Source: an uncultured Bacteroidota bacterium
Lineage (GTDB): Bacteria; Bacteroidota; Bacteroidia; AKYH767-A; JABDAW01
Length of the DNA: 58,516 bases
NCBI GenBank assembly: GCA_903911135.1
Contig: CAIWCG010000194.1
Coordinates: 1-58,516, forward strand
Reading direction: 5' to 3'
The first letter of the stretch is position 1; each line of letters starts with the position of its first letter. Of the stretch, positions 1-58,516 are shown one piece after another. A program made the position numbers and the translations under genes. The notes below the pieces were generated by a model. The model saw only the letters and a list, made by a program, of their open reading frames with translations. It ran no database searches and had not been told where the DNA came from.

Positions 1-210
1 GTAACGTTGCAAATCCATTTCTCGAACTCAACGAGGTCATTTGTAACGTTGCAAATCCAATTCTTGAAGTCAACGAGTGCATTTGTAACGTTGCAAATCC
101 AATTCTTGAACTCAACGAGGTCATTTGTAACGTTGCAAACCGTATGCTCGAAGTCAACGAGGTCATTTGCAAGGTTTTTAACGTGCCGATTGCATTTGAT
201 GAGGTATTCA
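1..210. repeat. 42-bp tandem array (array 1), cut by the window edge
   Basis: Units start at 1, 43, 85 and 127, plus a degenerate unit at 169. Consensus is GTAACGTTGCAAATCCAATTCTTGAACTCAACGAGGTCATTT, with an AACGTT palindrome and a CTCG..CGAG inverted repeat. Confidence 0.9.
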
Positions 211-272
211 TCCTGTTAATTTATCGTTCGCCGTGTTAATCTTACCAAAGTTTGAAACTTTGACAAAGCTTA

Positions 273-403
273 TTCGAAGCTACCTGCCATCAAAGCATAG
301 CCCCGATAGTAGCGGCAGCCCGCTGCTTTGTGTCGGTAATGGGGATGCAGCGGCTACAGCGGATAGCGGGACGCAGATGGGACGAGAAGGAACCATAGGC
401 TCC
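273..403 (+). repeat. Conserved GC-rich ~130-nt intergenic element, copy E1 (possible structured RNA or MITE-like repeat)
   Basis: About 85-95% identical by eye to 31881-32011, 35652-35782 and the reverse complement of 35207-35338. Core is TTCGAAGCTACCTGCC..GATAGTAGCGGCAGCCCGCTGC..GCAGCGGCTACAGCGGATAGCGGGACG..ATAGGCTCC. An AT-rich AATTATAAAT tail follows. Confidence 0.85.
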
Positions 404-472
404 CTTAGAAATTATAAATGATGAATTATAAATTATAAATTGAGAGGAGCAGAGGAAATGAAATGGGGCTTA

Positions 473-904
473 TTACAAAGTTGTTGGCTGGTCGTATTCC
501 ATCATGCATCTGCGCCAGAGTTCGGGGATGGGGATGGTGGATTTTTGGCTGTAATCGTAACAGACGAGGGTGGTTTTGCCTGTTGCCATCTCCATTTCGG
601 TTCCGTCGAGCAGCTTTACGAAGCGGTAGGCCATGTCGAAACTTCGGTTTCCGAGGCGGGTGCATTGGGTGTAAACGTAGATGGAATCGCCCAATACGAT
701 GGGGATTTTGTAGTCCATTTCGGCATGGGCAAGTATTAGGCCGGTGAGTGCCCAGTTGATGTTTTCGCCGATGACGGTTTTGAAATAATCTATTCGGGCT
801 TGTTCTATGTAGGTGAAATAATTGGCGTTGTTTACATGGCCCAATGCGTCCATATCTACAAATCTTATGTCGATGAGACATCTATGCCGGAAGGGATTGT
901 TCAT
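473..904 (-). CDS. Acyl-CoA thioesterase, 4HBT/YbgC hotdog family
   Basis: 143 aa. Has the typical N-terminal pattern IRFVDMDALGHVNNANYFTYIEQAR. Confidence 0.85.
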   Translation of the reverse strand: MNNPFRHRCLIDIRFVDMDALGHVNNANYFTYIEQARIDYFKTVIGENINWALTGLILAHAEMDYKIPIVLGDSIYVYTQCTRLGNRSFDMAYRFVKLLDGTEMEMATGKTTLVCYDYSQKSTIPIPELWRRCMMEYDQPTTL

Positions 905-905
905 G

Positions 906-2789
906 CTATTTATTGGTGTCGAGCTGTTCGTAAACGGAATTGTTGCTGATGAATTCGGGGACTATCTGCTTCATCTTCCTCACGATAGGGAGGTTGTCCT
1001 GGTCGTTGAACATGCTTATCAATTCGGTGATATCCTTGGAGATGACGTTGAAATCGTGCTCTTCCACTTTGGCAATCATTATTTTTGGATGATGCGTGGC
1101 TATCACGTTTTCATTGTCGTTCAAGAGTTCTTCGTAGAGCTTTTCGCCAGGCCTAAGTCCGGTATAGACCAACTGAATGTCTTTGCCCAAGGTAAGCCCC
1201 GAGAGCTTGACCATGTTCTTTGCCAAATCTACAATCTTGACGGACTTGCCCATATCGAAAATGAATATCTCGCCTCCACTGCCCATGGCACCTGCCTCCA
1301 AAACCAACTGACAGGCTTCGGGGATGGTCATGAAAAAACGGGTAATCTCGGGATGGGTAACGGTGATGGGACCACCTTCTTCTATCTGTTTTTGAAATCT
1401 GGGAATCACCGAACCATTGGAGGCAAGCACGTTTCCAAAACGGGTGGTGATGAATTTTGTCTTTACATTCTTGTTCAAACTCTGGATGTAAATTTCGGCA
1501 ATGCGTTTCGATGCACCCATTACATTGGTCGGTCTCACGGCCTTGTCGGTAGATATCATCACAAAGCGCTCCACCCCGAATTCTATGGCCAAGTCGGCAA
1601 GGATTTTCGTTCCCAAAACATTGGTCAGGATGGATTCGGAAGGATTGCTTTCCATCATGGGCACATGCTTGTAGGCGGCGGCATGGTAAACTATCTGCGG
1701 CTTGAAAGTCCTGAACACATTGGTCATCCTATCCTTATTCCTCACATCGCCTATCACGGCTTCCACATTATCCTGCCTTCTGTTTTCATGGATTTCCATC
1801 TCGATATCATACAAATCCGATTCGGCCTGATCGAGAAGAATGACCTTTTTAGGGCTAAAGTTAATGATCTGTCTTACCAACTCGCTGCCAATGGAACCTG
1901 CAGCACCGGTTATCAACACCGTTTTTCCGGAAAGATTGTTTCTAATCTGGCCTAAATCAAGCTCTATGGGATCGCGTTCCAATAATTCCTGAATCTTGAC
2001 TTTCTTGATTTGTTTAAAGCTCAATTCGCCATTGATCCAAGTCTTAACCGGTGGCACATTCAATACTTTTACATTATTATTAAGGCATGTTTCCACAATC
2101 TCCTGCCTTCGTTTTGGCGAACCGTTCTGTATGGAAATGATCAGGTGGGCTACATTGTTGTTCTTCAGCAATGCTTCTAGTTCTGATGGATTATAAATCG
2201 TGACTCCTTCCAGTTTCATCCCGGCTTTCTTCGGATTGTCATCAATGAAAGCAAGAACATTATATTTTGTTCCGGCATCGCGGTCCAAGGTTCGTTTAGT
2301 GATGATTCCAGCCTCTCCAGCACCATAAATGATGACGCTTGTTTTTGATTTGGAGGGGTTTTTCCATTCATAATAAAGAATCTTGACAATGATTCTTGAC
2401 CCTACCAACACGAAAACGCTCACTAAAAAATCGATGATGATGATGGAATAGGGAATCAGGAAATAACTTCGAATCTTATACAGGATAATATTGAACAAGG
2501 CAAAGATAAGCGACCCGAAAAAGACCACTATCACTATCCGTTGGGCATCTTCAGAACCGGTATATCTTACTATGCCTGCATAGGTTTTGCTTATCAGAAA
2601 ACTGATGCCCCTAACAAAAATAACGAAAGGTAGAACTTGATAGAATCCCTGTATTTCGGTGCTCGGAATGGCGAAATTAAACCGCAGCAGATAAGCAGCT
2701 ACAATGGATATGAAGCAAATGCAGAGATCAATGAAAAAAACTATCCACCGTGGAGTGCTGCCGGAAAGTGAAAACATCTTTTCTTGCAT
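906..2789 (-). CDS. Polysaccharide biosynthesis protein, CapD/WbpM/PglF-type nucleotide-sugar 4,6-dehydratase
   Basis: 627 aa. N-terminal TM helices, then Rossmann motif LITGAAGSIGSEL and YHAAAYKHVP. Confidence 0.9.
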   Translation of the reverse strand: MQEKMFSLSGSTPRWIVFFIDLCICFISIVAAYLLRFNFAIPSTEIQGFYQVLPFVIFVRGISFLISKTYAGIVRYTGSEDAQRIVIVVFFGSLIFALFNIILYKIRSYFLIPYSIIIIDFLVSVFVLVGSRIIVKILYYEWKNPSKSKTSVIIYGAGEAGIITKRTLDRDAGTKYNVLAFIDDNPKKAGMKLEGVTIYNPSELEALLKNNNVAHLIISIQNGSPKRRQEIVETCLNNNVKVLNVPPVKTWINGELSFKQIKKVKIQELLERDPIELDLGQIRNNLSGKTVLITGAAGSIGSELVRQIINFSPKKVILLDQAESDLYDIEMEIHENRRQDNVEAVIGDVRNKDRMTNVFRTFKPQIVYHAAAYKHVPMMESNPSESILTNVLGTKILADLAIEFGVERFVMISTDKAVRPTNVMGASKRIAEIYIQSLNKNVKTKFITTRFGNVLASNGSVIPRFQKQIEEGGPITVTHPEITRFFMTIPEACQLVLEAGAMGSGGEIFIFDMGKSVKIVDLAKNMVKLSGLTLGKDIQLVYTGLRPGEKLYEELLNDNENVIATHHPKIMIAKVEEHDFNVISKDITELISMFNDQDNLPIVRKMKQIVPEFISNNSVYEQLDTNK

Positions 2790-2830
2790 AAATCTCTTGC
2801 TTTTTTATTTATGCCGAAGCAAATGAAAGC

Positions 2831-3271
2831 TTAGTTTTGGGCTTCGGTATTTTCTTCGCTGGATTCTTCCGAATCATCAGCGGCATTGATCTCGTCGAAG
2901 TTGATCTGGTCCTTCAGGATGGTGTACCACAAATAGATTTTTTTCATGTCGGATACGAACAATCGCTCCTCATCATATTCGGGATAAACCAAAATGAAAT
3001 GCTGTTTATAAGTATTGTTGTCGGCCTTGGTTTCGGGGATGGGATGGGTGGCTTCCATATCATGAATGTTCTTGAAAACGGTCATGATATCCTCATCTTC
3101 ATACTTGCCATAAAACTTCAATCCATCCAAAATGGTGATGCCGAACGGGTCGGTGTAGGGCATTCTTCTTTTGTCCGTCAACGACTCGACGATGATTCTG
3201 TATTCCATCTTTGAAATGATTCTGAACAATCCGCTTTGGCCCTTCAGCGCTACTATTCCATTTAAATCCAT
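2831..3271 (-). CDS. Conserved Bacteroidota protein of unknown function (DUF5606-like) with an acidic C-terminal tail
   Basis: 146 aa. N-terminus MDLNGIVALKGQSGLFRIISK..IVESL resembles the DUF5606 pattern as I remember it. Confidence 0.6.
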   Translation of the reverse strand: MDLNGIVALKGQSGLFRIISKMEYRIIVESLTDKRRMPYTDPFGITILDGLKFYGKYEDEDIMTVFKNIHDMEATHPIPETKADNNTYKQHFILVYPEYDEERLFVSDMKKIYLWYTILKDQINFDEINAADDSEESSEENTEAQN

Positions 3272-3359
3272 GTTGCTTTTATTTTATATTTTCAATTAAT
3301 TTTTCTTCTGTTCCGAGATTGCAATTTTACAATTTTTTCCGTTCATCAGCGCCGATTCC

Positions 3360-3830
3360 TTAAAATGTTCCATTCTCCAGCTCCTTGACCAAATCTTGAT
3401 AGGTGGGCACCTCTTCCAAAAAATCATACGTCATTTTTACCTTGTCCATGGTGCAGCAAAAATGATTGATGCCATTGGTGATGATCAGATATTTTACATC
3501 GAGCGAAAGATTGTATCTAGCTATCTGATCGAAGGAATTTTGGTTGATTTTTATGTTTGAGGCCTTGCATTCCACCATTAAAAGTGGCTTCCGTTCGGTG
3601 CCATAAATCACTACATCGCATCGTTTCTTGAGTTTATTCACCACGATGGTTTTCTCTACGGCCATCAACGAGGCGGGATAATGTTTTTCTTCCACCAGAT
3701 ATTTTATGAAGTTTTGGCGGACCCATTCTTCGGGCGTAAGCACCACATATTTTTTGCGGATGGGGTCAAAAACCTCGATAACGGCACCTACCACCCGTGT
3801 TTTAAGATTATTAATGGGAAGATTCACCAT
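3360..3830 (-). CDS. Type I restriction enzyme HsdR N-terminal domain-containing protein (stand-alone)
   Basis: 156 aa. Motifs EEWVRQNFIKYL, PLLMVECKA and IARYNLSLDVKYLIITNG are typical of the HSDR_N_2 family. Confidence 0.8.
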   Translation of the reverse strand: MVNLPINNLKTRVVGAVIEVFDPIRKKYVVLTPEEWVRQNFIKYLVEEKHYPASLMAVEKTIVVNKLKKRCDVVIYGTERKPLLMVECKASNIKINQNSFDQIARYNLSLDVKYLIITNGINHFCCTMDKVKMTYDFLEEVPTYQDLVKELENGTF

Positions 3831-3856
3831 TTTCGAGGACTTGAGAAAACGAATGG

Positions 3857-4276
3857 CTATTTGCCGCTTTTCTTCGCCACTTTTTCATTGTTCAGCCACT
3901 GCCCATCGAAATATACGGTGCCGTCGATGTTATAAGAAACCCCATATCCGCTGCGCATTCCGTCTTTCATTTCGCCTACATATTTGCTGAAATCATGATA
4001 AACATAGGTGCCTTTTCCGTTCATTTTGTCCGCCTTCCAGTCTCCGTCCCAAGAATCGCCCGTTCCGAAATAGCACTTGCCTTTGCCCTCCATCAAGCCC
4101 GATTTAAAGTTGCCTTCATAGCGTGCGCCATTGTTCCACACCTTCACTCCGTAGCCGTTTTCGCAGTTGCCCGACAGGCATCCGTTCTTGTTTTTTGCTG
4201 CCGAATCGGTTTGTGAAATGCCGATGGTAACGAGGCCGATGAGGAGCATCAGGAGGAGATAAATTTTCTTTTTCAT
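3857..4276 (-). CDS. Secreted MORN-repeat protein
   Basis: 139 aa. Signal peptide, then repeated YEGNFKSGLMEGKG / WDGDWKADKMNGKG / YVGEMKDGMRSGYG units. Confidence 0.8.
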   Translation of the reverse strand: MKKKIYLLLMLLIGLVTIGISQTDSAAKNKNGCLSGNCENGYGVKVWNNGARYEGNFKSGLMEGKGKCYFGTGDSWDGDWKADKMNGKGTYVYHDFSKYVGEMKDGMRSGYGVSYNIDGTVYFDGQWLNNEKVAKKSGK

Positions 4277-4631
4277 TGCTTTTATTTTTTATTAGGCTGT
4301 AAAAATACAATTAATAGTCGAGAGTGGGGGCATCTACCACTTGAAATCATTCATCAAGATAAATAAATCTTAGCCATTTTTGATGATTTTCAAGAGATAA
4401 AAATAAACCTTGGTTGGCATTGTCGATTAATTTTCGTTAATTAGCCTCGATGAAAAACCAACGACTGGCTTTCTTAAACACCAAAAACTCAAATGCGATC
4501 TCTGACAAGGATTTCACTTCCGCTATGGCAGTAAAATCTCTTGCATCATGCGTTTGAGCGGGCCTATATATAACAGTATAGACGGTTTTTTTGGCTGCGC
4601 AATGGAGAGTGGCTCAAAAATAAAGGGCTTT

Positions 4632-4841
4632 GCGGCCGATATAAAGGTCTTAGCGATGATGATAATGGTTATTGCGGCGATGATAATGGGCATTGCGTCC
4701 GATGCTAAGGTTATTGCGTCGAACGCTAAGGTCATTGCGTTGAATGCTAAGGTTATTGCGTCCGACGCTAAGGTTATTGCGTCCGACGCTAAGGTTATAG
4801 CGTCCGACGCTAAGGGCTTAGCGTCGGACGCTATAACCTTT
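4632..4841. repeat. 21-bp tandem array (array 2), 10 units
   Basis: Units begin every 21 bp from 4632. Consensus is GCGTCCGACGCTAAGGTTATT with palindrome GCGTC-C-GACGC. The left three units are degenerate. Confidence 0.9.
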
Positions 4842-4928
4842 ATTTTACGAATATTTCAGTTTGATAATCGTCTTAAAATGAATTTTATAACTACTAAATA
4901 ATACTTTTAACAATTAAAAATTAAAAAA

Positions 4929-5582
4929 ATGAATCAAGGACAAAAAATTAAAAAGTCACAGGTTACTGAAACCAAGGAAGACATTCAGGAATTGGCAGGC
5001 GTGGTTTTTCCAACGATGCAGTTGGATGGTCATGCAAATGTTTCGGCTGCTGGGGCAAACATTGAGGTGGATGATGGGCATTTAAGCGATGCCACTTCGG
5101 CAAAAAACAGTGCATTTACGGTGGCGGAAGCTGCTACGCAAACAGAAAAAAACAAGAAGAAATTGTTGGTGGACAGCATCAACAAGGGAGCTGATGCGGT
5201 GATGTTGTCTTATCCGAATAATCCTGATAAATGGAGCGAATTGGGCTTTCCATTGACCAAGGAAACGGTGGGTTCGGTAGGTGTTTGCGACCAAGTGGTG
5301 GGTCTTTCGATGGGGCAGGGAAATTTTCATGGCACCTGCGACATCGTACTGAAACCATGTGCCGGAGCCGAGGAATTTACCTTTAGAGTAACCAAGGATG
5401 ACCCTACGGTGGAGGCGGGATATATCGACATCAAGAATCCTTTGCTGTCGAAGACTTTGGATACCACCGTTCAGATTTTGCCTGATTATTTGAACAAGCC
5501 GTTGTTTTTTAAGGTTACGGGGCATAATACCCATGGGCCGGGTCCAGAATCCGATCCTTTTGGAGGAACGCCGATTTACTAA
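4929..5582 (+). CDS. Hypothetical protein with an FN3-like C-terminal domain (P217)
   Basis: 217 aa, no signal peptide. The C-terminus FTFRVTKDD..PLFFKVTGHNTHGPGPESDPF looks FN3-like. The A-rich leader AATTAAAAATTAAAAAAATG is shared with the 48782..49699 gene. Confidence 0.65.
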   Translation: MNQGQKIKKSQVTETKEDIQELAGVVFPTMQLDGHANVSAAGANIEVDDGHLSDATSAKNSAFTVAEAATQTEKNKKKLLVDSINKGADAVMLSYPNNPDKWSELGFPLTKETVGSVGVCDQVVGLSMGQGNFHGTCDIVLKPCAGAEEFTFRVTKDDPTVEAGYIDIKNPLLSKTLDTTVQILPDYLNKPLFFKVTGHNTHGPGPESDPFGGTPIY

Positions 5583-5660
5583 ATCATCGTGGCAGTTGGT
5601 TTTTTGTTGATGAACAATCGAACCGAAAACCGACTGCCGCCGATCAAAATAAATTGAATC

Positions 5661-6782
5661 ATGGAACTGCAGTTTTATAAGACGCAGCAGACTACGGTCT
5701 TGTATTCGTCTGAATTGACGCTGATAAAAGTGGCCTTGCTGTTTGCTGAAAAGGTTAATGTGTTGAGCTTTAACTTTCAGCAAATACCGATGGCGGCAAA
5801 GATTGAAACGGGGTCGGAAAAACATACCATCATGTTCACCAAGATGGTTCATACAGAGCAAGGGACGCTGAAGGAAAGCCTGGATGTAGAGCTGTTTTAT
5901 AAAAACCTTCTGAAAATTCGGAACATGAAAAACAAACAGAAGGCCGACTTGATTCTTCTTGCCCGATTGGAGGCCATCTATAAATCCATACATAAGGATA
6001 TGGTTGCTTATATGCAGGAAATAATCAGCAAAAGCAAGCTGGAACTGTTCAAGGGTTTCGTGAAAGATGAATCGCTGAACATCATGCCTCATGGCTTCGA
6101 TTTGGAAAGCGAAATAGACCCCATCGGCCTCCGGATATTGAATTCCTTTCTTGATCCACTCGGTTTTCATCTGTTTGATGAGTCCATCATGAATAAAGCG
6201 GAAAGGGAGGATACAAGCGAAGAAATTACATTCGCGGATTTTACCGGCTACACGCTGGAATTGGACATCATGGAGGTTCCCAACCTCGATTCATTGGATT
6301 ATCAGCAATTGAAAATCATCAGAAATGAGTTCCTTTCCAAGTTCGAATCGTTCGGAAAGGCTGCAGAAGATTTTCAAAAGGAAATATCGGATACGCTATG
6401 GGTTGAGGAAAACCATGAGGGCTTAAAAGAACAATTATCAAAGCGTTTCAATACGAAGGCTGATGATTTATATACCGTTGGCGAAGAAAACATTTATTTT
6501 CAACAAATAAGAAACAGCGATGCCGACAAGCGAGTATCTACGCTAATGATTGGCCTTACTTCCATCCGTACTTTGGTGTTTTATTATTGGTATCAAAGAG
6601 TCATCACCATCGAAATGCGAACCTATATCATCAACGAAATTGAAAAACACAAAAGTGCAGATTCCTGTTCCTTGTTTTTTTATGTGGAAAGCGAAAGGGG
6701 AAGGGAAGAGCTTCAGCATTTTTGGGATGAGGCCGACAAGAAAAAAGAACTTCGCGAAGCTGACGAAGGCAGCAAGGAATAA
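5661..6782 (+). CDS. Hypothetical protein (orphan, mostly helical, acidic C-terminus)
   Basis: 373-aa ORF directly downstream of P217. I recognised no motif. The antisense 362-aa ORF has junk composition. Confidence 0.6.
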   Translation: MELQFYKTQQTTVLYSSELTLIKVALLFAEKVNVLSFNFQQIPMAAKIETGSEKHTIMFTKMVHTEQGTLKESLDVELFYKNLLKIRNMKNKQKADLILLARLEAIYKSIHKDMVAYMQEIISKSKLELFKGFVKDESLNIMPHGFDLESEIDPIGLRILNSFLDPLGFHLFDESIMNKAEREDTSEEITFADFTGYTLELDIMEVPNLDSLDYQQLKIIRNEFLSKFESFGKAAEDFQKEISDTLWVEENHEGLKEQLSKRFNTKADDLYTVGEENIYFQQIRNSDADKRVSTLMIGLTSIRTLVFYYWYQRVITIEMRTYIINEIEKHKSADSCSLFFYVESERGREELQHFWDEADKKKELREADEGSKE

Positions 6783-6812
6783 GCTATCGCTGCTGTTTTC
6801 AATGCTTACAAT

Positions 6813-7769
6813 TTAAGAAGGCAAATCCACCAATTCGAATTCATCCAGGCGGTGAAGATCTACAAACGGCATATTGTTTTCCTTGCCATGAATGTTAGCA
6901 AACTTGGCTCCCACCACCATTTCGTGAGCCTTGTAAGAACTGCGTGAATACACAATCTGGCTGAAGCTGTCATCGAAGGCCTTCATCAGAATGGTAATCT
7001 CCGCTTCCATATCAACGAGGTCCTTATGTGTGAGTTTATAAAACGGACTTTCATTATCGATGGGATGAACAATTGTCCAGCTCGAAAAGAGAAAATTTAT
7101 TTTGGCACGCTCCAAATCAAGGATTTTAAAAGTTCTCGTTGGCTTGTCATTGATGACCGTGTTGTAGGATAAAACCACTTGCGCCTCGATTTCTATCAGC
7201 GCATTTTTCCTTCCGTTTGCCAATCGAAACATAAAGCCTGTACTATCTTTATATGGTGCCACGATGGCATGCTGACTATAAATGATTTTTGCTACTGGGC
7301 GCGAAAAACGACCGTATAAAAGACCGGTGGCAAATGCAAAACCCAGCAATCCGAACATGGATTCGGTGGCTGCTACAACATTGGAATAAATTCCGACAGG
7401 ACTCATCTTTCCATAGCCCACCGTGGTGATGGTTTGAGCGCTAAAAAAGAAGGCATCAAGGAATTTTTCCAGCATGGTATTGCCAGTCGCGCCATCGGCA
7501 AAACTACCCGAAGACATCAAATAAAGACAGGCGAAAAAAAGGTTTGAAACGATATAAAAAATCATCACCAACACCAAGAATTTGGTCCATGTCATCGTTA
7601 TCAATGAATGATAGATATTGTTGGTGAACCCATCATTCAAGCCACGCCGTTCTATATTGAAAGACCCATCCTGATTCAATAATCTGGAGCCCCCTGATGA
7701 AGCATTGGTGCCAAAACCCAAGTCTTTGAACTCCTCTTCCTTCTGCCTGTTGTTTCTATTGAAAGCCAT
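6813..7769 (-). CDS. Inward-rectifier-type potassium channel (KirBac-like)
   Basis: 318 aa. Two TM helices flank the selectivity filter TITTVGYG, followed by a cytoplasmic beta-rich Kir C-terminal domain. Confidence 0.9.
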   Translation of the reverse strand: MAFNRNNRQKEEEFKDLGFGTNASSGGSRLLNQDGSFNIERRGLNDGFTNNIYHSLITMTWTKFLVLVMIFYIVSNLFFACLYLMSSGSFADGATGNTMLEKFLDAFFFSAQTITTVGYGKMSPVGIYSNVVAATESMFGLLGFAFATGLLYGRFSRPVAKIIYSQHAIVAPYKDSTGFMFRLANGRKNALIEIEAQVVLSYNTVINDKPTRTFKILDLERAKINFLFSSWTIVHPIDNESPFYKLTHKDLVDMEAEITILMKAFDDSFSQIVYSRSSYKAHEMVVGAKFANIHGKENNMPFVDLHRLDEFELVDLPS

Positions 7770-7790
7770 ATTTATTCTTCGATTTGAATG

Positions 7791-10028
7791 TTAATGCTTG
7801 ACCAAAATCTTTTCTACCAAAGTCTGCTGGGAATTGAGATTTACCTTACAGAAATATACACCGTTTGCAAGATTGGAAACATCAATGTTTGTTCTAGTTT
7901 CGTCTTTGCCGAAGGCCTTATGCATTATCTCCTGCCCAAGGATATCATACATATATAAATTATTCATGAAAACATTTTGCCCAATGATATTGATTGTTAC
8001 GATATTACCTGATGGATTAGGAAAAACTGATATTTTGGGGTTATTATTCCGTGGAAAATTCGTTCCAGTTTGATTGGTCGAAACATAAAGATTAACACCG
8101 CCCAATTGGTTGCCAGTAATCAAATCCATTTTGCCATCGCCATCAATGTCGCCGCCACAAACACTGACTCTGGTTCCATCGAAACCAAACATGGAATGAT
8201 AGTTGAACATGGAATCGACTAGATTAAAAGTTCCAGCCAGATTGCCATCAATGTTATTGTAATAATAAATATATCCTCGCTCACTTCCAACCATCAATTT
8301 ATATGAACCCGCACTGTCAAACATGAACGGCTGCGAATAGCCAGTAAGATAGCCATGCTCCTTCACATTTACACCACCGAAATTACTTGTCTGCAAAGTA
8401 AAAACAGGGTTGGTGGCAGAGCCCGTATTTTGATAATAACTTATCCTTCCATAAATATCGCCAATGATCAGATCCAGCAACCCATCACGGTTTGCATCTA
8501 TCAATTGAGGGGATGCATAGCTGTTATTGCCTATGCTGATGTTTTGATAACGAATGGTTGGAGTACCATAATTGGCGGGGAAACCGATTGCGGCAGTATC
8601 TGGGAAATACATCAGATATCCCGAATCGATGCCCACTATCATATCCCTCTTTCCGGTGCCATAAATATCTCCAAATGTCGGCTTTACTGCATTGACATGC
8701 AGCGAATTGATGTTCGCCCAATCTTGAGTCATTAAAGTAAATGCAGGATGTGAATTTGTACCCGTATTTCTGAACAGCGACAAGCCACTTTTATAGCTGC
8801 CTACCGTGTCAAAATAACCATAATTGCCTATGACCAAATCCTTCAAGCCATCATTGTCATAATCAAATAATACAGGCATCGAATTTTGCCCAACTTCGAT
8901 CATTTTTCCTTGCATGAAAGAGTCGGTTTGATAATGAAATATGGGGTTGGCATCCGTTCCAAAGTTCTTGTAATACCATATTCCATGCGTGTTTTCAGAA
9001 ACCCCTGGTGCATTCGGTGCGCAAATCAAATCCCGTTTTCCATCATTGTCAACATCCACATGAAAGCAACATGGAAACGCCGGAATGTTGATGGAAACAT
9101 CGCTTGAAGGATACAGACAATCCTGCGATGTGATGTTTGCCGCCTGTGGCGTCCCACCATTATACAAGGCATCGGCAGAATTAGAAACCACATCGCCAAC
9201 AATCACTTCTTTGGCTCCATCGCCATTCAAATCCAAACCACACAAACAACCGCCACTATGCTTCATCCAACCGGGTGAAAAAATCGCCGAATCATGCGCG
9301 TTCAATCGGCACCCAATACCCAATTGAAAACAATTCGCATTCGATTGTGTGCCACAGTTTCCCCAACAATTTACAAGTGTTTTAAAATCAACGCTGTCGC
9401 AAGTCTTTCCATCATCAATGGCTACATTTCTATGAAAGTAAATGATGTTTCCCAATGGCGCAAACGACAGTACATCTACCATTCCATCACCATCCATATC
9501 CAAGATAGTCGGGAGGTTCACTGGGCTCACATATAAATTCTCATGCTGCGTGCCCCAAACGGTCATTACGGTTGTTGCTATCAATGAAAATTGCAAACCA
9601 TTTACCGAAGAATAATCGTTTCTGTAAAGCGTCATTCCGCCACCTGTTCCAGTCGAATTATAGGTATAGATATCCTGTTTTCCATCGCAGTTATAATCTG
9701 CCAACAAAGCCCAATTCGTCATGTTGGTAGGGAATTTCGCTTGATATTCCGGTGCATATCGGTAGCTCACCGCATTCGGTGTTCCGGTGTTGATGAAGGT
9801 AATGACCTTGTTGCCATCCCTATCGAAAACAAACAGGTCCTGCAGCCCATCGCCATTCAAATCAATCGTCGAAAACTGCGGATTGTTCATCCCTCCAGCC
9901 CATGGAATCGTCAAGGTGTCGCCATTCACGATTACCGGAATGTTGTCGTTGAAATAAAACGAATATTGCGCCTTTCCAACACCAATAGTGGCAAGAAAAA
10001 TGGCCAAGGAAACGATTATTTTTTTCAT
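7791..10028 (-). CDS. FG-GAP/VCBS-repeat protein with a T9SS C-terminal sorting domain
   Basis: 745 aa. Signal peptide, many D.NGDG..D/DYDNDGLKD calcium-loop repeats, and a C-terminus VFPNPSGNIVTINI..GVYFCKV. Confidence 0.85.
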   Translation of the reverse strand: MKKIIVSLAIFLATIGVGKAQYSFYFNDNIPVIVNGDTLTIPWAGGMNNPQFSTIDLNGDGLQDLFVFDRDGNKVITFINTGTPNAVSYRYAPEYQAKFPTNMTNWALLADYNCDGKQDIYTYNSTGTGGGMTLYRNDYSSVNGLQFSLIATTVMTVWGTQHENLYVSPVNLPTILDMDGDGMVDVLSFAPLGNIIYFHRNVAIDDGKTCDSVDFKTLVNCWGNCGTQSNANCFQLGIGCRLNAHDSAIFSPGWMKHSGGCLCGLDLNGDGAKEVIVGDVVSNSADALYNGGTPQAANITSQDCLYPSSDVSINIPAFPCCFHVDVDNDGKRDLICAPNAPGVSENTHGIWYYKNFGTDANPIFHYQTDSFMQGKMIEVGQNSMPVLFDYDNDGLKDLVIGNYGYFDTVGSYKSGLSLFRNTGTNSHPAFTLMTQDWANINSLHVNAVKPTFGDIYGTGKRDMIVGIDSGYLMYFPDTAAIGFPANYGTPTIRYQNISIGNNSYASPQLIDANRDGLLDLIIGDIYGRISYYQNTGSATNPVFTLQTSNFGGVNVKEHGYLTGYSQPFMFDSAGSYKLMVGSERGYIYYYNNIDGNLAGTFNLVDSMFNYHSMFGFDGTRVSVCGGDIDGDGKMDLITGNQLGGVNLYVSTNQTGTNFPRNNNPKISVFPNPSGNIVTINIIGQNVFMNNLYMYDILGQEIMHKAFGKDETRTNIDVSNLANGVYFCKVNLNSQQTLVEKILVKH

Positions 10029-10127
10029 TCAGCAAAAATAAACATTATCTTCGAATAACAATTCCAAAATTTTTCCGTAAGAAGTCGGATAGTCTTAATT
10101 CAAAGCTACCTATACGCAAATATTACA

Positions 10128-10715
10128 ATGAAAAACTCGACCAAAAACACTGGCATGAAGCAACTCATTTTTACCCTGATGCTATTCGGAATCATCCTTG
10201 CCAACGGCTGCAAAACCGTACGATACGACACCGAAAGATATATAAAAAACACCATCGAAACGCATAAATCCGGTGAATTCAGCAACGTAAAAATCCTGTC
10301 TTTATACAACCAAACTTCGATGAAAGACGGAACCCATCTCAAGATGACCGCCTATAAATACGACAACCAAAAGGGCCTCATCATCGCTGCATTTCAATAT
10401 TATCTCGACCGCAAAAAGACCAAGGATGACGGTAATGTAAACACCAACACGGCCTTCATTCGCCTCGATACCATGCAATGCCGCGCCATTCTAAACAATT
10501 ATTCCAAGCTGGAAACCCGCATAAAAAAAGATGTTCCGCAACTCGAAGAGGAGATTCACGAAGACTTCACCGTATCCGACGAACTCTTCATCAGCTTTGC
10601 AAAATCCAAACACGGCGATGTGCCCAACTACCTCGCCTTATGGATAAAGGGCGAAAAATATACCCTCTCCACCGATGCCCTGCTGAACAACCTCGAAGAC
10701 TTCATGAAATACTGA
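10128..10715 (+). CDS. Hypothetical lipoprotein
   Basis: 195 aa. Lipobox-like LFGIILANGC. Confidence 0.65.
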   Translation: MKNSTKNTGMKQLIFTLMLFGIILANGCKTVRYDTERYIKNTIETHKSGEFSNVKILSLYNQTSMKDGTHLKMTAYKYDNQKGLIIAAFQYYLDRKKTKDDGNVNTNTAFIRLDTMQCRAILNNYSKLETRIKKDVPQLEEEIHEDFTVSDELFISFAKSKHGDVPNYLALWIKGEKYTLSTDALLNNLEDFMKY

Positions 10716-10897
10716 TTTCTTTAGGCACCACTAAGTTTTTTAATCTCCATATTCATCATCTTATTGCAGCACCCGAAAGGGAATGCTGTCATAAGATGGG
10801 GAGTACAAAAAAGCGTGATCCGCTTCTCAGTTTTTGCAGTAAATATTATACAACCTTATCGGAGTTGAAACGCACATGTTAGAATTGCTTGTTCTTG

Positions 10898-12199
10898 TTA
10901 TTTCGCGTTTTCCAACATCCACATGGCATCCATTTTAAGCATGGAATCAACCGGAATTTTTCTGCTTTCTGCCTTCTTTACTATTTCATTATACCAACTT
11001 GCCGTATTTCTTATACTGGTAATGATATCATTCAGTTTTTGATTTATTGCTTTTGGTGGCCCATGTGAAATCCCATTATTTTGATGATATAACTTATAGG
11101 CCGCTTCAATAAAGCCCCATCCTAATTGATTGAAACATAGTGGATTTGCCATTATCATCACAATTTGATGCTTTTCTATTTCCTCTTTTAAATCGATATC
11201 ACCTGTTTGCAGAATCGGATTTCCAGGGCAATGCAATTCATGAAAATAATACCAAAATGAATATTTATTAAAAATTAATCCCGCCCTTCCAGTTCCATAA
11301 ATTCCCCAATAAAAACTATCGCCGATGGTCAATACATCCGGTTTTGCTTTGCCTTGGTCTTTGAAAGACATCACTGGATATCCCATTTTAAAGGTATTAA
11401 GGCTCATTAATAGGTTCATTCCTGCAGCAATATCATAATCCGATGATAGGTAATCAAATCCAGTAACGATAGTGTCATATTTGATTGTAGGCATCTCAAT
11501 GTTTCTTAATTTTTCAATGAACTTGACTAAAATTACTGTTGATGTATCACAACCGTAATCGCTCCAATGATGCCCATATTGAGGATATAAAGGATAAGCC
11601 GATTTATGTTTGTTTTCAATGAAATAGGAATTTAAGTCAAGATAAGGGATATCCATTTTTTTTAGGGTATCGCTCATATATTCGTAATTGCTGTTTTTTT
11701 TCTTTTTGCCATATCGGTCTGGAATGAATTCAGGGTAGAAAAAAGCTTTGTTCGGAACAGCCACTACAATAAGGTCAATCCCTCTTCGCTTTAATGAATC
11801 ATGAACATCCTTTAATTGGCCCAGTTGGTCGTTCAATGATTTTTCTTGACATAAATCATCACCAAGGTAGGATTTGATTACTCCCTCTTCATATATATAA
11901 TTATTTTTTCCGATGATCATGCCATTGGCAAGTGCCAAATTATCCACATCGAATGCTATCTGGTTGTTAATCCTGATGAAGATATTTCTTAACCCGAAAT
12001 TATCATTCAAAAACTTTTCTTTTGTCGTTTGGTAAGTTGCGTTCAACCAACCATTCATTGAAAACGAGGTATCTTTGGCATTGACTATTGCGCCTTTCAG
12101 CGGTTTTACTTCAATGAAATTAAACCCTTGCTGAAGCATCGGCAAGAACAAAGCCAATAAAAGTATTCCAAACAGTATTTTCTTCGGATTGTTGTTCAT
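10898..12199 (-). CDS. AlgX/AlgJ-like (DHHW-type, SGNH-like) polysaccharide O-acetylation protein
   Basis: 433 aa. N-terminal TM/signal anchor and a GHHWSDYG motif resembling the DHHW signature. Translationally abutted to the MBOAT gene: its start at 12199 lies directly after the MBOAT stop at 12200. Confidence 0.6.
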   Translation of the reverse strand: MNNNPKKILFGILLLALFLPMLQQGFNFIEVKPLKGAIVNAKDTSFSMNGWLNATYQTTKEKFLNDNFGLRNIFIRINNQIAFDVDNLALANGMIIGKNNYIYEEGVIKSYLGDDLCQEKSLNDQLGQLKDVHDSLKRRGIDLIVVAVPNKAFFYPEFIPDRYGKKKKNSNYEYMSDTLKKMDIPYLDLNSYFIENKHKSAYPLYPQYGHHWSDYGCDTSTVILVKFIEKLRNIEMPTIKYDTIVTGFDYLSSDYDIAAGMNLLMSLNTFKMGYPVMSFKDQGKAKPDVLTIGDSFYWGIYGTGRAGLIFNKYSFWYYFHELHCPGNPILQTGDIDLKEEIEKHQIVMIMANPLCFNQLGWGFIEAAYKLYHQNNGISHGPPKAINQKLNDIITSIRNTASWYNEIVKKAESRKIPVDSMLKMDAMWMLENAK

Positions 12200-13654
12200 C
12201 TAAAATCTGAAATAAATGAATGGATTAAAACCTTCTGCCGCTATATTGCTGATGCAGATTATAAATAAAAAAACCGCTGCCACGGATAATAACACGTTTA
12301 CCTTTAGCGAGTGATAAGGCGCATATAAGCGTTCCTGCAATTTCTTTCCAACAACCCAAAAAGTAAAAAATGAAAAAAGTACACTCAAACAAAAAATGAT
12401 GTAAAACGACGATTGAAAAGGAATATAAACAAGATTGATTCCTCGAAAACTATACATCGCCTGCAAATAGGATATCGCCTTCTCTATCGTATCTGACCGA
12501 AAAAAGACCCAGCCGCTAGAAACGATTATAAAAGTCAAAATCATCCTGAAAAATGACGGAACCTTTTTGTAAAATTTCAGAAGAAAACCACGCTCCAACA
12601 CCAAAAACAAACCATGATAAGCACCCCAAGCGATAAAACACCAAGATGCCCCATGCCAAAAACCGGAGATTAGAAATACAAGCCAAAGGTTGAAAAACAA
12701 TCTCCACTTGTTATTTACCCTATTACCGCCCAAAGGAATGTATAAATAGTTTTTCATCCAATTCCCTAAGGTAATATGCCACCGCTTCCAAAATTCAGTG
12801 ATGCTCTGCGAAGTGTATGGATTGTTGAAGTTTTCCGGAAATTCAAATCCCATCATTCTACCCAAACCAATAGCCATGTCAGAATATCCTGAAAAATCAA
12901 AATATATCTGAAAAGTATATGCCAAAATGCCTATCCAAGCCATAGATGAACTCAAATGAACATAATCCTGATTAAAAATGGAAGACGAATATTTGCCCAT
13001 TAAGTTAGCAATCAAAACCTTTTTGCACAGACCAATGACGAATTGATAAAATCCTGTAAGCTTAAAATCAATCGTGTCATTCCTTTCACGGTCAGTAATC
13101 TGGTCAGCAATTTCATGATATCTGATTATTGGCCCAGCAATAAGCTTAGGAAACAAAATGATATACGTTTGATAATCCCAAAATTTCCTTAGCGGAGCAT
13201 GCACCCGCCTATACACATCGATAACATAAGTCAATGTTTCGAAAGTATAAAACGAAATTCCAATAGGCATCACCACCTCCAGCAGTTTGATGTGCTTGGC
13301 ACGAATCGATAAGTTGAAATGAAAATGTAAATAATCGAAAACTGAATTAAGATTGTCGATGAAAAAGTTACAGTATTTAAAATAAAACAACAAGCCTACA
13401 TTCATTAAGATTGAAAACACAAGAACCAACCTCCGTTTTAAATCAGTAGTCGAATTATACATGAAATGCACCAAATGAAAATCAAGAAAAGTGGTACCCA
13501 ACAAAACAAAAATGAACTTTGGCGCACCCCAACTATAAAATATAATGCTAAAAAAAAGAATGACAAAATTCTTATATCTCTTATCCGCCAAAAAATATAT
13601 CGAAAGGAAAATCGGTAAAAAATATAATAAGAATACAATGCTGCTAAATACCAT
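12200..13654 (-). CDS. MBOAT family O-acyltransferase (AlgI/DltB-like)
   Basis: 484 aa, polytopic. Motifs FWKRWHITLGNW and SGFWHGASW. Confidence 0.9.
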   Translation of the reverse strand: MVFSSIVFLLYFLPIFLSIYFLADKRYKNFVILFFSIIFYSWGAPKFIFVLLGTTFLDFHLVHFMYNSTTDLKRRLVLVFSILMNVGLLFYFKYCNFFIDNLNSVFDYLHFHFNLSIRAKHIKLLEVVMPIGISFYTFETLTYVIDVYRRVHAPLRKFWDYQTYIILFPKLIAGPIIRYHEIADQITDRERNDTIDFKLTGFYQFVIGLCKKVLIANLMGKYSSSIFNQDYVHLSSSMAWIGILAYTFQIYFDFSGYSDMAIGLGRMMGFEFPENFNNPYTSQSITEFWKRWHITLGNWMKNYLYIPLGGNRVNNKWRLFFNLWLVFLISGFWHGASWCFIAWGAYHGLFLVLERGFLLKFYKKVPSFFRMILTFIIVSSGWVFFRSDTIEKAISYLQAMYSFRGINLVYIPFQSSFYIIFCLSVLFSFFTFWVVGKKLQERLYAPYHSLKVNVLLSVAAVFLFIICISNIAAEGFNPFIYFRF

Positions 13655-13941
13655 AAGCTAGAAATGCAACAAAATAAATAAAATCATCACATAAAACGGA
13701 GCAAGGCTAAATATCATTTTCCGACAACACTATTTTCTCATATATCATTGGGCAAAAGTACAATTAAAATCATTAACAATAACAAAAAATTCCCCAAAAG
13801 TAAAAGTTCAAAATATTTTACCCACCTTACAGTTTTATTTTCTGCTGAATATCCCCGTTTCTATTGGTCAGCTGCCACACATTCATCAAAAATATCAAAA
13901 AACAGATTATCATGAAATAATCGATATGTTAACAAAACCGT

Positions 13942-14118
13942 GTACTTTGAGTTCATGGGCGCGTACTTTGAGTTGCTTGGTACGTACTTTGAGTTGCTTG
14001 GTACGTACTTTGAGTTGCTTGGTGCGTACATTGAGTTCATGGGTACGTACTTTGAGTTGATGGGTAGGTACTTTGAGTTAATGGGCACGTACTTAGGCTT
14101 GCTTGGTGTGTACTTTGC
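13942..14118. repeat. 21-bp tandem array (array 3), about 8.4 units
   Basis: Consensus is GTACTTTGAGTTGCTTGGTAC. Unit junctions create the GTACGTAC palindrome. Lies upstream of the MBOAT operon. Confidence 0.9.
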
Positions 14119-14183
14119 ATATTCACCACCTGAAATTAGGGATTAATCAAGGCATATTTGCCCATAAGCCTCGAAATAAGTGT

Positions 14184-15080
14184 TTAAATGTGGTGCAATT
14201 CATCCACTTTGCTGCGATAATTCTCATACAGCAGGTGAATGATGCCATCCGATAGGCCAATCTGCGGCACAATGATCTCTTCGGCACCCGCAGCCTTCAT
14301 GATGCTCCTGAAAATCTTCGTTGCGGGCACTATCACATCCGCCCTGTCGGGATTCAGCCCCAAAATCTTGATGCGATCGTCGTAAGTATAGGAGTTGATC
14401 AAGTCGCTGAACGCCTTTAGTTCGGTGAAATGCAAAGGCTTATCCTTTTTCCGCAACATCTTATAGATCTTGTTGATATTTCCGCCGGAACCTATCGCCA
14501 TGAGGGGATGATAAGGCTCCGAAACGGCCTTTACCCAGTCCTTGAAGTTGTTCCAAGCCTCCTTGTCTATCTGTCCATGCAGCAATCTTATCGTACCTAT
14601 GTTGAAAGACTTGGAAGCCACCACTTCATTGTTCGAAAAGAGGGTTAATTCTGTGCTACCTCCACCCACATCGATGTATAAATACGATTTGTCATGGTCC
14701 AAGTGTTCTGCAATATGGTTAGAATAGATTATTTGTGCTTCATTCTTGCCATCAATGATTTCCACATTGATGCCAGCCTCCGCTTTTATCCTTTCAATAA
14801 TCTCTTTTCCATTCAAAGCATCCCTCATTGCCGAAGTGGCGCAGGCTCTATAATCAATAGGTTCGTAAACCTGGATGAGATGATAGAAAGCCTTCATGGC
14901 AGTGATGAGTTTCTCGGTCTTTTCGTCCGAAATGCGCTGGTGAAGGAACGAATCCTCGCCCAAACGAATGGGAATGCGTATCAATTCCGCCTTTTTGAAC
15001 GAAACTTCGCCGTTTTCTATCACATTGGAGAATAAAAGGCGGACGGCATTGGAGCCTATATCTATGGCAGCGAACTTCAA
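14184..15080 (-). CDS. ppx: Exopolyphosphatase, Ppx/GppA family
   Basis: 298 aa. Has AAIDIGSNAVRLL and DVGGGSTEL actin-like ATPase motifs. Abuts ppk1. Confidence 0.9.
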   Translation of the reverse strand: MKFAAIDIGSNAVRLLFSNVIENGEVSFKKAELIRIPIRLGEDSFLHQRISDEKTEKLITAMKAFYHLIQVYEPIDYRACATSAMRDALNGKEIIERIKAEAGINVEIIDGKNEAQIIYSNHIAEHLDHDKSYLYIDVGGGSTELTLFSNNEVVASKSFNIGTIRLLHGQIDKEAWNNFKDWVKAVSEPYHPLMAIGSGGNINKIYKMLRKKDKPLHFTELKAFSDLINSYTYDDRIKILGLNPDRADVIVPATKIFRSIMKAAGAEEIIVPQIGLSDGIIHLLYENYRSKVDELHHI

Positions 15081-17174
15081 TTATTTCTTTCTTGTTAATT
15101 TCGTGGGCAAATCAGGATGTTTCTTCTGGTGCTTGATCTCTTTATAAATTTCATCCTGCGAAATTACAGAAATAGTTGTCGAATTTTTTACATAAACGTT
15201 CTTTTGCTTCTTGTCAAGGATGCGTGCTTTGGTATTATCCTTCCATTGCGTATCAAAAATCTTCTTCAATTCCATCTGAAGCTCCTTGTTGTACACGGGA
15301 ACTGCCACCTCCGACCTGAAATCCAAGTTTCTTATCATCCAATCAGCCGATGAGATGTAGTACTTCTCATCATTATTGTTGCAGAAGATGAAGATTCGTC
15401 CATGTTCCAGGTATCTTCCCACTATGCTTATCGCTTCTATGTTTTCGCTCAAGCCTTCCACTCCCGGAACCAAGGAACAAATGCCTCTGATGATGAGTTT
15501 TATCTTCACTCCCGCCTGACTTGCCTTATATAACTTCACAATCAGGTCATGATCTACCAGACTATTTAACTTTAAATAAATGTATGCGTCTTTGCCTGCC
15601 TTTTTATTCTTGATTTCATTCTCTATCAAGGCCAAAAACTTGCGGCGCATTTGAAATGGCGATACAACCAAGTGCCTATACACCCCTTTCTTGAGATTAT
15701 CCGTATAGAAATTGAACACCGATGCCACTTCATTGGTTATTCTCTTGTCGGCAGTGATCAAGCTCAAATCGCTATAAAGCTTTGCAGTGTTTTCATTGAA
15801 ATTGCCCGTTCCGATACTGGCATAATTCACCATTTCTCCGCGCTCGTTCCTTGTTATCAAAAACAATTTCGAATGAACTTTCAACCCGGGGACGCCATAA
15901 ATTACCTTCACACCTTCTTCTATCAACTTATCTGCCCAATAGATGTTCGCTTCCTCATCAAACCGAGCCTGAACTTCAACAACTGCGGTAACGGCCTTTC
16001 CATTTTTCACTGCATTGATCAAAGCATTGACAATGCTTGAGTTTCTTGCGACCCGATACAAGGTAATCTTGATCGAAACCACCTTAGGATCTATCGAAGC
16101 CTCCCGTAAAAGTTCGATGGTGTGAAGAAATGAATGATAGGGGTAACATAACAGGACATCCTTCTGCTTGATGACCTTCAACAAGCTTCGTTGGCCTGCC
16201 AAATCCTTGTGATCTACTGGAGGCATGCTATGAAAACGCAACTCGCTTCGGCCAACTTTTGGGAAATCGATGAAGTCTTTGAAGTTGTGGTAACGACCTC
16301 CGGGAACATAGCTGTCCTCTTTGTGCATCTTCAATTTATTCTTGAGATAAATCAGCATGTCATCGGGCATGGCCTCATCAAAAATCATCCGAACCGGTTG
16401 GCCTTTCTTGCGCCTCTTCACACTTCGGGCTATTTTCTCTACAAAAGATTTCGAAACATCGTTATCAATGTCCAATTCGGCATCACGTGTGAGCTTGATG
16501 GTATATGATTCTATCGTATCGTAATCAAAAATGGAAAAGACATCATCCAGACAATATCGAATCACATCATCCAAAAGAATGATGTATTTCTTTTCGTCTG
16601 TGGATGGCAGTACCAGAAACCTGCTCAATCGGTCGGTCGGTATCTCAACCAATGAATATCTCGGTTTCTTTTTATTGCGTGCCAATTTGAGGATAAGATA
16701 GATGGATTTGTCTTTAAGATATGGAAATTCGAGCGTACTGTCGAGCATTATCGGCACCAAAGTCTGCAATACATTATCATGAAAATACTCTTTCACAAAC
16801 TTGCCTTGATGATCGTCCAGATGCAGTTCATCAATCATGAATAGCTGTTGCGCTTCCATCTCTTTCAGGAGATTTATGTAGATACGTTCGAAACTTTCCT
16901 GCTGCTTGATGGTCATTTTCTGAATCTTGCTCATCAACTTTTCGGGATCATCGCCCAACAATTTTTCAGCAGTTTTCCCTATCTTCGACATTCGCAACAC
17001 GGTGGCAACACGCACACGAAAAAACTCATCCCTATTGTTCGAAAAGATGCCAAGAAATCGCATTCGTTCTATCAAAGGATTGTTTTTGTCATCAGCCTCC
17101 TGCAGCACTCGGCCATTAAAAGCCAGCCAACTGATGTCGCGGTTGATAAGGGGTACAACTTTTACTCTATCCAT
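15081..17174 (-). CDS. ppk1: Polyphosphate kinase 1
   Basis: 697 aa. Has NRDISWLAFNGRVLQEA, FLGIFSNNRDEFF and two PLD-like HSK motifs. Confidence 0.95.
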   Translation of the reverse strand: MDRVKVVPLINRDISWLAFNGRVLQEADDKNNPLIERMRFLGIFSNNRDEFFRVRVATVLRMSKIGKTAEKLLGDDPEKLMSKIQKMTIKQQESFERIYINLLKEMEAQQLFMIDELHLDDHQGKFVKEYFHDNVLQTLVPIMLDSTLEFPYLKDKSIYLILKLARNKKKPRYSLVEIPTDRLSRFLVLPSTDEKKYIILLDDVIRYCLDDVFSIFDYDTIESYTIKLTRDAELDIDNDVSKSFVEKIARSVKRRKKGQPVRMIFDEAMPDDMLIYLKNKLKMHKEDSYVPGGRYHNFKDFIDFPKVGRSELRFHSMPPVDHKDLAGQRSLLKVIKQKDVLLCYPYHSFLHTIELLREASIDPKVVSIKITLYRVARNSSIVNALINAVKNGKAVTAVVEVQARFDEEANIYWADKLIEEGVKVIYGVPGLKVHSKLFLITRNERGEMVNYASIGTGNFNENTAKLYSDLSLITADKRITNEVASVFNFYTDNLKKGVYRHLVVSPFQMRRKFLALIENEIKNKKAGKDAYIYLKLNSLVDHDLIVKLYKASQAGVKIKLIIRGICSLVPGVEGLSENIEAISIVGRYLEHGRIFIFCNNNDEKYYISSADWMIRNLDFRSEVAVPVYNKELQMELKKIFDTQWKDNTKARILDKKQKNVYVKNSTTISVISQDEIYKEIKHQKKHPDLPTKLTRKK

Positions 17175-17420
17175 TCAATCTTTCGTTGTTTCATTTTGCA
17201 AAATTACTCCTTTGTCATCGAATGGTAATATTAAATTATCGTTAAGTTTCTTGGCCCCATTTTTAAACTCATACATTCATTGATAAAAATCATCTAAAAG
17301 CAATATTTAGCCAAAAAAAGGCTCAAAAAAGACCTGAAAAAGTCAATGAATACCAGGTAAAAGACGGTTTTAATACGGGGCAAGTCGATTTGTGGTTGTT
17401 ATCGTCTCATCTTATCCCCA

Positions 17421-17590
17421 AACTTATAAGTAATGTAACATAACTTATAAGTAACTGCCCCTAACTTATAAATAATGTTACTTAACTCATAAGTAACTGC
17501 CACTTACTTGTAAGTAACTGCCATAAATTCATAAATAACTGCCACAAACTTATGAGTAACTGCCATAAACTTGTAAGTAACTGCCATGGA
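17421..17590. repeat. 21-bp tandem array (array 4), about 8 units; degenerate traces reach about 17635
   Basis: Consensus is AACTTATAAGTAACTGCCATA with palindrome ACTTATAAGT. Lies upstream of ppk1. Confidence 0.9.
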
Positions 17591-17799
17591 TAGTATAGTA
17601 ATGTGTAAAGAAGGAATAGTAATTGCCACAAACCGTCTATTTCGGTAATTGAATCGTTTTATCTGATGATTATGACTAAATATTTCATTACGATATGTTC
17701 GATTATTGGCATCAAAAAACAAATCATAAAGACATTAAAAATGCCTTTAATGAAATCAATTATTGATGATGTTTGGAAATGATTTTATCTGAAACCGCA

Positions 17800-18885
17800 T
17801 CATTTTGGTGCATTCCGCAGAATCACCAAACTGATGATGGAAAAGATGACATTCGGTATCCAGACCGCCAGTAGCGGAGGGAAGCCGCCATTGATGGCGA
17901 AGGTTTCGAAGATTCGTTGGAAAAGGATGTAAGTGAAGCTCAAGGTGAGCCCTATTCCCATCTGCATGCCGATGCCTCCACGTACTTTTCGGCTGGATAA
18001 GGACACGCCGAGAAGCGTAAGGATGAAGGCGGCGAATGGCATGGCGGCGCGTTTGTATAATTCTACCACACCTTCTTCTACATTCTCCGCACCTTTGAGT
18101 CGCAAGGAGGCAATATAGTTCGACAGCTCGCCATTGTTCATGGTTTCTATCTTGTTTATCTTTACGATGAAATCATTGGGACGGAATGGAAACACGGTAT
18201 CCAATCGCATGCCGGTACGGATGTTTTCCTTCATGCCATCGAAGGTATGAATGGAGTAATTTTCCAAGATTTTCCAGTGATGAGTCAAGGAATCATACTT
18301 CATGCGGTTGGTTTCGAGCTTGTAAACCATTTGACCATCCTTAATTTTTTCTAATGTGAAGCGATAACCGGTGTTTCCGCGGCCATCAAAGGAATCGAAG
18401 TAGGCATAAACGCCGGGACTCACCTGCACATGCTTGTTTTTGGCCCTCAATTCGGAGGGATTATGGATATACACATCCTCAAACTGCATCCGAACTTTGT
18501 TTGCTGCGGGAATGATCCATCCATTGAGCGTAAAGGAAAGCGCTGCCAGGAAAGCGGCGGCAATAAAATACGGACGCATGATGCGATTGAAGCTGATGCC
18601 GGCACTTAACATGGCTACAATTTCGGTTTGATTCGCCATTTTTGCCGTAAAGAAAATGACGGCGATGAATACGAACAGGGAACTGAAAAGATTGGCGAAC
18701 CAAGGAATGAAATTGAGGTAATAACGGAAGATGATGTCGTAAAGAGGAGCGCCCTTTTCCATGAAATCATCGATTTTTTCGGATATGTCGAAGACTATGG
18801 CAATGGCAATGATCAATGCAATGGCGAAGAAGTAGGTGCCAAGGAATTTTTTGATGATATACCAGTCGAGAAGCTTTAATTTCAT
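17800..18885 (-). CDS. LptF/LptG family LPS export permease
   Basis: 361 aa. YjgP/YjgQ topology: three TM helices, a periplasmic beta-jellyroll, then three TM helices. Confidence 0.9.
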   Translation of the reverse strand: MKLKLLDWYIIKKFLGTYFFAIALIIAIAIVFDISEKIDDFMEKGAPLYDIIFRYYLNFIPWFANLFSSLFVFIAVIFFTAKMANQTEIVAMLSAGISFNRIMRPYFIAAAFLAALSFTLNGWIIPAANKVRMQFEDVYIHNPSELRAKNKHVQVSPGVYAYFDSFDGRGNTGYRFTLEKIKDGQMVYKLETNRMKYDSLTHHWKILENYSIHTFDGMKENIRTGMRLDTVFPFRPNDFIVKINKIETMNNGELSNYIASLRLKGAENVEEGVVELYKRAAMPFAAFILTLLGVSLSSRKVRGGIGMQMGIGLTLSFTYILFQRIFETFAINGGFPPLLAVWIPNVIFSIISLVILRNAPK

Positions 18886-18888
18886 CGT

Positions 18889-20019
18889 CTATAATCTTGT
18901 TGAAAGTTGTTTGACCATTTTGTTTTTCCAATCGGCGAAATCTCCTGCCATGATATGCTCCCGTGCTTGCGTAACCAACGAAAGATAGAATGAAAGATTA
19001 TGGATGGTGGCGATTTGAGCAGCCAATATTTCCTTCGAAATGATCAAATGTCGCAAGTAAGCCTTAGAATATTGATGATCGACAAAAGAAGTTCCATTGG
19101 CATCCAACGGACTGAAATCATCTTTCCATTTTTCATTCCTTATGTTGATGATTCCCTCCGAAGTGAAGAGCATACCGTTCCTTGCATTCCTTGTCGGCAT
19201 CACACAGTCGAACATGTCTATGCCCAGAGCGATGCATTCGAGAATATTTGTTGGGGTTCCTACTCCCATCAGGTATCTTGGCTTGTCATAAGGAAGAATG
19301 CTGGTCACCACTTCCGTCATTTCATACATCATTTCAGCCGGTTCGCCTACAGAAAGACCTCCTATTGCATTGCCTTCCCTGTTTGTTGATGCAATCATCT
19401 CCGCCGACTGCATCCGAAGATCCTTATAAACGCTGCCCTGCACTATTGGGAACAAGGTTTGCTCATATCCATACTTACCTTCGGTAGAATCAACCCTTTC
19501 TATGCATCTCTTCAACCAGCGATGCGTCATTTCCATGGAGCGTTTGGCATATTTGTAATCGCAAGGATAGGGTGTGCACTCATCAAAAGCCATGATGATG
19601 TCGGCACCAATCGATCGTTGGATGTCCATTGCACTTTCAGGGGAGAAGAAATGGTTTGATCCGTCTATATGAGATTTGAACTTCACGCCTTCTTCCTTTA
19701 TCTTTCTATTGGCAGTCATCGAATAAACCTGATAACCTCCACTGTCGGTCAGAATGGGCTTATCCCAGTTGATGAACTTATGCAATCCTCCTGCTTGTTC
19801 CAATATGTTCATGCCAGGCCTAAGATACAGGTGATAAGTGTTTGAAAGGATGATTTGAGCCTTGATGTCATCATGAAGTTCCCTTTGATGCACGCTTTTA
19901 ACCGTTCCTGCCGTGCCTACAGGCATGAATATGGGCGTTTGAATCGTTCCATGTGCCGTCTCAATGCTTCCTGCTCGAGCCTTGGTTTGCGAATCCGTCT
20001 TGATAAGATTGAACTTCAT
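18889..20019 (-). CDS. tgt: tRNA-guanine(34) transglycosylase
   Basis: Tgt motifs GTIQTPIFMPVGT, LTDSGGYQ and GLSVGEP. I moved the start to the ATG at 20019 (MKFNLIK..); the 42 extra N-terminal residues in the track ORF look non-coding. Confidence 0.95.
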   Translation of the reverse strand: MKFNLIKTDSQTKARAGSIETAHGTIQTPIFMPVGTAGTVKSVHQRELHDDIKAQIILSNTYHLYLRPGMNILEQAGGLHKFINWDKPILTDSGGYQVYSMTANRKIKEEGVKFKSHIDGSNHFFSPESAMDIQRSIGADIIMAFDECTPYPCDYKYAKRSMEMTHRWLKRCIERVDSTEGKYGYEQTLFPIVQGSVYKDLRMQSAEMIASTNREGNAIGGLSVGEPAEMMYEMTEVVTSILPYDKPRYLMGVGTPTNILECIALGIDMFDCVMPTRNARNGMLFTSEGIINIRNEKWKDDFSPLDANGTSFVDHQYSKAYLRHLIISKEILAAQIATIHNLSFYLSLVTQAREHIMAGDFADWKNKMVKQLSTRL

Positions 20020-20118
20020 TTTGTTAATAAGATTGTTTATAAACTCGGCAAAAGTAAAGATTATAGATAGAATGGAAATGGTAACTTTGCGCCCTATGAA
20101 TGATTTATATAAAGAAGA

Positions 20119-21243
20119 ATGCCCGAAAACATTACCTGGATACAACTAGTCCTATTGTCATTATGCGCCATTTCCCTAATAATAAGCTTGATATATTACT
20201 TTTATTACTTCTCAAGAATATCATTCCACAAAGAAAAATATATAACCAAGGATCCGGAGCCGGTAACCATAATCATTTGCGCTCGCAATGAAATCAAGAA
20301 CCTTAAAAAGAATATCTATTCCATTTTGGACCAGGTCTATCCCGAGTTTCAAGTGGTGGTGGTCAATGATTGTTCATGGGATGAGTCGGAAGATTTCCTT
20401 GAAGAGCTGAGTAACCAGTACAATAACTTGAAAGTGGTAACGATAATCGAACAGGAGAAATATCAACACGGAAAGAAGTTCGCGTTAACACTTGGCATCA
20501 AGGCGGCAAAATATGATTTGCTGTTGCTGACCGATGCAGATTGTATGCCAGCAAGCAACAATTGGCTTTATAACATGCAAAACAATTTCTCTGACAAAAA
20601 GGATATCATCCTTGGCTATGGTTCCTATGCAAAGAAAGGCGGTTTGTTGAACAGAATTATCCGCTATGATACTTTCAATAATGCCTTGCAGTTCCTATCC
20701 TATTCAAAAGCAGGCAATCCATACATGGGTGTGGGCAGAAACCTTGCCTATCGTAAGGAAACATTCTTTAATGTGAAGGGGTTTGCCAGTCATAATCACC
20801 TTTTGTCAGGAGATGATGACCTGTTCATCAATGAAGTTGCGAATGGTCAAAATACCACCATCGAGATTCTACCGGTTGCGTTCACCATATCCGAACCCAA
20901 GACTTCTTTCGGAGCTTGGTTCAAGCAAAAGAAAAGACATCTTACCACAGGCAAGCATTACAAGACTCAACACAAAATGAAACTTGGATTGTTCTATCTA
21001 AGCAATGTCCTGTTTTATCTTTCCTTGGCGGCATTGTTGATATTCAGGTTTGATTGGAGAATCATCTTGGGCACCTATCTCTTTCGTCTGTTCCTTCAAT
21101 TGTGGATTTACGGAAAAGGCATGCAACGATTGAAAGAACTAGACCTGTTATGGTTGCTGCCGTTCCTCGATTTATTCCTGTTGCTGTTTTATCCCATCCT
21201 GACGTTCTCAAACCTAATCTCAAAACCCAAAATATGGAAGTAA
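20119..21243 (+). CDS. Family 2 glycosyltransferase, membrane-anchored
   Basis: 374 aa. Motifs VTIIICARNE, VVVVNDCSWDES and LTDADC (DxD). C-terminal TM helices. Confidence 0.85.
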   Translation: MPENITWIQLVLLSLCAISLIISLIYYFYYFSRISFHKEKYITKDPEPVTIIICARNEIKNLKKNIYSILDQVYPEFQVVVVNDCSWDESEDFLEELSNQYNNLKVVTIIEQEKYQHGKKFALTLGIKAAKYDLLLLTDADCMPASNNWLYNMQNNFSDKKDIILGYGSYAKKGGLLNRIIRYDTFNNALQFLSYSKAGNPYMGVGRNLAYRKETFFNVKGFASHNHLLSGDDDLFINEVANGQNTTIEILPVAFTISEPKTSFGAWFKQKKRHLTTGKHYKTQHKMKLGLFYLSNVLFYLSLAALLIFRFDWRIILGTYLFRLFLQLWIYGKGMQRLKELDLLWLLPFLDLFLLLFYPILTFSNLISKPKIWK

Positions 21244-21848
21244 ATTCGAATAACAATCTTACTGAAAAGGGCAAGTACGATTACGAACTTGTTGTTAAGG
21301 CACTGAACAACGGTGACCAAAAGGCTTATGCCGAGTTGATGTCAAGATACAGGGATATGGTTTATTTCATGATGCTCAAGATGGTGAACAACCGTGATGA
21401 TGCCGAAGATTTAACGCTCGAAGCATTCGGGAAGGCATTCAGAAACTTATCATCCTATTCGCCTGATTTCGCTTTTTCTACATGGCTGTTCCGTATTGCT
21501 ACCAACAACTGCATCGACTTCATCCGAAAGAAGAAAGGTGTTACCTTCTCCATGGACAAAGGTTTTGATGATGGCGATGGAGGGGAAATGAAATTGGATT
21601 TCAAGTCTGACCACCTGGACCCAGAAGAGAATCTCATCAAGAAACAGAAGGGTGTGCTGCTTAGGGAAATCGTTGAGAAACTGAAGCCCCGCTATAAGGA
21701 ACTCGTTGAATTGAGATATTATAAGGAACTGTCTTATGAAGAGATTGCTGCCCACCTGAACCTACCATTGGGAACGGTAAAGGCGCAACTGTTCAGAGCA
21801 AGGGAAGTTCTTTATAATGTCTTGAAAAATTCGCAGAAGGGAATATAA
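21234..21848 (+). CDS. RNA polymerase sigma-70 family factor (ECF-like)
   Basis: The start is taken at the ATG at 21234 (MEVNSNN..), overlapping the GT2 stop by 10 nt. Region 2 is DAEDLTLEAFGKAF..FSTWLFRIATNNCIDFIRKKK; region 4 is LSYEEIAAHLNLPLGTVKAQLFRARE. Confidence 0.85.
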   Translation: MEVNSNNNLTEKGKYDYELVVKALNNGDQKAYAELMSRYRDMVYFMMLKMVNNRDDAEDLTLEAFGKAFRNLSSYSPDFAFSTWLFRIATNNCIDFIRKKKGVTFSMDKGFDDGDGGEMKLDFKSDHLDPEENLIKKQKGVLLREIVEKLKPRYKELVELRYYKELSYEEIAAHLNLPLGTVKAQLFRAREVLYNVLKNSQKGI

Positions 21849-21856
21849 CAGCCAAC

Positions 21857-22495
21857 ATGCCCCTTGCCGACGCATCCATCATCTTTCATTATTTCCCTGA
21901 ACTGAACACCAGGCAAAAGGAACAGTTCGAGCAGCTATATGCGCTGTATGAGGACTGGAACGAGAAGATAAACCTGATTTCGCGGAAAGACTTCCAGCAC
22001 TTTTATGAACGTCATGTTTTGCATTCCTTGGGCATAGCCAAAGTAATACAGTTCAAGGCCGGCACCAAGATATTGGATGTAGGCACCGGTGGCGGATTCC
22101 CTGGCATTCCATTGGCCATACTATTTCCCGATTCGGAGTTTACGCTCATCGATTCCATCGGGAAAAAGATAAAGGTGGTAGATGCCGTTACCTTGGCTTT
22201 GGGATTGAAGAATGTGGCCAGTTTTCATCAACGGGCAGAGGAAACGAAGGGCAAGTTTCATTTCGTGGTGTCGAGAGGGGTGACGGACATAAACGAGTTT
22301 CATCATTGGGTGAAATACAAGTTCGAGCCTACCTCCTTCAACACTTTGGTGAATGGAATCATCGCGCTGAAAGGCGGCGAACTGGATGAGGAATATGCGG
22401 CCTACCTGCACAAGATGAGAGCCTTCAACCTGAAGGATTATTTCAAGGAAGAGTTCTTCGAAACCAAGAAGGTGGTGTTTCTGCCAGTCAGGTAA
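21857..22495 (+). CDS. rsmG: 16S rRNA (guanine527-N7)-methyltransferase
   Basis: 212 aa. SAM motif ILDVGTGGGFPGIPLAI. Confidence 0.9.
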   Translation: MPLADASIIFHYFPELNTRQKEQFEQLYALYEDWNEKINLISRKDFQHFYERHVLHSLGIAKVIQFKAGTKILDVGTGGGFPGIPLAILFPDSEFTLIDSIGKKIKVVDAVTLALGLKNVASFHQRAEETKGKFHFVVSRGVTDINEFHHWVKYKFEPTSFNTLVNGIIALKGGELDEEYAAYLHKMRAFNLKDYFKEEFFETKKVVFLPVR

Positions 22496-22501
22496 TCAGA
22501 A

Positions 22502-23746
22502 TTACTCCTTGATTATCTTTCCTCTAACGCTGGTTGGGATTTGCAATCCCGACCCTTTTACCTCATAAAAATAAATGCCACTTCTTAAATGCGAGATATC
22601 TATCGTCTCGGTGGCAGTGTTTAATGCTTGAGAATAAACCTTATTGCCCAACACATCGCTGATGATGATTTGCTGATTTGGGGAATAAGTATCTTGATGG
22701 ATAGTGATGGTGGAGGTGGTGGGGTTGGGGAAAATGGAAATAGTTTCTTTACTATTATTTACTTCACCTATTCCACTTGCTGAATTATAAAAAACCCATG
22801 CTGCTCCAAATCCATTACTATCATTTCTTCCTCCTTCAATAATCGTATGACCATCTGATGAGATTGCAACGCTCCATCCTTGGTATACACCATTACCACT
22901 ATTCACAGCTCCAGTTCCAATCAATTTACTTCCAAGTTGTGTCCAAATATTACTTGTTCTAGTGTAAATCCATACTGCACCAGTATTGCTATTGTCATTC
23001 AATCCACCAACAACTGCTGTATCTCCAGAATATGAAATTGAAACCGTATTACCTTGAGAAGAATTTCCTACAAAACCTGTACCTACCAATTTATTCCCTT
23101 GTTGTGTCCATACTCCTCCTGTTCGAGTATACATCCAAACTGCGCCAATACCACCACCATCCCCTTGCCCACCAATTATTGAAGTATTCCCATCTGAAGA
23201 AATAGCAACTGAATTACCTTGACCACTTCCAGCAGAGCTTGTACCAATAAGTTTATTTCCCTGCTGAGTCCAAACACCACTTGTTCGTGTAAATACCCAT
23301 GCTGCTCCTTCACTGTTATTATCTCCGCTACCACCAGATAGAATTGTATTTCCATCTGATGAAATTGAAATAGATGTACCTTGATGGGCAGCACCAATAG
23401 CACCTGATCCCACTAATTTATTTCCTTGTTGCGTCCAAATGCCACCACTACGAATAAATACCCATACAGCACCCATTCCACTGCTATCGCCCATACCTCC
23501 GACAATAGCTGTATTTCCATCAGCTGAAAGAGATACAGAGTAGCCTTGCCATGCAGAACCAATTGCGCCAGTACCTACTAATTTACTTCCTTGTTGAACC
23601 CAAACTCCAGAAGATCGAATGAAAACCCAAGCGGCACCAGTATAGCTGCTATCACCAAGTCCACCCTTTATCCGCTCCATTTTGCTAAGTGCTGGAAAAT
23701 ATTCTTTAAGGTTAAGGAAAATTTCTTTAAGGTTAAAGTGCTGCAC
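22502..23746 (-). CDS. Repeat-rich T9SS cargo protein, probably 5'-truncated (no signal peptide)
   Basis: About 47-aa repeats (GA.WVF.RSGGVWTQQGNKLVGTGA..QG.SVS.S.DGNT.IVGG.GD) plus a T9SS CTD (ISIFPNPTTSTITI..GIYFYEV). The ORF begins in the middle of a repeat, and its first ~15 codons lie inside array 5. Confidence 0.65.
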   Translation of the reverse strand: MQHFNLKEIFLNLKEYFPALSKMERIKGGLGDSSYTGAAWVFIRSSGVWVQQGSKLVGTGAIGSAWQGYSVSLSADGNTAIVGGMGDSSGMGAVWVFIRSGGIWTQQGNKLVGSGAIGAAHQGTSISISSDGNTILSGGSGDNNSEGAAWVFTRTSGVWTQQGNKLIGTSSAGSGQGNSVAISSDGNTSIIGGQGDGGGIGAVWMYTRTGGVWTQQGNKLVGTGFVGNSSQGNTVSISYSGDTAVVGGLNDNSNTGAVWIYTRTSNIWTQLGSKLIGTGAVNSGNGVYQGWSVAISSDGHTIIEGGRNDSNGFGAAWVFYNSASGIGEVNNSKETISIFPNPTTSTITIHQDTYSPNQQIIISDVLGNKVYSQALNTATETIDISHLRSGIYFYEVKGSGLQIPTSVRGKIIKE

Positions 23747-23894
23747 TTTAACCTTAAGGATTATTTCTTTAAGCCTAATAATTATTCCATTTAGGTTAAG
23801 AAATATTCCATTAAGGTTAGGAATTATTCCAATAAAGTTAAGAATTATTCCAATAAGCCTAAAGAAAATTCCATTAAGACTAAAGAAATATTTC
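23702..23894. repeat. 21-bp tandem array (array 5), about 9 units
   Basis: The right-hand five units are exactly 21 bp (for example ATTAAGGTTAGGAATTATTCC) and contain the palindrome GGAAT-T-ATTCC. Left units are more degenerate. Confidence 0.85.
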
Positions 23895-24052
23895 TGAACC
23901 TTCGGGAAGGTTTTAGCTTATAAATGGACTAAAAAATGCCTTTTCAGGGGTTTAAAAGGCAGGTTTTGGAAAGAAAATCCAATAAAAATTTGTTGGTTAC
24001 AATTATAATTTTGCTAAATTTGCCCCTTAACAACTAAATACCCCAAAAAATT

Positions 24053-24724
24053 ATGTTACCTTATTCGATTACCATCATCCTGTACAACATTTTCCTGTCC
24101 TTCTTTGTACCGTATGTTACCATCTCGGCGAACAGAACTCGCCTTGGATTAATTGACACCCAAACTGGCCAACTCGGAACTTATTGGACAACTTGGCAAA
24201 CTACCTTTGCGGCCTATTTGAATCCTGCAACTTATGGCACGGTAAATACCGGGGCCATGAATGATTTTTATGCCATCGTGTCGGAATATGTAGTGGGCAT
24301 TCAGCAACAAATCAAGAATAATCCAACCGTTACGTTGACGACTTTGGATTATATCATTTTGGTCATTCACAAAAATTTGGCAGGTCGTCATCCACATCCC
24401 ATTCCAGCAGAAGAGTCCGGTATGGCAGTAAAAAACAACCGCCATCTGAACACCGAATTTGTGGTCTTTGATTTGGCAGCACCAACTCATGCCGCAAAAC
24501 CTAAGTATGTTGAAAGAATCACTCCTTTCATTCTTTACAAAGCTCATGGTTCTCCTGCCCCTGTTGATGGTGATTTGATTGAACAAACCGATGTAACTCG
24601 AATGACTTTTGATGTGCCACATACTACGGCGCAAATAGGCATGGATGGTTATGCGCAAGTTTGTTTTACCAACGATGCCGGACAAGGCATTCGGTCAGCC
24701 ATCATTCCATTTTCTGTTATTTAA
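24053..24724 (+). CDS. Hypothetical protein with an FN3-like C-terminus (P223)
   Basis: 223 aa. Preceded by a TAAATTTG -7 box about 30 nt upstream. The C-terminus MDGYAQVCFTNDAGQGIRSAIIPFSVI resembles an FN3 last strand. Confidence 0.6.
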   Translation: MLPYSITIILYNIFLSFFVPYVTISANRTRLGLIDTQTGQLGTYWTTWQTTFAAYLNPATYGTVNTGAMNDFYAIVSEYVVGIQQQIKNNPTVTLTTLDYIILVIHKNLAGRHPHPIPAEESGMAVKNNRHLNTEFVVFDLAAPTHAAKPKYVERITPFILYKAHGSPAPVDGDLIEQTDVTRMTFDVPHTTAQIGMDGYAQVCFTNDAGQGIRSAIIPFSVI

Positions 24725-24749
24725 TAGCTAAAAAGGAAATCAAAAAAAA

Positions 24750-24780
24750 GCCGCTGCATTAAAATGTAGCGGCTTTTTTT
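24750..24780. terminator. Bidirectional rho-independent terminator
   Basis: Hairpin GCCGCTGCA-TTAAAA-TGTAGCGGC has an A-run on the left and a T-run on the right. It lies between convergent genes. Confidence 0.85.
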
Positions 24781-24853
24781 ATTGTTTCCTGATGATGTTC
24801 TTATAATTGCTTCGCTATAGGCGAGCCATCATAAGAACATCAAACTTATGGCT

Positions 24854-26146
24854 TTAGGTCTTCTGCTTCTTTTTCTTGGCGGCAGGAAACAGGACGTTGT
24901 TCAGGATAAGACGATATCCGGGCGAATTGGGATGCAGGGCCAGGTCGGTAGGCGGGTCGTAAACCATGTGCTGATAATCCTCCGGGTCGTGGCCACCATA
25001 GAATGTCCAGGTGCCTTTGCCTAATTCGCCATGAATGTATCGCGCTTCGCCAAGGGCTTTGTTTTCGCCCATCACCAGCACTTCGGGCTTTATCACCGAC
25101 TTGACGAAGGAGGTAGTCTGCCCCATGAATCCCTTGATGACCTGTTCGTGATTCTGGCACAGCATGGTGGGCACGGCATCCCACTTGGCAGAGAAATCGA
25201 AGAGCGTAAAGAAATCGTGTTCCTTGGCCACTCTGCGTGTTTCGGTGGCATCTATGTTTGAATATTCGTAATGATAGGGGTCGGTAACGAGTTTCCAATT
25301 GGTGAAGGCAAAGCACTTGGAGAAATCCATCTTCGAGTTCATCTGCGGGTCGGCAGGGTCGCCATCATAAATCTCGGCACAGATATCGACACCTTCGGCA
25401 GCCAAGGCAATGTCGTAGGAATCGGTAGCCGAACACATGGCAAACAGGTAGCCACCGCCAGCAGTAAAATCGCGGATGCGTTTGGCCACCTCCAGCTTCA
25501 TCTGCGATACCTTCTTGAAGCCGAGCTTATGCGCCATGGCCTCATTCATTTCCACATCGGCCTTGTACCAATCGGCACCGGAATAGGCGGCATAAAACTT
25601 GCCATACTGGCCGGTAAAGTCTTCGTGATGCAAATGCAACCAATCATATAAAGGCAGTTTGCCTTCGATGATATCTTCGTCATACACCTTCTCGAACGGA
25701 ATCTCGGCATAGGTCAAGGCAAGGGTAACGGCATCATCCCAAGGCAAAGCCAAAGCTGATTTTTCCATCCTGGGACCGGTTTTGTTTTTGGGAGTATAGA
25801 CGGCTATCTTGGGAGCCTTTTGCAGTTTCACAATGTCCTGATTGACTTCGGGATTGGCAATTTCGTTTTGGATGCTTTGATATTGAACATCCGCAATCAC
25901 CTCGTAGCTTACACCACGGATGGAACATTCGTTCTCAAAAATGGTGAGGTCCTTGAAGGCGAAACTTCCACCACGGTAATTCAGCAGCCAGTCTATTTCG
26001 AGGTTGTTTCTCAAGACATAATAAGCCACGCCATAAGCCTTTAGATGGTTCTTTTGCGAATTATCCATCGGGATGAGGATATAGGCCGCCTGAGCCATAC
26101 CCATGGATACGAGAACGAAACTTACTATAAGAACTATTTTTTTCAT
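24854..26146 (-). CDS. Conserved exported Bacteroidota protein of unknown function
   Basis: 430 aa. Signal peptide and YILIPMDNSQKNHLKAYGVAYYVL. I recall homologs being auto-annotated as asparagine synthetase B, which I do not trust. Confidence 0.7.
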   Translation of the reverse strand: MKKIVLIVSFVLVSMGMAQAAYILIPMDNSQKNHLKAYGVAYYVLRNNLEIDWLLNYRGGSFAFKDLTIFENECSIRGVSYEVIADVQYQSIQNEIANPEVNQDIVKLQKAPKIAVYTPKNKTGPRMEKSALALPWDDAVTLALTYAEIPFEKVYDEDIIEGKLPLYDWLHLHHEDFTGQYGKFYAAYSGADWYKADVEMNEAMAHKLGFKKVSQMKLEVAKRIRDFTAGGGYLFAMCSATDSYDIALAAEGVDICAEIYDGDPADPQMNSKMDFSKCFAFTNWKLVTDPYHYEYSNIDATETRRVAKEHDFFTLFDFSAKWDAVPTMLCQNHEQVIKGFMGQTTSFVKSVIKPEVLVMGENKALGEARYIHGELGKGTWTFYGGHDPEDYQHMVYDPPTDLALHPNSPGYRLILNNVLFPAAKKKKQKT

Positions 26147-26164
26147 TGATTTTTTGTTAGCGAT

Positions 26165-27712
26165 TTAGAACGGGGTATCATCTTCATGGATATCCGGCAT
26201 GTCATTCATCTTGGAGCCTCTTATTTTTGATTTTGGTCTATCAACGTTTTGATTGGGCTGTATAGTATCAAAAGCCTCTTCAATGAAATCATGCGAAACC
26301 AGATTGTCGAACTTGGCCAATCGGTCGATGAACCGCAGATGTACATCCGACAGGGCACCGTTCCTATGCTTGGAAATGATCAGCTCGGCAGTTCCCAGCG
26401 TAGAGTTTCCATCCTCATCCTGGGTGATGTTATAATATTCGGGACGATAGATGAACATTACCATATCGGCATCCTGTTCTATGGCACCCGATTCACGAAG
26501 GTCAGACAGTTGCGGACGTTTGTTGCCGCCCCTCGATTCCACATTTCGGCTTAACTGCGAGAGGGCGATTATAGGAACATCCAGCTCCTTGGCAATTCCT
26601 TTCAAAGCTCTGGAGATGGAAGATATTTCCTGTTCACGATTACCGCCACGGGAGTTTTCGCCAGTAGTCATCAGCTGCAAATAATCCACAATGATCAAGT
26701 CAATGTTTTTCTGATGCTTCAATCGTCTGCATTTTGTTCGTAGTTCAAAGATGGACAAGGCTGGTGTATCGTCAATGAATATAGGAGCGTCTTCCAGTTT
26801 ACGTATCTTGGAATTCAATTGCTCCCATTCATGAGCATCTAGCTGTCCTTTTCTAAGCTTATCAGAAGGGATTTCCGTTTCACTGGAGATGAGACGATTG
26901 ACCAACTGCACGGAGGACATTTCCAAGGAGAAGAAGGCCACCCCATGCTTGAATTCCACTGCAGCATTTCGCGCCAAAGACATGACGAAAGCTGTTTTTC
27001 CCATACCAGGACGGGCAGCAACAATTATCAAATCTGACTTTTGCCAACCCGATGTGATCCTGTCCAAATCAGTGAAGCCAGACCTCACACCGGTAACGCC
27101 TTCTTCCTGTTTGGCGGCTTTCTCTATATTTTCAATTACCTGTTGCACCAATTGTGGCATGTCGGAAACCTTTCGTTTGATATTGCCTTCTGCCACGTTG
27201 AATAGATTTCGTTCAGCGCCATCCAATAGATTAAAGACATCTATGCTGTCATCAAATGCATCCCGAATAGTTTCAGAAGAAATGCGAATCAACTCTCGCT
27301 GGATGTATTTCTGGAGAATAATCCTTGCATGAAATTCGATATTGGCCGCTGATCCCACCCGATTGGTAAGGCTAAAGATATACGCATCGCCACCTACATT
27401 CTCCAATTCGCCTTTTCGTTGCAGATCATTTCGCACTGTCAAAATATCCACTGGCTGTAGATGATGAAACAACTGAAAGATGCTTTCGAAAATATGTTGA
27501 TTAGCTTCCTTATAAAAACATTCCGGTTTTAAGATATCAATTACTTCGGCCACAGCATTTTTCTCCAACATCAAGGCACCCAACACCGCCTCTTCCAAAT
27601 CCAATGCTTGTGGAGGCAGCTTGCCTAAATTGCTTGCCACATTAGCCGTAACGGCCGTCTTCTCAGCAGGAGTAGCTTTTAAATTTTTCTTGAATTTTCC
27701 TGTTTTTTCCAT
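26165..27712 (-). CDS. dnaB: Replicative DNA helicase DnaB
   Basis: 515 aa. Has PPQALDLEEAVLGALM and Walker A ARPGMGKTAF. No intein. Confidence 0.95.
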   Translation of the reverse strand: MEKTGKFKKNLKATPAEKTAVTANVASNLGKLPPQALDLEEAVLGALMLEKNAVAEVIDILKPECFYKEANQHIFESIFQLFHHLQPVDILTVRNDLQRKGELENVGGDAYIFSLTNRVGSAANIEFHARIILQKYIQRELIRISSETIRDAFDDSIDVFNLLDGAERNLFNVAEGNIKRKVSDMPQLVQQVIENIEKAAKQEEGVTGVRSGFTDLDRITSGWQKSDLIIVAARPGMGKTAFVMSLARNAAVEFKHGVAFFSLEMSSVQLVNRLISSETEIPSDKLRKGQLDAHEWEQLNSKIRKLEDAPIFIDDTPALSIFELRTKCRRLKHQKNIDLIIVDYLQLMTTGENSRGGNREQEISSISRALKGIAKELDVPIIALSQLSRNVESRGGNKRPQLSDLRESGAIEQDADMVMFIYRPEYYNITQDEDGNSTLGTAELIISKHRNGALSDVHLRFIDRLAKFDNLVSHDFIEEAFDTIQPNQNVDRPKSKIRGSKMNDMPDIHEDDTPF

Positions 27713-27978
27713 GCGGCAAAGATAAATATTTAATGATGAGGGGAAGGGTTAAAGCTAAACCTTTAAGGTTATTCACAAATTATAAACTGACCGTCAATTA
27801 TTATTAACAATGTAACTGTTTGGTTTTGTGATAGTTTCTTGGAGTTATCAACAGCGCTTCAGACTTTTGTTAATAAAGTGCTCATAAATACTTGGGCGCT
27901 AAAAGAGGATGTGGCACTAACTGTATTTTAAGTTGAATCGAGAATAATTATGCAGTAATTTTCCAATAAAATATTTTA

Positions 27979-30507
27979 ATGTCTATATTTGCTACGCATA
28001 AAACCAAAACATTTATTGAAATGAAAAGAAATATTCCTTCCTTAATCATGATCATCAGCATTATGATAAGTTATTTGTTCATCATAAATATATTCCCAAA
28101 ATCCAACGCCTTAACCAAGAGTAGCAACAAAGAAAAACAGGAGCAAGAACCTAACGATTGGTTCTTCAGGCAACGTGCTTATCCACAAGGACAAGTAAAA
28201 TATGATGGGTATCAAAATGCCATGATACAAGCAGTTAATGACAGGCATAATGCTGCAATGCGAACTAAATCCATCAACTCCCTTACATGGCAATTTGCTG
28301 GACCAAATAATATAGGAGGCAGGGTTTCATGCATTGCCATGCATCCCAACAATATGCAGGTGATGTATATTGGCGCTGCGACTGGTGGCATATTCAAGTC
28401 GGTAGATGCTGGAACCACTTGGTACCCAATTTTTGATTCGCAACCCAACTTATCTATCGGCGATATTGCCATTGCCACTACCAACCCAAACATACTTTAT
28501 GTAGGAACCGGTGAAGCAAATTGTGGTGGAGGTGGTATGACCTATGATGGCATGGGAGTTTTTAAATCGATAGATGCCGGTGCCACCTGGACGAGCGTAG
28601 GTTTGGACTCAACCAGAAACACTGGAAGAATTGCCATCGATCCAACGAATGCCAACCGTGTATTTGTGGCGGCAATGGGTGATTTATTTGGGAATACTCA
28701 TCAAAGGGGAATATATAGAACGACGGATGGAGGCGCTTCCTGGCAACAGGTTCTTTATGTTTCCGATTCTACTGGAGGTATTGATTTGGCCATTAATCCT
28801 CAACATCCCGATACCATCTTTGCCGCCATGTGGGAACGTATCCGCAAACCTGATAGAGAAAACTATGGGGGCAATCAATGCAACATATACCGATCGGTAG
28901 ATGGTGGGAATACCTGGACGATTCTTACCAATGGTTTGCCAGCAAATTCTGCTGGGATTGGAAGGATAGGCATCGGCATTTCGCAGTCCAATCCAAATAT
29001 TCTCTTTGCCAGTTACGCCACCAACAACGGCAGCTTTCAAGGCATCTATAAGACATCTAACAGCGGTAATTCCTGGACACACTTGACAGGCTCTGTGAAC
29101 ATGTCTTCCTATGGTTGGTGGAATGGAAGAATTACTGTCGATCCGGTGGATACTACCAAGGTTTATTGTGTGGCGTTCGACTTATACAAATCTACCAATA
29201 GCGGTAGCACCTTCAATTCATTGAGCACGAATCATGTGGATGAGCATGCGGTATTCGTTCATCCGTTGAACACTAATTTGGTGTTGGCGGCAAACGATGG
29301 TGGCTTGGATATTTCCCATGACGGCGGCACAACCTTCACCAACGTCAGCACCTTGCCAATCACGCAATTCTACACTTGCGAAATAGACAACTCCAACCCA
29401 ACGAATCTTTATGGAGGGGCTCAAGACAATGGAACCAACTATACCCCAAATGGCAACATCAACAACTGGAGTTTGGTTTATGGCGGCGATGGTTTCTATT
29501 GCCAGATAGACCCTACCAACAGCGCGAATCAGTATTTCGAATATCAATATGGTTCAACGAGTTTTGTGGGCCAGTTGGGCACCAGGCAAAACTGGAATAC
29601 GCCCTTTGCTCTCGACCCGATTGTTCCTACAACCATCTATTATGGTGCCGAGAAAGTTTATAAAAACAGTGTCGCCATCAGTCCTGATCTGACCAACGGT
29701 CCTGGTAGTGGAAATTTGGTTTATGGAACCATCACTTCGCTGTCCATTTCTAGAGCGAACAACAGTACGATTTATGCCGGTACTGATGATGGCAATGTTT
29801 GGGTTACGGCCAATGGCGGTGGAAACTGGACCAACGTAACCGGCACCTTGCCTCATCGATGGATAACGAAAGTGGTTGCCGATCCGGTGAATGTGATGGT
29901 GGGATATGTAACCGTTTCGGGATACAAATATGATGAATACCTGCCCCATGTTTTCAGAACGATAAACAGGGGAACTACCTGGACGGACATATCGGGCAAC
30001 TTGCCCCAAGCGCCTGTGAGCGATGTGCTGGTAGATCCAAACAACACCAACATATTATATGCCGCCACCGATGTGGGCGTTTACTATACCACCAACCTCG
30101 GAAACACCTGGCAGTTGCTGGCTTCGGGCATTCCCATCGTGCCGATAACGATGCTGAAACTTCACAATCCTACCCGCACTTTGTTGGCTGCCACCTATGG
30201 CAGGTCGATGTATAAACTGAACATCAGCACCGTAACTGGAAATGCAGATGTGGCCATGAATGACGGTGCTTCGGTGTCGGTTTATCCAAACCCGGTTTCT
30301 GATTTTGTGAATGTCGATTTCGGCAACGAGGTGACAGATGCCGGTATCAGAATATTTGATGTTACGGGCAAGGAGGTGATGAACCGCATGAATCTTTCAG
30401 GCAGGAAATTTACCTTTGAAAGAGGCAACCTGAAGGCAGGCATTTATCTTTATGACATTAAAGCAAACAACAAAAGCATTCGCAAGGGGAAGATGTTGGT
30501 GGAGTAG
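27979..30507 (+). CDS. BNR/Asp-box (sortilin/VPS10-like) beta-propeller protein with a T9SS C-terminal sorting domain
   Basis: 842 aa; the likely true start is 28021 (MKRNIPSL..). Many S.D.G.TW Asp-boxes. C-terminus VSVYPNPVSDFVNVDF..GIYLYDI. Confidence 0.85.
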   Translation: MSIFATHKTKTFIEMKRNIPSLIMIISIMISYLFIINIFPKSNALTKSSNKEKQEQEPNDWFFRQRAYPQGQVKYDGYQNAMIQAVNDRHNAAMRTKSINSLTWQFAGPNNIGGRVSCIAMHPNNMQVMYIGAATGGIFKSVDAGTTWYPIFDSQPNLSIGDIAIATTNPNILYVGTGEANCGGGGMTYDGMGVFKSIDAGATWTSVGLDSTRNTGRIAIDPTNANRVFVAAMGDLFGNTHQRGIYRTTDGGASWQQVLYVSDSTGGIDLAINPQHPDTIFAAMWERIRKPDRENYGGNQCNIYRSVDGGNTWTILTNGLPANSAGIGRIGIGISQSNPNILFASYATNNGSFQGIYKTSNSGNSWTHLTGSVNMSSYGWWNGRITVDPVDTTKVYCVAFDLYKSTNSGSTFNSLSTNHVDEHAVFVHPLNTNLVLAANDGGLDISHDGGTTFTNVSTLPITQFYTCEIDNSNPTNLYGGAQDNGTNYTPNGNINNWSLVYGGDGFYCQIDPTNSANQYFEYQYGSTSFVGQLGTRQNWNTPFALDPIVPTTIYYGAEKVYKNSVAISPDLTNGPGSGNLVYGTITSLSISRANNSTIYAGTDDGNVWVTANGGGNWTNVTGTLPHRWITKVVADPVNVMVGYVTVSGYKYDEYLPHVFRTINRGTTWTDISGNLPQAPVSDVLVDPNNTNILYAATDVGVYYTTNLGNTWQLLASGIPIVPITMLKLHNPTRTLLAATYGRSMYKLNISTVTGNADVAMNDGASVSVYPNPVSDFVNVDFGNEVTDAGIRIFDVTGKEVMNRMNLSGRKFTFERGNLKAGIYLYDIKANNKSIRKGKMLVE

Positions 30508-30510
30508 GAA

Positions 30511-31299
30511 TCAGTTTTTCTTCTCTTCTGGCTTAGGATTGCAAAAGGTGTAATGGATGCCAATATTTAGACCAAGCGTGCTCATTTCTGGATTCAAAAA
30601 AGCATATTTGACAGGTAGATTACTATTAGGATTCATGTTCACGCCATTAAGGATATACTTGGTATAAATGGCATTGACGTAGGTTTTAGTTTCCAAGGCA
30701 TAGCTAAAGTTAAAGCTTAAATTAAAACCTTTTACGACATGAATATCACATCCGGCTTCCATAAAAAATCCCTTTCCCATTCCACCAGAATACTTTGTGA
30801 TAACATACGAATCGTTCAGAACCCAGGTATTGGTGGAATGATCTGGATATGATTCGAAATGATGCACATCTTTATTGAATTGCCCCCAAATCCCTGCAAT
30901 ACAACCTACCTTAAGAAATGGCGTTGCATGGTTATTCTTTCCGAAATTATACCTAATGGCTGGCATCAACCTTAATGATGATGTTGATGAATTATTGTAA
31001 TCGGGATTTTTGGGATAGTTGGAAGGATCTCTATAATTATTTTTTGATTTAAAGTAGGACATTCCCAATTCGGCATACAAGTTTTTATAGATGTTTCTGC
31101 CTAAAGATCCACCGAAAAATGATATTGAACCTGAACTCGTTGCACTTGTTTGATATATTTTATTTCCAACCGAGATATTCTCTCCATCAATGCCGGCACC
31201 AAAGTAGGCATTTGCATAATATTTTTGTCCGAAGATATTGCAGGCGTTTATGCTTAGGAGCAAAATCAAAATTATAGTAAGACATGATTTCGATTTCAT
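30511..31299 (-). CDS. Outer-membrane beta-barrel (porin-family) protein
   Basis: 262 aa. Signal peptide, with an alternating aromatic/Gly beta-strand pattern throughout. Confidence 0.65.
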   Translation of the reverse strand: MKSKSCLTIILILLLSINACNIFGQKYYANAYFGAGIDGENISVGNKIYQTSATSSGSISFFGGSLGRNIYKNLYAELGMSYFKSKNNYRDPSNYPKNPDYNNSSTSSLRLMPAIRYNFGKNNHATPFLKVGCIAGIWGQFNKDVHHFESYPDHSTNTWVLNDSYVITKYSGGMGKGFFMEAGCDIHVVKGFNLSFNFSYALETKTYVNAIYTKYILNGVNMNPNSNLPVKYAFLNPEMSTLGLNIGIHYTFCNPKPEEKKN

Positions 31300-31441
31300 G
31301 AAGCAAATTTATCAAAACATTTAGGAATAATAAAGCCTGCGCCTTGAATAAAATAGGTTGAAATTTCATTTTCAAGCTGTTTTAGCTTAAAAATTCATAA
31401 AAATATGGTTATCCCGTTCGTTTGATGCCCGAAAAAGACGT

Positions 31442-31729
31442 GTTAGGTTTCAACTGTAACGTGACGGTATTGGACTCTGTTGCCACGAACTTGGGTTTCG
31501 TTCGAACGAACTCCAGGTTTGTTGCCAACAGTTGGAGGTTTCAGACCAAGTTAGAGCATTTTGTTGCCTTGGAAACCAGTTTCGTTCGAACGAACTCCGG
31601 CTGTGTTGGAACGAACCCAAAACCTGTCGCGACAATGTTCCAGCGTACGCGACAAACCCCGGCACCGTCGCAACAGAATCCAACTTCGTTCCAACGAAAC
31701 CCAAGTTCGTTGGAACAGAGTTGAACTTC
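31442..31729. repeat. About 21-bp tandem array (array 6), 13-14 units, with overall dyad symmetry
   Basis: Units start with palindromes GTTCGAAC, GTCGCGAC or GTTGCCAAC. The right arm (about 31667-31729) is close to the reverse complement of the left arm (about 31476-31530). Confidence 0.85.
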
Positions 31730-31880
31730 AAGGCAAGGTATTTTGAGGTATTTTAAACGGAATTGGAGCGTATTGAAAGAATTAATGGATTGGTGACGAT
31801 GGGATAATGGCAATTGGCATTTTGTTATTTTTATTGGCATGAGCCTTTTCGCCGCAGCCAGGTATTATTCAAAAAGTTGT

Positions 31881-32011
31881 TTCGAAGCTACCTGCCATCA
31901 AAGCATAGCCCCGATAGCAGCGGCAGCCCGCTGCTTGGTGTCGGTATTGGGGATGCAGCGGCTACAGCGGATAGAGGGACGTAGATGGGACGAGAAGAAA
32001 CCGTAGGCTCC
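31881..32011 (+). repeat. Conserved ~130-nt element, copy E2
   Basis: Same core as E1. The tail is AAAAAATTAGGAATTAGGGATT and abuts the next gene. Confidence 0.85.
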
Positions 32012-32103
32012 AAAAAATTAGGAATTAGGGATTTTTCATGTTTCTTTTAGATGGAAATAGTACCTTTGCAGCCTTAACACGGATTAATAACAACAAAAAA
32101 AAT

Positions 32104-32385
32104 ATGCTCATGAAAAGAAATTCAATCTTAATGTTGGCCATCGGAATGATGGCGATTTGCATCGGAATGGCTGCTTGCAACAATGATTCTTCATCGAAGG
32201 ATAAGGCGAAAACGGAGGCTAAGGTGGCTGATGCGGACCATATATACCAATGCCCGATGCATGCGGAAATTACCAGCGACAAGTTGGAGAAGTGTTCGAA
32301 ATGCGGGATGGATTTGGAGCTGGTGAAGAAATCGGAGATGAAAAAGGCGGAGGTTCCTGCCGTGAAGGATTCGACGAAGAAATAA
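32104..32385 (+). CDS. Small lipoprotein with a heavy-metal-binding (YHYxCPMHP-type) domain
   Basis: Start chosen at MLMKRNS. Lipobox GMAAC, and the motif YQCPMHAEITSDKLEKCSKCGMDL. Confidence 0.7.
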   Translation: MLMKRNSILMLAIGMMAICIGMAACNNDSSSKDKAKTEAKVADADHIYQCPMHAEITSDKLEKCSKCGMDLELVKKSEMKKAEVPAVKDSTKK

Positions 32386-32412
32386 ATTTGTTTTCTGGAA
32401 TAGACTTTTGTC

Positions 32413-32763
32413 ATGAGGTTAATGAAAATCGTATTGTTGGGCATGTTTTTGTCTTTGCCTTGCTGGATGGCGGCACAGGATAATGATCCGGATAAGTTGG
32501 GGGCGCCGAATGTGATACATACGAGCAGCCACGAGAAGGAAAACCCAAAGGTGGTGGATGCGCAAAAGAAGGCTGCGAAAGTGAAGAAACAACAGGAAAA
32601 GGATGCTGCGAAAGCGGAGAAGGAGGGCAAGAAGTTTCATGAGAGCATCCAGTCGAAGAACACCAAGGAGATGATGAAGGAAAGCCGAAGCAAATCGGAG
32701 GCATGGAACAGCAACTCGAGACCGCCTTGGTGGAAACGTATTTTCATGAAGAAACAACGATAG
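32413..32763 (+). CDS. Secreted lysine-rich hypothetical protein
   Basis: 116 aa. Signal peptide MKIVLLGMFLSLPCWMAAQ, then a low-complexity K/E-rich body. Confidence 0.5.
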   Translation: MRLMKIVLLGMFLSLPCWMAAQDNDPDKLGAPNVIHTSSHEKENPKVVDAQKKAAKVKKQQEKDAAKAEKEGKKFHESIQSKNTKEMMKESRSKSEAWNSNSRPPWWKRIFMKKQR

Positions 32764-32801
32764 GGGGATTTCATTAGCCTCGACATTATTAACCCGAAGA
32801 A

Positions 32802-34220
32802 ATGGATCCAACAGAAGAAGCGTTAGAGAAACAGCATTTGCTTGAATTATTGGCTGAAAACAAGGTCAATGATTTGATGGAGATACTGAAGGAGATGCCC
32901 ACCGTGGAGGTGGCGGATTTCCTTAGTGAACAGGATGAGGTGACCATGCCTTGGCTGCTTTCTTTGTTCGAGCCCCAGGAGCAGGCTTTTATCTTTTCTG
33001 ATTTTGATGAGGAGCTGCAGCTGAAGGTGATAAAGGGGTATAACCCACGTGAACTATCAGTACTGGTGTCGAACATGCATTCGGATGAACGGGCAGATCT
33101 TTATCAAAACATGAGCATCGAGGCACAGAACAATCTATTGCCTTACCTGCCGAAACAAATCAGGGACAATATCCTGCAGTTGAGCTCTTATCCGGAAGAT
33201 TCTGCGGGTGCTTCGATGAGCTCGGACTTTGCAAGCGTGACCATCAACATGACCATCAAGCAGGCGATGGAACAGATTCGGAAGGATGCCCCTACGAAAG
33301 AAACCATCTATTATATTTATGTGGTGGATGAGGATAGGAAATTGTTGGGATTCGTATCCTTGAAGGATTTGATTTTGGCCTCTCCTACAGAAACCATCGA
33401 GCATATCATTCATGAGGATATAGTGTATTGCAAGGTGAACGATGACCAGGAAACCGTGGCTAGCCAGATTGACAAATACGATTTGATTGCCATTCCGGTG
33501 GTGAACAACGAGCTGCAATTGCTGGGAATCGTAACGCATGATGATGCCATTGACATTCTTCGTGAAGAGCAAACTGAAGATATTCAGATGATTGGTGGTT
33601 CCGAAGCTTTTGATGAACCTTATTTCGACCTTTCGATGTTTCAGCTGCTCAAGAAAAGAGGTGGCTGGCTCATCATTCTCTTCCTTAGCGAAATGCTTAC
33701 CGCCACCGCCATGGGATTCTTCCAGGGGGAGATAGAAAAGCAGGTGGTGCTGGCCTTGTTTGTGCCTTTGATCATTTCGAGTGGAGGCAATTCAGGATCG
33801 CAGGCAGCAACGATCATCATCCGTGCCATGGCCTTGGGAGAGGTAACGCTTTCCTCTTGGTGGAGGGTGTTGAAAAGAGAATTCTCGTCCGGGTTATTGT
33901 TGGGATGTTTGCTTGGAACAGTTGGCTTTTGCCGAATTGCAATTTGGGAATTGGCTTCTTTGATGCAAAACAACTGGATATTGGAAAAGACCATCTATAA
34001 AACCCATTGGATACTCGTGGCTTTCACAGTGGGCTTCTCCCTGATAGGTGTGGTGATGTGGGGAACCTTAAGCGGCAGCATGCTCCCGATTCTATTGAAA
34101 CGGTTGGGCTTCGACCCTGCGGTTTCTTCGGCCCCATTTGTTGCCACGCTGGTGGATGTTACCGGGTTGATCATCTACTTCTCGGTGGCCATGATAGTGA
34201 TGAAAGGCACGATGCTTTAA
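32802..34220 (+). CDS. mgtE: Magnesium transporter MgtE
   Basis: 472 aa. MgtE N-domain, a CBS pair, then TM helices with SGGNSGSQAAT and VDVTGLIIYF. Confidence 0.95.
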   Translation: MDPTEEALEKQHLLELLAENKVNDLMEILKEMPTVEVADFLSEQDEVTMPWLLSLFEPQEQAFIFSDFDEELQLKVIKGYNPRELSVLVSNMHSDERADLYQNMSIEAQNNLLPYLPKQIRDNILQLSSYPEDSAGASMSSDFASVTINMTIKQAMEQIRKDAPTKETIYYIYVVDEDRKLLGFVSLKDLILASPTETIEHIIHEDIVYCKVNDDQETVASQIDKYDLIAIPVVNNELQLLGIVTHDDAIDILREEQTEDIQMIGGSEAFDEPYFDLSMFQLLKKRGGWLIILFLSEMLTATAMGFFQGEIEKQVVLALFVPLIISSGGNSGSQAATIIIRAMALGEVTLSSWWRVLKREFSSGLLLGCLLGTVGFCRIAIWELASLMQNNWILEKTIYKTHWILVAFTVGFSLIGVVMWGTLSGSMLPILLKRLGFDPAVSSAPFVATLVDVTGLIIYFSVAMIVMKGTML

Positions 34221-34223
34221 GTC

Positions 34224-35183
34224 ATGACAAACAAGAACTTTTTACTCATAGATACCATACATCCCCTGTTTGTTCAAGGCTTGCTGAAGCTTGGATATAA
34301 CTTGGTGGATGGTACCCTCTGGACGAATGAAAAGGTATTGGATGAGCTTCCTACTTTCACCGGCATATTGGTGAGGAGCAAAATAACTTTGGATGAAAAC
34401 TTCTTCCATAAAGCCACGAATTTGAAATTCATTGCAAGAGCCGGTGCAGGCATCGAGCATATTGACATCAACGAAGCCAAGAAAAGAAACATCCACCTGA
34501 TTACTGCCCCAGAAGGCAACCGAAATGCTGTTGCCGAACATGCGCTTGGCATGCTGCTGAACCTGATGAACAACCTGAACAAGGCCGACCGTGAAATTCG
34601 TGAAGGGAAATGGCTAAGAGAAGACAACAGGGGTACCGAAATTCATGGCAAAACCATCGGCATCATCGGGTTTGGAAACACCGGCCAGAGCTTCGCCAAG
34701 AAATTCATCGGCTTCGAAACGCCAGTCATCGCCTACGACAAATATGTCGAGGTAAATGCCAGCCACGTCACCTCCGTTTCCATGGAGCAGCTCTTCGAAC
34801 AGGCCGACATCGTCAGTTTCCACATCCCCCTCACCACGGAAACGAATGATCTCGTCAACGATGAATTCTTGAGTTCATTCAAGAAAAATAGCTACCTCAT
34901 CAACACCTCCAGAGGCAAGATTCTGAACACAAAAGCCCTCGTCAAGCATATGAAATCAGGCAAGATTCTTGGTGCAGCCCTCGATGTAATCGAATACGAA
35001 AACCAAAGTTTCGAGTCGCAAGCCAGCATAGCCGACCAAGAAACCTACGGCTATCTGCTGGCCAGTCCACGCGTACTCCTCACGCCACACATAGCAGGAT
35101 GGACGCACGAATCCTATCGTTTAATAGCCGAAGTGCTCCTCGAAAAAATCGCCAACCTTGCCCTCCCTCCCCTCCCTCCCTAA
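34224..35183 (+). CDS. D-isomer-specific 2-hydroxyacid dehydrogenase (phosphoglycerate dehydrogenase-like)
   Basis: 319 aa. NAD motif GIIGFGNTGQ and catalytic region LTPHIAGWT. Confidence 0.9.
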   Translation: MTNKNFLLIDTIHPLFVQGLLKLGYNLVDGTLWTNEKVLDELPTFTGILVRSKITLDENFFHKATNLKFIARAGAGIEHIDINEAKKRNIHLITAPEGNRNAVAEHALGMLLNLMNNLNKADREIREGKWLREDNRGTEIHGKTIGIIGFGNTGQSFAKKFIGFETPVIAYDKYVEVNASHVTSVSMEQLFEQADIVSFHIPLTTETNDLVNDEFLSSFKKNSYLINTSRGKILNTKALVKHMKSGKILGAALDVIEYENQSFESQASIADQETYGYLLASPRVLLTPHIAGWTHESYRLIAEVLLEKIANLALPPLPP

Positions 35184-35206
35184 TTTCTAATTCCTAATTC
35201 TTTTAA

Positions 35207-35338
35207 GGAGCCTATATCCTCCACACGTATCAAGGTGCGTCCCGCTATCCGCTGTAGCCGCTGCCTGCCCATTTCCGACACAAAGCAGCGGGCTGCCGCT
35301 ACTATCGGGGCTATGCTCTGACGGCAGGTAGCTTCGAA
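35207..35338 (-). repeat. Conserved ~130-nt element, copy E4 (inverted orientation)
   Basis: Its reverse complement matches the E1-E3 core. The segment between GGGACG and ATAGGCTCC is replaced. The tail is AATTAGGAATTAGAAATTA. Confidence 0.85.
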
Positions 35339-35420
35339 ACAACTTTTGGCAAAACGGACCATTTTCAAGGTGAAATTCTTTCATGCCGTTTAAAAAACAC
35401 TTATTTCCGGTTTCCGACCT

Positions 35421-35614
35421 ATATGACGGACGATGCGGCTTATATCACGGACGATGCGGATGATATGACGGACGATGCGGATGATATGACGGACGATGCG
35501 GATGATAGTACGGACGATGCGGATGATAGTGCGGACGATGCGGATGATAGCACGGACGATGCGGATGATAGCACGGACGATGCGGCTTATATCACGGATG
35601 ATCCGTCTTATAGG
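35421..35614. repeat. 21-bp tandem array (array 7), about 9 units
   Basis: Consensus is TATGACGGACGATGCGGATGA. The first and last units carry GCGGCTTATATCACGG variants. The last unit has the palindrome CGGAT-G-ATCCG. Confidence 0.9.
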
Positions 35615-35651
35615 TAGAAACGACTGTTTTTTAATTTCGGCTGAAAGTTTA

Positions 35652-35782
35652 TTCGAAGCTACCTGCCGTCAAAGCATAGCCCCGATAGTAGCGGCAGCCC
35701 GCTGCTTTGTTTCGGAAATGAGGAGGCAGCGGCTACAGCGGATAGCGGGACGAAGATGGGACGAGAGGAGGATATAGGCTCC
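35652..35782 (+). repeat. Conserved ~130-nt element, copy E3
   Basis: Same core as E1, with the same AATTATAAAT-type tail. Confidence 0.85.
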
Positions 35783-35840
35783 ATTTAGAAATTATAAATT
35801 ATGGATTATAAATTATGAATGGGGGAGGACGAGGAGGGAT

Positions 35841-36710
35841 TTAGTTGACGTCGAGCAAAAAACACTCTCTGAATTTGCTCATGCCTCCCCATTCTTCGAA
35901 TAGTTTTGAGGTGATGGCGTTGATTTCTTCGATGGTCTTGGGCTTGCGGTCGCCGCTTTTTGGGAAAACGAAATAGATGATGCCGTCGGCTGCACCGCCT
36001 TTTTTGATGTCGGAATTTACGCCCAAGGCATTTGCCAAGGCTATCGAGCCTTCGCCGATTTTGTCGATGGAGGAGATGTCGGCAAAGATGGCGTTGATGA
36101 ATCGGTGGTTCTTTTTGTTGTAAATCATGCCCATGTCGCCTACGGTTATGTCGGCGGCATTGATGACTTCCGGCGGCAATACGAAGTATGGAATCTTCTC
36201 CGAATTGACATATCGGCGTGGGTTCTTTATGTCGAAAGTTTTGTCTATGAGGCTGGTGGTGGAGACGAAATATCCTGGGGCGGGGTCCTTTTCGTTTTGC
36301 AGAACCGGGTTGCCATCGGCCATGTTGTTGTCCGTCACCACCCCGAACCAATTGCCCGGTTTGCCTGCATTTTTATTGTTGTCGAGTCCTGTGTTCATTG
36401 GATGAAAGGCATGTGGCGAACCATCGGCATCTATCTTCATTCCGGTCTCAAAATATACGACGTTGGTGGTATTGAATTTTATTACCGGCACTGCCTGTAC
36501 CCGAAGCAGTTCGGTGTTGTCGCATGGGTTGTTGCTGACTTTCTTGTATGGGGTAAGGTTGGCTTTTGCAATCCTGTTGGCATTGTCGTCGCTCAAGAAA
36601 TTGCATCCTGTCAGCCATAATATGGTGGAAAGGAAAAACACTTTTCCTATGCCTTTCAAGCAGTTGTGGATAGTTGTATTGCTGATTTTTTCCATTCCTT
36701 TAATAAACAA
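35841..36710 (-). CDS. Lipoprotein, possibly glycoside hydrolase family 75 (chitosanase)-like
   Basis: 289 aa. Lipobox LWLTGC. KIDADGSPHAFHP, YFVLP and GDMGMIYN..FADIS..GEGSIALANALG resemble GH75 from memory only. Confidence 0.5.
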   Translation of the reverse strand: MFIKGMEKISNTTIHNCLKGIGKVFFLSTILWLTGCNFLSDDNANRIAKANLTPYKKVSNNPCDNTELLRVQAVPVIKFNTTNVVYFETGMKIDADGSPHAFHPMNTGLDNNKNAGKPGNWFGVVTDNNMADGNPVLQNEKDPAPGYFVSTTSLIDKTFDIKNPRRYVNSEKIPYFVLPPEVINAADITVGDMGMIYNKKNHRFINAIFADISSIDKIGEGSIALANALGVNSDIKKGGAADGIIYFVFPKSGDRKPKTIEEINAITSKLFEEWGGMSKFRECFLLDVN

Positions 36711-36756
36711 AAAAGGGAAGCCATCATAGCCTCCCTTTATAGATTATCATACGGAA

Positions 36757-37200
36757 CTATTGGCCTACGTCGCTCAAGAATTTGCCTTTTCCATCGAACA
36801 GGGCACCGGCTTCATCGCCCGCTTTGTTCTTGCTATGAACTTCATAGGTTACGGCTTTCTTGTCGTCGGTAATCTTATAGGCCTCCTTTATCTTGAAACC
36901 TTTATGATTCTTCGACATGTAAGGAGAAATAGGTTGAGGCAAGGTAGCAATCGCTACGGCTTCCTTCTTTTCCACAATGTTGCCCTTTTCATCCATCACG
37001 ATTTCATTCTTCAGCTTGTTCAGTTCGAAGGTGGCCTTGAAATTATCACCGGTTTGAGACCAGTCTGCATCCGTAACGGTCTTGTACATCTTCTTGAACT
37101 TCTTTGAAACAGCTTCTGGAAGATCATTCTCGCTCACCGTTTGTGCATGTACCAGCCCGATAGTCATGCTAATCAAAAACATTAAAATTATCTTTTTCAT
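36757..37200 (-). CDS. PepSY-like (BLIP-like, DUF2874-type) periplasmic protein
   Basis: 147 aa. Signal peptide and a duplicated LPEAVSKKFKKMY.. / LPQPISPYMSKNH.. module. Confidence 0.7.
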   Translation of the reverse strand: MKKIILMFLISMTIGLVHAQTVSENDLPEAVSKKFKKMYKTVTDADWSQTGDNFKATFELNKLKNEIVMDEKGNIVEKKEAVAIATLPQPISPYMSKNHKGFKIKEAYKITDDKKAVTYEVHSKNKAGDEAGALFDGKGKFLSDVGQ

Positions 37201-37272
37201 ATCAGTTATTAATTAATTATTTATGTTGGCAAAGTTATACAAATTGATTTAATATATCCAAATAAAACTTTT

Positions 37273-38508
37273 TCAATGATGAATTACCTTGATTTTATCG
37301 AGTATCTTATCGGTGGCACCTTGGTTATCGTTCACATATGTTTTAGCAATGTTCGCCAACTTGTGAAGCTTCATCCCGTCATTTAACAGATCATCAACGA
37401 TGGCAGCAAGATTATCTTGGTTGATGATAATGGCCGCACCCAACTTAACCATTTCTCTAGCTTCATTGAACTTTTGATGATTCTCTCCAAACAAAATGGG
37501 CAGCCCTACGGCAGCAGCCTCCAAAATGTTATGGATACCCTTCCCGAAACCACCTCCAATATACGCAATCGTCCCATATTGATATAGATTGGACAACATG
37601 CCTATGTTATCAATAACCAGAACCTTGGCATTCATCACTTCAGTTTCTGTCGTTTTGGAATATCTTACAACGTTTTCCTGAATGCTTGCTACCAATTCCA
37701 GAATGTTTTCCTCATTAATCTCATGAGGAGCAATGATGAACTTCAGATGCTCATTCTTGTTGGCATTAATGTATCCTATAATCAATTTTTCATCAGCTTC
37801 CCAGGTGCTGCCAGCAATAAATATCCTATCATTTTGCTTGAACTGCGACAAAAGCGGTATTTCCTTGCGGTCAGCATTGATTCCTGCAACCCTATCAAAG
37901 CGTGTATCGCCAGAAATCATCACTTTATTAATCCCAATGCCATTCAATAAGCTCTCAGAGGTCTTGTTCTGGACAAAGAAATACGAAACCTTGTGCAGAA
38001 TATCCCTATAAAAACCTCCATACCACCTGAAGAACAACTGGTCCTCACGGAAATTGGCCGAGATGACATACAATGGAATCCCAGCCTTCTCCAATTGATT
38101 GATAAAGTTCAGCCAATACTCATATTTCACAAAGATTGCAAACGCAGGCCTGATGATTTTCAAAAAACGCTCCGCATTATGCCTCGTATCCTCCGGCAAA
38201 TAGAAAACAAAATCCGCACCCTTATAATCTTTCCTGATTTCATACCCGGAAGGAGAGAAAAACGTGAGCACAATCCTATGGTCAGGGTAATAATCCCTCA
38301 ATTTCTCGATCACAGGCCTGCCTTGTTCGAACTCACCCAGAGAAGCACAATGCACCCACACATGTTTTTTGCTTTGGTCTATGGCATTTTCAATCTTGAC
38401 CATGATTCCTTTGCGCCCATCCACCCACAGTTTGGCCTTAGGGTTAAAGCCAGCAACCAGACGGATGATCAGGAAATAAAACCTGACGGCGATATTGTAA
38501 ACAAACAT
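37273..38508 (-). CDS. waaA: 3-deoxy-D-manno-octulosonic acid (Kdo) transferase
   Basis: 411 aa. Motif WVHCASLGEFEQGRPVIEKL, with a GT-B C-terminal half. Confidence 0.9.
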   Translation of the reverse strand: MFVYNIAVRFYFLIIRLVAGFNPKAKLWVDGRKGIMVKIENAIDQSKKHVWVHCASLGEFEQGRPVIEKLRDYYPDHRIVLTFFSPSGYEIRKDYKGADFVFYLPEDTRHNAERFLKIIRPAFAIFVKYEYWLNFINQLEKAGIPLYVISANFREDQLFFRWYGGFYRDILHKVSYFFVQNKTSESLLNGIGINKVMISGDTRFDRVAGINADRKEIPLLSQFKQNDRIFIAGSTWEADEKLIIGYINANKNEHLKFIIAPHEINEENILELVASIQENVVRYSKTTETEVMNAKVLVIDNIGMLSNLYQYGTIAYIGGGFGKGIHNILEAAAVGLPILFGENHQKFNEAREMVKLGAAIIINQDNLAAIVDDLLNDGMKLHKLANIAKTYVNDNQGATDKILDKIKVIHH

Positions 38509-39258
38509 CTAATAATAATAAAAAGCATTCGGCGCTCGCTTATAAAGCGGCAATATCCAGCCAAAGGTAACCCCATAAAGAATATCAAACCGCTTGGTAT
38601 TATCCTTAAGCCCCGTTTCAAAGTTCACAGGACGGCGATTTTCGGTAAAACCCTCCAGTATTTCAAACCCGATATAGAAATTCATCAGATGCCTGTTCCC
38701 AAGATGCATGTAACCCACCGATTGAGACAACGCAAGCCCATTCGTCATCCTGTCATAACCCGCCGCATAGACACCATCCACCTGCGGAACATTCTTGTTC
38801 TCATCATAAATGGAAATCTTATGCTCCAAAAAGCCCACACCACCCAACACATAAATCCCACTGTTCGGGTTCGGACCCATAACCGGAAACAGCTTGCCAA
38901 AATCCACCATCACATCAAACCCACGCTCATACAATATCACATTGCCATACTGCCCATTATCACCAAGCAGGTTTCCATCAGGCGTAGTGATGTTGCTCAT
39001 GATGCCCACCTCCCTCACATCATTCCCAAACAGATAAGAACCACGTATGCCGAAGAGATAATTCCCCTTCGTCTTAAACCGATAGCCGATACCCACCTCC
39101 GAATTCCACCCAAACCTATCCGCCATGTTCCCACCAGGAAAATCAGCACTATAATGCACCGAAACCAACGACATCCGCAGCGAAGAATCACGAATGCTCC
39201 CCTGCCCAAAACTAACATTCAGCCACAACAGCAACCCGACAACAAAAATTTTACGCAT
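38509..39258 (-). CDS. Outer-membrane beta-barrel hypothetical protein
   Basis: I trimmed the track ORF to the ATG at 39258 (MRKIFVVGLLLWLNVSFGQG signal peptide). The longer version would run antisense through tRNA-Cys. Aromatic C-terminus ..NAFYYY. Confidence 0.7.
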   Translation of the reverse strand: MRKIFVVGLLLWLNVSFGQGSIRDSSLRMSLVSVHYSADFPGGNMADRFGWNSEVGIGYRFKTKGNYLFGIRGSYLFGNDVREVGIMSNITTPDGNLLGDNGQYGNVILYERGFDVMVDFGKLFPVMGPNPNSGIYVLGGVGFLEHKISIYDENKNVPQVDGVYAAGYDRMTNGLALSQSVGYMHLGNRHLMNFYIGFEILEGFTENRRPVNFETGLKDNTKRFDILYGVTFGWILPLYKRAPNAFYYY

Positions 39259-39419
39259 ACCACTCATCATCTTAAAAATAATCAAAACCATAACGAACCC
39301 AAGCCACAAATGTTTTTTACCACCCCCCACCACCATCAAAATTCTCCGCCACAAAAGTAGCGAAAAACCCATGCAGCATAAAATTACCCCCAAATTTTTC
39401 CCTTTCAAAAATAAATTAT

Positions 39420-39427
39420 TACTTTTG
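39420..39427 (+). promoter_or_regulatory. Bacteroidota -7 promoter box (TAnnTTTG) for tRNA-Cys
   Basis: TACTTTTG ends 18 nt before the tRNA 5' end. Confidence 0.4.
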
Positions 39428-39445
39428 CGCCCCTTGCTCATGTAA

Positions 39446-39516
39446 GGTCGCGTGGCCGAGCGGCTAGGCAGAGGTCTGCAAAACCTCGTACAGCAGTTCG
39501 AATCTGCTCGCGACCT
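39446..39516 (+). tRNA. tRNA-Cys (GCA)
   Basis: Hand-folded cloverleaf. Acceptor stem GGTCGCG/CGCGACC; anticodon stem GAGGT/ACCTC with loop CTGCAAA (anticodon at 39478-39480); T-arm AGCAG-TTCGAAT-CTGCT. CCA is not encoded. Confidence 0.9.
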
Positions 39517-39550
39517 CGAAAATTGTTTCAGTCGGAGACATTTCGAGTAC

Positions 39551-39580
39551 ACAAAGCCCCCTACATTCAGGGGGCTTTGT
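39551..39580. terminator. Stem-loop, probable terminator between tRNA-Cys and the convergent SDR gene
   Basis: ACAAAGCCCCC-TACATTCA-GGGGGCTTTGT. The T-tract is weak. Confidence 0.5.
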
Positions 39581-39677
39581 CATTTAATCCCCAAAACCCT
39601 TATTAATGATGCCCTAAAAACCACTTGTATAAACCAATACTCAAAGGATTAATTACCTTCCTATTACCTATAAACAG

Positions 39678-40457
39678 TTAACTTTTCTCCATCAGTTTGC
39701 GACTTATCAAAACAACCCATGCTCTTGGAACAAAACGTACCGAATTGGCCATAATATAATTCATCAGTCCATGGATGGCAACCGTTTTTCCTTTCATCAT
39801 GGCGGCATAGCCATAAGCAGCCACTTCTTTCGACGATGGCAGTTTCTTGCCCTTAAACAATGAACTTTCTTTCATGGCTGCTGCATCCATAAATCCGCTT
39901 TCGGTGGCACCAGGGCAAAGAGTTGTTACCGTCACGCCCTTATCACTCACTTCGTTATTTATGGCTTCGGAGAAGCTCAAAACAAATGCCTTGGTAGCAA
40001 AATAAACAGCCATGGTAGGCCCCGGTTGAAATGCCGCCGTAGAGGCAACATTCATTATCTTTCCGTTCCTGCGCTTGACCATATCTTGCAGATAGAGTTT
40101 CGTAAACTGGGTCAAGGTGGTAATGTTCAAGTTAATCATCTGGTGTTCCTTGTTCCAGTCCGTTTCCACAAACATGCCAAAGTCTCCGAAGCCGGCATTG
40201 TTTATCAAGTAGTCTATTTGTATGTTTTGCCTGGTAGTTTCGTTATAAACCTCTTGGGCTGAATTGATTGCCGAAAGGTCTTTGCCAATGGTATAAACCG
40301 AAACCTTGTATTGCGCTTCCAATTCTGACTTCAGCTCATCCAGTTTGGCCTTATTCCTTGCCACCAGTACCAAATCGCCACCCTTGGAGGCATGAACTCT
40401 TGCCAATTCCATACCAATTCCACTGGATGCTCCCGTTATCAATGCCGTATTTTTCAT
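39678..40457 (-). CDS. SDR family oxidoreductase
   Basis: 259 aa. TGASSGIGMELA, NNAG and a Y..xK catalytic region (YFATKAF). Confidence 0.9.
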   Translation of the reverse strand: MKNTALITGASSGIGMELARVHASKGGDLVLVARNKAKLDELKSELEAQYKVSVYTIGKDLSAINSAQEVYNETTRQNIQIDYLINNAGFGDFGMFVETDWNKEHQMINLNITTLTQFTKLYLQDMVKRRNGKIMNVASTAAFQPGPTMAVYFATKAFVLSFSEAINNEVSDKGVTVTTLCPGATESGFMDAAAMKESSLFKGKKLPSSKEVAAYGYAAMMKGKTVAIHGLMNYIMANSVRFVPRAWVVLISRKLMEKS

Positions 40458-40797
40458 TTATAAATTATTAGCTATTTTCTAGGCTGCAAAACTACACTAT
40501 TGAGTTATAACGCCCTGTTAAGTAATCATTAATTTCCCCATTCTCCAACAAAACCCTTTTCATTGCTAATGAAATAAAAATTAATACGACCCGCAACCGA
40601 AGCATACCTGACTGGATGCTTGGTCACTTCCTCCCACCTTCAAGAAAACCTGTGGCTCACTTCGGTTTTGTTGGAATCATTTTGAATTGGTGGCATTGAA
40701 AATCTTTTATGGTTATTCTTTATTAATCATTTTAAGAGCCAATTTACCATAAAGTGCAGCTATTCAAAACCAATCAAGATGCATCGTTGCCTATTTT

Positions 40798-41655
40798 CTA
40801 AACGGAATTCAAGGCCAAGATGGTAATGAACTGTCGGTAAATCAATAACAGCACAATGAAGCTTATCCAGACAAAAAGGGACTTGATGAATGACACTATC
40901 CAGCTTGATTCATACGTTTTTCTTACTGCAAGGAACAGATATATCAGAAACCCAAAAGCAAGGTATAACATGTTCATATCATCATCATTAAAACCGATGG
41001 TTATCATCGAAAAGATAAACCCCATCTGGAAAATGATGAAGAAAGTGAAGGAATGTATCACGAAGATGATATGAGGTACATAATAGTTTATGGAATTTCT
41101 GAACAACAAATAAACCACCGCTCCCAAAAATGGGAACAGAACAAAGAGCATTGCCTTCGATTTGTGCGCAGCTTCCTTGTGGGTTTCATAAATTATTTCG
41201 GCAACCGTAGCTTTTCTTGCTTCCGCCTTTTGATTTACCTTGCTTTCCAAGTCATATCTCGCCACATTCACCATTCTGTTGTTATGTGCATAGCCTGTTT
41301 CCATGTTATTGACATTGGAATAGAACATGAAGACGGCTGGGAAGAAAAAGTAAAACAGCAATCCCGCAACAATGAAAAGTTGTATCGGTTTCATGTAAGG
41401 TGCCCGTCGACCTTTGATGTATTCCGATGTCAGAAAGCCCGGTTTTATCAACAAAAGCCAAAAACTCTTGAAGAACTTCGAGTTTAAGTGTGTGATACCG
41501 TCCAGAACCTGCTCCACGAATTTGATGATGGAATAATCTTTGGCGGGATGTACCCTTTTCTCCCCGCATCGGTAGCAATAATCGCCCAATAATTCCGTGC
41601 CGCAGGTAATGCAATGTCCCTTTTCCACCATATTTTGTGACTTCCCTTTATTCAT
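40798..41655 (-). CDS. DUF3667-like membrane protein with an N-terminal zinc ribbon
   Basis: Start taken at MNKGKSQ.. (41655). CITCGTELLGDYCYRCGEK is followed by several TM helices. Confidence 0.7.
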   Translation of the reverse strand: MNKGKSQNMVEKGHCITCGTELLGDYCYRCGEKRVHPAKDYSIIKFVEQVLDGITHLNSKFFKSFWLLLIKPGFLTSEYIKGRRAPYMKPIQLFIVAGLLFYFFFPAVFMFYSNVNNMETGYAHNNRMVNVARYDLESKVNQKAEARKATVAEIIYETHKEAAHKSKAMLFVLFPFLGAVVYLLFRNSINYYVPHIIFVIHSFTFFIIFQMGFIFSMITIGFNDDDMNMLYLAFGFLIYLFLAVRKTYESSWIVSFIKSLFVWISFIVLLLIYRQFITILALNSV

Positions 41656-41669
41656 TGCTACAGCTATCT

Positions 41670-42524
41670 TTAAAAATTCTGCAAACCCCAAAAGTTAAAG
41701 CCATGAACAACTACGGAAGGAAGGATGCTTTTAGTTCTATGGGTGAGATATCCCCACATCAATCCTATCGGAATTATTCTTGTTGAGCTTAATAATGCCT
41801 CCTTAAGGTCATGCTCTTCGCCATACCACTTGGGTGCGTGCATAAATGCCCAGATGGTGGAGGTTATCAGCCATCCATAGCCCATGTTTTTCATCAAAGC
41901 ACCCATTCTCGTCTGCCCTATTACCCTAAAGAACTCCTCTGACAGGCCTGCCAATATCAACCCTGAATAAATGGCACCGATAACGCTTCCACTCTCGTCA
42001 ATTACCCTGTTCCAGGTAAGACTTTCTGGCGAAACGATACGGTTCGTAAGGAAGGATATCAACAATATGGGGATGACCATCACCAGCCCTTGCAGCCTTA
42101 CTCCCAATTCTTTGGGTTTGTATCCTGACAGCAGCATAATGATTGCCAATGCGATAGGAAACACAAAGATTATAAGCGGAATGATGGCCAATCTTGCCAA
42201 GGGATTCAGATGTTGCCAATCTACATTACCGGAAAATCGGAAGTAGAAAAACACCATTCCCAAGAGCAGGCAAAATATAAAATATCCTGTTTCCCGCTTT
42301 GCATTTCGCACCTCGATATCATTCTTTGGTGGATACCTTAAGGCATAAACATCGATGAAAAAGGAGAACAGCCACATCACAGACAAATAGGCAATGCCCC
42401 GTGTCAGGGTATCATGCCGATAGCCAACATAAAGTACCATTACTGCCAACAAAACCAGCAACGAAAAGGTCAAGGGATTACCCTTTATCCTTTCCATCTG
42501 AAACTTTATTCCTGATTTTATCAT
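41670..42524 (-). CDS. CPBP (CAAX/Abi) family intramembrane glutamic endopeptidase
   Basis: 284 aa, polytopic. Motifs SEEFFRV, FMHAP and VVHGFNF. Confidence 0.8.
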   Translation of the reverse strand: MIKSGIKFQMERIKGNPLTFSLLVLLAVMVLYVGYRHDTLTRGIAYLSVMWLFSFFIDVYALRYPPKNDIEVRNAKRETGYFIFCLLLGMVFFYFRFSGNVDWQHLNPLARLAIIPLIIFVFPIALAIIMLLSGYKPKELGVRLQGLVMVIPILLISFLTNRIVSPESLTWNRVIDESGSVIGAIYSGLILAGLSEEFFRVIGQTRMGALMKNMGYGWLITSTIWAFMHAPKWYGEEHDLKEALLSSTRIIPIGLMWGYLTHRTKSILPSVVVHGFNFWGLQNF

Positions 42525-42618
42525 CGATGATCTGTATTGAATAAACCTACTTGTCTGTCTTTGCTATCTAGCCGCCAAAACTAAACAATTCCAAACAAAA
42601 AGCCCAATAAAACAATAA

Positions 42619-42644
42619 GTCTCCCCAACATCTGTCGGAGAGAC
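42619..42644 (-). terminator. Rho-independent terminator (minus strand), probably the ancestral terminator of the 113-aa gene
   Basis: Minus-strand hairpin GTCTCTCC-(10 nt)-GGGGAGAC followed by TTATTGTTTTATT. Confidence 0.65.
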
Positions 42645-42670
42645 TTTCATGAATCTTTACCTCTTCCCTC

Positions 42671-42815
42671 CTACGGCACCGGACTATCTATATAAGTCAT
42701 GAATCCTTCACCACAAGTTTTCAAGGGGTCGGCGATGACGAACTTGGTGGAGGGGAGGATGTGCAAGGTCTCCTTGCTTTCGGAGTGTTCTTTGCAGAGG
42801 GGGAGGATGTATATG
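42671..42815 (-). pseudogene. Start-less 3' fragment, a displaced copy of the C-terminal ~48 codons of the 48109..48450 gene
   Basis: 42642-42815 aligns with 48081-48258 at roughly 90% identity by eye, including identical runs of 34 and 48 bp. There is no upstream coding continuation. Confidence 0.8.
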
Positions 42816-42854
42816 GTCAGGTCTTTGGGTCTGGATATTTTATCTAAACAATAT

Positions 42855-42975
42855 TTGAGGATACCATTAAACCCTACTTCTCTTATGCCAGAAAACCTGT
42901 GGCAATCTGGATTTCTAATTGGATAATAGTTGATTGGAGGATATGAAAATCCTTAATAGTTTATCCACAGGATGT
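42855..42975 (-). repeat. Cassette-junction repeat R1 (hairpin part conserved, promoter part degenerate)
   Basis: ..CATTAAACCCTACTTCTCTTATGCCAGAAAACCTGTGGCAATCTGG..AATTGGATAATAGTTGATTGGAGGA.. aligns with R2-R4. Confidence 0.75.
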
Positions 42976-42995
42976 AACTTTGGATTGAAAGCAGG

Positions 42996-44414
42996 TTATT
43001 CTTCCTTTTTCTTTTCGATAAAAACCCTGAAATGATAGTTAGCATCAATTTTCTTTTGGTACTCCTCCAAAATCATTTCATAAGTCAAACCGAAATCAAA
43101 TTCAGCAATGACACCTTCAATATATGGTTGTGGATCAAATCCGGTATTATGACAATAAATAAGCAATCCTTCGCAGGCAAAGAAGATTCGATTGGCAATT
43201 TCCTCCAAGATTTCACCTTCCAGCATCAATTTCCTTCTTTTAGGATTGTTTTCATCCACTTCTCCTGTTATTTTCCCTTCGGCAAGAAGATCTCCCATGA
43301 TAAAATAATTCCTGGCATCGCGATCATGGATAAAGAAGAGAAGAAAAGGCAACACAGACATTTTATGAAACCATTTCATGAATGTTTCACTGCTTTTCCA
43401 GTCATCCTCTTGCAGTATCAAGGTACTGCCTGCTATCTCCTCAAAAATGAACTCAAAGGCAAAAAGGCTTTTTTCTATCAGTAGTGGAAAATGCTGTAGG
43501 GCAAGGACTATTTCTTGAAATGAACTTTGCTCTTCCGCTTCTACGGCTGCAACAAGAACATGGATATTGGGAGTATGAGTCATCAAATTGCAATATTTTT
43601 TAAGAAAATCCATGTTCTTATAGATAACCTTATCACCAGGCAGCAGAAAATATTTCGGTCTTCCGGGTGCATCCAATATATCCTTAAAACTATCAGAAAG
43701 AGATGTATCCAAAAGATATTCTCCTAACAGTATGGTGTCTGTCATGGTCGATAATTCCTTCCAAAGTGCATACGATTCCCCCACAATTCCCATCAGGTCA
43801 TTATATCTATCCATGATATCGTTGCAGGTTTGGGTATGGTCGTCGCCATCAATATTATCCCTACTGTGATGTCTGCTGTATAAGTGATAATCTTTCTTGA
43901 AAGATTCCTTGTCAAGCGATAAATCTTCCATCTTGTCAATCATTATATCCCTGTTTTTGTAAAAACTCATGTAATCATCGTGGAACGCATCATAACCCAT
44001 CACATATTCTTCCCTTACAGTTCCATAATGTGCCATTTCATTGCCAAGCTTATCGATATGATTCTCATGAAAAGGGGTTATTTTCTCAAAAAGCTTATCT
44101 CTGTCAGCAATCAATTTATTGGTTGCCATCTTAGAAGTTGTGCGTTCGGCAACCAATTGTTTTGCTCTTGAATGATACGCTTCAATTGCTTCAGCAATAG
44201 GCTCAAATGCAGATTTTGCCAGTGAAACATGTTGGTCCAGTTCATTGAATATGTTCAATAGATTTTCCCGTTCAGGATAAAACCTGATTATATAATCATG
44301 AAGTTTGATATATTCTTTCAATAGGTCGATTTCAAATTCCTGTTCCAGCTTTTCATCGTCATACCTCAACACTATCGGTTTCAAAGGATGAGGAATTATT
44401 TTCTCTATCAGCAT
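42996..44414 (-). CDS. Hypothetical protein, orphan cassette gene
   Basis: 472 aa from the ATG at 44414; the track ORF uses an upstream TTG inside repeat R2. I recognised no motif. Acidic and helical. Confidence 0.65.
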   Translation of the reverse strand: MLIEKIIPHPLKPIVLRYDDEKLEQEFEIDLLKEYIKLHDYIIRFYPERENLLNIFNELDQHVSLAKSAFEPIAEAIEAYHSRAKQLVAERTTSKMATNKLIADRDKLFEKITPFHENHIDKLGNEMAHYGTVREEYVMGYDAFHDDYMSFYKNRDIMIDKMEDLSLDKESFKKDYHLYSRHHSRDNIDGDDHTQTCNDIMDRYNDLMGIVGESYALWKELSTMTDTILLGEYLLDTSLSDSFKDILDAPGRPKYFLLPGDKVIYKNMDFLKKYCNLMTHTPNIHVLVAAVEAEEQSSFQEIVLALQHFPLLIEKSLFAFEFIFEEIAGSTLILQEDDWKSSETFMKWFHKMSVLPFLLFFIHDRDARNYFIMGDLLAEGKITGEVDENNPKRRKLMLEGEILEEIANRIFFACEGLLIYCHNTGFDPQPYIEGVIAEFDFGLTYEMILEEYQKKIDANYHFRVFIEKKKEE

Positions 44415-44427
44415 GTCTTTATTTTTT

Positions 44428-44500
44428 TGCAAAGATACACATTAAACCCCACTTCTCTAATGCCGGAAAACCGGTGACAAGATGGGGTGTTAATGGAATT
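44428..44500 (-). repeat. Cassette-junction repeat R2
   Basis: TGCAAAGATACACATTAAACCCCACTTCTCTAATGCCGGAAAACCGGTGACAAGATGGGGTGTTAATGG. It overlaps the HEPN stop codon. On the minus strand it supplies TATCTTTG 15 nt before the next ATG. Confidence 0.85.
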
Positions 44501-44897
44501 CAGATGTAATGTTCATTTTCTTATGAACAAAATCTCTTATGTTTTTTGCAATTAGTATGGCATTGTTCGTTTCTGCCTCCGTTAATTCAATGGTAGTTTC
44601 AGGGTATCTGATTTCAACTGCATAATCTGCGAGTTCCATAATGCTGACAATCATGATTTCGTCTATTGATTCTTTGGCATTTATAAGTTCCAGCAGATAA
44701 ACCAAATCATGAGTTCTTCTAAACTCCACTTTCAAATAGATAAGATAGGCCTTTAAGTATTTTTCGACTGCCTGCTGGCAGTGAAATGCCGTTACATGAC
44801 GGTATTCTGGGATATGCATTTGTATAACCAATGCAGTACCCAAATCTTCATCTCCTTTCTCCACCCATTTCCTTATGATATCCATTTTATCGTTCAT
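44490..44897 (-). CDS. HEPN domain toxin (HepT-like)
   Basis: 135 aa. R-x4-H motif in EFRRTHDLVYL. Overlaps the upstream MNT gene by 11 nt. Confidence 0.8.
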   Translation of the reverse strand: MNDKMDIIRKWVEKGDEDLGTALVIQMHIPEYRHVTAFHCQQAVEKYLKAYLIYLKVEFRRTHDLVYLLELINAKESIDEIMIVSIMELADYAVEIRYPETTIELTEAETNNAILIAKNIRDFVHKKMNITSEFH

Positions 44898-45201
44898 ATA
44901 AAGTAGTACAGTTTTTCATTGCAGACGATAAGAATGAATAAGGATTCAGCAAGTCATCATTAAATTCTGATGGGGTATAAACCTTTAAGTCCATTGGTAC
45001 AAAAGAACCGAATAAATATTTTCTTACCTCCCGACCGCGACTTTGTTTTGGAAGGTCGGTATCCTTAATCACAATCAAATCCAAATCACTGTCCTCATTA
45101 GGAGTTCCATTGGCATAAGAACCAAATAAAATCACCTTTTCAGGCGCATAATTCTGAACTATCTTATTGACAATTTCAGTGATTTTTTCCTTTTTAATCA
45201 T
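44887..45201 (-). CDS. Minimal nucleotidyltransferase antitoxin (MntA-like)
   Basis: 104 aa. Motif LFGSYANGTPNEDSDLDLIV (GS..DxD). Confidence 0.8.
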   Translation of the reverse strand: MIKKEKITEIVNKIVQNYAPEKVILFGSYANGTPNEDSDLDLIVIKDTDLPKQSRGREVRKYLFGSFVPMDLKVYTPSEFNDDLLNPYSFLSSAMKNCTTLYER

Positions 45202-45225
45202 AACTGATTTTTTTATTTATCTGAA

Positions 45226-45345
45226 TGCAAAGATACACATTAAACCCTACTTCTCTAATGCCGGAAAACCGGTGACAAGATGGGGGGTTAATTGGATTAT
45301 TGGTGATTGGAGGAAATATAAGTCCTTAGTTTATCAACCTATAAG
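45226..45345 (-). repeat. Cassette-junction repeat R3
   Basis: Same sequence as R2, plus the extension AATTGGATTATTGGTGATTGGAGGAAATATAAGTCCTTAGTTTATCAAC shared with R1. Confidence 0.85.
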
Positions 45346-45371
45346 CCCTGAAATCCAATAAGACTAAACAG

Positions 45372-45752
45372 TTATTTTATTGTATAGCTTGGTTTGTTTG
45401 GATGCATCGGATTTGGCATCAGCTTTTGGGTGGCAGGATGAACGACTAAATCCATATCTTCCATAGGCACAGCCCCAAGCAATGTTTCATCACCAATAAC
45501 TAGAGCCCCAACAAAACAAAATCGGTTCTCAAAGTCAACCCGTATAGGGCCTACATAAGGAACCTGATGCGAACTGCCATCAGCTATGGTAACAGGGCGT
45601 TTATCCAATTCCTCCAGCTCCAATTGATAGGCCACAGATTGTGGAATGCACAACATTAATGCGCCGGTATCTACCAATGCATCTATTTCAACGGGCAATA
45701 GTGAGGCATTGCGCGGATTACTAAGTTTTATCTTTGAATAGGTTAAGCCCAT
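45372..45752 (-). CDS. Retropepsin-like (clan AA) aspartic protease, stand-alone
   Basis: 126 aa. Catalytic ALVDTGA, and the later ILGAVPMEDMDLVV-type segment typical of bacterial single-domain retropepsins. Confidence 0.7.
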   Translation of the reverse strand: MGLTYSKIKLSNPRNASLLPVEIDALVDTGALMLCIPQSVAYQLELEELDKRPVTIADGSSHQVPYVGPIRVDFENRFCFVGALVIGDETLLGAVPMEDMDLVVHPATQKLMPNPMHPNKPSYTIK

Positions 45753-45792
45753 TGTATTATTTGTTAAGAAACTTCTCTAGAATTTTTAAGAA

Positions 45793-45880
45793 TGCAAAGA
45801 TACACATTAATCCCTACTTCTCTAATGCCAGAAAACCGATGGCAAGCTGGGGTGTTGATTGGATTATTGGGGATTGTAAG
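45793..45880 (-). repeat. Cassette-junction repeat R4
   Basis: TGCAAAGATACACATTAATCCCTACTTCTCTAATGCCAGAAAACCGATGGCAAGCTGGGGTGTTGATTGGATTATTGG. It overlaps the last codons of the HNH-like gene. Confidence 0.85.
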
Positions 45881-46543
45881 AATTAGATTTTCTTTTACAC
45901 ATTTCAAAAGCTGTGAAGAACTGATTAACTGCAAATTCTTCATAAGGTTTATCTGTCAATTTAGTTTGCTCTATAATCGGTTGTATTATACCCTTTCTAT
46001 TTGCAATGATTGTTGGGTGATTAATTCCTAAAGTTTCAAGCATTTTAGTAACTCTTTCTTTATCATTTGGCGACAAATCGGGATTTGGGATAAAAATATG
46101 TTCCTTTTCATAATAGAAGAGTAATCTAAACTCATCATATTCAGGCTCATCAGGTTTAAGTATGTAATCAACCTCTTTTCTCCCCTTAACTTTAGCAGAA
46201 TTAACATCGGAATGAATCATAAATAAATTAGACCATAACCAAGCTTTACTTGCTTTTAAGTTAGGATCAAAATGATCTAATTCACCAAATGATTTATCTT
46301 CTCCTTCAAAACAATAACATCCATCTTTCCAATTTAATGTTTCATAAAATATCTCATCACATAATAAAGATTCTGTGTAAGCACAAACACCTTTTTGGCA
46401 ATAGAATAGACTCATCACAACATCTTTGTAAAACTTGTTGTTGATGAATTATATACTCCATGATTTCTATCATCATTTTCAAGTACTTCTTCCCAAGATT
46501 TGTATTGAGTAGATTGAACAACAGACTTATCAATTTTCCTCAT
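45864..46543 (-). pseudogene. ptuB: PtuB-like HNH (TIGR02646-type) nuclease gene, apparently split by a frameshift near 46415-46425
   Basis: The 184-aa ORF (45864..46418) has CAYTE, ELDHFDP, WSNLF and a LETLGINHPTIIANRKG-type tail. A 42-aa ORF (46415..46543) starts 3 nt after the ATPase stop and reads like the missing N-terminus, but in another frame. Confidence 0.55.
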
Positions 46544-46546
46544 TTA

Positions 46547-47911
46547 TTACCAAACATCATAATTAATTTTACCAGTATCCCATCCTATTTTTTCAGCGAG
46601 TTTTTTATAATCATTCCATGTTTTGTCAATCAAGTCTTTATCAGCTTTTTCAATTTTCAGTTTCTTTAATTTCTCTTCTAACTGAGCCAATTCAACTAGT
46701 TTAGGAGTTCTTTCCTTGCTATTGCCATCAGGTAGAAAATCATAAACCTTCTGATAAATTGTATCCCATCGCATATATCTTGGGTCAATAAAATAATTAT
46801 CAACATGATTCTCGCCCCTGTAATATTTATCTCTTAAAATATATCCATCTTGATTGAACTTCAATTCTGCAATTTCCCAAGGTTCAAAACATGATAGTAT
46901 AAAAGCAGAATGTGTTGCGAAAAAGAATTGTGAATTCTTAGCCAATGAAGTATATATTTCAATAATCTCCGCTTGAATATCAGGATAAAGAGAGCGTTCT
47001 GGTTCATCAAAGAAAATACCACAATTATTAGGTTTAAGATAATATAATGGGATTGCAGAAATTATTATTTGTTTTGTTCCTGTACTTAATGAATCAAAAG
47101 GTATTATTTCATTCGTATGTACATTCTGAATCTGTAAATTCAAATCATTAACATCCTCCAATTCTGTTTTAGTTTTTAAATGGAATTTATTCAGAATTGG
47201 ATCAAGACAATTCTGTGCTAAATCACTAACTGGGTTTGGATTTTCTTTTAACCAATTCTGATATTCATTTTTTAACTCATCAGAGTTTTCCTTCATTATT
47301 TTTTTAGAAATCTCAATTCTGAAGTTTGTTTCTTTTATCCTATATTGTTGAACTTGAATAAGTGCGATGTCCAAGGCTCTTCTAGCATCTTGAATATTAA
47401 AAAAGTAAAAAATAGATTCCATAAATATTCCCCCACTGGGTATATCATTTTGTTTTTCAGCAGGGTAACTCAAAACACTTATATCGAGTTTTGTCCGAAT
47501 TCCTCGAAAATGTTCTAAAGCTTGCTTCACTGTCATTTGTATAGAATCAACAATGATGTTATCAATAATTGCTACTTGGTTATTTTCAATTACAAAATCA
47601 TAAGATATTCGATAATTATCAGTAAATGAAAGGCGTATATATGCTCCTTTGGGTAATTGTATATTAAAACTTTCTAAATATAAAGTAGGATTAAATTTAT
47701 CAGTATGGGCAATAAAATTGTAATCAAATTTACAATGAAATCCTAATTGTATCAACTTCAGCAATGTAGTTTTACCAGTCCCGCTTTGTCCAATAAAACA
47801 AACTTTATCCAATGGCTGTCCTTCCTTTGGATGTCCCTGTGGATAGGTTAAGTCAAGAGTAAAATCCTTGAATTGATAAAAATTCTTGAGTTCTATTTTC
47901 TTCAGTTTCAT
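46547..47911 (-). CDS. ptuA: PtuA-like ABC/AAA_15-type ATPase (Septu-like)
   Basis: 454 aa. Walker A GQSGTGKTT, signature-like LSTGTKQ, Walker B IFFDEPERSL, H-loop FFATHS. Confidence 0.6.
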   Translation of the reverse strand: MKLKKIELKNFYQFKDFTLDLTYPQGHPKEGQPLDKVCFIGQSGTGKTTLLKLIQLGFHCKFDYNFIAHTDKFNPTLYLESFNIQLPKGAYIRLSFTDNYRISYDFVIENNQVAIIDNIIVDSIQMTVKQALEHFRGIRTKLDISVLSYPAEKQNDIPSGGIFMESIFYFFNIQDARRALDIALIQVQQYRIKETNFRIEISKKIMKENSDELKNEYQNWLKENPNPVSDLAQNCLDPILNKFHLKTKTELEDVNDLNLQIQNVHTNEIIPFDSLSTGTKQIIISAIPLYYLKPNNCGIFFDEPERSLYPDIQAEIIEIYTSLAKNSQFFFATHSAFILSCFEPWEIAELKFNQDGYILRDKYYRGENHVDNYFIDPRYMRWDTIYQKVYDFLPDGNSKERTPKLVELAQLEEKLKKLKIEKADKDLIDKTWNDYKKLAEKIGWDTGKINYDVW

Positions 47912-48108
47912 TTTAACGTATTTACTATTATAAGATTCGCAAAACTAACAAAATTTATCCATAAAATTTATAGCATTTTTTATCTTTGAAGATACTGGTG
48001 CAATTTATAAGGCATGCTTTTGACTCTAAAATCTGAAAACATTTTTAAACCAATAATCAATATTATATCAATTTCAAATGACTTTCTTAAATCTTTACTC
48101 ATTCCTCC

Positions 48109-48450
48109 CTACAGCACCGGACTATCCACATAAGTCATGAATCCTTCGCCACAAGTTTTCTTGATGTCGGCGATGACGAACTTGGTGGAGGGGAGGATGT
48201 TCAAGGTCTCCTTGCTTTCGGAGTGTTCTTTGCAGAGGGGGAGGATGTAGATGGTGGAATCTATGGGTTTGGTTTGCAAATCCAAACCATCCAGTTTATG
48301 AACATGCGTCCCTACGATGTCCACCTTGCCACATCCTGCCACCACGCAGCCTGTTATCTGGCGGAAGCTGAAGTTCTTGTAATGCTGAAACCAGTTGCCG
48401 CATCTACAATTCTTTTCTGTCGGCTTACTGCTGATTTTTACTTCTATCAT
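48109..48450 (-). CDS. Small Cys/His-rich protein, possibly a zinc-binding HNH-like fold
   Basis: 113 aa. Has CRCGNW..H, GCVVAGCG, VGTHVH and ILPLCKEHSE. Its 3' third is duplicated at 42671-42815. Confidence 0.6.
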   Translation of the reverse strand: MIEVKISSKPTEKNCRCGNWFQHYKNFSFRQITGCVVAGCGKVDIVGTHVHKLDGLDLQTKPIDSTIYILPLCKEHSESKETLNILPSTKFVIADIKKTCGEGFMTYVDSPVL

Positions 48451-48522
48451 TGTGTTTATTTTTATTATTGTTTCTCATTTTGTTAATCCCTTTTTATGCT
48501 TGATTATGCCTTTTTGACAAAG

Positions 48523-48761
48523 TTTGAAGGAATCTTTACATTCCTTCAAACAATGTCAACATTGTTTGAAGAAGTCCTTACATTCCTTCAAGGTATGTGA
48601 ACATTGTTTGAAGAAGTCCTTGCATTCCTTCAAGGTATGTAAACATTGTTTGAAGAAGTCCTTGCATTCCTTCAAGGTATGTAAACATTGTTTGAAGAAG
48701 TCTTGACATTCCTTCAAACAATGTCAACATAGTTTGAAGATATCCTTACATCCCTTCAAAG
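48523..48761. repeat. 42-bp tandem array (array 8), about 5.7 units
   Basis: Units start at 48523, 48565, 48607, 48649, 48691 and 48733. TTGAAG..CTTCAA and AAACA-T-TGTTT inverted repeats. The terminal units differ from the three inner units. Confidence 0.9.
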
Positions 48762-48781
48762 TTTCGTCTTTTAGCTAATTT

Positions 48782-49699
48782 TTACCTGTTTACAGTGATT
48801 TGAATAATCAAATCGAAGCCTTGAGGTCCATCTTTGGTTATAATTTGATGCATGAACCACACCTCTATTCCTCCGGCTAAACCTGTAACTTGGGTACTGG
48901 CCTTGGTAGTTGGCAACATTCTATCGAAGGAAACTCCATCAAAAGAGATATGCCAATCATGACAGCCATTAGATGTGCCTGAACCAGCAGCAGTAAGATG
49001 GATGGTTCCTTGCACCACCGAATTGAAGGCACTCCAAGGTTGCTTTCCTCTTGGAGTAATGGTTTTAACTGTGAACCCTCCTGATTTTATCCCCACTTCC
49101 GCCGTTCCAGGGTTAGAATTTCCATAAGTTTGATAAAGAAACATGATCGCCTGCATGGCATTGTTCAGCAGCGTGAAGGTGGATTCTTCGTTGCCCGACC
49201 CAGAATTACCGTAGTTGGTGGCCAATGTTCGTCCGGCAGTTACGGTAGCCGGAGGTACGGTAACATAAGTGGTGGTAGCCATCAAGGTAAACATGTCCAT
49301 GGCCTGTTTTGTCTTGTCGGCCTTGCTGCCTTTCCAGTTTATGGTGGCGATATACTTCTTCTGCATCACGGGCAAGGACATCAAGACGATTTGCCCGTTG
49401 TATTGGTGGGCATCCACCCCATTTGCATTCAACCTTTTCAAGTCAAATGCGCTGATGTCATAAATCACCACCGACTCATCCATGGTTTCGTAAAGATTGT
49501 TTTTGAACATCTCAAAACGAGCCAAGATAAAGTTCACCAACCATAATACAGGAATCAAGAATCGTGATGGTGATTTCACAATTTCTTCCTCATCCATGCC
49601 AAATTCCCTGATTTGGTCATTCTTCAATGCTCTTTCCGAACATTCCCTGTGCTTCCTGGCGGTGTAGGATTCTTCAGGTCTTTTTACTTTGATTTTCAT
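48782..49699 (-). CDS. Hypothetical protein with an FN3-like C-terminus (P305)
   Basis: 305 aa. C-terminus GIEVWFMHQIITKDGPQGFDLIIQITV. Leader AATTAAAAAATTAAAAACATG resembles that of P217. Confidence 0.6.
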   Translation of the reverse strand: MKIKVKRPEESYTARKHRECSERALKNDQIREFGMDEEEIVKSPSRFLIPVLWLVNFILARFEMFKNNLYETMDESVVIYDISAFDLKRLNANGVDAHQYNGQIVLMSLPVMQKKYIATINWKGSKADKTKQAMDMFTLMATTTYVTVPPATVTAGRTLATNYGNSGSGNEESTFTLLNNAMQAIMFLYQTYGNSNPGTAEVGIKSGGFTVKTITPRGKQPWSAFNSVVQGTIHLTAAGSGTSNGCHDWHISFDGVSFDRMLPTTKASTQVTGLAGGIEVWFMHQIITKDGPQGFDLIIQITVNR

Positions 49700-49913
49700 G
49701 TTTTTAATTTTTTAATTATTATTAAAGATTATTCATTATGTGGCGGCACTTCCGCCATCGGTGGCAAAATTAGAGCGCCATCCACCCGAAATCCTTACAT
49801 AATTAATTATAAGACTTGTATGATTCACCTGCCTCTTAAGCAAACAAAAAACCGGTATCGACAATGAAAAGGAATGAACCGAATCACCACCCAAAACAAG
49901 GGAAGTTATTCGT

Positions 49914-50564
49914 CTATTGCTTTATTTGGAGGAGGTAATATTTCTTAATAATCCATTCTTTAATAATTCTATCATAAAATTTTGAATAGAACATAAATGA
50001 AAAATCATCCTTCCAAAGTATTTGATCATAAGCTTCATTATTTAGTTTTATTTTTATAACATTTCCTGTATTTATGTTTTTGAAGAATACTAATTCAAAG
50101 TAGGAAGTAATATATTCGGCAGAAAAATAAGCATAAAATAATTTTGAAGGAGAGAATATAAAAGAATCGAAAAGAGAGGTGTCGATTATTCCATTTTTTT
50201 GATTTACTAATAAATGTCTAATGTTAACAAGTTTTTGAATGACTAAGAAATATTTTATATCCTTATCATAACCTAAATACATGTATTGTTGGTAATCAAT
50301 ATCAGGATTATCTAAATTATTGGTGAACACCACTTCCTTCCCATTATCCAGCGGCAGTTTCAGCACACCATTTACTTTTTTAATCTTAGTAGTATCAATA
50401 ATAAAATCATCCTTTGGTGGCAAGCCATGCGAATAATAATAAGCACTGTCCACTTCCTTTAAAATATAGTCTTTGGTTTCTTCAATGACCTTAAAGTCTT
50501 GGGCATTGGCATTAATAGCCAAGAAGAACAGGCAGACATTAAGAAAGCATTGAGGCAATTTCAT
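49914..50564 (-). CDS. Secreted hypothetical protein (very AT-rich gene)
   Basis: Start taken at MKLPQCF..AINANAQ (signal peptide). N/K/I/Y-rich. Confidence 0.6.
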   Translation of the reverse strand: MKLPQCFLNVCLFFLAINANAQDFKVIEETKDYILKEVDSAYYYSHGLPPKDDFIIDTTKIKKVNGVLKLPLDNGKEVVFTNNLDNPDIDYQQYMYLGYDKDIKYFLVIQKLVNIRHLLVNQKNGIIDTSLFDSFIFSPSKLFYAYFSAEYITSYFELVFFKNINTGNVIKIKLNNEAYDQILWKDDFSFMFYSKFYDRIIKEWIIKKYYLLQIKQ

Positions 50565-51041
50565 ACGGCAAAGATAGATAATGACCAATTATTTAACAGG
50601 TATTCAGTATTTATGAGGAAGGAAATCAGTAATGGATAGATAAATGTACCCATTTGTGGCATATTCAAGATATTCTTTGTTTGTGATAGACATTTAAAGC
50701 TTAATGTCATCATGGATAATGATTTCCGATTTGGAATCTCAAACAGCAAATTATTTAACCTAATAAAGGATTTATCGCTCCTTAATTTCATCGAGTCACC
50801 GATGGCAAAAATCCATTATTAGCAAAGCTTTCAATGTTGCTTCTTAGTTCAGGGAATGTTAAATGTTTGCATAATCCCAATAAAAATGAAGAAAACATGA
50901 AAAACATGACGTGGGTCATAGGAGTGCAGTAGTCATCCCATTAATATTGCAACCTTAATACCAAGAACCAAAACAACATATCAACTTAAAGGGGAAGCTG
51001 AAAACCGCATAGAGTAAGCAACAATTAAACAACATAAAAAC

Positions 51042-54000
51042 ATGGAAACTACCATTTACTCAACGTCAAACAAAGGTGTAACAAGGTCTTTGATGATTAC
51101 GATGACCTTCGTACTTTTACTGTTCAGCGCCAACCAAAGTGCTGCCTGGACGCAAACGTATCAGATTTCGTCGTCAAATCAATTGCTTTATTGCTATTCC
51201 AATTGCGGACCTGATTCCTATTACGGAGCATCAGAAGGAGGCGATATAGGCTTTACCTGGAATGACAATCTGGGGTTTGGAGTGAATATCAGTTCCATAA
51301 CCATTCGATTTAGAGTAGGTATGGAGTGCAATTGGGGAGATAAAAGCACCACGATGAATGGCAATTATGCAGGCATGTTTTCTACTACAGATAATTGCGA
51401 TTGTTCGCTTTCCATAGATCCAATCTTTACCCTTAACCCAAATCCGGGTGATTATGTAATAGGGGGTGCCAATACTTTTTTAGTAACCAACCTTCAAAAT
51501 AACTTTGGCTTTTTTATGGATAATGATACGCTTGGCGGTTATGCAATGATAACGGTTGAATATACTCAATCGCCATTCATCTCCAGCTATTCTACAAACA
51601 GTGCCTGTATTGGAAACAACATCATTATTCATGGTACAGGTTTGGCAAATGTCAATTCGGTAATGTTTTTTGATAATGTAGCAGCAACTATCCTATCCAC
51701 CGATGCAACAAGCGTTATAGTAGAAGTTCCATCGGGTGCTACCTCCGGTCCCATCACTGTTTCTAATCCTGACGGAAATTATGTAGGAGGTGATTTCTAC
51801 ATCAATGGAACGGCACCAATAATAACCTGTCCTAACGGGCAGGTACTTTATTCAGGTCAAAACGATTGCCAAGTTGAAGCAACATTCGATGGAATGACCT
51901 CAGATGGAGTGGTAACCTATATTTATAATTCCAATTACATCAGTTCTCCATATTTCTTTCCCATTGGGCAAAATATGGTAGAAATGAATGTGATGACGGG
52001 CAATTGTAATATTGCATGCTTTTTCAATATCTCCGTTCTCGATACCGTTCTTCCAATACTGACACCCTGCCCATCCGATGTGGTGCAGGCATGTGCAGGA
52101 ATCATTTCTTATGAGACGCCCACTGCTACAGATAATTGTTCGATTAGCATGGCAGCAAGTGTTACTTATGCCTATACCGGAACACAACAATCTTGGACCG
52201 TGCCTCAAGGATTAACCAATATTCAGGTTGACCTTAGCGGTGCTCAAGGAGGAGGTACACAGTTTGGCAGCGATGGCGGAGCAGGCGGACGAGTAACCGC
52301 TACACTACCAGTAAATGGAGGGCAGATACTATATATATATGTAGGTGGAGCGCCAACGGATAATTCCGGTGGATATAATGGCGGAGGCGGTTGTTATGGA
52401 AACGGATATTCAGGTTCTGGAGGTGGAGCCTCAGACATCAGATTCGATAGTCCTGATTTAGGCAATAGAAGGATTGTTGCCGGTGGTGGAGGTGGATCAG
52501 GAGCAAATTGTAATTCATCGGACGAATGGGGTGGAGCTGGTGGTGATTTAATAGGTCAGACTGGTTACCAATGTGGCGGTAATTGTTGTTACACTGGCAC
52601 AGGAGGAACTCAATATTCAGGAGGTTATGACCAATATGGTTATGGTGCTTCAGGAGCATTTGGTAATGGAGGAAATGGTATTTGGGATGGCGGCGGCGGC
52701 GGTGGTGGTTTTTATGGTGGTGGTGGTGGAAGCTACGGCGGTGGCGGTGGCGGTAGCAGCTATACCGATCCATCTGCAATGAATGTTGTCCACACACAAG
52801 ACTATCAGGTTGGTAATGGTTATGTTATCATAAATTATAATCAAGCCTATCCTACCGTTACCCAAACATCCGGCTTGCCATCAGGTTCCTTCTTCCAAGC
52901 TAATGTAACGACCAATACTTTTGTAGCATCCGATCAATCAGGTAACACGGTTGCATGTTCTTTTAATGTAACAATAGATGATATTACTCCTCCAGTTATT
53001 GCTGGTTGTCCTGACGATATATATTTAGCATGCCCTGGTGTTGTTGATTATTTCCCACCAACAGCATCTGATGATTGCGATTCGGTTTTAGTTTATCAAG
53101 CGGGAGGTTTGGCTCCAGGCTCTAATTTTGTAAATGGAGCAACTATCAATACTTTTATTGCAATGGATGCCACTGGCAACACATCACAATGCTCATTTAC
53201 GGTAACAGTAAGTGACTATACCCCTCCTGTAATATTTGATTGCCCAGGTGATGTTGTTTCCTCTTGTCCAACAACTGTAGATTTTAATCCTCCAACAGCT
53301 TCAGATGATTGCAATGATGTAAATATCCAACAAACAATAGGATATGGTTCAGGTTATTATTACACAAGTGGGGTTTCTGTTAATACCTTTGTGGCAATAG
53401 ACGGATCTGGGAATACTGCTGAATGTACCTTCACGGTTACAATATCAGATGTCGATGCTCCTGAATTTACAAGTTGCCCGACCGACATTACCATGGCTTG
53501 TCCCGATGTAGTTTCGTATGATATCCCAACAGCTACCGATGCATGCATCTATTTAACAATAGTGCAAACTTCCGGACTTGTTTCTGGTTCTTTCTTCCCA
53601 AATGGAATCACAACAAATACCTTCCAAGCTACTGATGGATCAGGAAACACATCAGTTTGTACTTTTAATGTTTCCATTGATGATTCCACTCCTCCAGAAA
53701 TTGCAGGCTGTCCAGCCGATACTGTTATGTCATGCCCAGGAATCATTAATTTCAATATGCCAACAGTGTCAGACAATTGTACCTCTTCTGCAAACGGAAG
53801 CATAACATTTTCCTATACTGGAATAATTGAGAACTGGATGGTTCCTAATGGTGTTCCTACAGTAACAATTACAGCGCTCGGAGCCCAAGGAGGTCAGAGC
53901 AGCGGAGGTTCAGGAGGATTAGGTGCAAGTATGACAGGTATGGTTTCGGTTACTTCAGGTGAATCATTAAAAATCTTGGTTGGCCATCAGGGCTATTACG

Positions 54001-57000
54001 GAACACAAGGTGGTGGTGGTGGTGGTTCTTTCGTGACAGATAACAGTAATAACCCATTGGTAATTGCCGGTGGTGGTGGTGGTGGATATAATGGAGGAAG
54101 TTCCAGTTATTCAGCAAATGCAAATGGATCAATTTATACACAAGGAAATTCTGGTGTTTATGGAAGTGGAAATACTTATGGGGGAGCAGGTGGAACAAAC
54201 GGTGGTGGCGGAAATTGCTCCCCTCAATTTGGGAGTTCAGAAGGATCTGGTGGTGGTGGACTTATTGGCAACGGTTCAAATTGTTATGGGACAACAGGCG
54301 GGTACTCTTTTGTAAATGGTGGTGCTGGAGGTTCAGGAAATGGAAGTGGAGGAGGCGGAGGATTTGGTGGCGGTGGCGGTGGCGATTGGTATTATTGGAC
54401 AGGTGGTGGCGGTGGCGGTGGTTATTCTGGTGGTGGTGGTGGCACGTACTATGGTGTTGGTGGCGGAGGCGGATCATTTAATGCTGGCACCAACCAAACC
54501 AATAATGCAGGTGTAAATCCCGGCAATGGTTTGGTAATAATTTCATGGAATAATACATATCCAATGATTTCACAAACATCTGGATCACCTTCAGGTACCT
54601 TTATTGTAGCAAATACAACAAATACTTTTACGGCAATAGATGGCTCTGGCAATACATCTATTTGTTCATTTAATATAACTGTTAATGATAACACACCTCC
54701 TGTATTCGCTAATTGTCCTGCCGATATTATTTTATCTTGTCCTGGTAATGTGGATTATATTACTCCAACAGCTACCGATGATTGTGCCATTGTTAATGTG
54801 GAACAAACTGCTGGTTTGCCAACAGGATCATATTTTGCAAATGGAGTTATGATCAATACTTTTTTAGCAACCGATGCAGCTGGCAATACGTCTGTTTGTA
54901 CTTTTTCAGTAACGGTGAGTGATTACACTCCACCAGTAATTTCAAATTGTCCAACAGATTATGTTTTATCATGCCCTGGAGTAGTTGAATATACCACTCC
55001 AACAGCGTCTGATGACTGCATTATTGTTAATATTGAACAAACAGTAGGTTTGCCTACAGGTTCTTTTTTCCCAAATGGGGTTACTATAAATACGTTTGTT
55101 GCAACAGATGGATCGGATAATACTTCTGAATGTTCATTTTCTGTATCTATCAATGATAATGTCCCTCCCGTAATTGCTAATTGCCCAATAGATTCTGTTA
55201 TGTCATGTCCAGGAATAGTTAATTTCAATATTCCAACTGTGTCAGATAATTGTTCTTCAAATATAAATGGCAGCATTACTTTTAACTATTCAGGTTCAAT
55301 CGTAAGCTGGATTGTACCTACAGGAGTAACATCTGTTTCAGTATTGGCATTAGGTGGTCAAGGGGGTAGTGCAAGCGGAGGAGTTGGTGGATATGGTGCA
55401 AGTATTATTGGAACTTTTAATGTAACGCCTTCGGATAATATTCAAATACTTGTAGGACAACAAGGTGGAAACAACGTCGTGAATCAATATTATCGTGGTG
55501 GTGGTGGCGGAGGGGGCAGTTTTGTTTATAATTCTTCTTCTTCCACTCTGATGTTAGCAGCAGGTGGTGGTGGTGGTGCCGGACAATATGGATATGGAAG
55601 TTCTGTCAATTCTGATGCATCAATAACAACTAATGGAAAGTCTGGATATAATGGTGGCTTTGGCGGTTCATCTGGTAATGGAGGTGGAGCATCTTCTTAT
55701 GGTAGCGGCGGAGCTGGTTGGAATTCTAATGGTAACAATAGCGGTTACTCAACAGGAGGTTCAAGGTTTCATGGTGGTGGATCAGGTGGAAACGGGTATT
55801 CTGATGGTGCCAATGGTGGCTTTGGCGGCGGTGGTGGTTCTTATGCTGGTGCTGGTGGCGGAGGTGGCTATTCAGGTGGCGGAGGCGGTGGATGGTCTTA
55901 TTCAGGTTACGGAGGCGGAGGCGGTTCTTATAATGGAGGAACAAATCCTATAAACACTGTAGGAGTCAATAGTGGAAATGGTTTGGTTGTTATTTCATGG
56001 AGTAATGTTTTTCCTAATATAACACAAACTTCTGGATTGGCATCAGGTTCATACTTTGCAAATGGAATTACAACGAATACATTCATTGCAGAAGACGGAT
56101 CAGGTAATACAGCGTCTTGTTCTTTTATAATAACAGTGAACGATGTAACTCCTCCTGAACTTTTCAATTGCCCATCTGATATTTCTGTTTCCTGCCCTGG
56201 AATAATAATATTTGGTTCACCAATAGCGAATGATGATTGTGGCGTTGCTACTGTCGAGCAAATTATTGGGTTAGTATCAGGAACTATTTTCCCTTCTGGA
56301 ACAACTGAAGTTATGTTTAGAGCAACTGATGGATCAAACAATACTAGTACTTGTTCATTTAATGTAATTGTAGATGTTGATAATACCCCACCAACTATTG
56401 TTGGTTGCCCATCAGATCTAACAGTTAATTGTTCAAATATTGTTTCATTCGTTCCGCCAACAGTTACAGATAATTGTAACAATATTTCTTTGTCTGGAGG
56501 AAGTCAAACCTTTAATTATACAGGCACAATACAACACTTTACTGTTCCAGCAGGAGTTACATCAGTTAATCTTGATGCTTTTGGTGCCCAAGGGGTTGCA
56601 GTAGGCATGTATTCAGGAAATGGTGGAGAAGCAAAAGGTACAATGGCCGTTATTCCTGGACAGGTTTTGAATGTATTTGTGGGAGGACAAAATTTATTTA
56701 ATGGAGGTGGAACAGGTTATCATGGTGCAAATGGAGGTGATGCAACCGATATCAGATATCCTTCAACATCTATGAATGACAGAGTAATAGTTGCTGGCGG
56801 CGGCGGCGGAGCTGGTGGAGATAATTGGATATGTCAAAGTGGGGTAGATGGAAGTGGTGGTGGCGGAATTGCTGTGGGGCAAAATTTTGTCGGAGGATCT
56901 GGAGGTAGAGGTTATGCATTTTGTGGAACATCTGGAGGCACGAATGGTGGCACATCAGGCAATTCCTATCATGGTGGTGGTGCAGGTGGCGGTGGGCTAA

Positions 57001-58516
57001 ATAGTGGTGGTCAAGGTGCAGCATCGGGTTATGGTACAGGGCAATCCGGTAGTTTAGGTCAAGGAGGATCAGCTTATCTTAATGCAAGTTGCTCAAATGG
57101 AATTGGCGGCGGCGGCGGCGGATATTATGGAGGAGGAGGATCAGCAGGAGGAAATTGTGGAGCAGGTCAAGGTGGTGGTGGTTCTTCTTGGACAGGTACT
57201 TTAATAAATCCGTCATTTAATGCAGGTATTCGATCTGGGGTAGGCTTAGCTATAATTTCTTGGGATGCCGTTAATTTCCCCATTGTAACATTGACATCCG
57301 GTTTGGATTCGGGGGCAATATTTCCTATCGGTACTACAACAAATATTTACACTGCTGTTGATGGTTCTGGAAATTCTTCCTCTTGTACATTTGACATTAC
57401 TGTTAGCAACAGTGCTTATGCAGTAATTACACCTGATGGTCCAACAACAATTTGTAACGGAAGTACAGTATCACTGGATGCAGGTAATTTTGCTTCTTAT
57501 TTATGGAATACGGGTGAAACTAATGAAATAATTATTGCTAGTACTACTGGTACTTATGCAGTAACTATTACAGATTATAATGGATGTACAGGAAGCGCAT
57601 CTCAAGATGTTCTCATTCATAATTCAGTTTCTCCTATTATTCATTCAAATTATAATTCAACCCATTGTGAAAGCACTTCATATCAACTTTATGCTCAAGA
57701 TCAAAATAATCAATGGTATCCTACATGCTTATGGAGTAATGGTGAAACAGGACATTATATTACGGCAAATACGAATGGTAACTATTGTGTAACAGTAACA
57801 GACCTGAATGGCTGCTCTAATACTTCATGTGTTGTGGTTTCTGTTATTCCTGTCGCAGTGATTACTCCAAGTCATCCGTTATGCGATGGCAATCCAGTTT
57901 CGTTTGATGCAGGAAATGGATATTCCGTATATTTTTGGAGCACAGGAGAAACAACAGAAGCCATTATTCCGAACCAAACCGAATGGTATTATGTAACAGT
58001 AACAAATGCACAAGGATGCACGGCATCGACCTCAATATATAATAATACGGTTTTTGATAGTACCGCCATCATTCAAGCGAGTGCATATCCTTGGGGAGGT
58101 CCGTATTATGATGTTTCACCAATATGCACCCGCACATCATATTATTTATATACAGAAAATCAAACAAATCAGTATTCATCCTATCTCTGGAGTACAGGTG
58201 AAACAGGATGGTATATTAGTGTTTCAACAAGTGGAATCTATAATGTAACAGTTACCGATGCCTTGGGATGCACAGGCGTTGCCAGTATAAATGTATCTGT
58301 AATACCCACGCCTACTATTGCTCCAAGTCATCCTTTATGTGATGGCAATCGAGTATCCTTTGACGCAGGTTTATATACATCATATATCTGGAATACCGGA
58401 GAAACAACAGAAGCCATTATTCCGAACCAAACCGAATGGTATTATGTAACAGTAACAAATGCACAAGGATGCACGGCATCGACCTCAATATATAATAATA
58501 CGGTTTTTGATAGTAC
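51042..58516 (+). CDS. Giant secreted surface protein (partial, runs off the window): IPT/TIG domain, then repeated HYR plus ALK-like glycine-rich modules, then Ig-like repeats
   Basis: I hand-translated the frame from the ATG at 51042 (in-frame TAA at 51015) and checked codon by codon over about 51042-53250 and 53802-54700; no stop. Signal peptide ..LLLFSANQSAAW. HYR pattern PP.I..CP.D....C...V.Y..PTA.D.C...GS.F..G.T....A.D..GN...C.F.V.V.D. Gly-rich blocks at about 52161-52845, 53801-54555, 55271-56010 and 56501-57270. Not in the ORF track because it has no stop in the window. Confidence 0.85.
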   Translation, partial: METTIYSTSNKGVTRSLMITMTFVLLLFSANQSAAWTQTYQISSSNQLLYCYSNCGPDSYYGASEGGDIGFTWNDNLGFGVNISSITIRFRVGMECNWGDKSTTMNGNYAGMFSTTDNCDCSLSIDPIFTLNPNPGDYVIGGANTFLVTNLQNNFGFFMDNDTLGGYAMITVEYTQSPFISSYSTNSACIGNNIIIHGTGLANVNSVMFFDNVAATILSTDATSVIVEVPSGATSGPITVSNPDGNYVGGDFYINGTAPIITCPNGQVLYSGQNDCQVEATFDGMTSDGVVTYIYNSNYISSPYFFPIGQNMVEMNVMTGNCNIACFFNISVLDTVLPILTPCPSDVVQACAGIISYETPTATDNCSISMAASVTYAYTGTQQSWTVPQGLTNIQVDLSGAQGGGTQFGSDGGAGGRVTATLPVNGGQILYIYVGGAPTDNSGGYNGGGGCYGNGYSGSGGGASDIRFDSPDLGNRRIVAGGGGGSGANCNSSDEWGGAGGDLIGQTGYQCGGNCCYTGTGGTQYSGGYDQYGYGASGAFGNGGNGIWDGGGGGGGFYGGGGGSYGGGGGGSSYTDPSAMNVVHTQDYQVGNGYVIINYNQAYPTVTQTSGLPSGSFFQANVTTNTFVASDQSGNTVACSFNVTIDDITPPVIAGCPDDIYLACPGVVDYFPPTASDDCDSVLVYQAGGLAPGSNFVNGATINTFIAMDATGNTSQCSFTVTVSDYTPPVIFDCPGDVVSSCPTTVDFNPPTASDDCNDVNIQQTIGYGSGYYYTSGVSVNTFVAIDGSGNTAECTFTVTISDVDAPEFTSCPTDITMACPDVVSYDIPTATDACIYLTIVQTSGLVSGSFFPNGITTNTFQATDGSGNTSVCTFNVSIDDSTPPEIAGCPADTVMSCPGIINFNMPTVSDNCTSSANGSITFSYTGIIENWMVPNGVPTVTITALGAQGGQSSGGSGGLGASMTGMVSVTSGESLKILVGHQGYYGTQGGGGGGSFVTDNSNNPLVIAGGGGGGYNGGSSSYSANANGSIYTQGNSGVYGSGNTYGGAGGTNGGGGNCSPQFGSSEGSGGGGLIGNGSNCYGTTGGYSFVNGGAGGSGNGSGGGGGFGGGGGGDWYYWTGGGGGGGYSGGGGGTYYGVGGGGGSFNAGTNQTNNAGVNPGNGLVIISWNNTYPMISQTSGSPSGTFIVANTTNTFTAIDGSGNTSICSFNITVNDNTPPVFANCPADIILSCPGNVDYITPTATDDCAIVNVEQTAGLPTGSYFANGVMINTFLATDAAGNTSVCTFSVTVSDYTPPVISNCPTDYVLSCPGVVEYTTPTASDDCIIVNIEQTVGLPTGSFFPNGVTINTFVATDGSDNTSECSFSVSINDNVPPVIANCPIDSVMSCPGIVNFNIPTVSDNCSSNINGSITFNYSGSIVSWIVPTGVTSVSVLALGGQGGSASGGVGGYGASIIGTFNVTPSDNIQILVGQQGGNNVVNQYYRGGGGGGGSFVYNSSSSTLMLAAGGGGGAGQYGYGSSVNSDASITTNGKSGYNGGFGGSSGNGGGASSYGSGGAGWNSNGNNSGYSTGGSRFHGGGSGGNGYSDGANGGFGGGGGSYAGAGGGGGYSGGGGGGWSYSGYGGGGGSYNGGTNPINTVGVNSGNGLVVISWSNVFPNITQTSGLASGSYFANGITTNTFIAEDGSGNTASCSFIITVNDVTPPELFNCPSDISVSCPGIIIFGSPIANDDCGVATVEQIIGLVSGTIFPSGTTEVMFRATDGSNNTSTCSFNVIVDVDNTPPTIVGCPSDLTVNCSNIVSFVPPTVTDNCNNISLSGGSQTFNYTGTIQHFTVPAGVTSVNLDAFGAQGVAVGMYSGNGGEAKGTMAVIPGQVLNVFVGGQNLFNGGGTGYHGANGGDATDIRYPSTSMNDRVIVAGGGGGAGGDNWICQSGVDGSGGGGIAVGQNFVGGSGGRGYAFCGTSGGTNGGTSGNSYHGGGAGGGGLNSGGQGAASGYGTGQSGSLGQGGSAYLNASCSNGIGGGGGGYYGGGGSAGGNCGAGQGGGGSSWTGTLINPSFNAGIRSGVGLAIISWDAVNFPIVTLTSGLDSGAIFPIGTTTNIYTAVDGSGNSSSCTFDITVSNSAYAVITPDGPTTICNGSTVSLDAGNFASYLWNTGETNEIIIASTTGTYAVTITDYNGCTGSASQDVLIHNSVSPIIHSNYNSTHCESTSYQLYAQDQNNQWYPTCLWSNGETGHYITANTNGNYCVTVTDLNGCSNTSCVVVSVIPVAVITPSHPLCDGNPVSFDAGNGYSVYFWSTGETTEAIIPNQTEWYYVTVTNAQGCTASTSIYNNTVFDSTAIIQASAYPWGGPYYDVSPICTRTSYYLYTENQTNQYSSYLWSTGETGWYISVSTSGIYNVTVTDALGCTGVASINVSVIPTPTIAPSHPLCDGNRVSFDAGLYTSYIWNTGETTEAIIPNQTEWYYVTVTNAQGCTASTSIYNNTVFDS
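57945..58516 (+). repeat. Intragenic direct repeat: 119 bp identical at 57945-58063 and 58398-58516 (453-bp spacing)
   Basis: GGAGAAACAACAGAAGCCATTATTCCGAACC...TTTTTGATAGTAC is identical in both places. The flanks are only loosely similar. Confidence 0.9.

Follow-up and report, generated by a model that had tools for sequence, protein, structure and literature searches.

Four accessory cassettes, each followed by a conserved promoter-like module, in a chromosomal island of an uncultured Bacteroidota bacterium

The accessory island and its setting

The window analyzed here is the whole stretch of 58,516 nucleotides (58.5 kb) from the chromosome of an uncultured Bacteroidota bacterium (GCA_903911135.1, CAIWCG010000194.1:1-58516). 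Four unrelated accessory units are stacked in it, with all cassette genes co-oriented on the minus strand, and each unit is followed by one copy of a shared module (R1 to R4). The island begins ∼27 nt past the stop codon of a small gene, gene113, and lies between that stop codon and the terminator of gene113 itself. The features are listed along the coding strand.

48109..48450, minus strand: gene113, a small Cys/His-rich gene of 113 aa, directly upstream of the island
48080..48290, minus strand: upstream copy of a 211-nt direct repeat, consisting of the gene113 3' end plus 27 nt (85% identity)
45889..47953, minus strand: cassette 1, Septu-like PtuA/PtuB (GC 0.30; extent defined by homology with L013)
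46547-47911, minus strand: PtuA, Septu ATPase (PADLOC, 2.4e-66)
45864-46543, minus strand: PtuB, Septu HNH nuclease (PADLOC, 9.7e-14)
45790..45885, minus strand: R4, module between PtuB and the protease (100.8 bits; core 45825-45837)
45372..45752, minus strand: cassette 2, 126-aa clan AA aspartic protease (TIGR03698; GC 0.43)
45223..45340, minus strand: R3, module between the protease and MNT (98.8 bits; core 45258-45270)
44490..45201, minus strand: cassette 3, toxin-antitoxin-type pair MNT and HEPN (GC 0.35)
44887-45201, minus strand: MNT nucleotidyltransferase of cassette 3
44490-44897, minus strand: HEPN of cassette 3
44425..44519, minus strand: R2, module between HEPN and the 472-aa gene (86.5 bits; core 44460-44472)
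42996..44414, minus strand: cassette 4, 472-aa protein (GC 0.37)
42851..42965, minus strand: R1, terminal module behind the 472-aa gene (86.9 bits; core 42885-42897)
42642..42852, minus strand: downstream copy of the 211-nt direct repeat, formed by a diverged remnant of gene113 that lacks its 5' part and adjoins R1
42646-42617, minus (coding) strand: intrinsic-terminator-like hairpin, the sole one on the coding strand, after the whole island

Cassette 1 contains the adjacent PtuA ATPase and PtuB HNH nuclease by which Septu is recognized (PADLOC). A -1 frameshift near 46415, found in an independent sample as well, interrupts PtuB, and a promoter-like box belonging to the cassette itself (TAGTTTTG) lies ∼20-30 nt upstream of the PtuA ATG. 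The cargo proposed in the first-pass annotation, namely a toxin-antitoxin pair, a Septu-like pair, and orphan genes, is confirmed by the PADLOC, MNT/HEPN, and TIGR03698 matches, with the 472-aa protein assigned to no family in domain and family searches. The Septu, MNT/HEPN, and 472-aa cassettes have a GC content of 0.30-0.37 compared with 0.44 in the core genes; in contrast with these three, the protease cassette at 0.43 is not below the core genes.

The island is bracketed by the 211-nt direct repeat, the two copies of which share 85% identity, and the downstream remnant is 85-87% identical to each of several gene113 alleles. Such an arrangement is what a Campbell-type single crossover would leave. 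The gene113 product has no match in Pfam, NCBIfam, PADLOC, or PDB sequences and its AlphaFold2 model has a pLDDT of 46; its Cys/His pattern gives an impression, and only that, of an HNH-like protein. Among the ORFs of the 58.5-kb window with 90 aa or more, none has a Phage_integrase domain, in agreement with the earlier statement that intI is missing, and no recombinase lies within 42 kb of the island on one side and 10 kb on the other. The tRNA-Cys gene at 39446-39517 was considered as an integration site and rejected, as it is 3 kb off with core-type genes between and has no integrase.

A conserved module at the cassette boundaries

A repeat scan detects four direct copies of the module in a single orientation (42842-42954, 44417-44529, 45215-45327, and 45782-45894), and a covariance model of the family places them on the minus strand at 42851-42940, 44425-44515, 45223-45313, and 45790-45880 with scores of 86-101 bits. 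Each copy is ∼90-135 nt long and combines a tail box with a 13-nt core (GGTTTTCYGGCAT) that is invariant and framed by short inverted arms, followed by a spacer of 21 nt and a -7 box (GTATCTTTGCA). The arms, TGCCR and YGGCA, surround an asymmetric 9-nt spacer (CNGGTTTTC). Allowing up to three mismatches, the core 25-mer has four matches, compared with none expected from 100 shuffles. The promoter-proximal half is the best-conserved stretch of the module; R2 and R3 contain the block TGCAAAGATACACATTAAACCC without change, R4 has it with one mismatch, and in R1, where TATCTTTG is replaced by TATCCTCA in the -7 box, it is degenerate. R1 is fused directly onto the 5'-truncated gene113 copy. The stop codon of HEPN is overlapped by R2 and that of PtuB by R4, the tail of which is the source of the last five codons and stop of PtuB.

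Four cassettes with one conserved junction repeat in one orientation, and two junctions that overlap stop codons, had been described in the first-pass annotation and are recovered here. The invariant 13-nt core, the 211-nt bracketing repeat, and the Septu cassette's own promoter-like box had escaped that annotation. The repeat is bound to the array and is not a generic intergenic element, as the other 55 kb of the window contain no further copy (next-best covariance-model score 15.8 bits, E=1.7, filters off). The repeats have no match in Rfam at gathering or permissive thresholds.

A non-autonomous mobile repeat of the dispersed type (MITE, REP, or BIME-like) which landed here by chance, or an assembly artefact, would be in keeping with a short, non-coding, hairpin-containing element and with the short contigs that break at it. 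Either origin is very improbable. The dispersal that marks MITE and REP elements is not seen in the remaining 55 kb, the orientation is strictly uniform with copies exactly at every cassette boundary, and there are no terminal inverted repeats or target duplications. The cassette order is recovered alike in independent assemblies and in junction-spanning unitigs.

Promoter-like features of the module

A Bacteroidota-type -7 box, TATCTTTG (TAnnTTTG), is present in R2-R4, 15-42 nt ahead of the ATGs. It lies at 44430-44437 in R2 (15 nt ahead of ATG 44414), at 45228-45235 in R3 (26 nt ahead of ATG 45201), and at 45795-45802 in R4 (42 nt ahead of ATG 45752), within the 15-45 nt first reported. With zero mismatches, GTATCTTTGCA occurs nowhere else in the window. 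No clear -33 TTTG element is found at the usual distance from the -7 box, where only a TTAG is present 19 nt upstream, and this counts against the promoter reading. Judged by their -7 motif, the junction modules are putative promoters of the next cassette. The 3' half of the module, with its fixed 21-nt spacer followed by GTATCTTTGCA, would act as a Bacteroidota-type promoter from which each downstream cassette may be transcribed independently.

The module could also be purely regulatory, a duplicated promoter and operator in which one transcription factor binds GGTTTTCYGGCAT and controls the genes of the island jointly, with no role in gene movement. The fixed distance of 21 nt between the invariant core and the -7 box in both lineages that carry the module (see below) and the high conservation of the promoter-proximal half are consistent with such a role. 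It is nonetheless quite unlikely to be the whole explanation, since it does not account for the conserved upstream tail box, the dead terminal R1 fused to a gene remnant, the chimeric copies described below, or the presence of the same 100-nt upstream sequence at unrelated low-GC genes. A regulatory role is compatible with a function of the module in cassette stacking, and the two do not exclude each other.

A terminator role, which the first-pass annotation had considered for the hairpins beside a recombination role, is dismissed because the modules have no T-run. The window scan detects no intrinsic terminator (GC-rich hairpin plus T-run) inside R1-R4, and the only coding-strand site is that at 42646-42617.

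Comparison with integron attC sites

Integron attC sites are defined by R'' and R' boxes of the form RYYYAAC ... GTTRRRY with conserved AAC and GTT triplets (PMC4889954). All four repeats are found on the same strand in a span of 3.1 kb, and whether they are attC sites, as their layout had first suggested, is the point at issue. Seven class-1 attCs, from which boxes were extracted in the same way as from R1-R4, serve as the comparison set. The best R''/R' pairs in R1-R3 match 11-12 of 14 positions (for example, AATTAAC ... GTTTAAT) and the R4 box reads GATTAAT, with the GTT triplet missing, whereas genuine attCs of 57-70 nt match 13-14 of 14 positions and fold at -14 to -20 kcal/mol.

The imperfect inverted repeat attributed to every copy is indeed visible in the sequence of all four, but only R2 folds beyond its shuffles as DNA (z = -5.3, compared with -0.3 to -1.2 for R1, R3, and R4). 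R2 is the sole copy with a significant hairpin, an imperfect palindrome in which one base is bulged and 55 nt separate the AAC...GTT ends. In the related array on the soil contig L010, several copies have no outer palindrome. The arms contain one covarying pair, G-C in L010 and A-T in R1 and R4, which is indistinguishable from shuffles. The conservation in R1-R4 lies in sequence and not in structure, the opposite of attC.

A proxy attC covariance model was built from the seven class-1 attCs and is not IntegronFinder's own model. It found two of three held-out attCs (dfrA12 at 28.9 bits and qacG2 at 24.2 bits) and missed the 133-nt dfrA17. In the window its top score is 10.8 bits (E=1.5), away from the repeats; on the repeats it gives 8.5 bits for R4 (E=8) and nothing for R1-R3.

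The island is not a canonical attC array, given the missing recombinase, the poor R-boxes, the single significant fold, the lack of a terminator, and proxy-model scores at the level of noise. It is hardly credible even as a true integron array that lacks its integrase (CALIN), in which R1-R4 would be attC sites for IntI acting on the folded bottom strand. The R2 palindrome, the overlap with stop codons, a cargo of the type found in sedentary integrons (10.1101/2024.07.02.601686), and a repeat homogeneity like that of large chromosomal integrons (PMC4889954) would suit it. The box fit, the folds, the proxy scores (at most 8.5 bits on the repeats, compared with 24-29 bits on held-out attCs), the missing unpaired central spacer, the absence of intI from the 58.5-kb window, and the loss of the outer palindrome in L010 all argue against it. 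So does the promoter-like box at each site, as integron cassettes seldom contain promoters (PMC4889954).

Variation among strains and lineages

Variation in cassette content, for which the first-pass annotation had proposed a comparison of strains, is seen among relatives. In one of them (L008), gene113 is followed directly by the terminator without an island, and the covariance model detects no module in island-free relatives. A second strain (L002) has two reverse-strand genes in place of the Septu cassette, and the variable cassette is the first one, adjoining the fixed gene. L002 and the window show no differences over 42789-45312 (∼2.5 kb), an identity that could partly reflect metagenome assembly of shared population sequence, while the chromosomal flank diverges by ∼2.3%, taken as the background, and gene113 and a 305-aa gene by 9-15%. 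The identical tract ends inside the protease gene and inside the gene113 remnant and not at module edges, and the left junction of the first cassette shifts by ∼15 nt between the strains. Both features are typical of homologous recombination tracts.

A second lineage is represented by L010, which harbors a 45%-identical homolog of the 472-aa cassette gene together with an MNT gene, bounded by homologous modules in one orientation. These modules display the same architecture, with an identical core and -7 box at the same 21-nt spacing. Over nine copies in the two distant lineages the 13-nt core is invariant while its surroundings diverge. Identity 3' of the core is 85-100% within a lineage compared with 28-47% between lineages, which indicates that the copies evolve in concert. 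R1 is a chimera, with a left arm that matches the L010 copies at 70-80% identity and R2-R4 at 55-60%, a comparison built on 20-nt segments, and a right part that matches R2-R4 at 85-90%. In L002, the copy R4' joins an R2-type core onto R4-type downstream sequence.

L013 contains a PtuA homolog (57% identity), again downstream of a gene113-family gene; the homology spans 45889-47953 and ends exactly where the R4 tail starts, and the covariance model scores no module there. Homologs of the 472-aa protein on L011, L012, and L014 are not within such arrays, so that linkage of the gene to the module is not obligatory. Scans with exact patterns of the core and promoter blocks yielded a single chance match in GTDB, inside an Emticicia coding region, and none in JGI metagenomes or IMG/VR, which suggests that the module family is either rare or too quick to diverge for such patterns. 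The members found come from two lineages and two strain variants, to which these scans of public genome, metagenome, and viral collections added none.

A candidate mechanism of cassette exchange

Our preferred reading, which we hold tentatively, is that the island is a strain-variable cassette stack whose portable promoter-like module doubles as a point of homology and crossover. The core GGTTTTCYGGCAT between its TGCCR/YGGCA arms, together with flanking genes, would provide the shared sequence for cassette addition, replacement, and homogenization. Exchange would most likely proceed through homologous recombination of the ordinary kind, or through gene conversion, once DNA has been taken up, and without the action of a dedicated integron integrase.

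This stacking reading draws on the concentration of four copies in 3 kb, with none in the remaining 55 kb, on the restriction of GTATCTTTGCA to the modules, and on the architecture, 472-aa homolog, and MNT gene shared with L010. Concerted evolution, the chimeric R1 and R4', the absence of the island from L008, the first-cassette swap in L002, the identical tract, the 211-nt repeat, and the low GC point the same way. Several observations weigh against it, among them the lack of a canonical -33 element, the shortness of the segments that define the chimeras, the possible contribution of assembly to the identical tract, and the small number of lineages (two) and strain variants (two). Homologous recombination alone also leaves the invariance of the 13-nt core unexplained where the cassette proteins are only 45% identical; a binding site for a protein, either a recombinase or a regulator, explains it better.

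It is somewhat unlikely, but in line with that invariance, that a site-specific recombinase whose gene lies elsewhere in the genome, be it a XerD-like tyrosine recombinase or another enzyme, acts on the module as its target. TGCCR/YGGCA around CNGGTTTTC would be the core site, and circular cassettes would be excised and inserted, each bringing a promoter half. The constancy of the core in nine copies of two distant lineages amid divergence, the short inverted arms with one covarying pair and an asymmetric spacer between them, the single orientation of all copies, the change of type at the core in chimeric copies, and the variation of the first cassette beside a fixed gene are consistent with such an enzyme. 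Nonetheless, none is encoded within 42 kb and 10 kb of the island, the first cassette has no fixed position for its left junction, the tract of recent exchange terminates in genes and not in modules, and the arm covariation is not significant. The spacer of tyrosine recombinase core sites is usually 6-8 nt, which the 9 nt found here exceed. A precedent exists in the rAID-1 clusters of Bacteroidales (for acquired interbacterial defence, associated with a recombinase), which combine a tyrosine recombinase with low-GC genes in a common orientation and with repetitive motifs between the genes (Ross et al. 2019, 10.1101/471110; PMC12247911).

Taken further, the module might be the recombination site of an undescribed, integrase-unlinked cassette platform of Bacteroidota, in which an enzyme acting in trans cuts at GGTTTTCYGGCAT between the arms. 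The mobile unit would be 'promoter half - gene(s) - tail half', and the platform a separately evolved functional analog of integrons that provides every cassette with a promoter and stocks anti-phage systems. We regard this extension as unlikely.

Relation to known arrays and defence islands

As a stacking-and-swapping module, the repeat is best read as analogous to those of CALIN and Bacteroidales rAID-1 arrays. Like CALIN and sedentary integrons, the island has tandem co-oriented cassettes of low GC, each closed by a related repeat, ∼60-130 nt long, that contains an imperfect palindrome; these repeats extend over stop codons and are closer within an array than between arrays, the cargo is of toxin-antitoxin and anti-phage type, and the cassette content varies between strains. 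Unlike CALIN, it has no IntI in the window, a poor R-box fit, unconserved structure, and no proxy attC match. Its conserved element is a central 13-nt sequence in place of AAC/GTT ends, each junction has a promoter-like box, and the bracket is a 211-nt direct repeat of a host gene 3' end and not attI.

The resemblance to rAID-1 extends to the phylum, the co-oriented short genes with GC <41% (the protease at 0.43 excepted), the defensive cargo, and the evidence of transfer between strains. At least two co-oriented genes with GC <41%, by which rAID-1 clusters are recognized, are present in the island. Both have conserved repetitive intergenic motifs, described as integron-reminiscent in rAID-1; the likeness is one of description. 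However, no XerD-family recombinase heads the array, the upstream gene being the 113-aa gene113; the cargo is anti-phage and toxin-antitoxin in place of T6SS or interbacterial immunity genes; and the four cassettes belong to an uncultured environmental Bacteroidota MAG. Variable content between conserved flanks, presence or absence among close relatives, and a near-identical tract within a diverged background are shared with defence islands and hotspots that are swapped through homologous recombination between conserved flanking genes. In ordinary hotspots, however, the internal gene boundaries are not each marked by one conserved repeat that bears a promoter.

Implications for accessory-gene capture in Bacteroidota

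The assembly and reshuffling of small accessory genes in bacteria outside Proteobacteria are poorly understood. To our knowledge, gut rAID-1 clusters are the only integron-like arrays described so far in Bacteroidota. The locus shares their design principle, co-oriented low-GC cassettes parted by one conserved repeat, and differs in its environmental host, its anti-phage and toxin-antitoxin cargo, a promoter-like box per junction, and the absence of a linked recombinase. If cassettes are recombined at the module, it would represent a new system of cassette capture with a compact and testable 13-nt target. If it provides only homology and a promoter, the locus would still illustrate how ordinary recombination lets a defence stack expand and pass from strain to strain.

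Architecture of the island

A repeat search of the window returned four direct, co-oriented copies of one repeat (R1 to R4: 42842-42954, 44417-44529, 45215-45327 and 45782-45894), the central 25-mer of which has four matches in the window and none in shuffles. The minus strand is the coding strand of every island gene, and annotation with Pfam, PADLOC and NCBIfam gives the following gene order.

Genes of the island and the gene preceding it, in coding-strand order
48450-48109, minus: gene113, a small Cys/His-rich chromosomal gene; first in order, before PtuA
47911-46547, minus: PtuA (Pfam, PADLOC and NCBIfam); after gene113
46543-45864, minus: PtuB (Pfam, PADLOC and NCBIfam); between PtuA and R4
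45752-45372, minus: clan AA protease, 126 aa; between R4 and R3
45201-44887, minus: MNT; directly after R3
44897-44490, minus: HEPN, paired with MNT; before R2
44414-42996, minus: 472-aa protein; between R2 and R1, the last repeat

The HEPN stop codon is overlapped by R2, and the final five codons and the stop of PtuB come from the tail of R4. TATCTTTG sits in a block that R2 and R3 carry without change, R4 with a single mismatch and R1 in decayed form; this block precedes the next ATG by 15 nt (R2), 26 nt (R3) and 42 nt (R4). The repeat search, the 25-mer and the gene order bear out the first-pass annotation in its description of the repeats, their orientation, the positions of their boxes and the overlaps with stop codons. 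The island with its four-copy repeat is a real feature.

A -1 frameshift at 46415-46420 breaks the PtuB-like HNH gene into ORFs of 42 and 183 aa. The split is also present in independent samples (L003, two ENA contigs), the homologue on L013, a contig with a PtuA homologue, being intact at 221 aa; either the gene is a pseudogene or the frameshift is programmed.

A covariance model of the repeat module scores R1-R4 at 86-101 bits, while the next-best match in the 58.5-kb window reaches only 15.8 bits (E=1.7), and the model finds no copy in related loci without the island. Because there is no other copy in either place, the module, judged on this window, is no generic intergenic element; the genome-wide generic element named in the first-pass annotation as the counter-case was not seen within this span. 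A dispersed repeat or an assembly artefact is a far-fetched account of the four copies. The neighbours of the island encode core functions, namely DnaB, polyphosphate kinase, TGT, LptF/G, Kdo transferase, MgtE and T9SS cargo proteins. The tRNA-Cys (GCA) at 39446-39517 was considered as an integration site and rejected, as it lies 3 kb away with no integrase or 3'-end repeat nearby.

Anatomy of the module

The alignment comprised R1-R4, a variant copy found in a second strain and four others borne by an unrelated contig, and gives the module the following parts when read on the coding strand.

Parts of the module, 5' to 3' on the coding strand
Tail box, at the 5' end: CCTCCA..CAATAATYCAATTA
Variable arm, between tail box and core in the alignment
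Core, 13 nt, invariant: GGTTTTCYGGCAT, its flanks being inverted arms (TGCCR/YGGCA) around a 9-nt loop, CNGGTTTTC
Spacer, constant 21 nt, between the core and GTATCTTTGCAT
Promoter-like box: GTATCTTTGCAT, containing the Bacteroidota -7 consensus TAnnTTTG

No zero-mismatch GTATCTTTGCA occurs in the window outside the module and, since there is no other exact copy, it is a part of the module and not merely a generic promoter consensus. The array might also be read as a purely regulatory duplication, which we consider improbable.

The inner hairpin has 78% of cells paired and one G-C to A-T covariation in nine sequences, and with these nine its covariation is not distinguishable from that of shuffles. 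The outer inverted repeat pointed out in the first-pass annotation has a significant fold in R2 (z = -5.3) and none in R1, R3 and R4 (z -0.3 to -1.2); the copies on L010, a soil contig with a homologous module, are likewise not significant (z -1.0 to -2.3). A hairpin followed by a T-run was found in none of the repeat copies, and the coding strand has a single terminator-like site, at 42646-42617, after the end of the island. The terminator role proposed for each repeat is thus not supported.

Comparison with integron attC sites

The hallmarks of attC sites are R and L boxes with conserved AAC/GTT triplets, an unpaired spacer, extrahelical bases and a variable terminal structure; their structure is better conserved than their sequence, and promoters are rare inside integron cassettes (PMC4889954). 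In the repeats, AAC...GTT pairs lie 55 nt apart in R2 and R3 and, at best, 70 nt apart in R1; their box fit is only 11-12 of 14 positions, and R4 has no GTT. The same rule yielded nine attCs from plasmid-borne class 1 integrons of E. coli, of which the seven short ones (57-70 nt) have a box fit of 13-14/14 and fold at -14 to -20 kcal/mol.

A proxy attC covariance model built from the seven short class 1 sites recovers two of three held-out attCs (28.9 and 24.2 bits). Its best match in the window is 10.8 bits at an unrelated place; R4 scores 8.5 bits (E=8), and this model, trained on proteobacterial sites, has no match to R1-R3, to L010 or to the second strain. The attC identity suggested by the first-pass annotation is therefore not upheld, whereas its remark that no integrase accompanies the array is, as no ORF of at least 90 aa in the window carries a recombinase domain. 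Membership of the attC/CALIN class was rejected on the negative result of the proteobacterial-trained proxy, the missing integrase, the unconserved fold and the promoter-like box at each site; a true CALIN, to which the array can be likened in layout, is highly implausible.

Insertion and strain variation

The island is bracketed by a 211-nt direct repeat of 85% identity.

Copies of the 211-nt repeat
48080-48290: upstream copy, the 3' end of gene113 plus 27 nt
42642-42852: downstream copy, 5'-truncated and fused to R1

The island-free relative L008 has a gene113 that is 96% identical at the protein level, directly followed by the terminator hairpin that trails the truncated gene113 remnant in the window. 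The upstream copy resembles the L008 allele, its tip excepted, and in the downstream copy a diverged allele adjoins an L008-like terminator. This arrangement is what a single crossover with DNA bearing a homologous segment would be expected to leave. In L011 (GCA_964631835.1), another Bacteroidota genome, a SET-domain gene is bracketed by a ~190-nt direct repeat (11488-11629 and 12199-12394) that takes in the last 54 nt of the 512-aa gene upstream, which is homologous to the 472-aa cassette gene. The pattern is that of the window island, an insertion with a duplicated 3' end.

A second strain with the island, L002 (ENA ERZ4200879), retains R4'-protease-R3-MNT/HEPN-R2-472aa-R1-remnant, but in the place of Septu there are two reverse-strand genes (95 aa; 130 aa, SCO4402 family) and a terminator. 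With L008 lacking the island altogether, cassette content is variable between strains, in agreement with the cassette reading of the first-pass annotation. The same ~45-nt block (TCACCATTATTTDGCTTGCAAAGAAAAGGATTTTATTGGAG) precedes each reverse-strand gene (L002 1310-1370 and 1768-1820) and is a second small repeated promoter-like module.

Across 42789-45312 (2.5 kb) L002 and the window show 0 differences, compared with ~59 expected from the ~2.3% divergence of the chromosomal flank and with 9-15% divergence in the regions of gene113 and the 305-aa gene. Recent sharing of the array between diverged backgrounds follows from this contrast. The identical tract ends in the protease gene and in the remnant, not at module edges, and the strains differ by ~15 nt in where the first cassette has its left junction; both features speak for homologous recombination tracts rather than a fixed att site.

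A conserved three-gene module (~190-224, 305-329 and 106-120 aa) occupies 48109-50588 in the window (gene113, 305-aa and 224-aa genes) and 3611-5894 in the relative L006. It recurs in relatives beside different neighbours, and between strains with ~2% divergence in the flanks it diverges by 9-15%.

The module beyond the window

The 5.8-kb soil-metagenome contig L010 encodes the nearest homologue of the 472-aa protein (45% identity) alongside an MNT gene, and a 126-nt unit occurs once or twice at every gene junction of that contig. The unit matches the window module in the core, the 21-nt spacing and the -7 box. More distant 472-aa homologues are single genes with no module nearby. Window copies share 85-100% identity with one another in the sequence 3' of the core, as against 28-47% with L010 copies. 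The copies of one lineage thus undergo concerted evolution, like the attC sites of large chromosomal integrons (PMC4889954).

R1, which lies downstream of the 472-aa gene common to the window and L010, has a left arm with 70-80% identity to L010 copies versus 55-60% to its own neighbours, its right part being window-type. In R4' of L002, a core of the R2 type is joined to downstream sequence of the R4 type. These chimeric copies appear to change type at or near the invariant core, although the segments are short and suggestive only. A site-specific recombinase acting in trans at the core is the main rival, and a rather unlikely one: it would better account for 13 nt invariant across lineages, but a fixed att site is at odds with tract ends inside genes and a shifting left junction.

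The nearest PtuA homologue (57% identity, L013) also lies downstream of a gene113-family gene (60-410). DNA homology between L013 and the window covers 45889-47953, taking in Septu's own promoter-like box (TAGTTTTG), and stops exactly at the start of the R4 tail, thereby marking the cassette/module boundary. Positions 1-58 of L013 presumably resemble an Illumina adapter and, if so, are an assembly contaminant of this ENA metagenome contig.

Other repetitive elements

Tandem arrays with 21- or 42-nt periods occupy eight intergenic sites in the 58.5 kb, no two of them built from the same unit sequence.

Tandem arrays and Flavo-1 RNAs
21/42-nt tandem arrays: 1-176, 4658-4833, 13942-14117, 17419-17601, 23697-23892, 31478-31712, 35421-35602, 48522-48762
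Flavo-1 RNA (RF01705), above the gathering threshold: 295-377 (+), 35234-35316 (-), 35674-35756 (+)
Fourth Flavo-1-like copy (repeat family D12): 31868-32011

The arrays look hypervariable; the one upstream of gene113 is wholly different in L002 (241-480) and L006 (5290-5500). A 16 x 21-nt array also occurs in the unrelated Bacteroidota genome L011 (8721-9056). Each Flavo-1 copy adjoins an array, and that at 35421-35602 is flanked by two copies in inverted orientation. Few ORFs are listed at ~50900-58516 because one very long repetitive ORF fills this stretch of the plus strand and runs past the window end; with 234-nt repeats and Gly-rich stretches, it looks adhesin-like.

Known analogues and possible mechanism

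The rAID-1 clusters of Bacteroidales have a XerD-like recombinase, co-oriented low-GC short genes and intergenic repeats 'reminiscent of integrons' (10.1101/471110; PMC12247911). The array belongs to the same phylum and is likewise co-oriented, with a conserved motif and a GC content of 0.30-0.37 (protease, 0.43, excepted); in contrast, it has no adjacent recombinase and no immunity-gene cargo. It is an integron-like, rAID-like cassette array of moderate interest, the mechanism of which we infer. In our tentatively preferred reading, the module would act as a movable promoter, and the sequence shared among modules would allow cassettes to be stacked, replaced and homogenised, mainly by homologous recombination following DNA uptake.

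Follow-up and report, generated by a model that had tools for sequence, protein, structure and literature searches.

The ptuAB locus described in this work is, by its gene sequences, an ordinary two-gene Septu anti-phage system (ATPase and HNH nuclease) of an uncultured lake bacterium. The locus lies in a 58,516-nt stretch of DNA, the whole of which is referred to here as the window. We consider it likely that ptuA and ptuB form a stand-alone Septu operon (type I) that was acquired horizontally in a small accessory patch and whose nuclease gene was recently inactivated. A one-base deletion breaks the nuclease gene ptuB, which probably leaves the Septu system switched off. The locus is a new, probably inactivated member of the known Septu system.

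Gene content and genomic setting of the locus

The ptuA gene (46547..47911, minus strand) is uninterrupted and encodes a 454-aa ABC/SMC-type ATPase. It is followed by the split ptuB gene, which appears in the ORF translation as a 42-aa ORF and a 184-aa ORF on the same strand. The genes are co-oriented with ptuA first, and 3 nt separate the stop codon of ptuA from the start of ptuB. The three ORFs, all on the minus strand, are at the coordinates given in an earlier note on this DNA, which had also placed the 42-aa ORF 3 nt past the ptuA stop.

The 454-aa translation exhibits Walker A, signature, Walker B, and H-loop motifs (GQSGTGKTT, LSTGTKQ, FFDEPE, and ATHS), all of which had been noticed before. 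PtuA matches the PADLOC model PDLC00274 PtuA (E 2.4e-66) and also matches the Pfam families AAA_15 (8.8e-22, 78.7 bits) and AAA_21 (8.6e-17, 62.6 bits), both above the cut-offs. It scores under the cut-off of NF041760 (33.9 vs 500 bits), and its sequence weakly matches solved retron PtuA chains. The 184-aa ORF matches the PADLOC PtuB models (best 9.7e-14). These matches, together with the fold search reported below, bear out the two-gene Septu layout that the earlier note had claimed. The same gene order is found among relatives, where a PtuA homolog lies directly 5' of the PtuB relative in eight of the nine metagenome loci and the ninth locus has just 80 nt of sequence on that side.

The consensus of the Bacteroidota-type -7 promoter element is TAnnTTTG. 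A candidate element of this type, TAGTTTTG (47940..47947, minus strand), was picked by eye and ends 28 nt 5' of the ptuA ATG.

The GC content is 0.28-0.31 over 46000-47999, compared with 0.36-0.46 in the flanks. The RVT_1 profile has no match in the window, and its sole match in the genome is on another contig. No RT domain was found in the ORFs neighbouring ptuAB, and no retron RNA was found by Rfam over 43500-49500. An association with a retron was therefore rejected. Since the window has no reverse transcriptase, the operon is regarded as a stand-alone Septu that lies in a low-GC accessory patch.

Searches of two genomes of the same genus, G001 (98% complete) and G002 (58% complete), gave no PtuA. 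For the CAAX-protease gene in the flank, the only ortholog is that of G002 (63% identity), where its neighbours are unrelated. The 305-aa gene upstream belongs to a multi-copy family with 12 matches in G001 and nine in G002. The synteny of these two genes does not define the borders of the insertion.

Position and nature of the break in ptuB

The 5' fragment of ptuB is the 42-aa ORF (46415..46543, minus strand). Its codons 1-34 (46543..46442) are homologous to the N-terminus of PtuB, and its codons 35-42 are an out-of-frame tail that ends in TGA. The 3' part (45864..46448, minus strand) is open from 46448 and carries the HNH core and the C-terminal helices. Within it, the 184-aa ORF (45864..46418) starts with GTG at 46418 and has an alternative ATG at 46415, and no start codon is present 5' of 46418 in that frame. 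At the junction of the two ORFs, the TGA that ends the short one overlaps the GTG/ATG of the long one.

The DNA alignment with the closest intact relative (79% amino acid identity) places one missing base between 46443 and 46442 (46442..46443, minus strand), where the window reads TTCATC-AACAAC and the intact relative L009 reads TTCATCTAATAAC. The protein alignment is in agreement, with the frame switching between S34 and N35 and the other frame continuing from residue 35. The two pieces retain residues 1-34 and 43-226 of the notional 226-aa protein, and residues 35-42 are encoded by neither ptuB ORF. The earlier note had proposed that the N-terminal residues of PtuB are present in another frame, which is true of residues 1-34 of the 42-aa ORF, as these align with the N-termini of relatives. 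The proposal that the gene is frameshifted also stands as a one-base deletion relative to intact homologs. However, the break follows codon 34 and is not at the overlapping TGA TGA, which lies 25 nt downstream of the missing base.

A family profile built from 27 intact PtuB relatives was searched against the whole genome of the bacterium. Its positions 33-218 matched the 184-aa frame (E 1.5e-74) and its positions 1-48 matched the 42-aa frame (E 9.1e-7), a similarity that goes beyond chance. Nothing beyond these two frames was matched, so the search found no second copy of ptuB. Downstream of the break, ptuB has no second lesion and every invariant residue is present.

The 112 database relatives of the 184-aa ORF (its own protein excluded) are all single proteins, and 105 of them are 209-240 aa long. 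The start Met is aligned with that of the intact reference in 106/112. The few short relatives are on short contigs or start further upstream, and none is split at the same place. The earlier note had named orthologs with a complete, independent 184-aa gene and no 42-aa part as grounds to refute the frameshift, and the comparison with these relatives did not refute it.

Predicted consequence for PtuB and alternative explanations

With one base lost after codon 34, translation from the native start would stop after 42 residues. At best, re-initiation at the overlapping TGATG could give a second product that begins at residue 43 or 44. This larger piece would be without helix 1 and half of helix 2, and the near-invariant Asp41 would be in neither piece. 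Asp41 is conserved in 110, His28 in 104, Lys6 in 106, and Trp17 in 102 of the 112 relatives. We infer loss of function since these residues all precede residue 43. Recent inactivation of the nuclease gene is accordingly the most likely state. The remainder of ptuB and the whole of ptuA are uninterrupted and keep all conserved residues. The undamaged remainder is as compatible with an error or a tolerated split as it is with a very recent mutation.

The first alternative is that ptuB is intact in the cells and that the missing base is a sequencing or consensus artefact, or an allele of part of the population that was collapsed in the MAG. The genome is a metagenome bin of 296 contigs with a local depth of about 10x, and this makes such a reading conceivable, as does the undamaged remainder of the gene. 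However, we regard it as unlikely. A Logan contig of the probable source run (depth about 10) shows 0 differences and 0 gaps over 45700-46734; it is a contig and not reads, a comparison that a minority intact allele or a consensus error shared by both assemblers would escape, and the run may be from the same sample as the window. The contigs of the other three runs cover small parts of the stretch, none of which reaches the frameshift site. An assembly error, one of the options raised in the earlier note, is made unlikely at contig level by the identical contig of a second assembler. The truncated product (183 aa) is moreover recorded on five contigs from three sources (NCBI, Logan, and ENA), and the site is not a long homopolymer.

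The second alternative is that the split is tolerated. Termination-reinitiation at the overlapping TGATG would then yield an N-terminally truncated PtuB that starts at residue 43 or 44 and that, with or without the 42-aa peptide, still docks on PtuA, cuts, and defends. The ATG of Met44, which is conserved in relatives, could serve as the start of a truncated PtuB with the HNH core and with the C-terminal helices for binding to PtuA. This ATG, at 46415, has its A in common with the TGA of the short ORF. The break coincides with the stretch of the model that has the lowest confidence in its N-terminal half, which is the loop that joins helices 12-23 and 39-50. The long piece contains all HNH core residues and also the C-terminal helices, which in Eco7 bind PtuA (PMC12673091). 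However, residues 35-42, including Asp41 (110/112), are in neither piece and helix 39-50 is halved. Lys6, Tyr14, Trp17, and His28 are each kept in 102-106 of the 112 relatives, which argues that they are needed, and none of these relatives has the same split. A tolerated split is thus judged improbable, and inactivation of ptuB is preferred.

Programmed -1 ribosomal frameshifting or transcriptional slippage that yields full-length 226-aa PtuB at a regulated low level was rejected as highly improbable: the product of a -1 shift at 46442 would match the homologous protein exactly and low expression of a toxic nuclease is a plausible use, but the 33-nt overlap of the two frames has no X XXY YYZ heptamer and no run of more than four identical bases, the break is conserved in no relative, and the closest relative has a plain uninterrupted ORF. 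The recoding option of the earlier note falls with it, and the break is explained by mutation since the slippery site is absent and none of the 112 relatives is split.

A working Septu has been described in the literature as PtuA oligomers that hold PtuB, where ATP binding restrains the nuclease and infection leads to cutting of nucleic acid, by plasmid nicking or, in other systems, by cleavage of tRNA-Tyr. A 6:2 PtuA:PtuB complex, inhibition by ATP, plasmid nicking, and depletion of tRNA-Tyr have been reported (PMC12640716). It has also been reported that the C-terminal domain of PtuB binds the C-terminal domains of PtuA (PMC12673091).

Family, fold, and metal site of PtuB

The motifs CAYTE, ELDHFDP, and WSNLF, from which an HNH-like partner had been proposed, are all present in the 184-aa translation, as is the segment MIHSDVNSAK. 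Neither piece of ptuB was matched by Pfam at E <= 0.1. The PADLOC retron I-A HNH model matches the window ORF (1e-12) and P0002, an intact relative with 79% identity (3.9e-14). The window ORF is below the NCBIfam cut-offs of TIGR02646 (26.5 vs 52.15 bits) and NF041761 (26.6 vs 150 bits), and three intact relatives are also below them (18.9-20.5 bits and 29.6-31.3 bits, respectively). Sequence searches of the PDB gave marginal PtuB matches (clade profile, E 0.016 to 0.69; P0002, E 0.17), so a fold search was needed. The fold was modelled for P0002, the intact relative. The AlphaFold model has a pLDDT of 93.9, and the top 11 PDB matches obtained with Foldseek are all PtuB chains (TM 0.54-0.68). 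The clade of about 220 aa to which the window protein belongs is therefore PtuB by its predicted fold.

Of the 112 relatives, 111-112 keep the catalytic-type residues His91, Asn106, and Asn115, and these are also present in the window protein. The motif CAYTE was counted in 109 relatives, CAYSE in two, and CAYCE in none, and the 112 sequences show no conserved Cys column after the NLF motif. Five TIGR02646-type ORFs of the same class were aligned, and they have CxYCE and CxxC at the positions that are altered in the clade. The earlier note had pointed out that the second Cys pair of the HNH zinc site is replaced in this copy. The absence of this pair (MIHSDVNSAK) is real, but it is not peculiar to the copy. 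It is fixed across the clade, as the 112 relatives and the TIGR02646-type alignment indicate, and the first pair is likewise without its second Cys (CAYTE in place of CAYCE). The idea that the pair was lost in this copy was rejected accordingly. As judged from these alignments, the PtuB clade as a whole has inherited the lack of a canonical Cys4 zinc finger, which is thus not damage. The metal site of the clade may have been rebuilt from Cys49, Cys54, Cys62, and His28. If this is true, the frameshift separates the ligand His28 from the other three.

Repeats downstream of ptuB

Four co-oriented locus-specific repeats of about 105-113 nt were identified, each 3' of a single gene or of two paired genes. 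The units concerned are ptuAB, a gene for an Asp-protease-like protein, the two genes of an MNT-HEPN toxin-antitoxin pair, and a gene for a 478-aa unknown protein. The first copy (45782..45885, minus strand) extends into the 3' end of ptuB and takes in its stop and its last ~7 codons; in the protein alignment the window PtuB extends five residues beyond the C-terminus of P0002. The repeats are genus-specific and hairpin-bearing, and another copy overlaps the stop codon of the HEPN gene. They contain TTAAC...GTTTAA around a CCGG-TTTT-CCGG hairpin. In a sister genome, the repeat adjoins a restriction-modification fragment and a MazF-like gene.

The attC sites of integrons are imperfect hairpins with AAC...GTT ends that lie 3' of each cassette and often overlap stop codons. 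By analogy, the Septu operon may stand at the head of an array of cassettes delimited by the repeats, an integron-like system without IntI that would shuffle defence and toxin cassettes in this lineage. We consider this reading doubtful, and it is disfavoured by the missing IntI and the weak folds. The best IntI score with TIGR02249, obtained for two Xer-like genes of 308 aa on other contigs, is 70.2 bits where the cut-off is 265, and only one of the four repeat copies folds better than its shuffles on the minus strand (z -3.6). Rfam gave no family for the repeats and two chance-level miRNA matches in the 42-nt array.

Significance and comparison with known Septu systems

Septu is well described, and there is nothing remarkable about a broken copy of it in an environmental genome bin, so that the locus alone matters little. 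However, automated defence finders would still call the locus Septu, since the 184-aa fragment passes the PtuB models, and this would be a positive call on a probably dead system. The PtuB clade of about 220 aa, with 112 relatives and PtuA upstream in most loci, scores under the NCBIfam cut-offs and is without the zinc finger that is essential in Eco7 PtuB (PMC12673091), so that not every PtuB nuclease requires this finger. Among the papers listed in literature searches on PtuB frameshifts and on Bacteroidota Septu (for the latter, titles and opening lines of abstracts), no split or zinc-less PtuB was found.

The locus is similar to the E. coli stand-alone Septu PtuAB (PDB 8EEA/8EE7; Li et al. 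2024, as cited in PMC12640716) in having a ptuA-ptuB operon without reverse transcriptase and an ABC/AAA_15-type PtuA. The fold of the clade PtuB also matches 8eea_G (Foldseek E 4.3e-5, prob 1.00). However, the sequence similarity to solved PtuB is marginal (profile E 0.016), the clade has an insertion of ~20 residues between CAYTE and the catalytic His and is without three of the four zinc-finger Cys, and the window copy is frameshifted.

The best structural matches are the type II Septu PtuAB of retron-Eco7/Ec78 and Eco4/Ec83 (PDB 9U9Y, 9NNB, 9L7P, and 9E90), where the retron PtuB chains exhibit TM 0.59-0.68 to the P0002 model (9u9y_H, 1.7e-6). Unlike these retrons, the window operon is adjoined by no RT or ncRNA. 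It has been reported that Eco7 PtuB needs its Cys4 zinc finger of C43, C46, C78, and C90 (PMC12673091), whereas this clade is unable to form one.

The short PtuB of the PDLC00347 type (183-184 aa; relatives G038 and G003) is similar in operon layout and in having CAYTE/CAYSE without the second Cys pair. The loci of this type also carry the nearest PtuA homologs, which are 43-50% identical over residues 1-360. However, their PtuB is a separate lineage, as its PDLC00347 score is 2.6e-54 compared with 4.1e-11 for this clade. The similarity of their PtuA ends at about residue 360, whereas the PtuAs paired with this clade match to about residue 444, so that the C-terminus of PtuA goes with the type of PtuB.

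Operon layout and family assignment

The operon lies on the minus strand and consists of ptuA, the 454-aa ORF at 46547..47911, and ptuB, which is divided between a 5' fragment (the 42-aa ORF at 46415..46543, beginning 3 bases past the ptuA stop) and a 3' part (the 184-aa ORF at 45864..46418, in the -1 frame relative to the 42-aa ORF). The terminal TGA of the 42-aa ORF overlaps the GTG/ATG start of the 184-aa ORF. All motifs quoted in the earlier note are present in the translations of these ORFs, and its assignment of the pair to Septu PtuA/PtuB is borne out by profile searches. The 454-aa ATPase matches the PADLOC PtuA model PDLC00274 (E 2.4e-66), has weaker PADLOC matches to other PtuA, AriA, AbiLi and GajA models, and scores above the Pfam cut-offs for AAA_15 (78.7 bits) and AAA_21 (62.6 bits). 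The 184-aa ORF matches 17 PADLOC PtuB models (best 9.7e-14) and the PADLOC retron I-A HNH model (1e-12). Its PADLOC matches start at about profile positions 37-54, so the N-terminus is missing from this ORF. The TIGR02646 likeness suggested in the earlier note stays under the NCBIfam cut-off (26.5 vs 52.15 bits), as does NCBIfam PtuB (26.6 vs 150 bits), and a Pfam search gave zero matches for both ptuB pieces.

A reverse transcriptase is absent from the window, the single RVT_1 match of the genome being on another contig (C187), and an Rfam search near the operon detected no retron RNA; the system is therefore assigned to stand-alone Septu. Stand-alone Septu is described as a 6:2 PtuA:PtuB complex, the Septu nuclease as inhibited by ATP binding, and the Septu substrates reported there are nicked plasmid DNA, ssDNA (Eco4) and tRNA-Tyr (Eco7) (PMC12640716). 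Cleavage of the tRNA-Tyr variable loop by Septu against phage T6 is also described (PMC13096335).

Of 9 metagenome loci, 8 carry a PtuA homolog immediately before the PtuB of this clade; in the ninth, the upstream sequence is just 80 nt long. The similarity of those PtuAs extends to about residue 444, whereas it ends at about residue 360 in the PtuAs of two relatives (G038 and G003) that are paired with a short PtuB type, which fits a PtuA C-terminus that would co-vary with its nuclease. Two related metagenome loci (L012:564-1905 and L013:610-1641) exhibit the PtuA match in two separate pieces; damage, in their case to ptuA, may affect these operons of the clade too. At 47579-47882, ptuA is identical to two 151-nt contigs from a different study's permafrost metatranscriptome (run X4), although finding a sequence in an RNA library is no proof that it is transcribed.

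Frameshift in ptuB

The protein database was queried with the downstream ptuB frame read open from 46448. Of the 113 proteins returned, one (183 aa) is the product of the window itself. The remaining 112 relatives are 163-240 aa long (209-240 aa in 105 of them), and the closest, P0002, has 221 aa and 79% identity. In the protein alignment, residues 1-34 of the 42-aa ORF align with the N-terminus of intact relatives and the second frame picks up exactly at residue 35 (NNKFYKDVVM...). The DNA alignment with L009, a metagenome locus encoding a 99% relative of P0002, exhibits a single gap (window TTCATC-AACAAC vs TTCATCTAATAAC), so one base is absent between 46443 and 46442. The frameshift proposed in the earlier note thus holds as a one-base loss relative to L009, with its site at 46442/46443 and not at the TGA TGA overlap. 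The orthologs agree, as intact single proteins are found among the 112 relatives and none is split at the window's break.

ATG, GTG and TTG are all absent upstream of 46418 in the frame of the long ORF, so residues 35-42 lie within no ORF; they include Asp41, which is conserved in 110/112 relatives. When the entire genome was searched with a profile built from 27 intact relatives, the only matches were to the long frame (positions 33-218, E 1.5e-74) and to the short one (positions 1-48, E 9.1e-7), hence the genome has no spare intact ptuB copy.

Origin and consequence of the break

The evidence on the break consists of assembled contigs, not raw reads, and a minority intact ptuB allele may be present in the population. 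An assembler artefact is unlikely, because an independent Logan contig covers 45700-46734 at a depth of about 10 with 0 differences and 0 gaps, and because the 183-aa product is recorded on 5 contigs (NCBI, Logan, ENA). That Logan contig was assembled from run X1, a metagenome of lake water and possibly the window's source sample; the comparison is at contig level, and the other runs compared stop short of the break site. Programmed recoding is very unlikely, as the 33-nt overlap of the frames lacks an X XXY YYZ heptamer and has no homopolymer exceeding TTTT, and 0/112 relatives are split there.

The one-base loss was placed on a model of P0002 built with an alignment of intact relatives (pLDDT 93.9), in which helices at 12-23 and 39-50 are joined by a loop. 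The break maps to this loop; a restart at residue 43/44 would fall halfway along the second helix. Residues conserved before residue 43 are Lys6 (106 of 112 relatives), Tyr14 (105), Trp17 (102), His28 (104) and Asp41. We infer that ptuB function is lost in the window copy. The long piece retains the entire HNH core and the C-terminal helices; in Eco7 PtuB, these helices are what binds the C-terminal domains of PtuA (PMC12673091). Re-initiation at the overlapping TGATG could allow this piece to be translated.

Neighbourhood and repeats

GC content is 0.28-0.31 across the operon vs 0.36-0.46 in its surroundings, and PtuA was not found in the same-genus genomes G001 (98% complete) and G002 (58% complete). 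The downstream neighbours of ptuAB are an Asp-protease-like gene, an MNT-HEPN pair and a 478-aa ORF. The MNT (104 aa) and HEPN (135 aa) genes overlap (44490-45201, minus), which is the usual toxin-antitoxin arrangement, and MNT matches the PADLOC candidate PDC-S09.

Upstream of ptuA lies a Cys/His-rich 113-aa ORF (48109-48450, minus) that matches neither a Pfam nor a PADLOC family. Contig C30 of the same bin opens with a closely similar 120-aa copy, a paralog or a strain variant (L026, G000:C30:1-363), which is followed by different small genes, a repeat copy and a ParE/RelE-like ORF; the two copies may reflect a hotspot of variation or a mixture of strains within the bin. The interval from the 113-aa ORF to a 305-aa ORF (48782-49699, minus) is occupied at 48475-48804 by a 42-nt-period array, in which six copies of a 120-nt reference, each internally palindromic, are offset by 42 nt; its Rfam matches are at chance level only. 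The 305-aa ORF has no Pfam family and belongs to a multi-copy family in the genus (12 matches in G001, 9 in G002). A giant ORF exceeding 2491 aa (51042-58514, plus) extends beyond the window; its first 1000 residues contain HYR repeats and an ALK/LTK glycine-rich domain.

Four copies of a locus-specific repeat of about 105-113 nt lie on the minus strand at 45885-45782, 45335-45215, 44500-44428 and 42965-42860, and a fifth is at G000:C30:1290-1348 in the same genome. The repeat has a CCGG-TTTT-CCGG hairpin between TTAAC...GTTTAA and ends in a TATCTTTG motif immediately upstream of the next gene. Among 61 genomes searched, matches at E < 0.001 outside its own genome are confined to two same-genus genomes, with one more 24-nt match (E 0.007) in G021. 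One co-oriented gene or gene pair precedes each repeat (ptuAB, the protease-like gene, MNT-HEPN and the 478-aa ORF); the first repeat overlaps the ptuB stop codon and the third overlaps the HEPN stop. Such an arrangement is reminiscent of integron cassettes. An integron integrase was not found in the genome, though (best score 70.2 against a cut-off of 265 bits), and just 1/4 copies, each folded on the minus strand, folds better than shuffles; an integron-like cassette array is a low-probability lead. At another locus (L019, G002:C61:9689-10025) three repeat copies stand about 130 nt apart with no intervening gene, flanked by a DNA-methyltransferase fragment with a 327-aa ORF and by a MazF/PemK-like 116-aa ORF.

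Comparison of the HNH domain with known PtuB

Eco7 PtuB holds a zinc ion on C43, C46, C78 and C90, and mutating all four abolishes defence (PMC12673091). The window frame and five intact relatives were aligned with five same-class TIGR02646-type ORFs (L041, L043, L044, L046 and L048), which passed a motif filter that dropped 7 of 12 loci. Compared with these ORFs, the window clade has CAYTE in place of CxYCE, NLFM-x-x-x-D-[IV]-N in place of the CxxC after the NL motif, and about 20 extra residues before the catalytic Asp/Glu-His. CAYTE is found in 109 of the 112 relatives, CAYSE in 2 and CAYCE in none, and their alignment has no Cys column after NLF; the zinc-less HNH is therefore a clade-wide trait. 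The second Cys pair is indeed replaced, as the earlier note had observed, and this is not peculiar to the window copy. The short PtuBs of G038 and G003 share the CAYTE/CAYSE-type, zinc-less trait. The clade keeps Cys49 (102/112), Cys54 (112/112) and Cys62 (94/112), which, perhaps with His28, may be metal ligands.

The intact relatives also score below the NCBIfam cut-offs and reach just 1e-11 to 1e-14 with PADLOC models; existing models capture the clade poorly. In the PDB, each of the top 11 Foldseek matches is a PtuB chain, from retron Ec78/Eco7, Ec83, a type I-A retron or E. coli Septu (8eea_G) (E 1.7e-6 to 2.4e-3, prob 1.00, TM 0.51-0.68), and Cas9 HNH domains come next at E of about 0.2. 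By its modelled fold the clade is plainly PtuB, and the window operon is a new member, probably inactivated, of the known defence system Septu.
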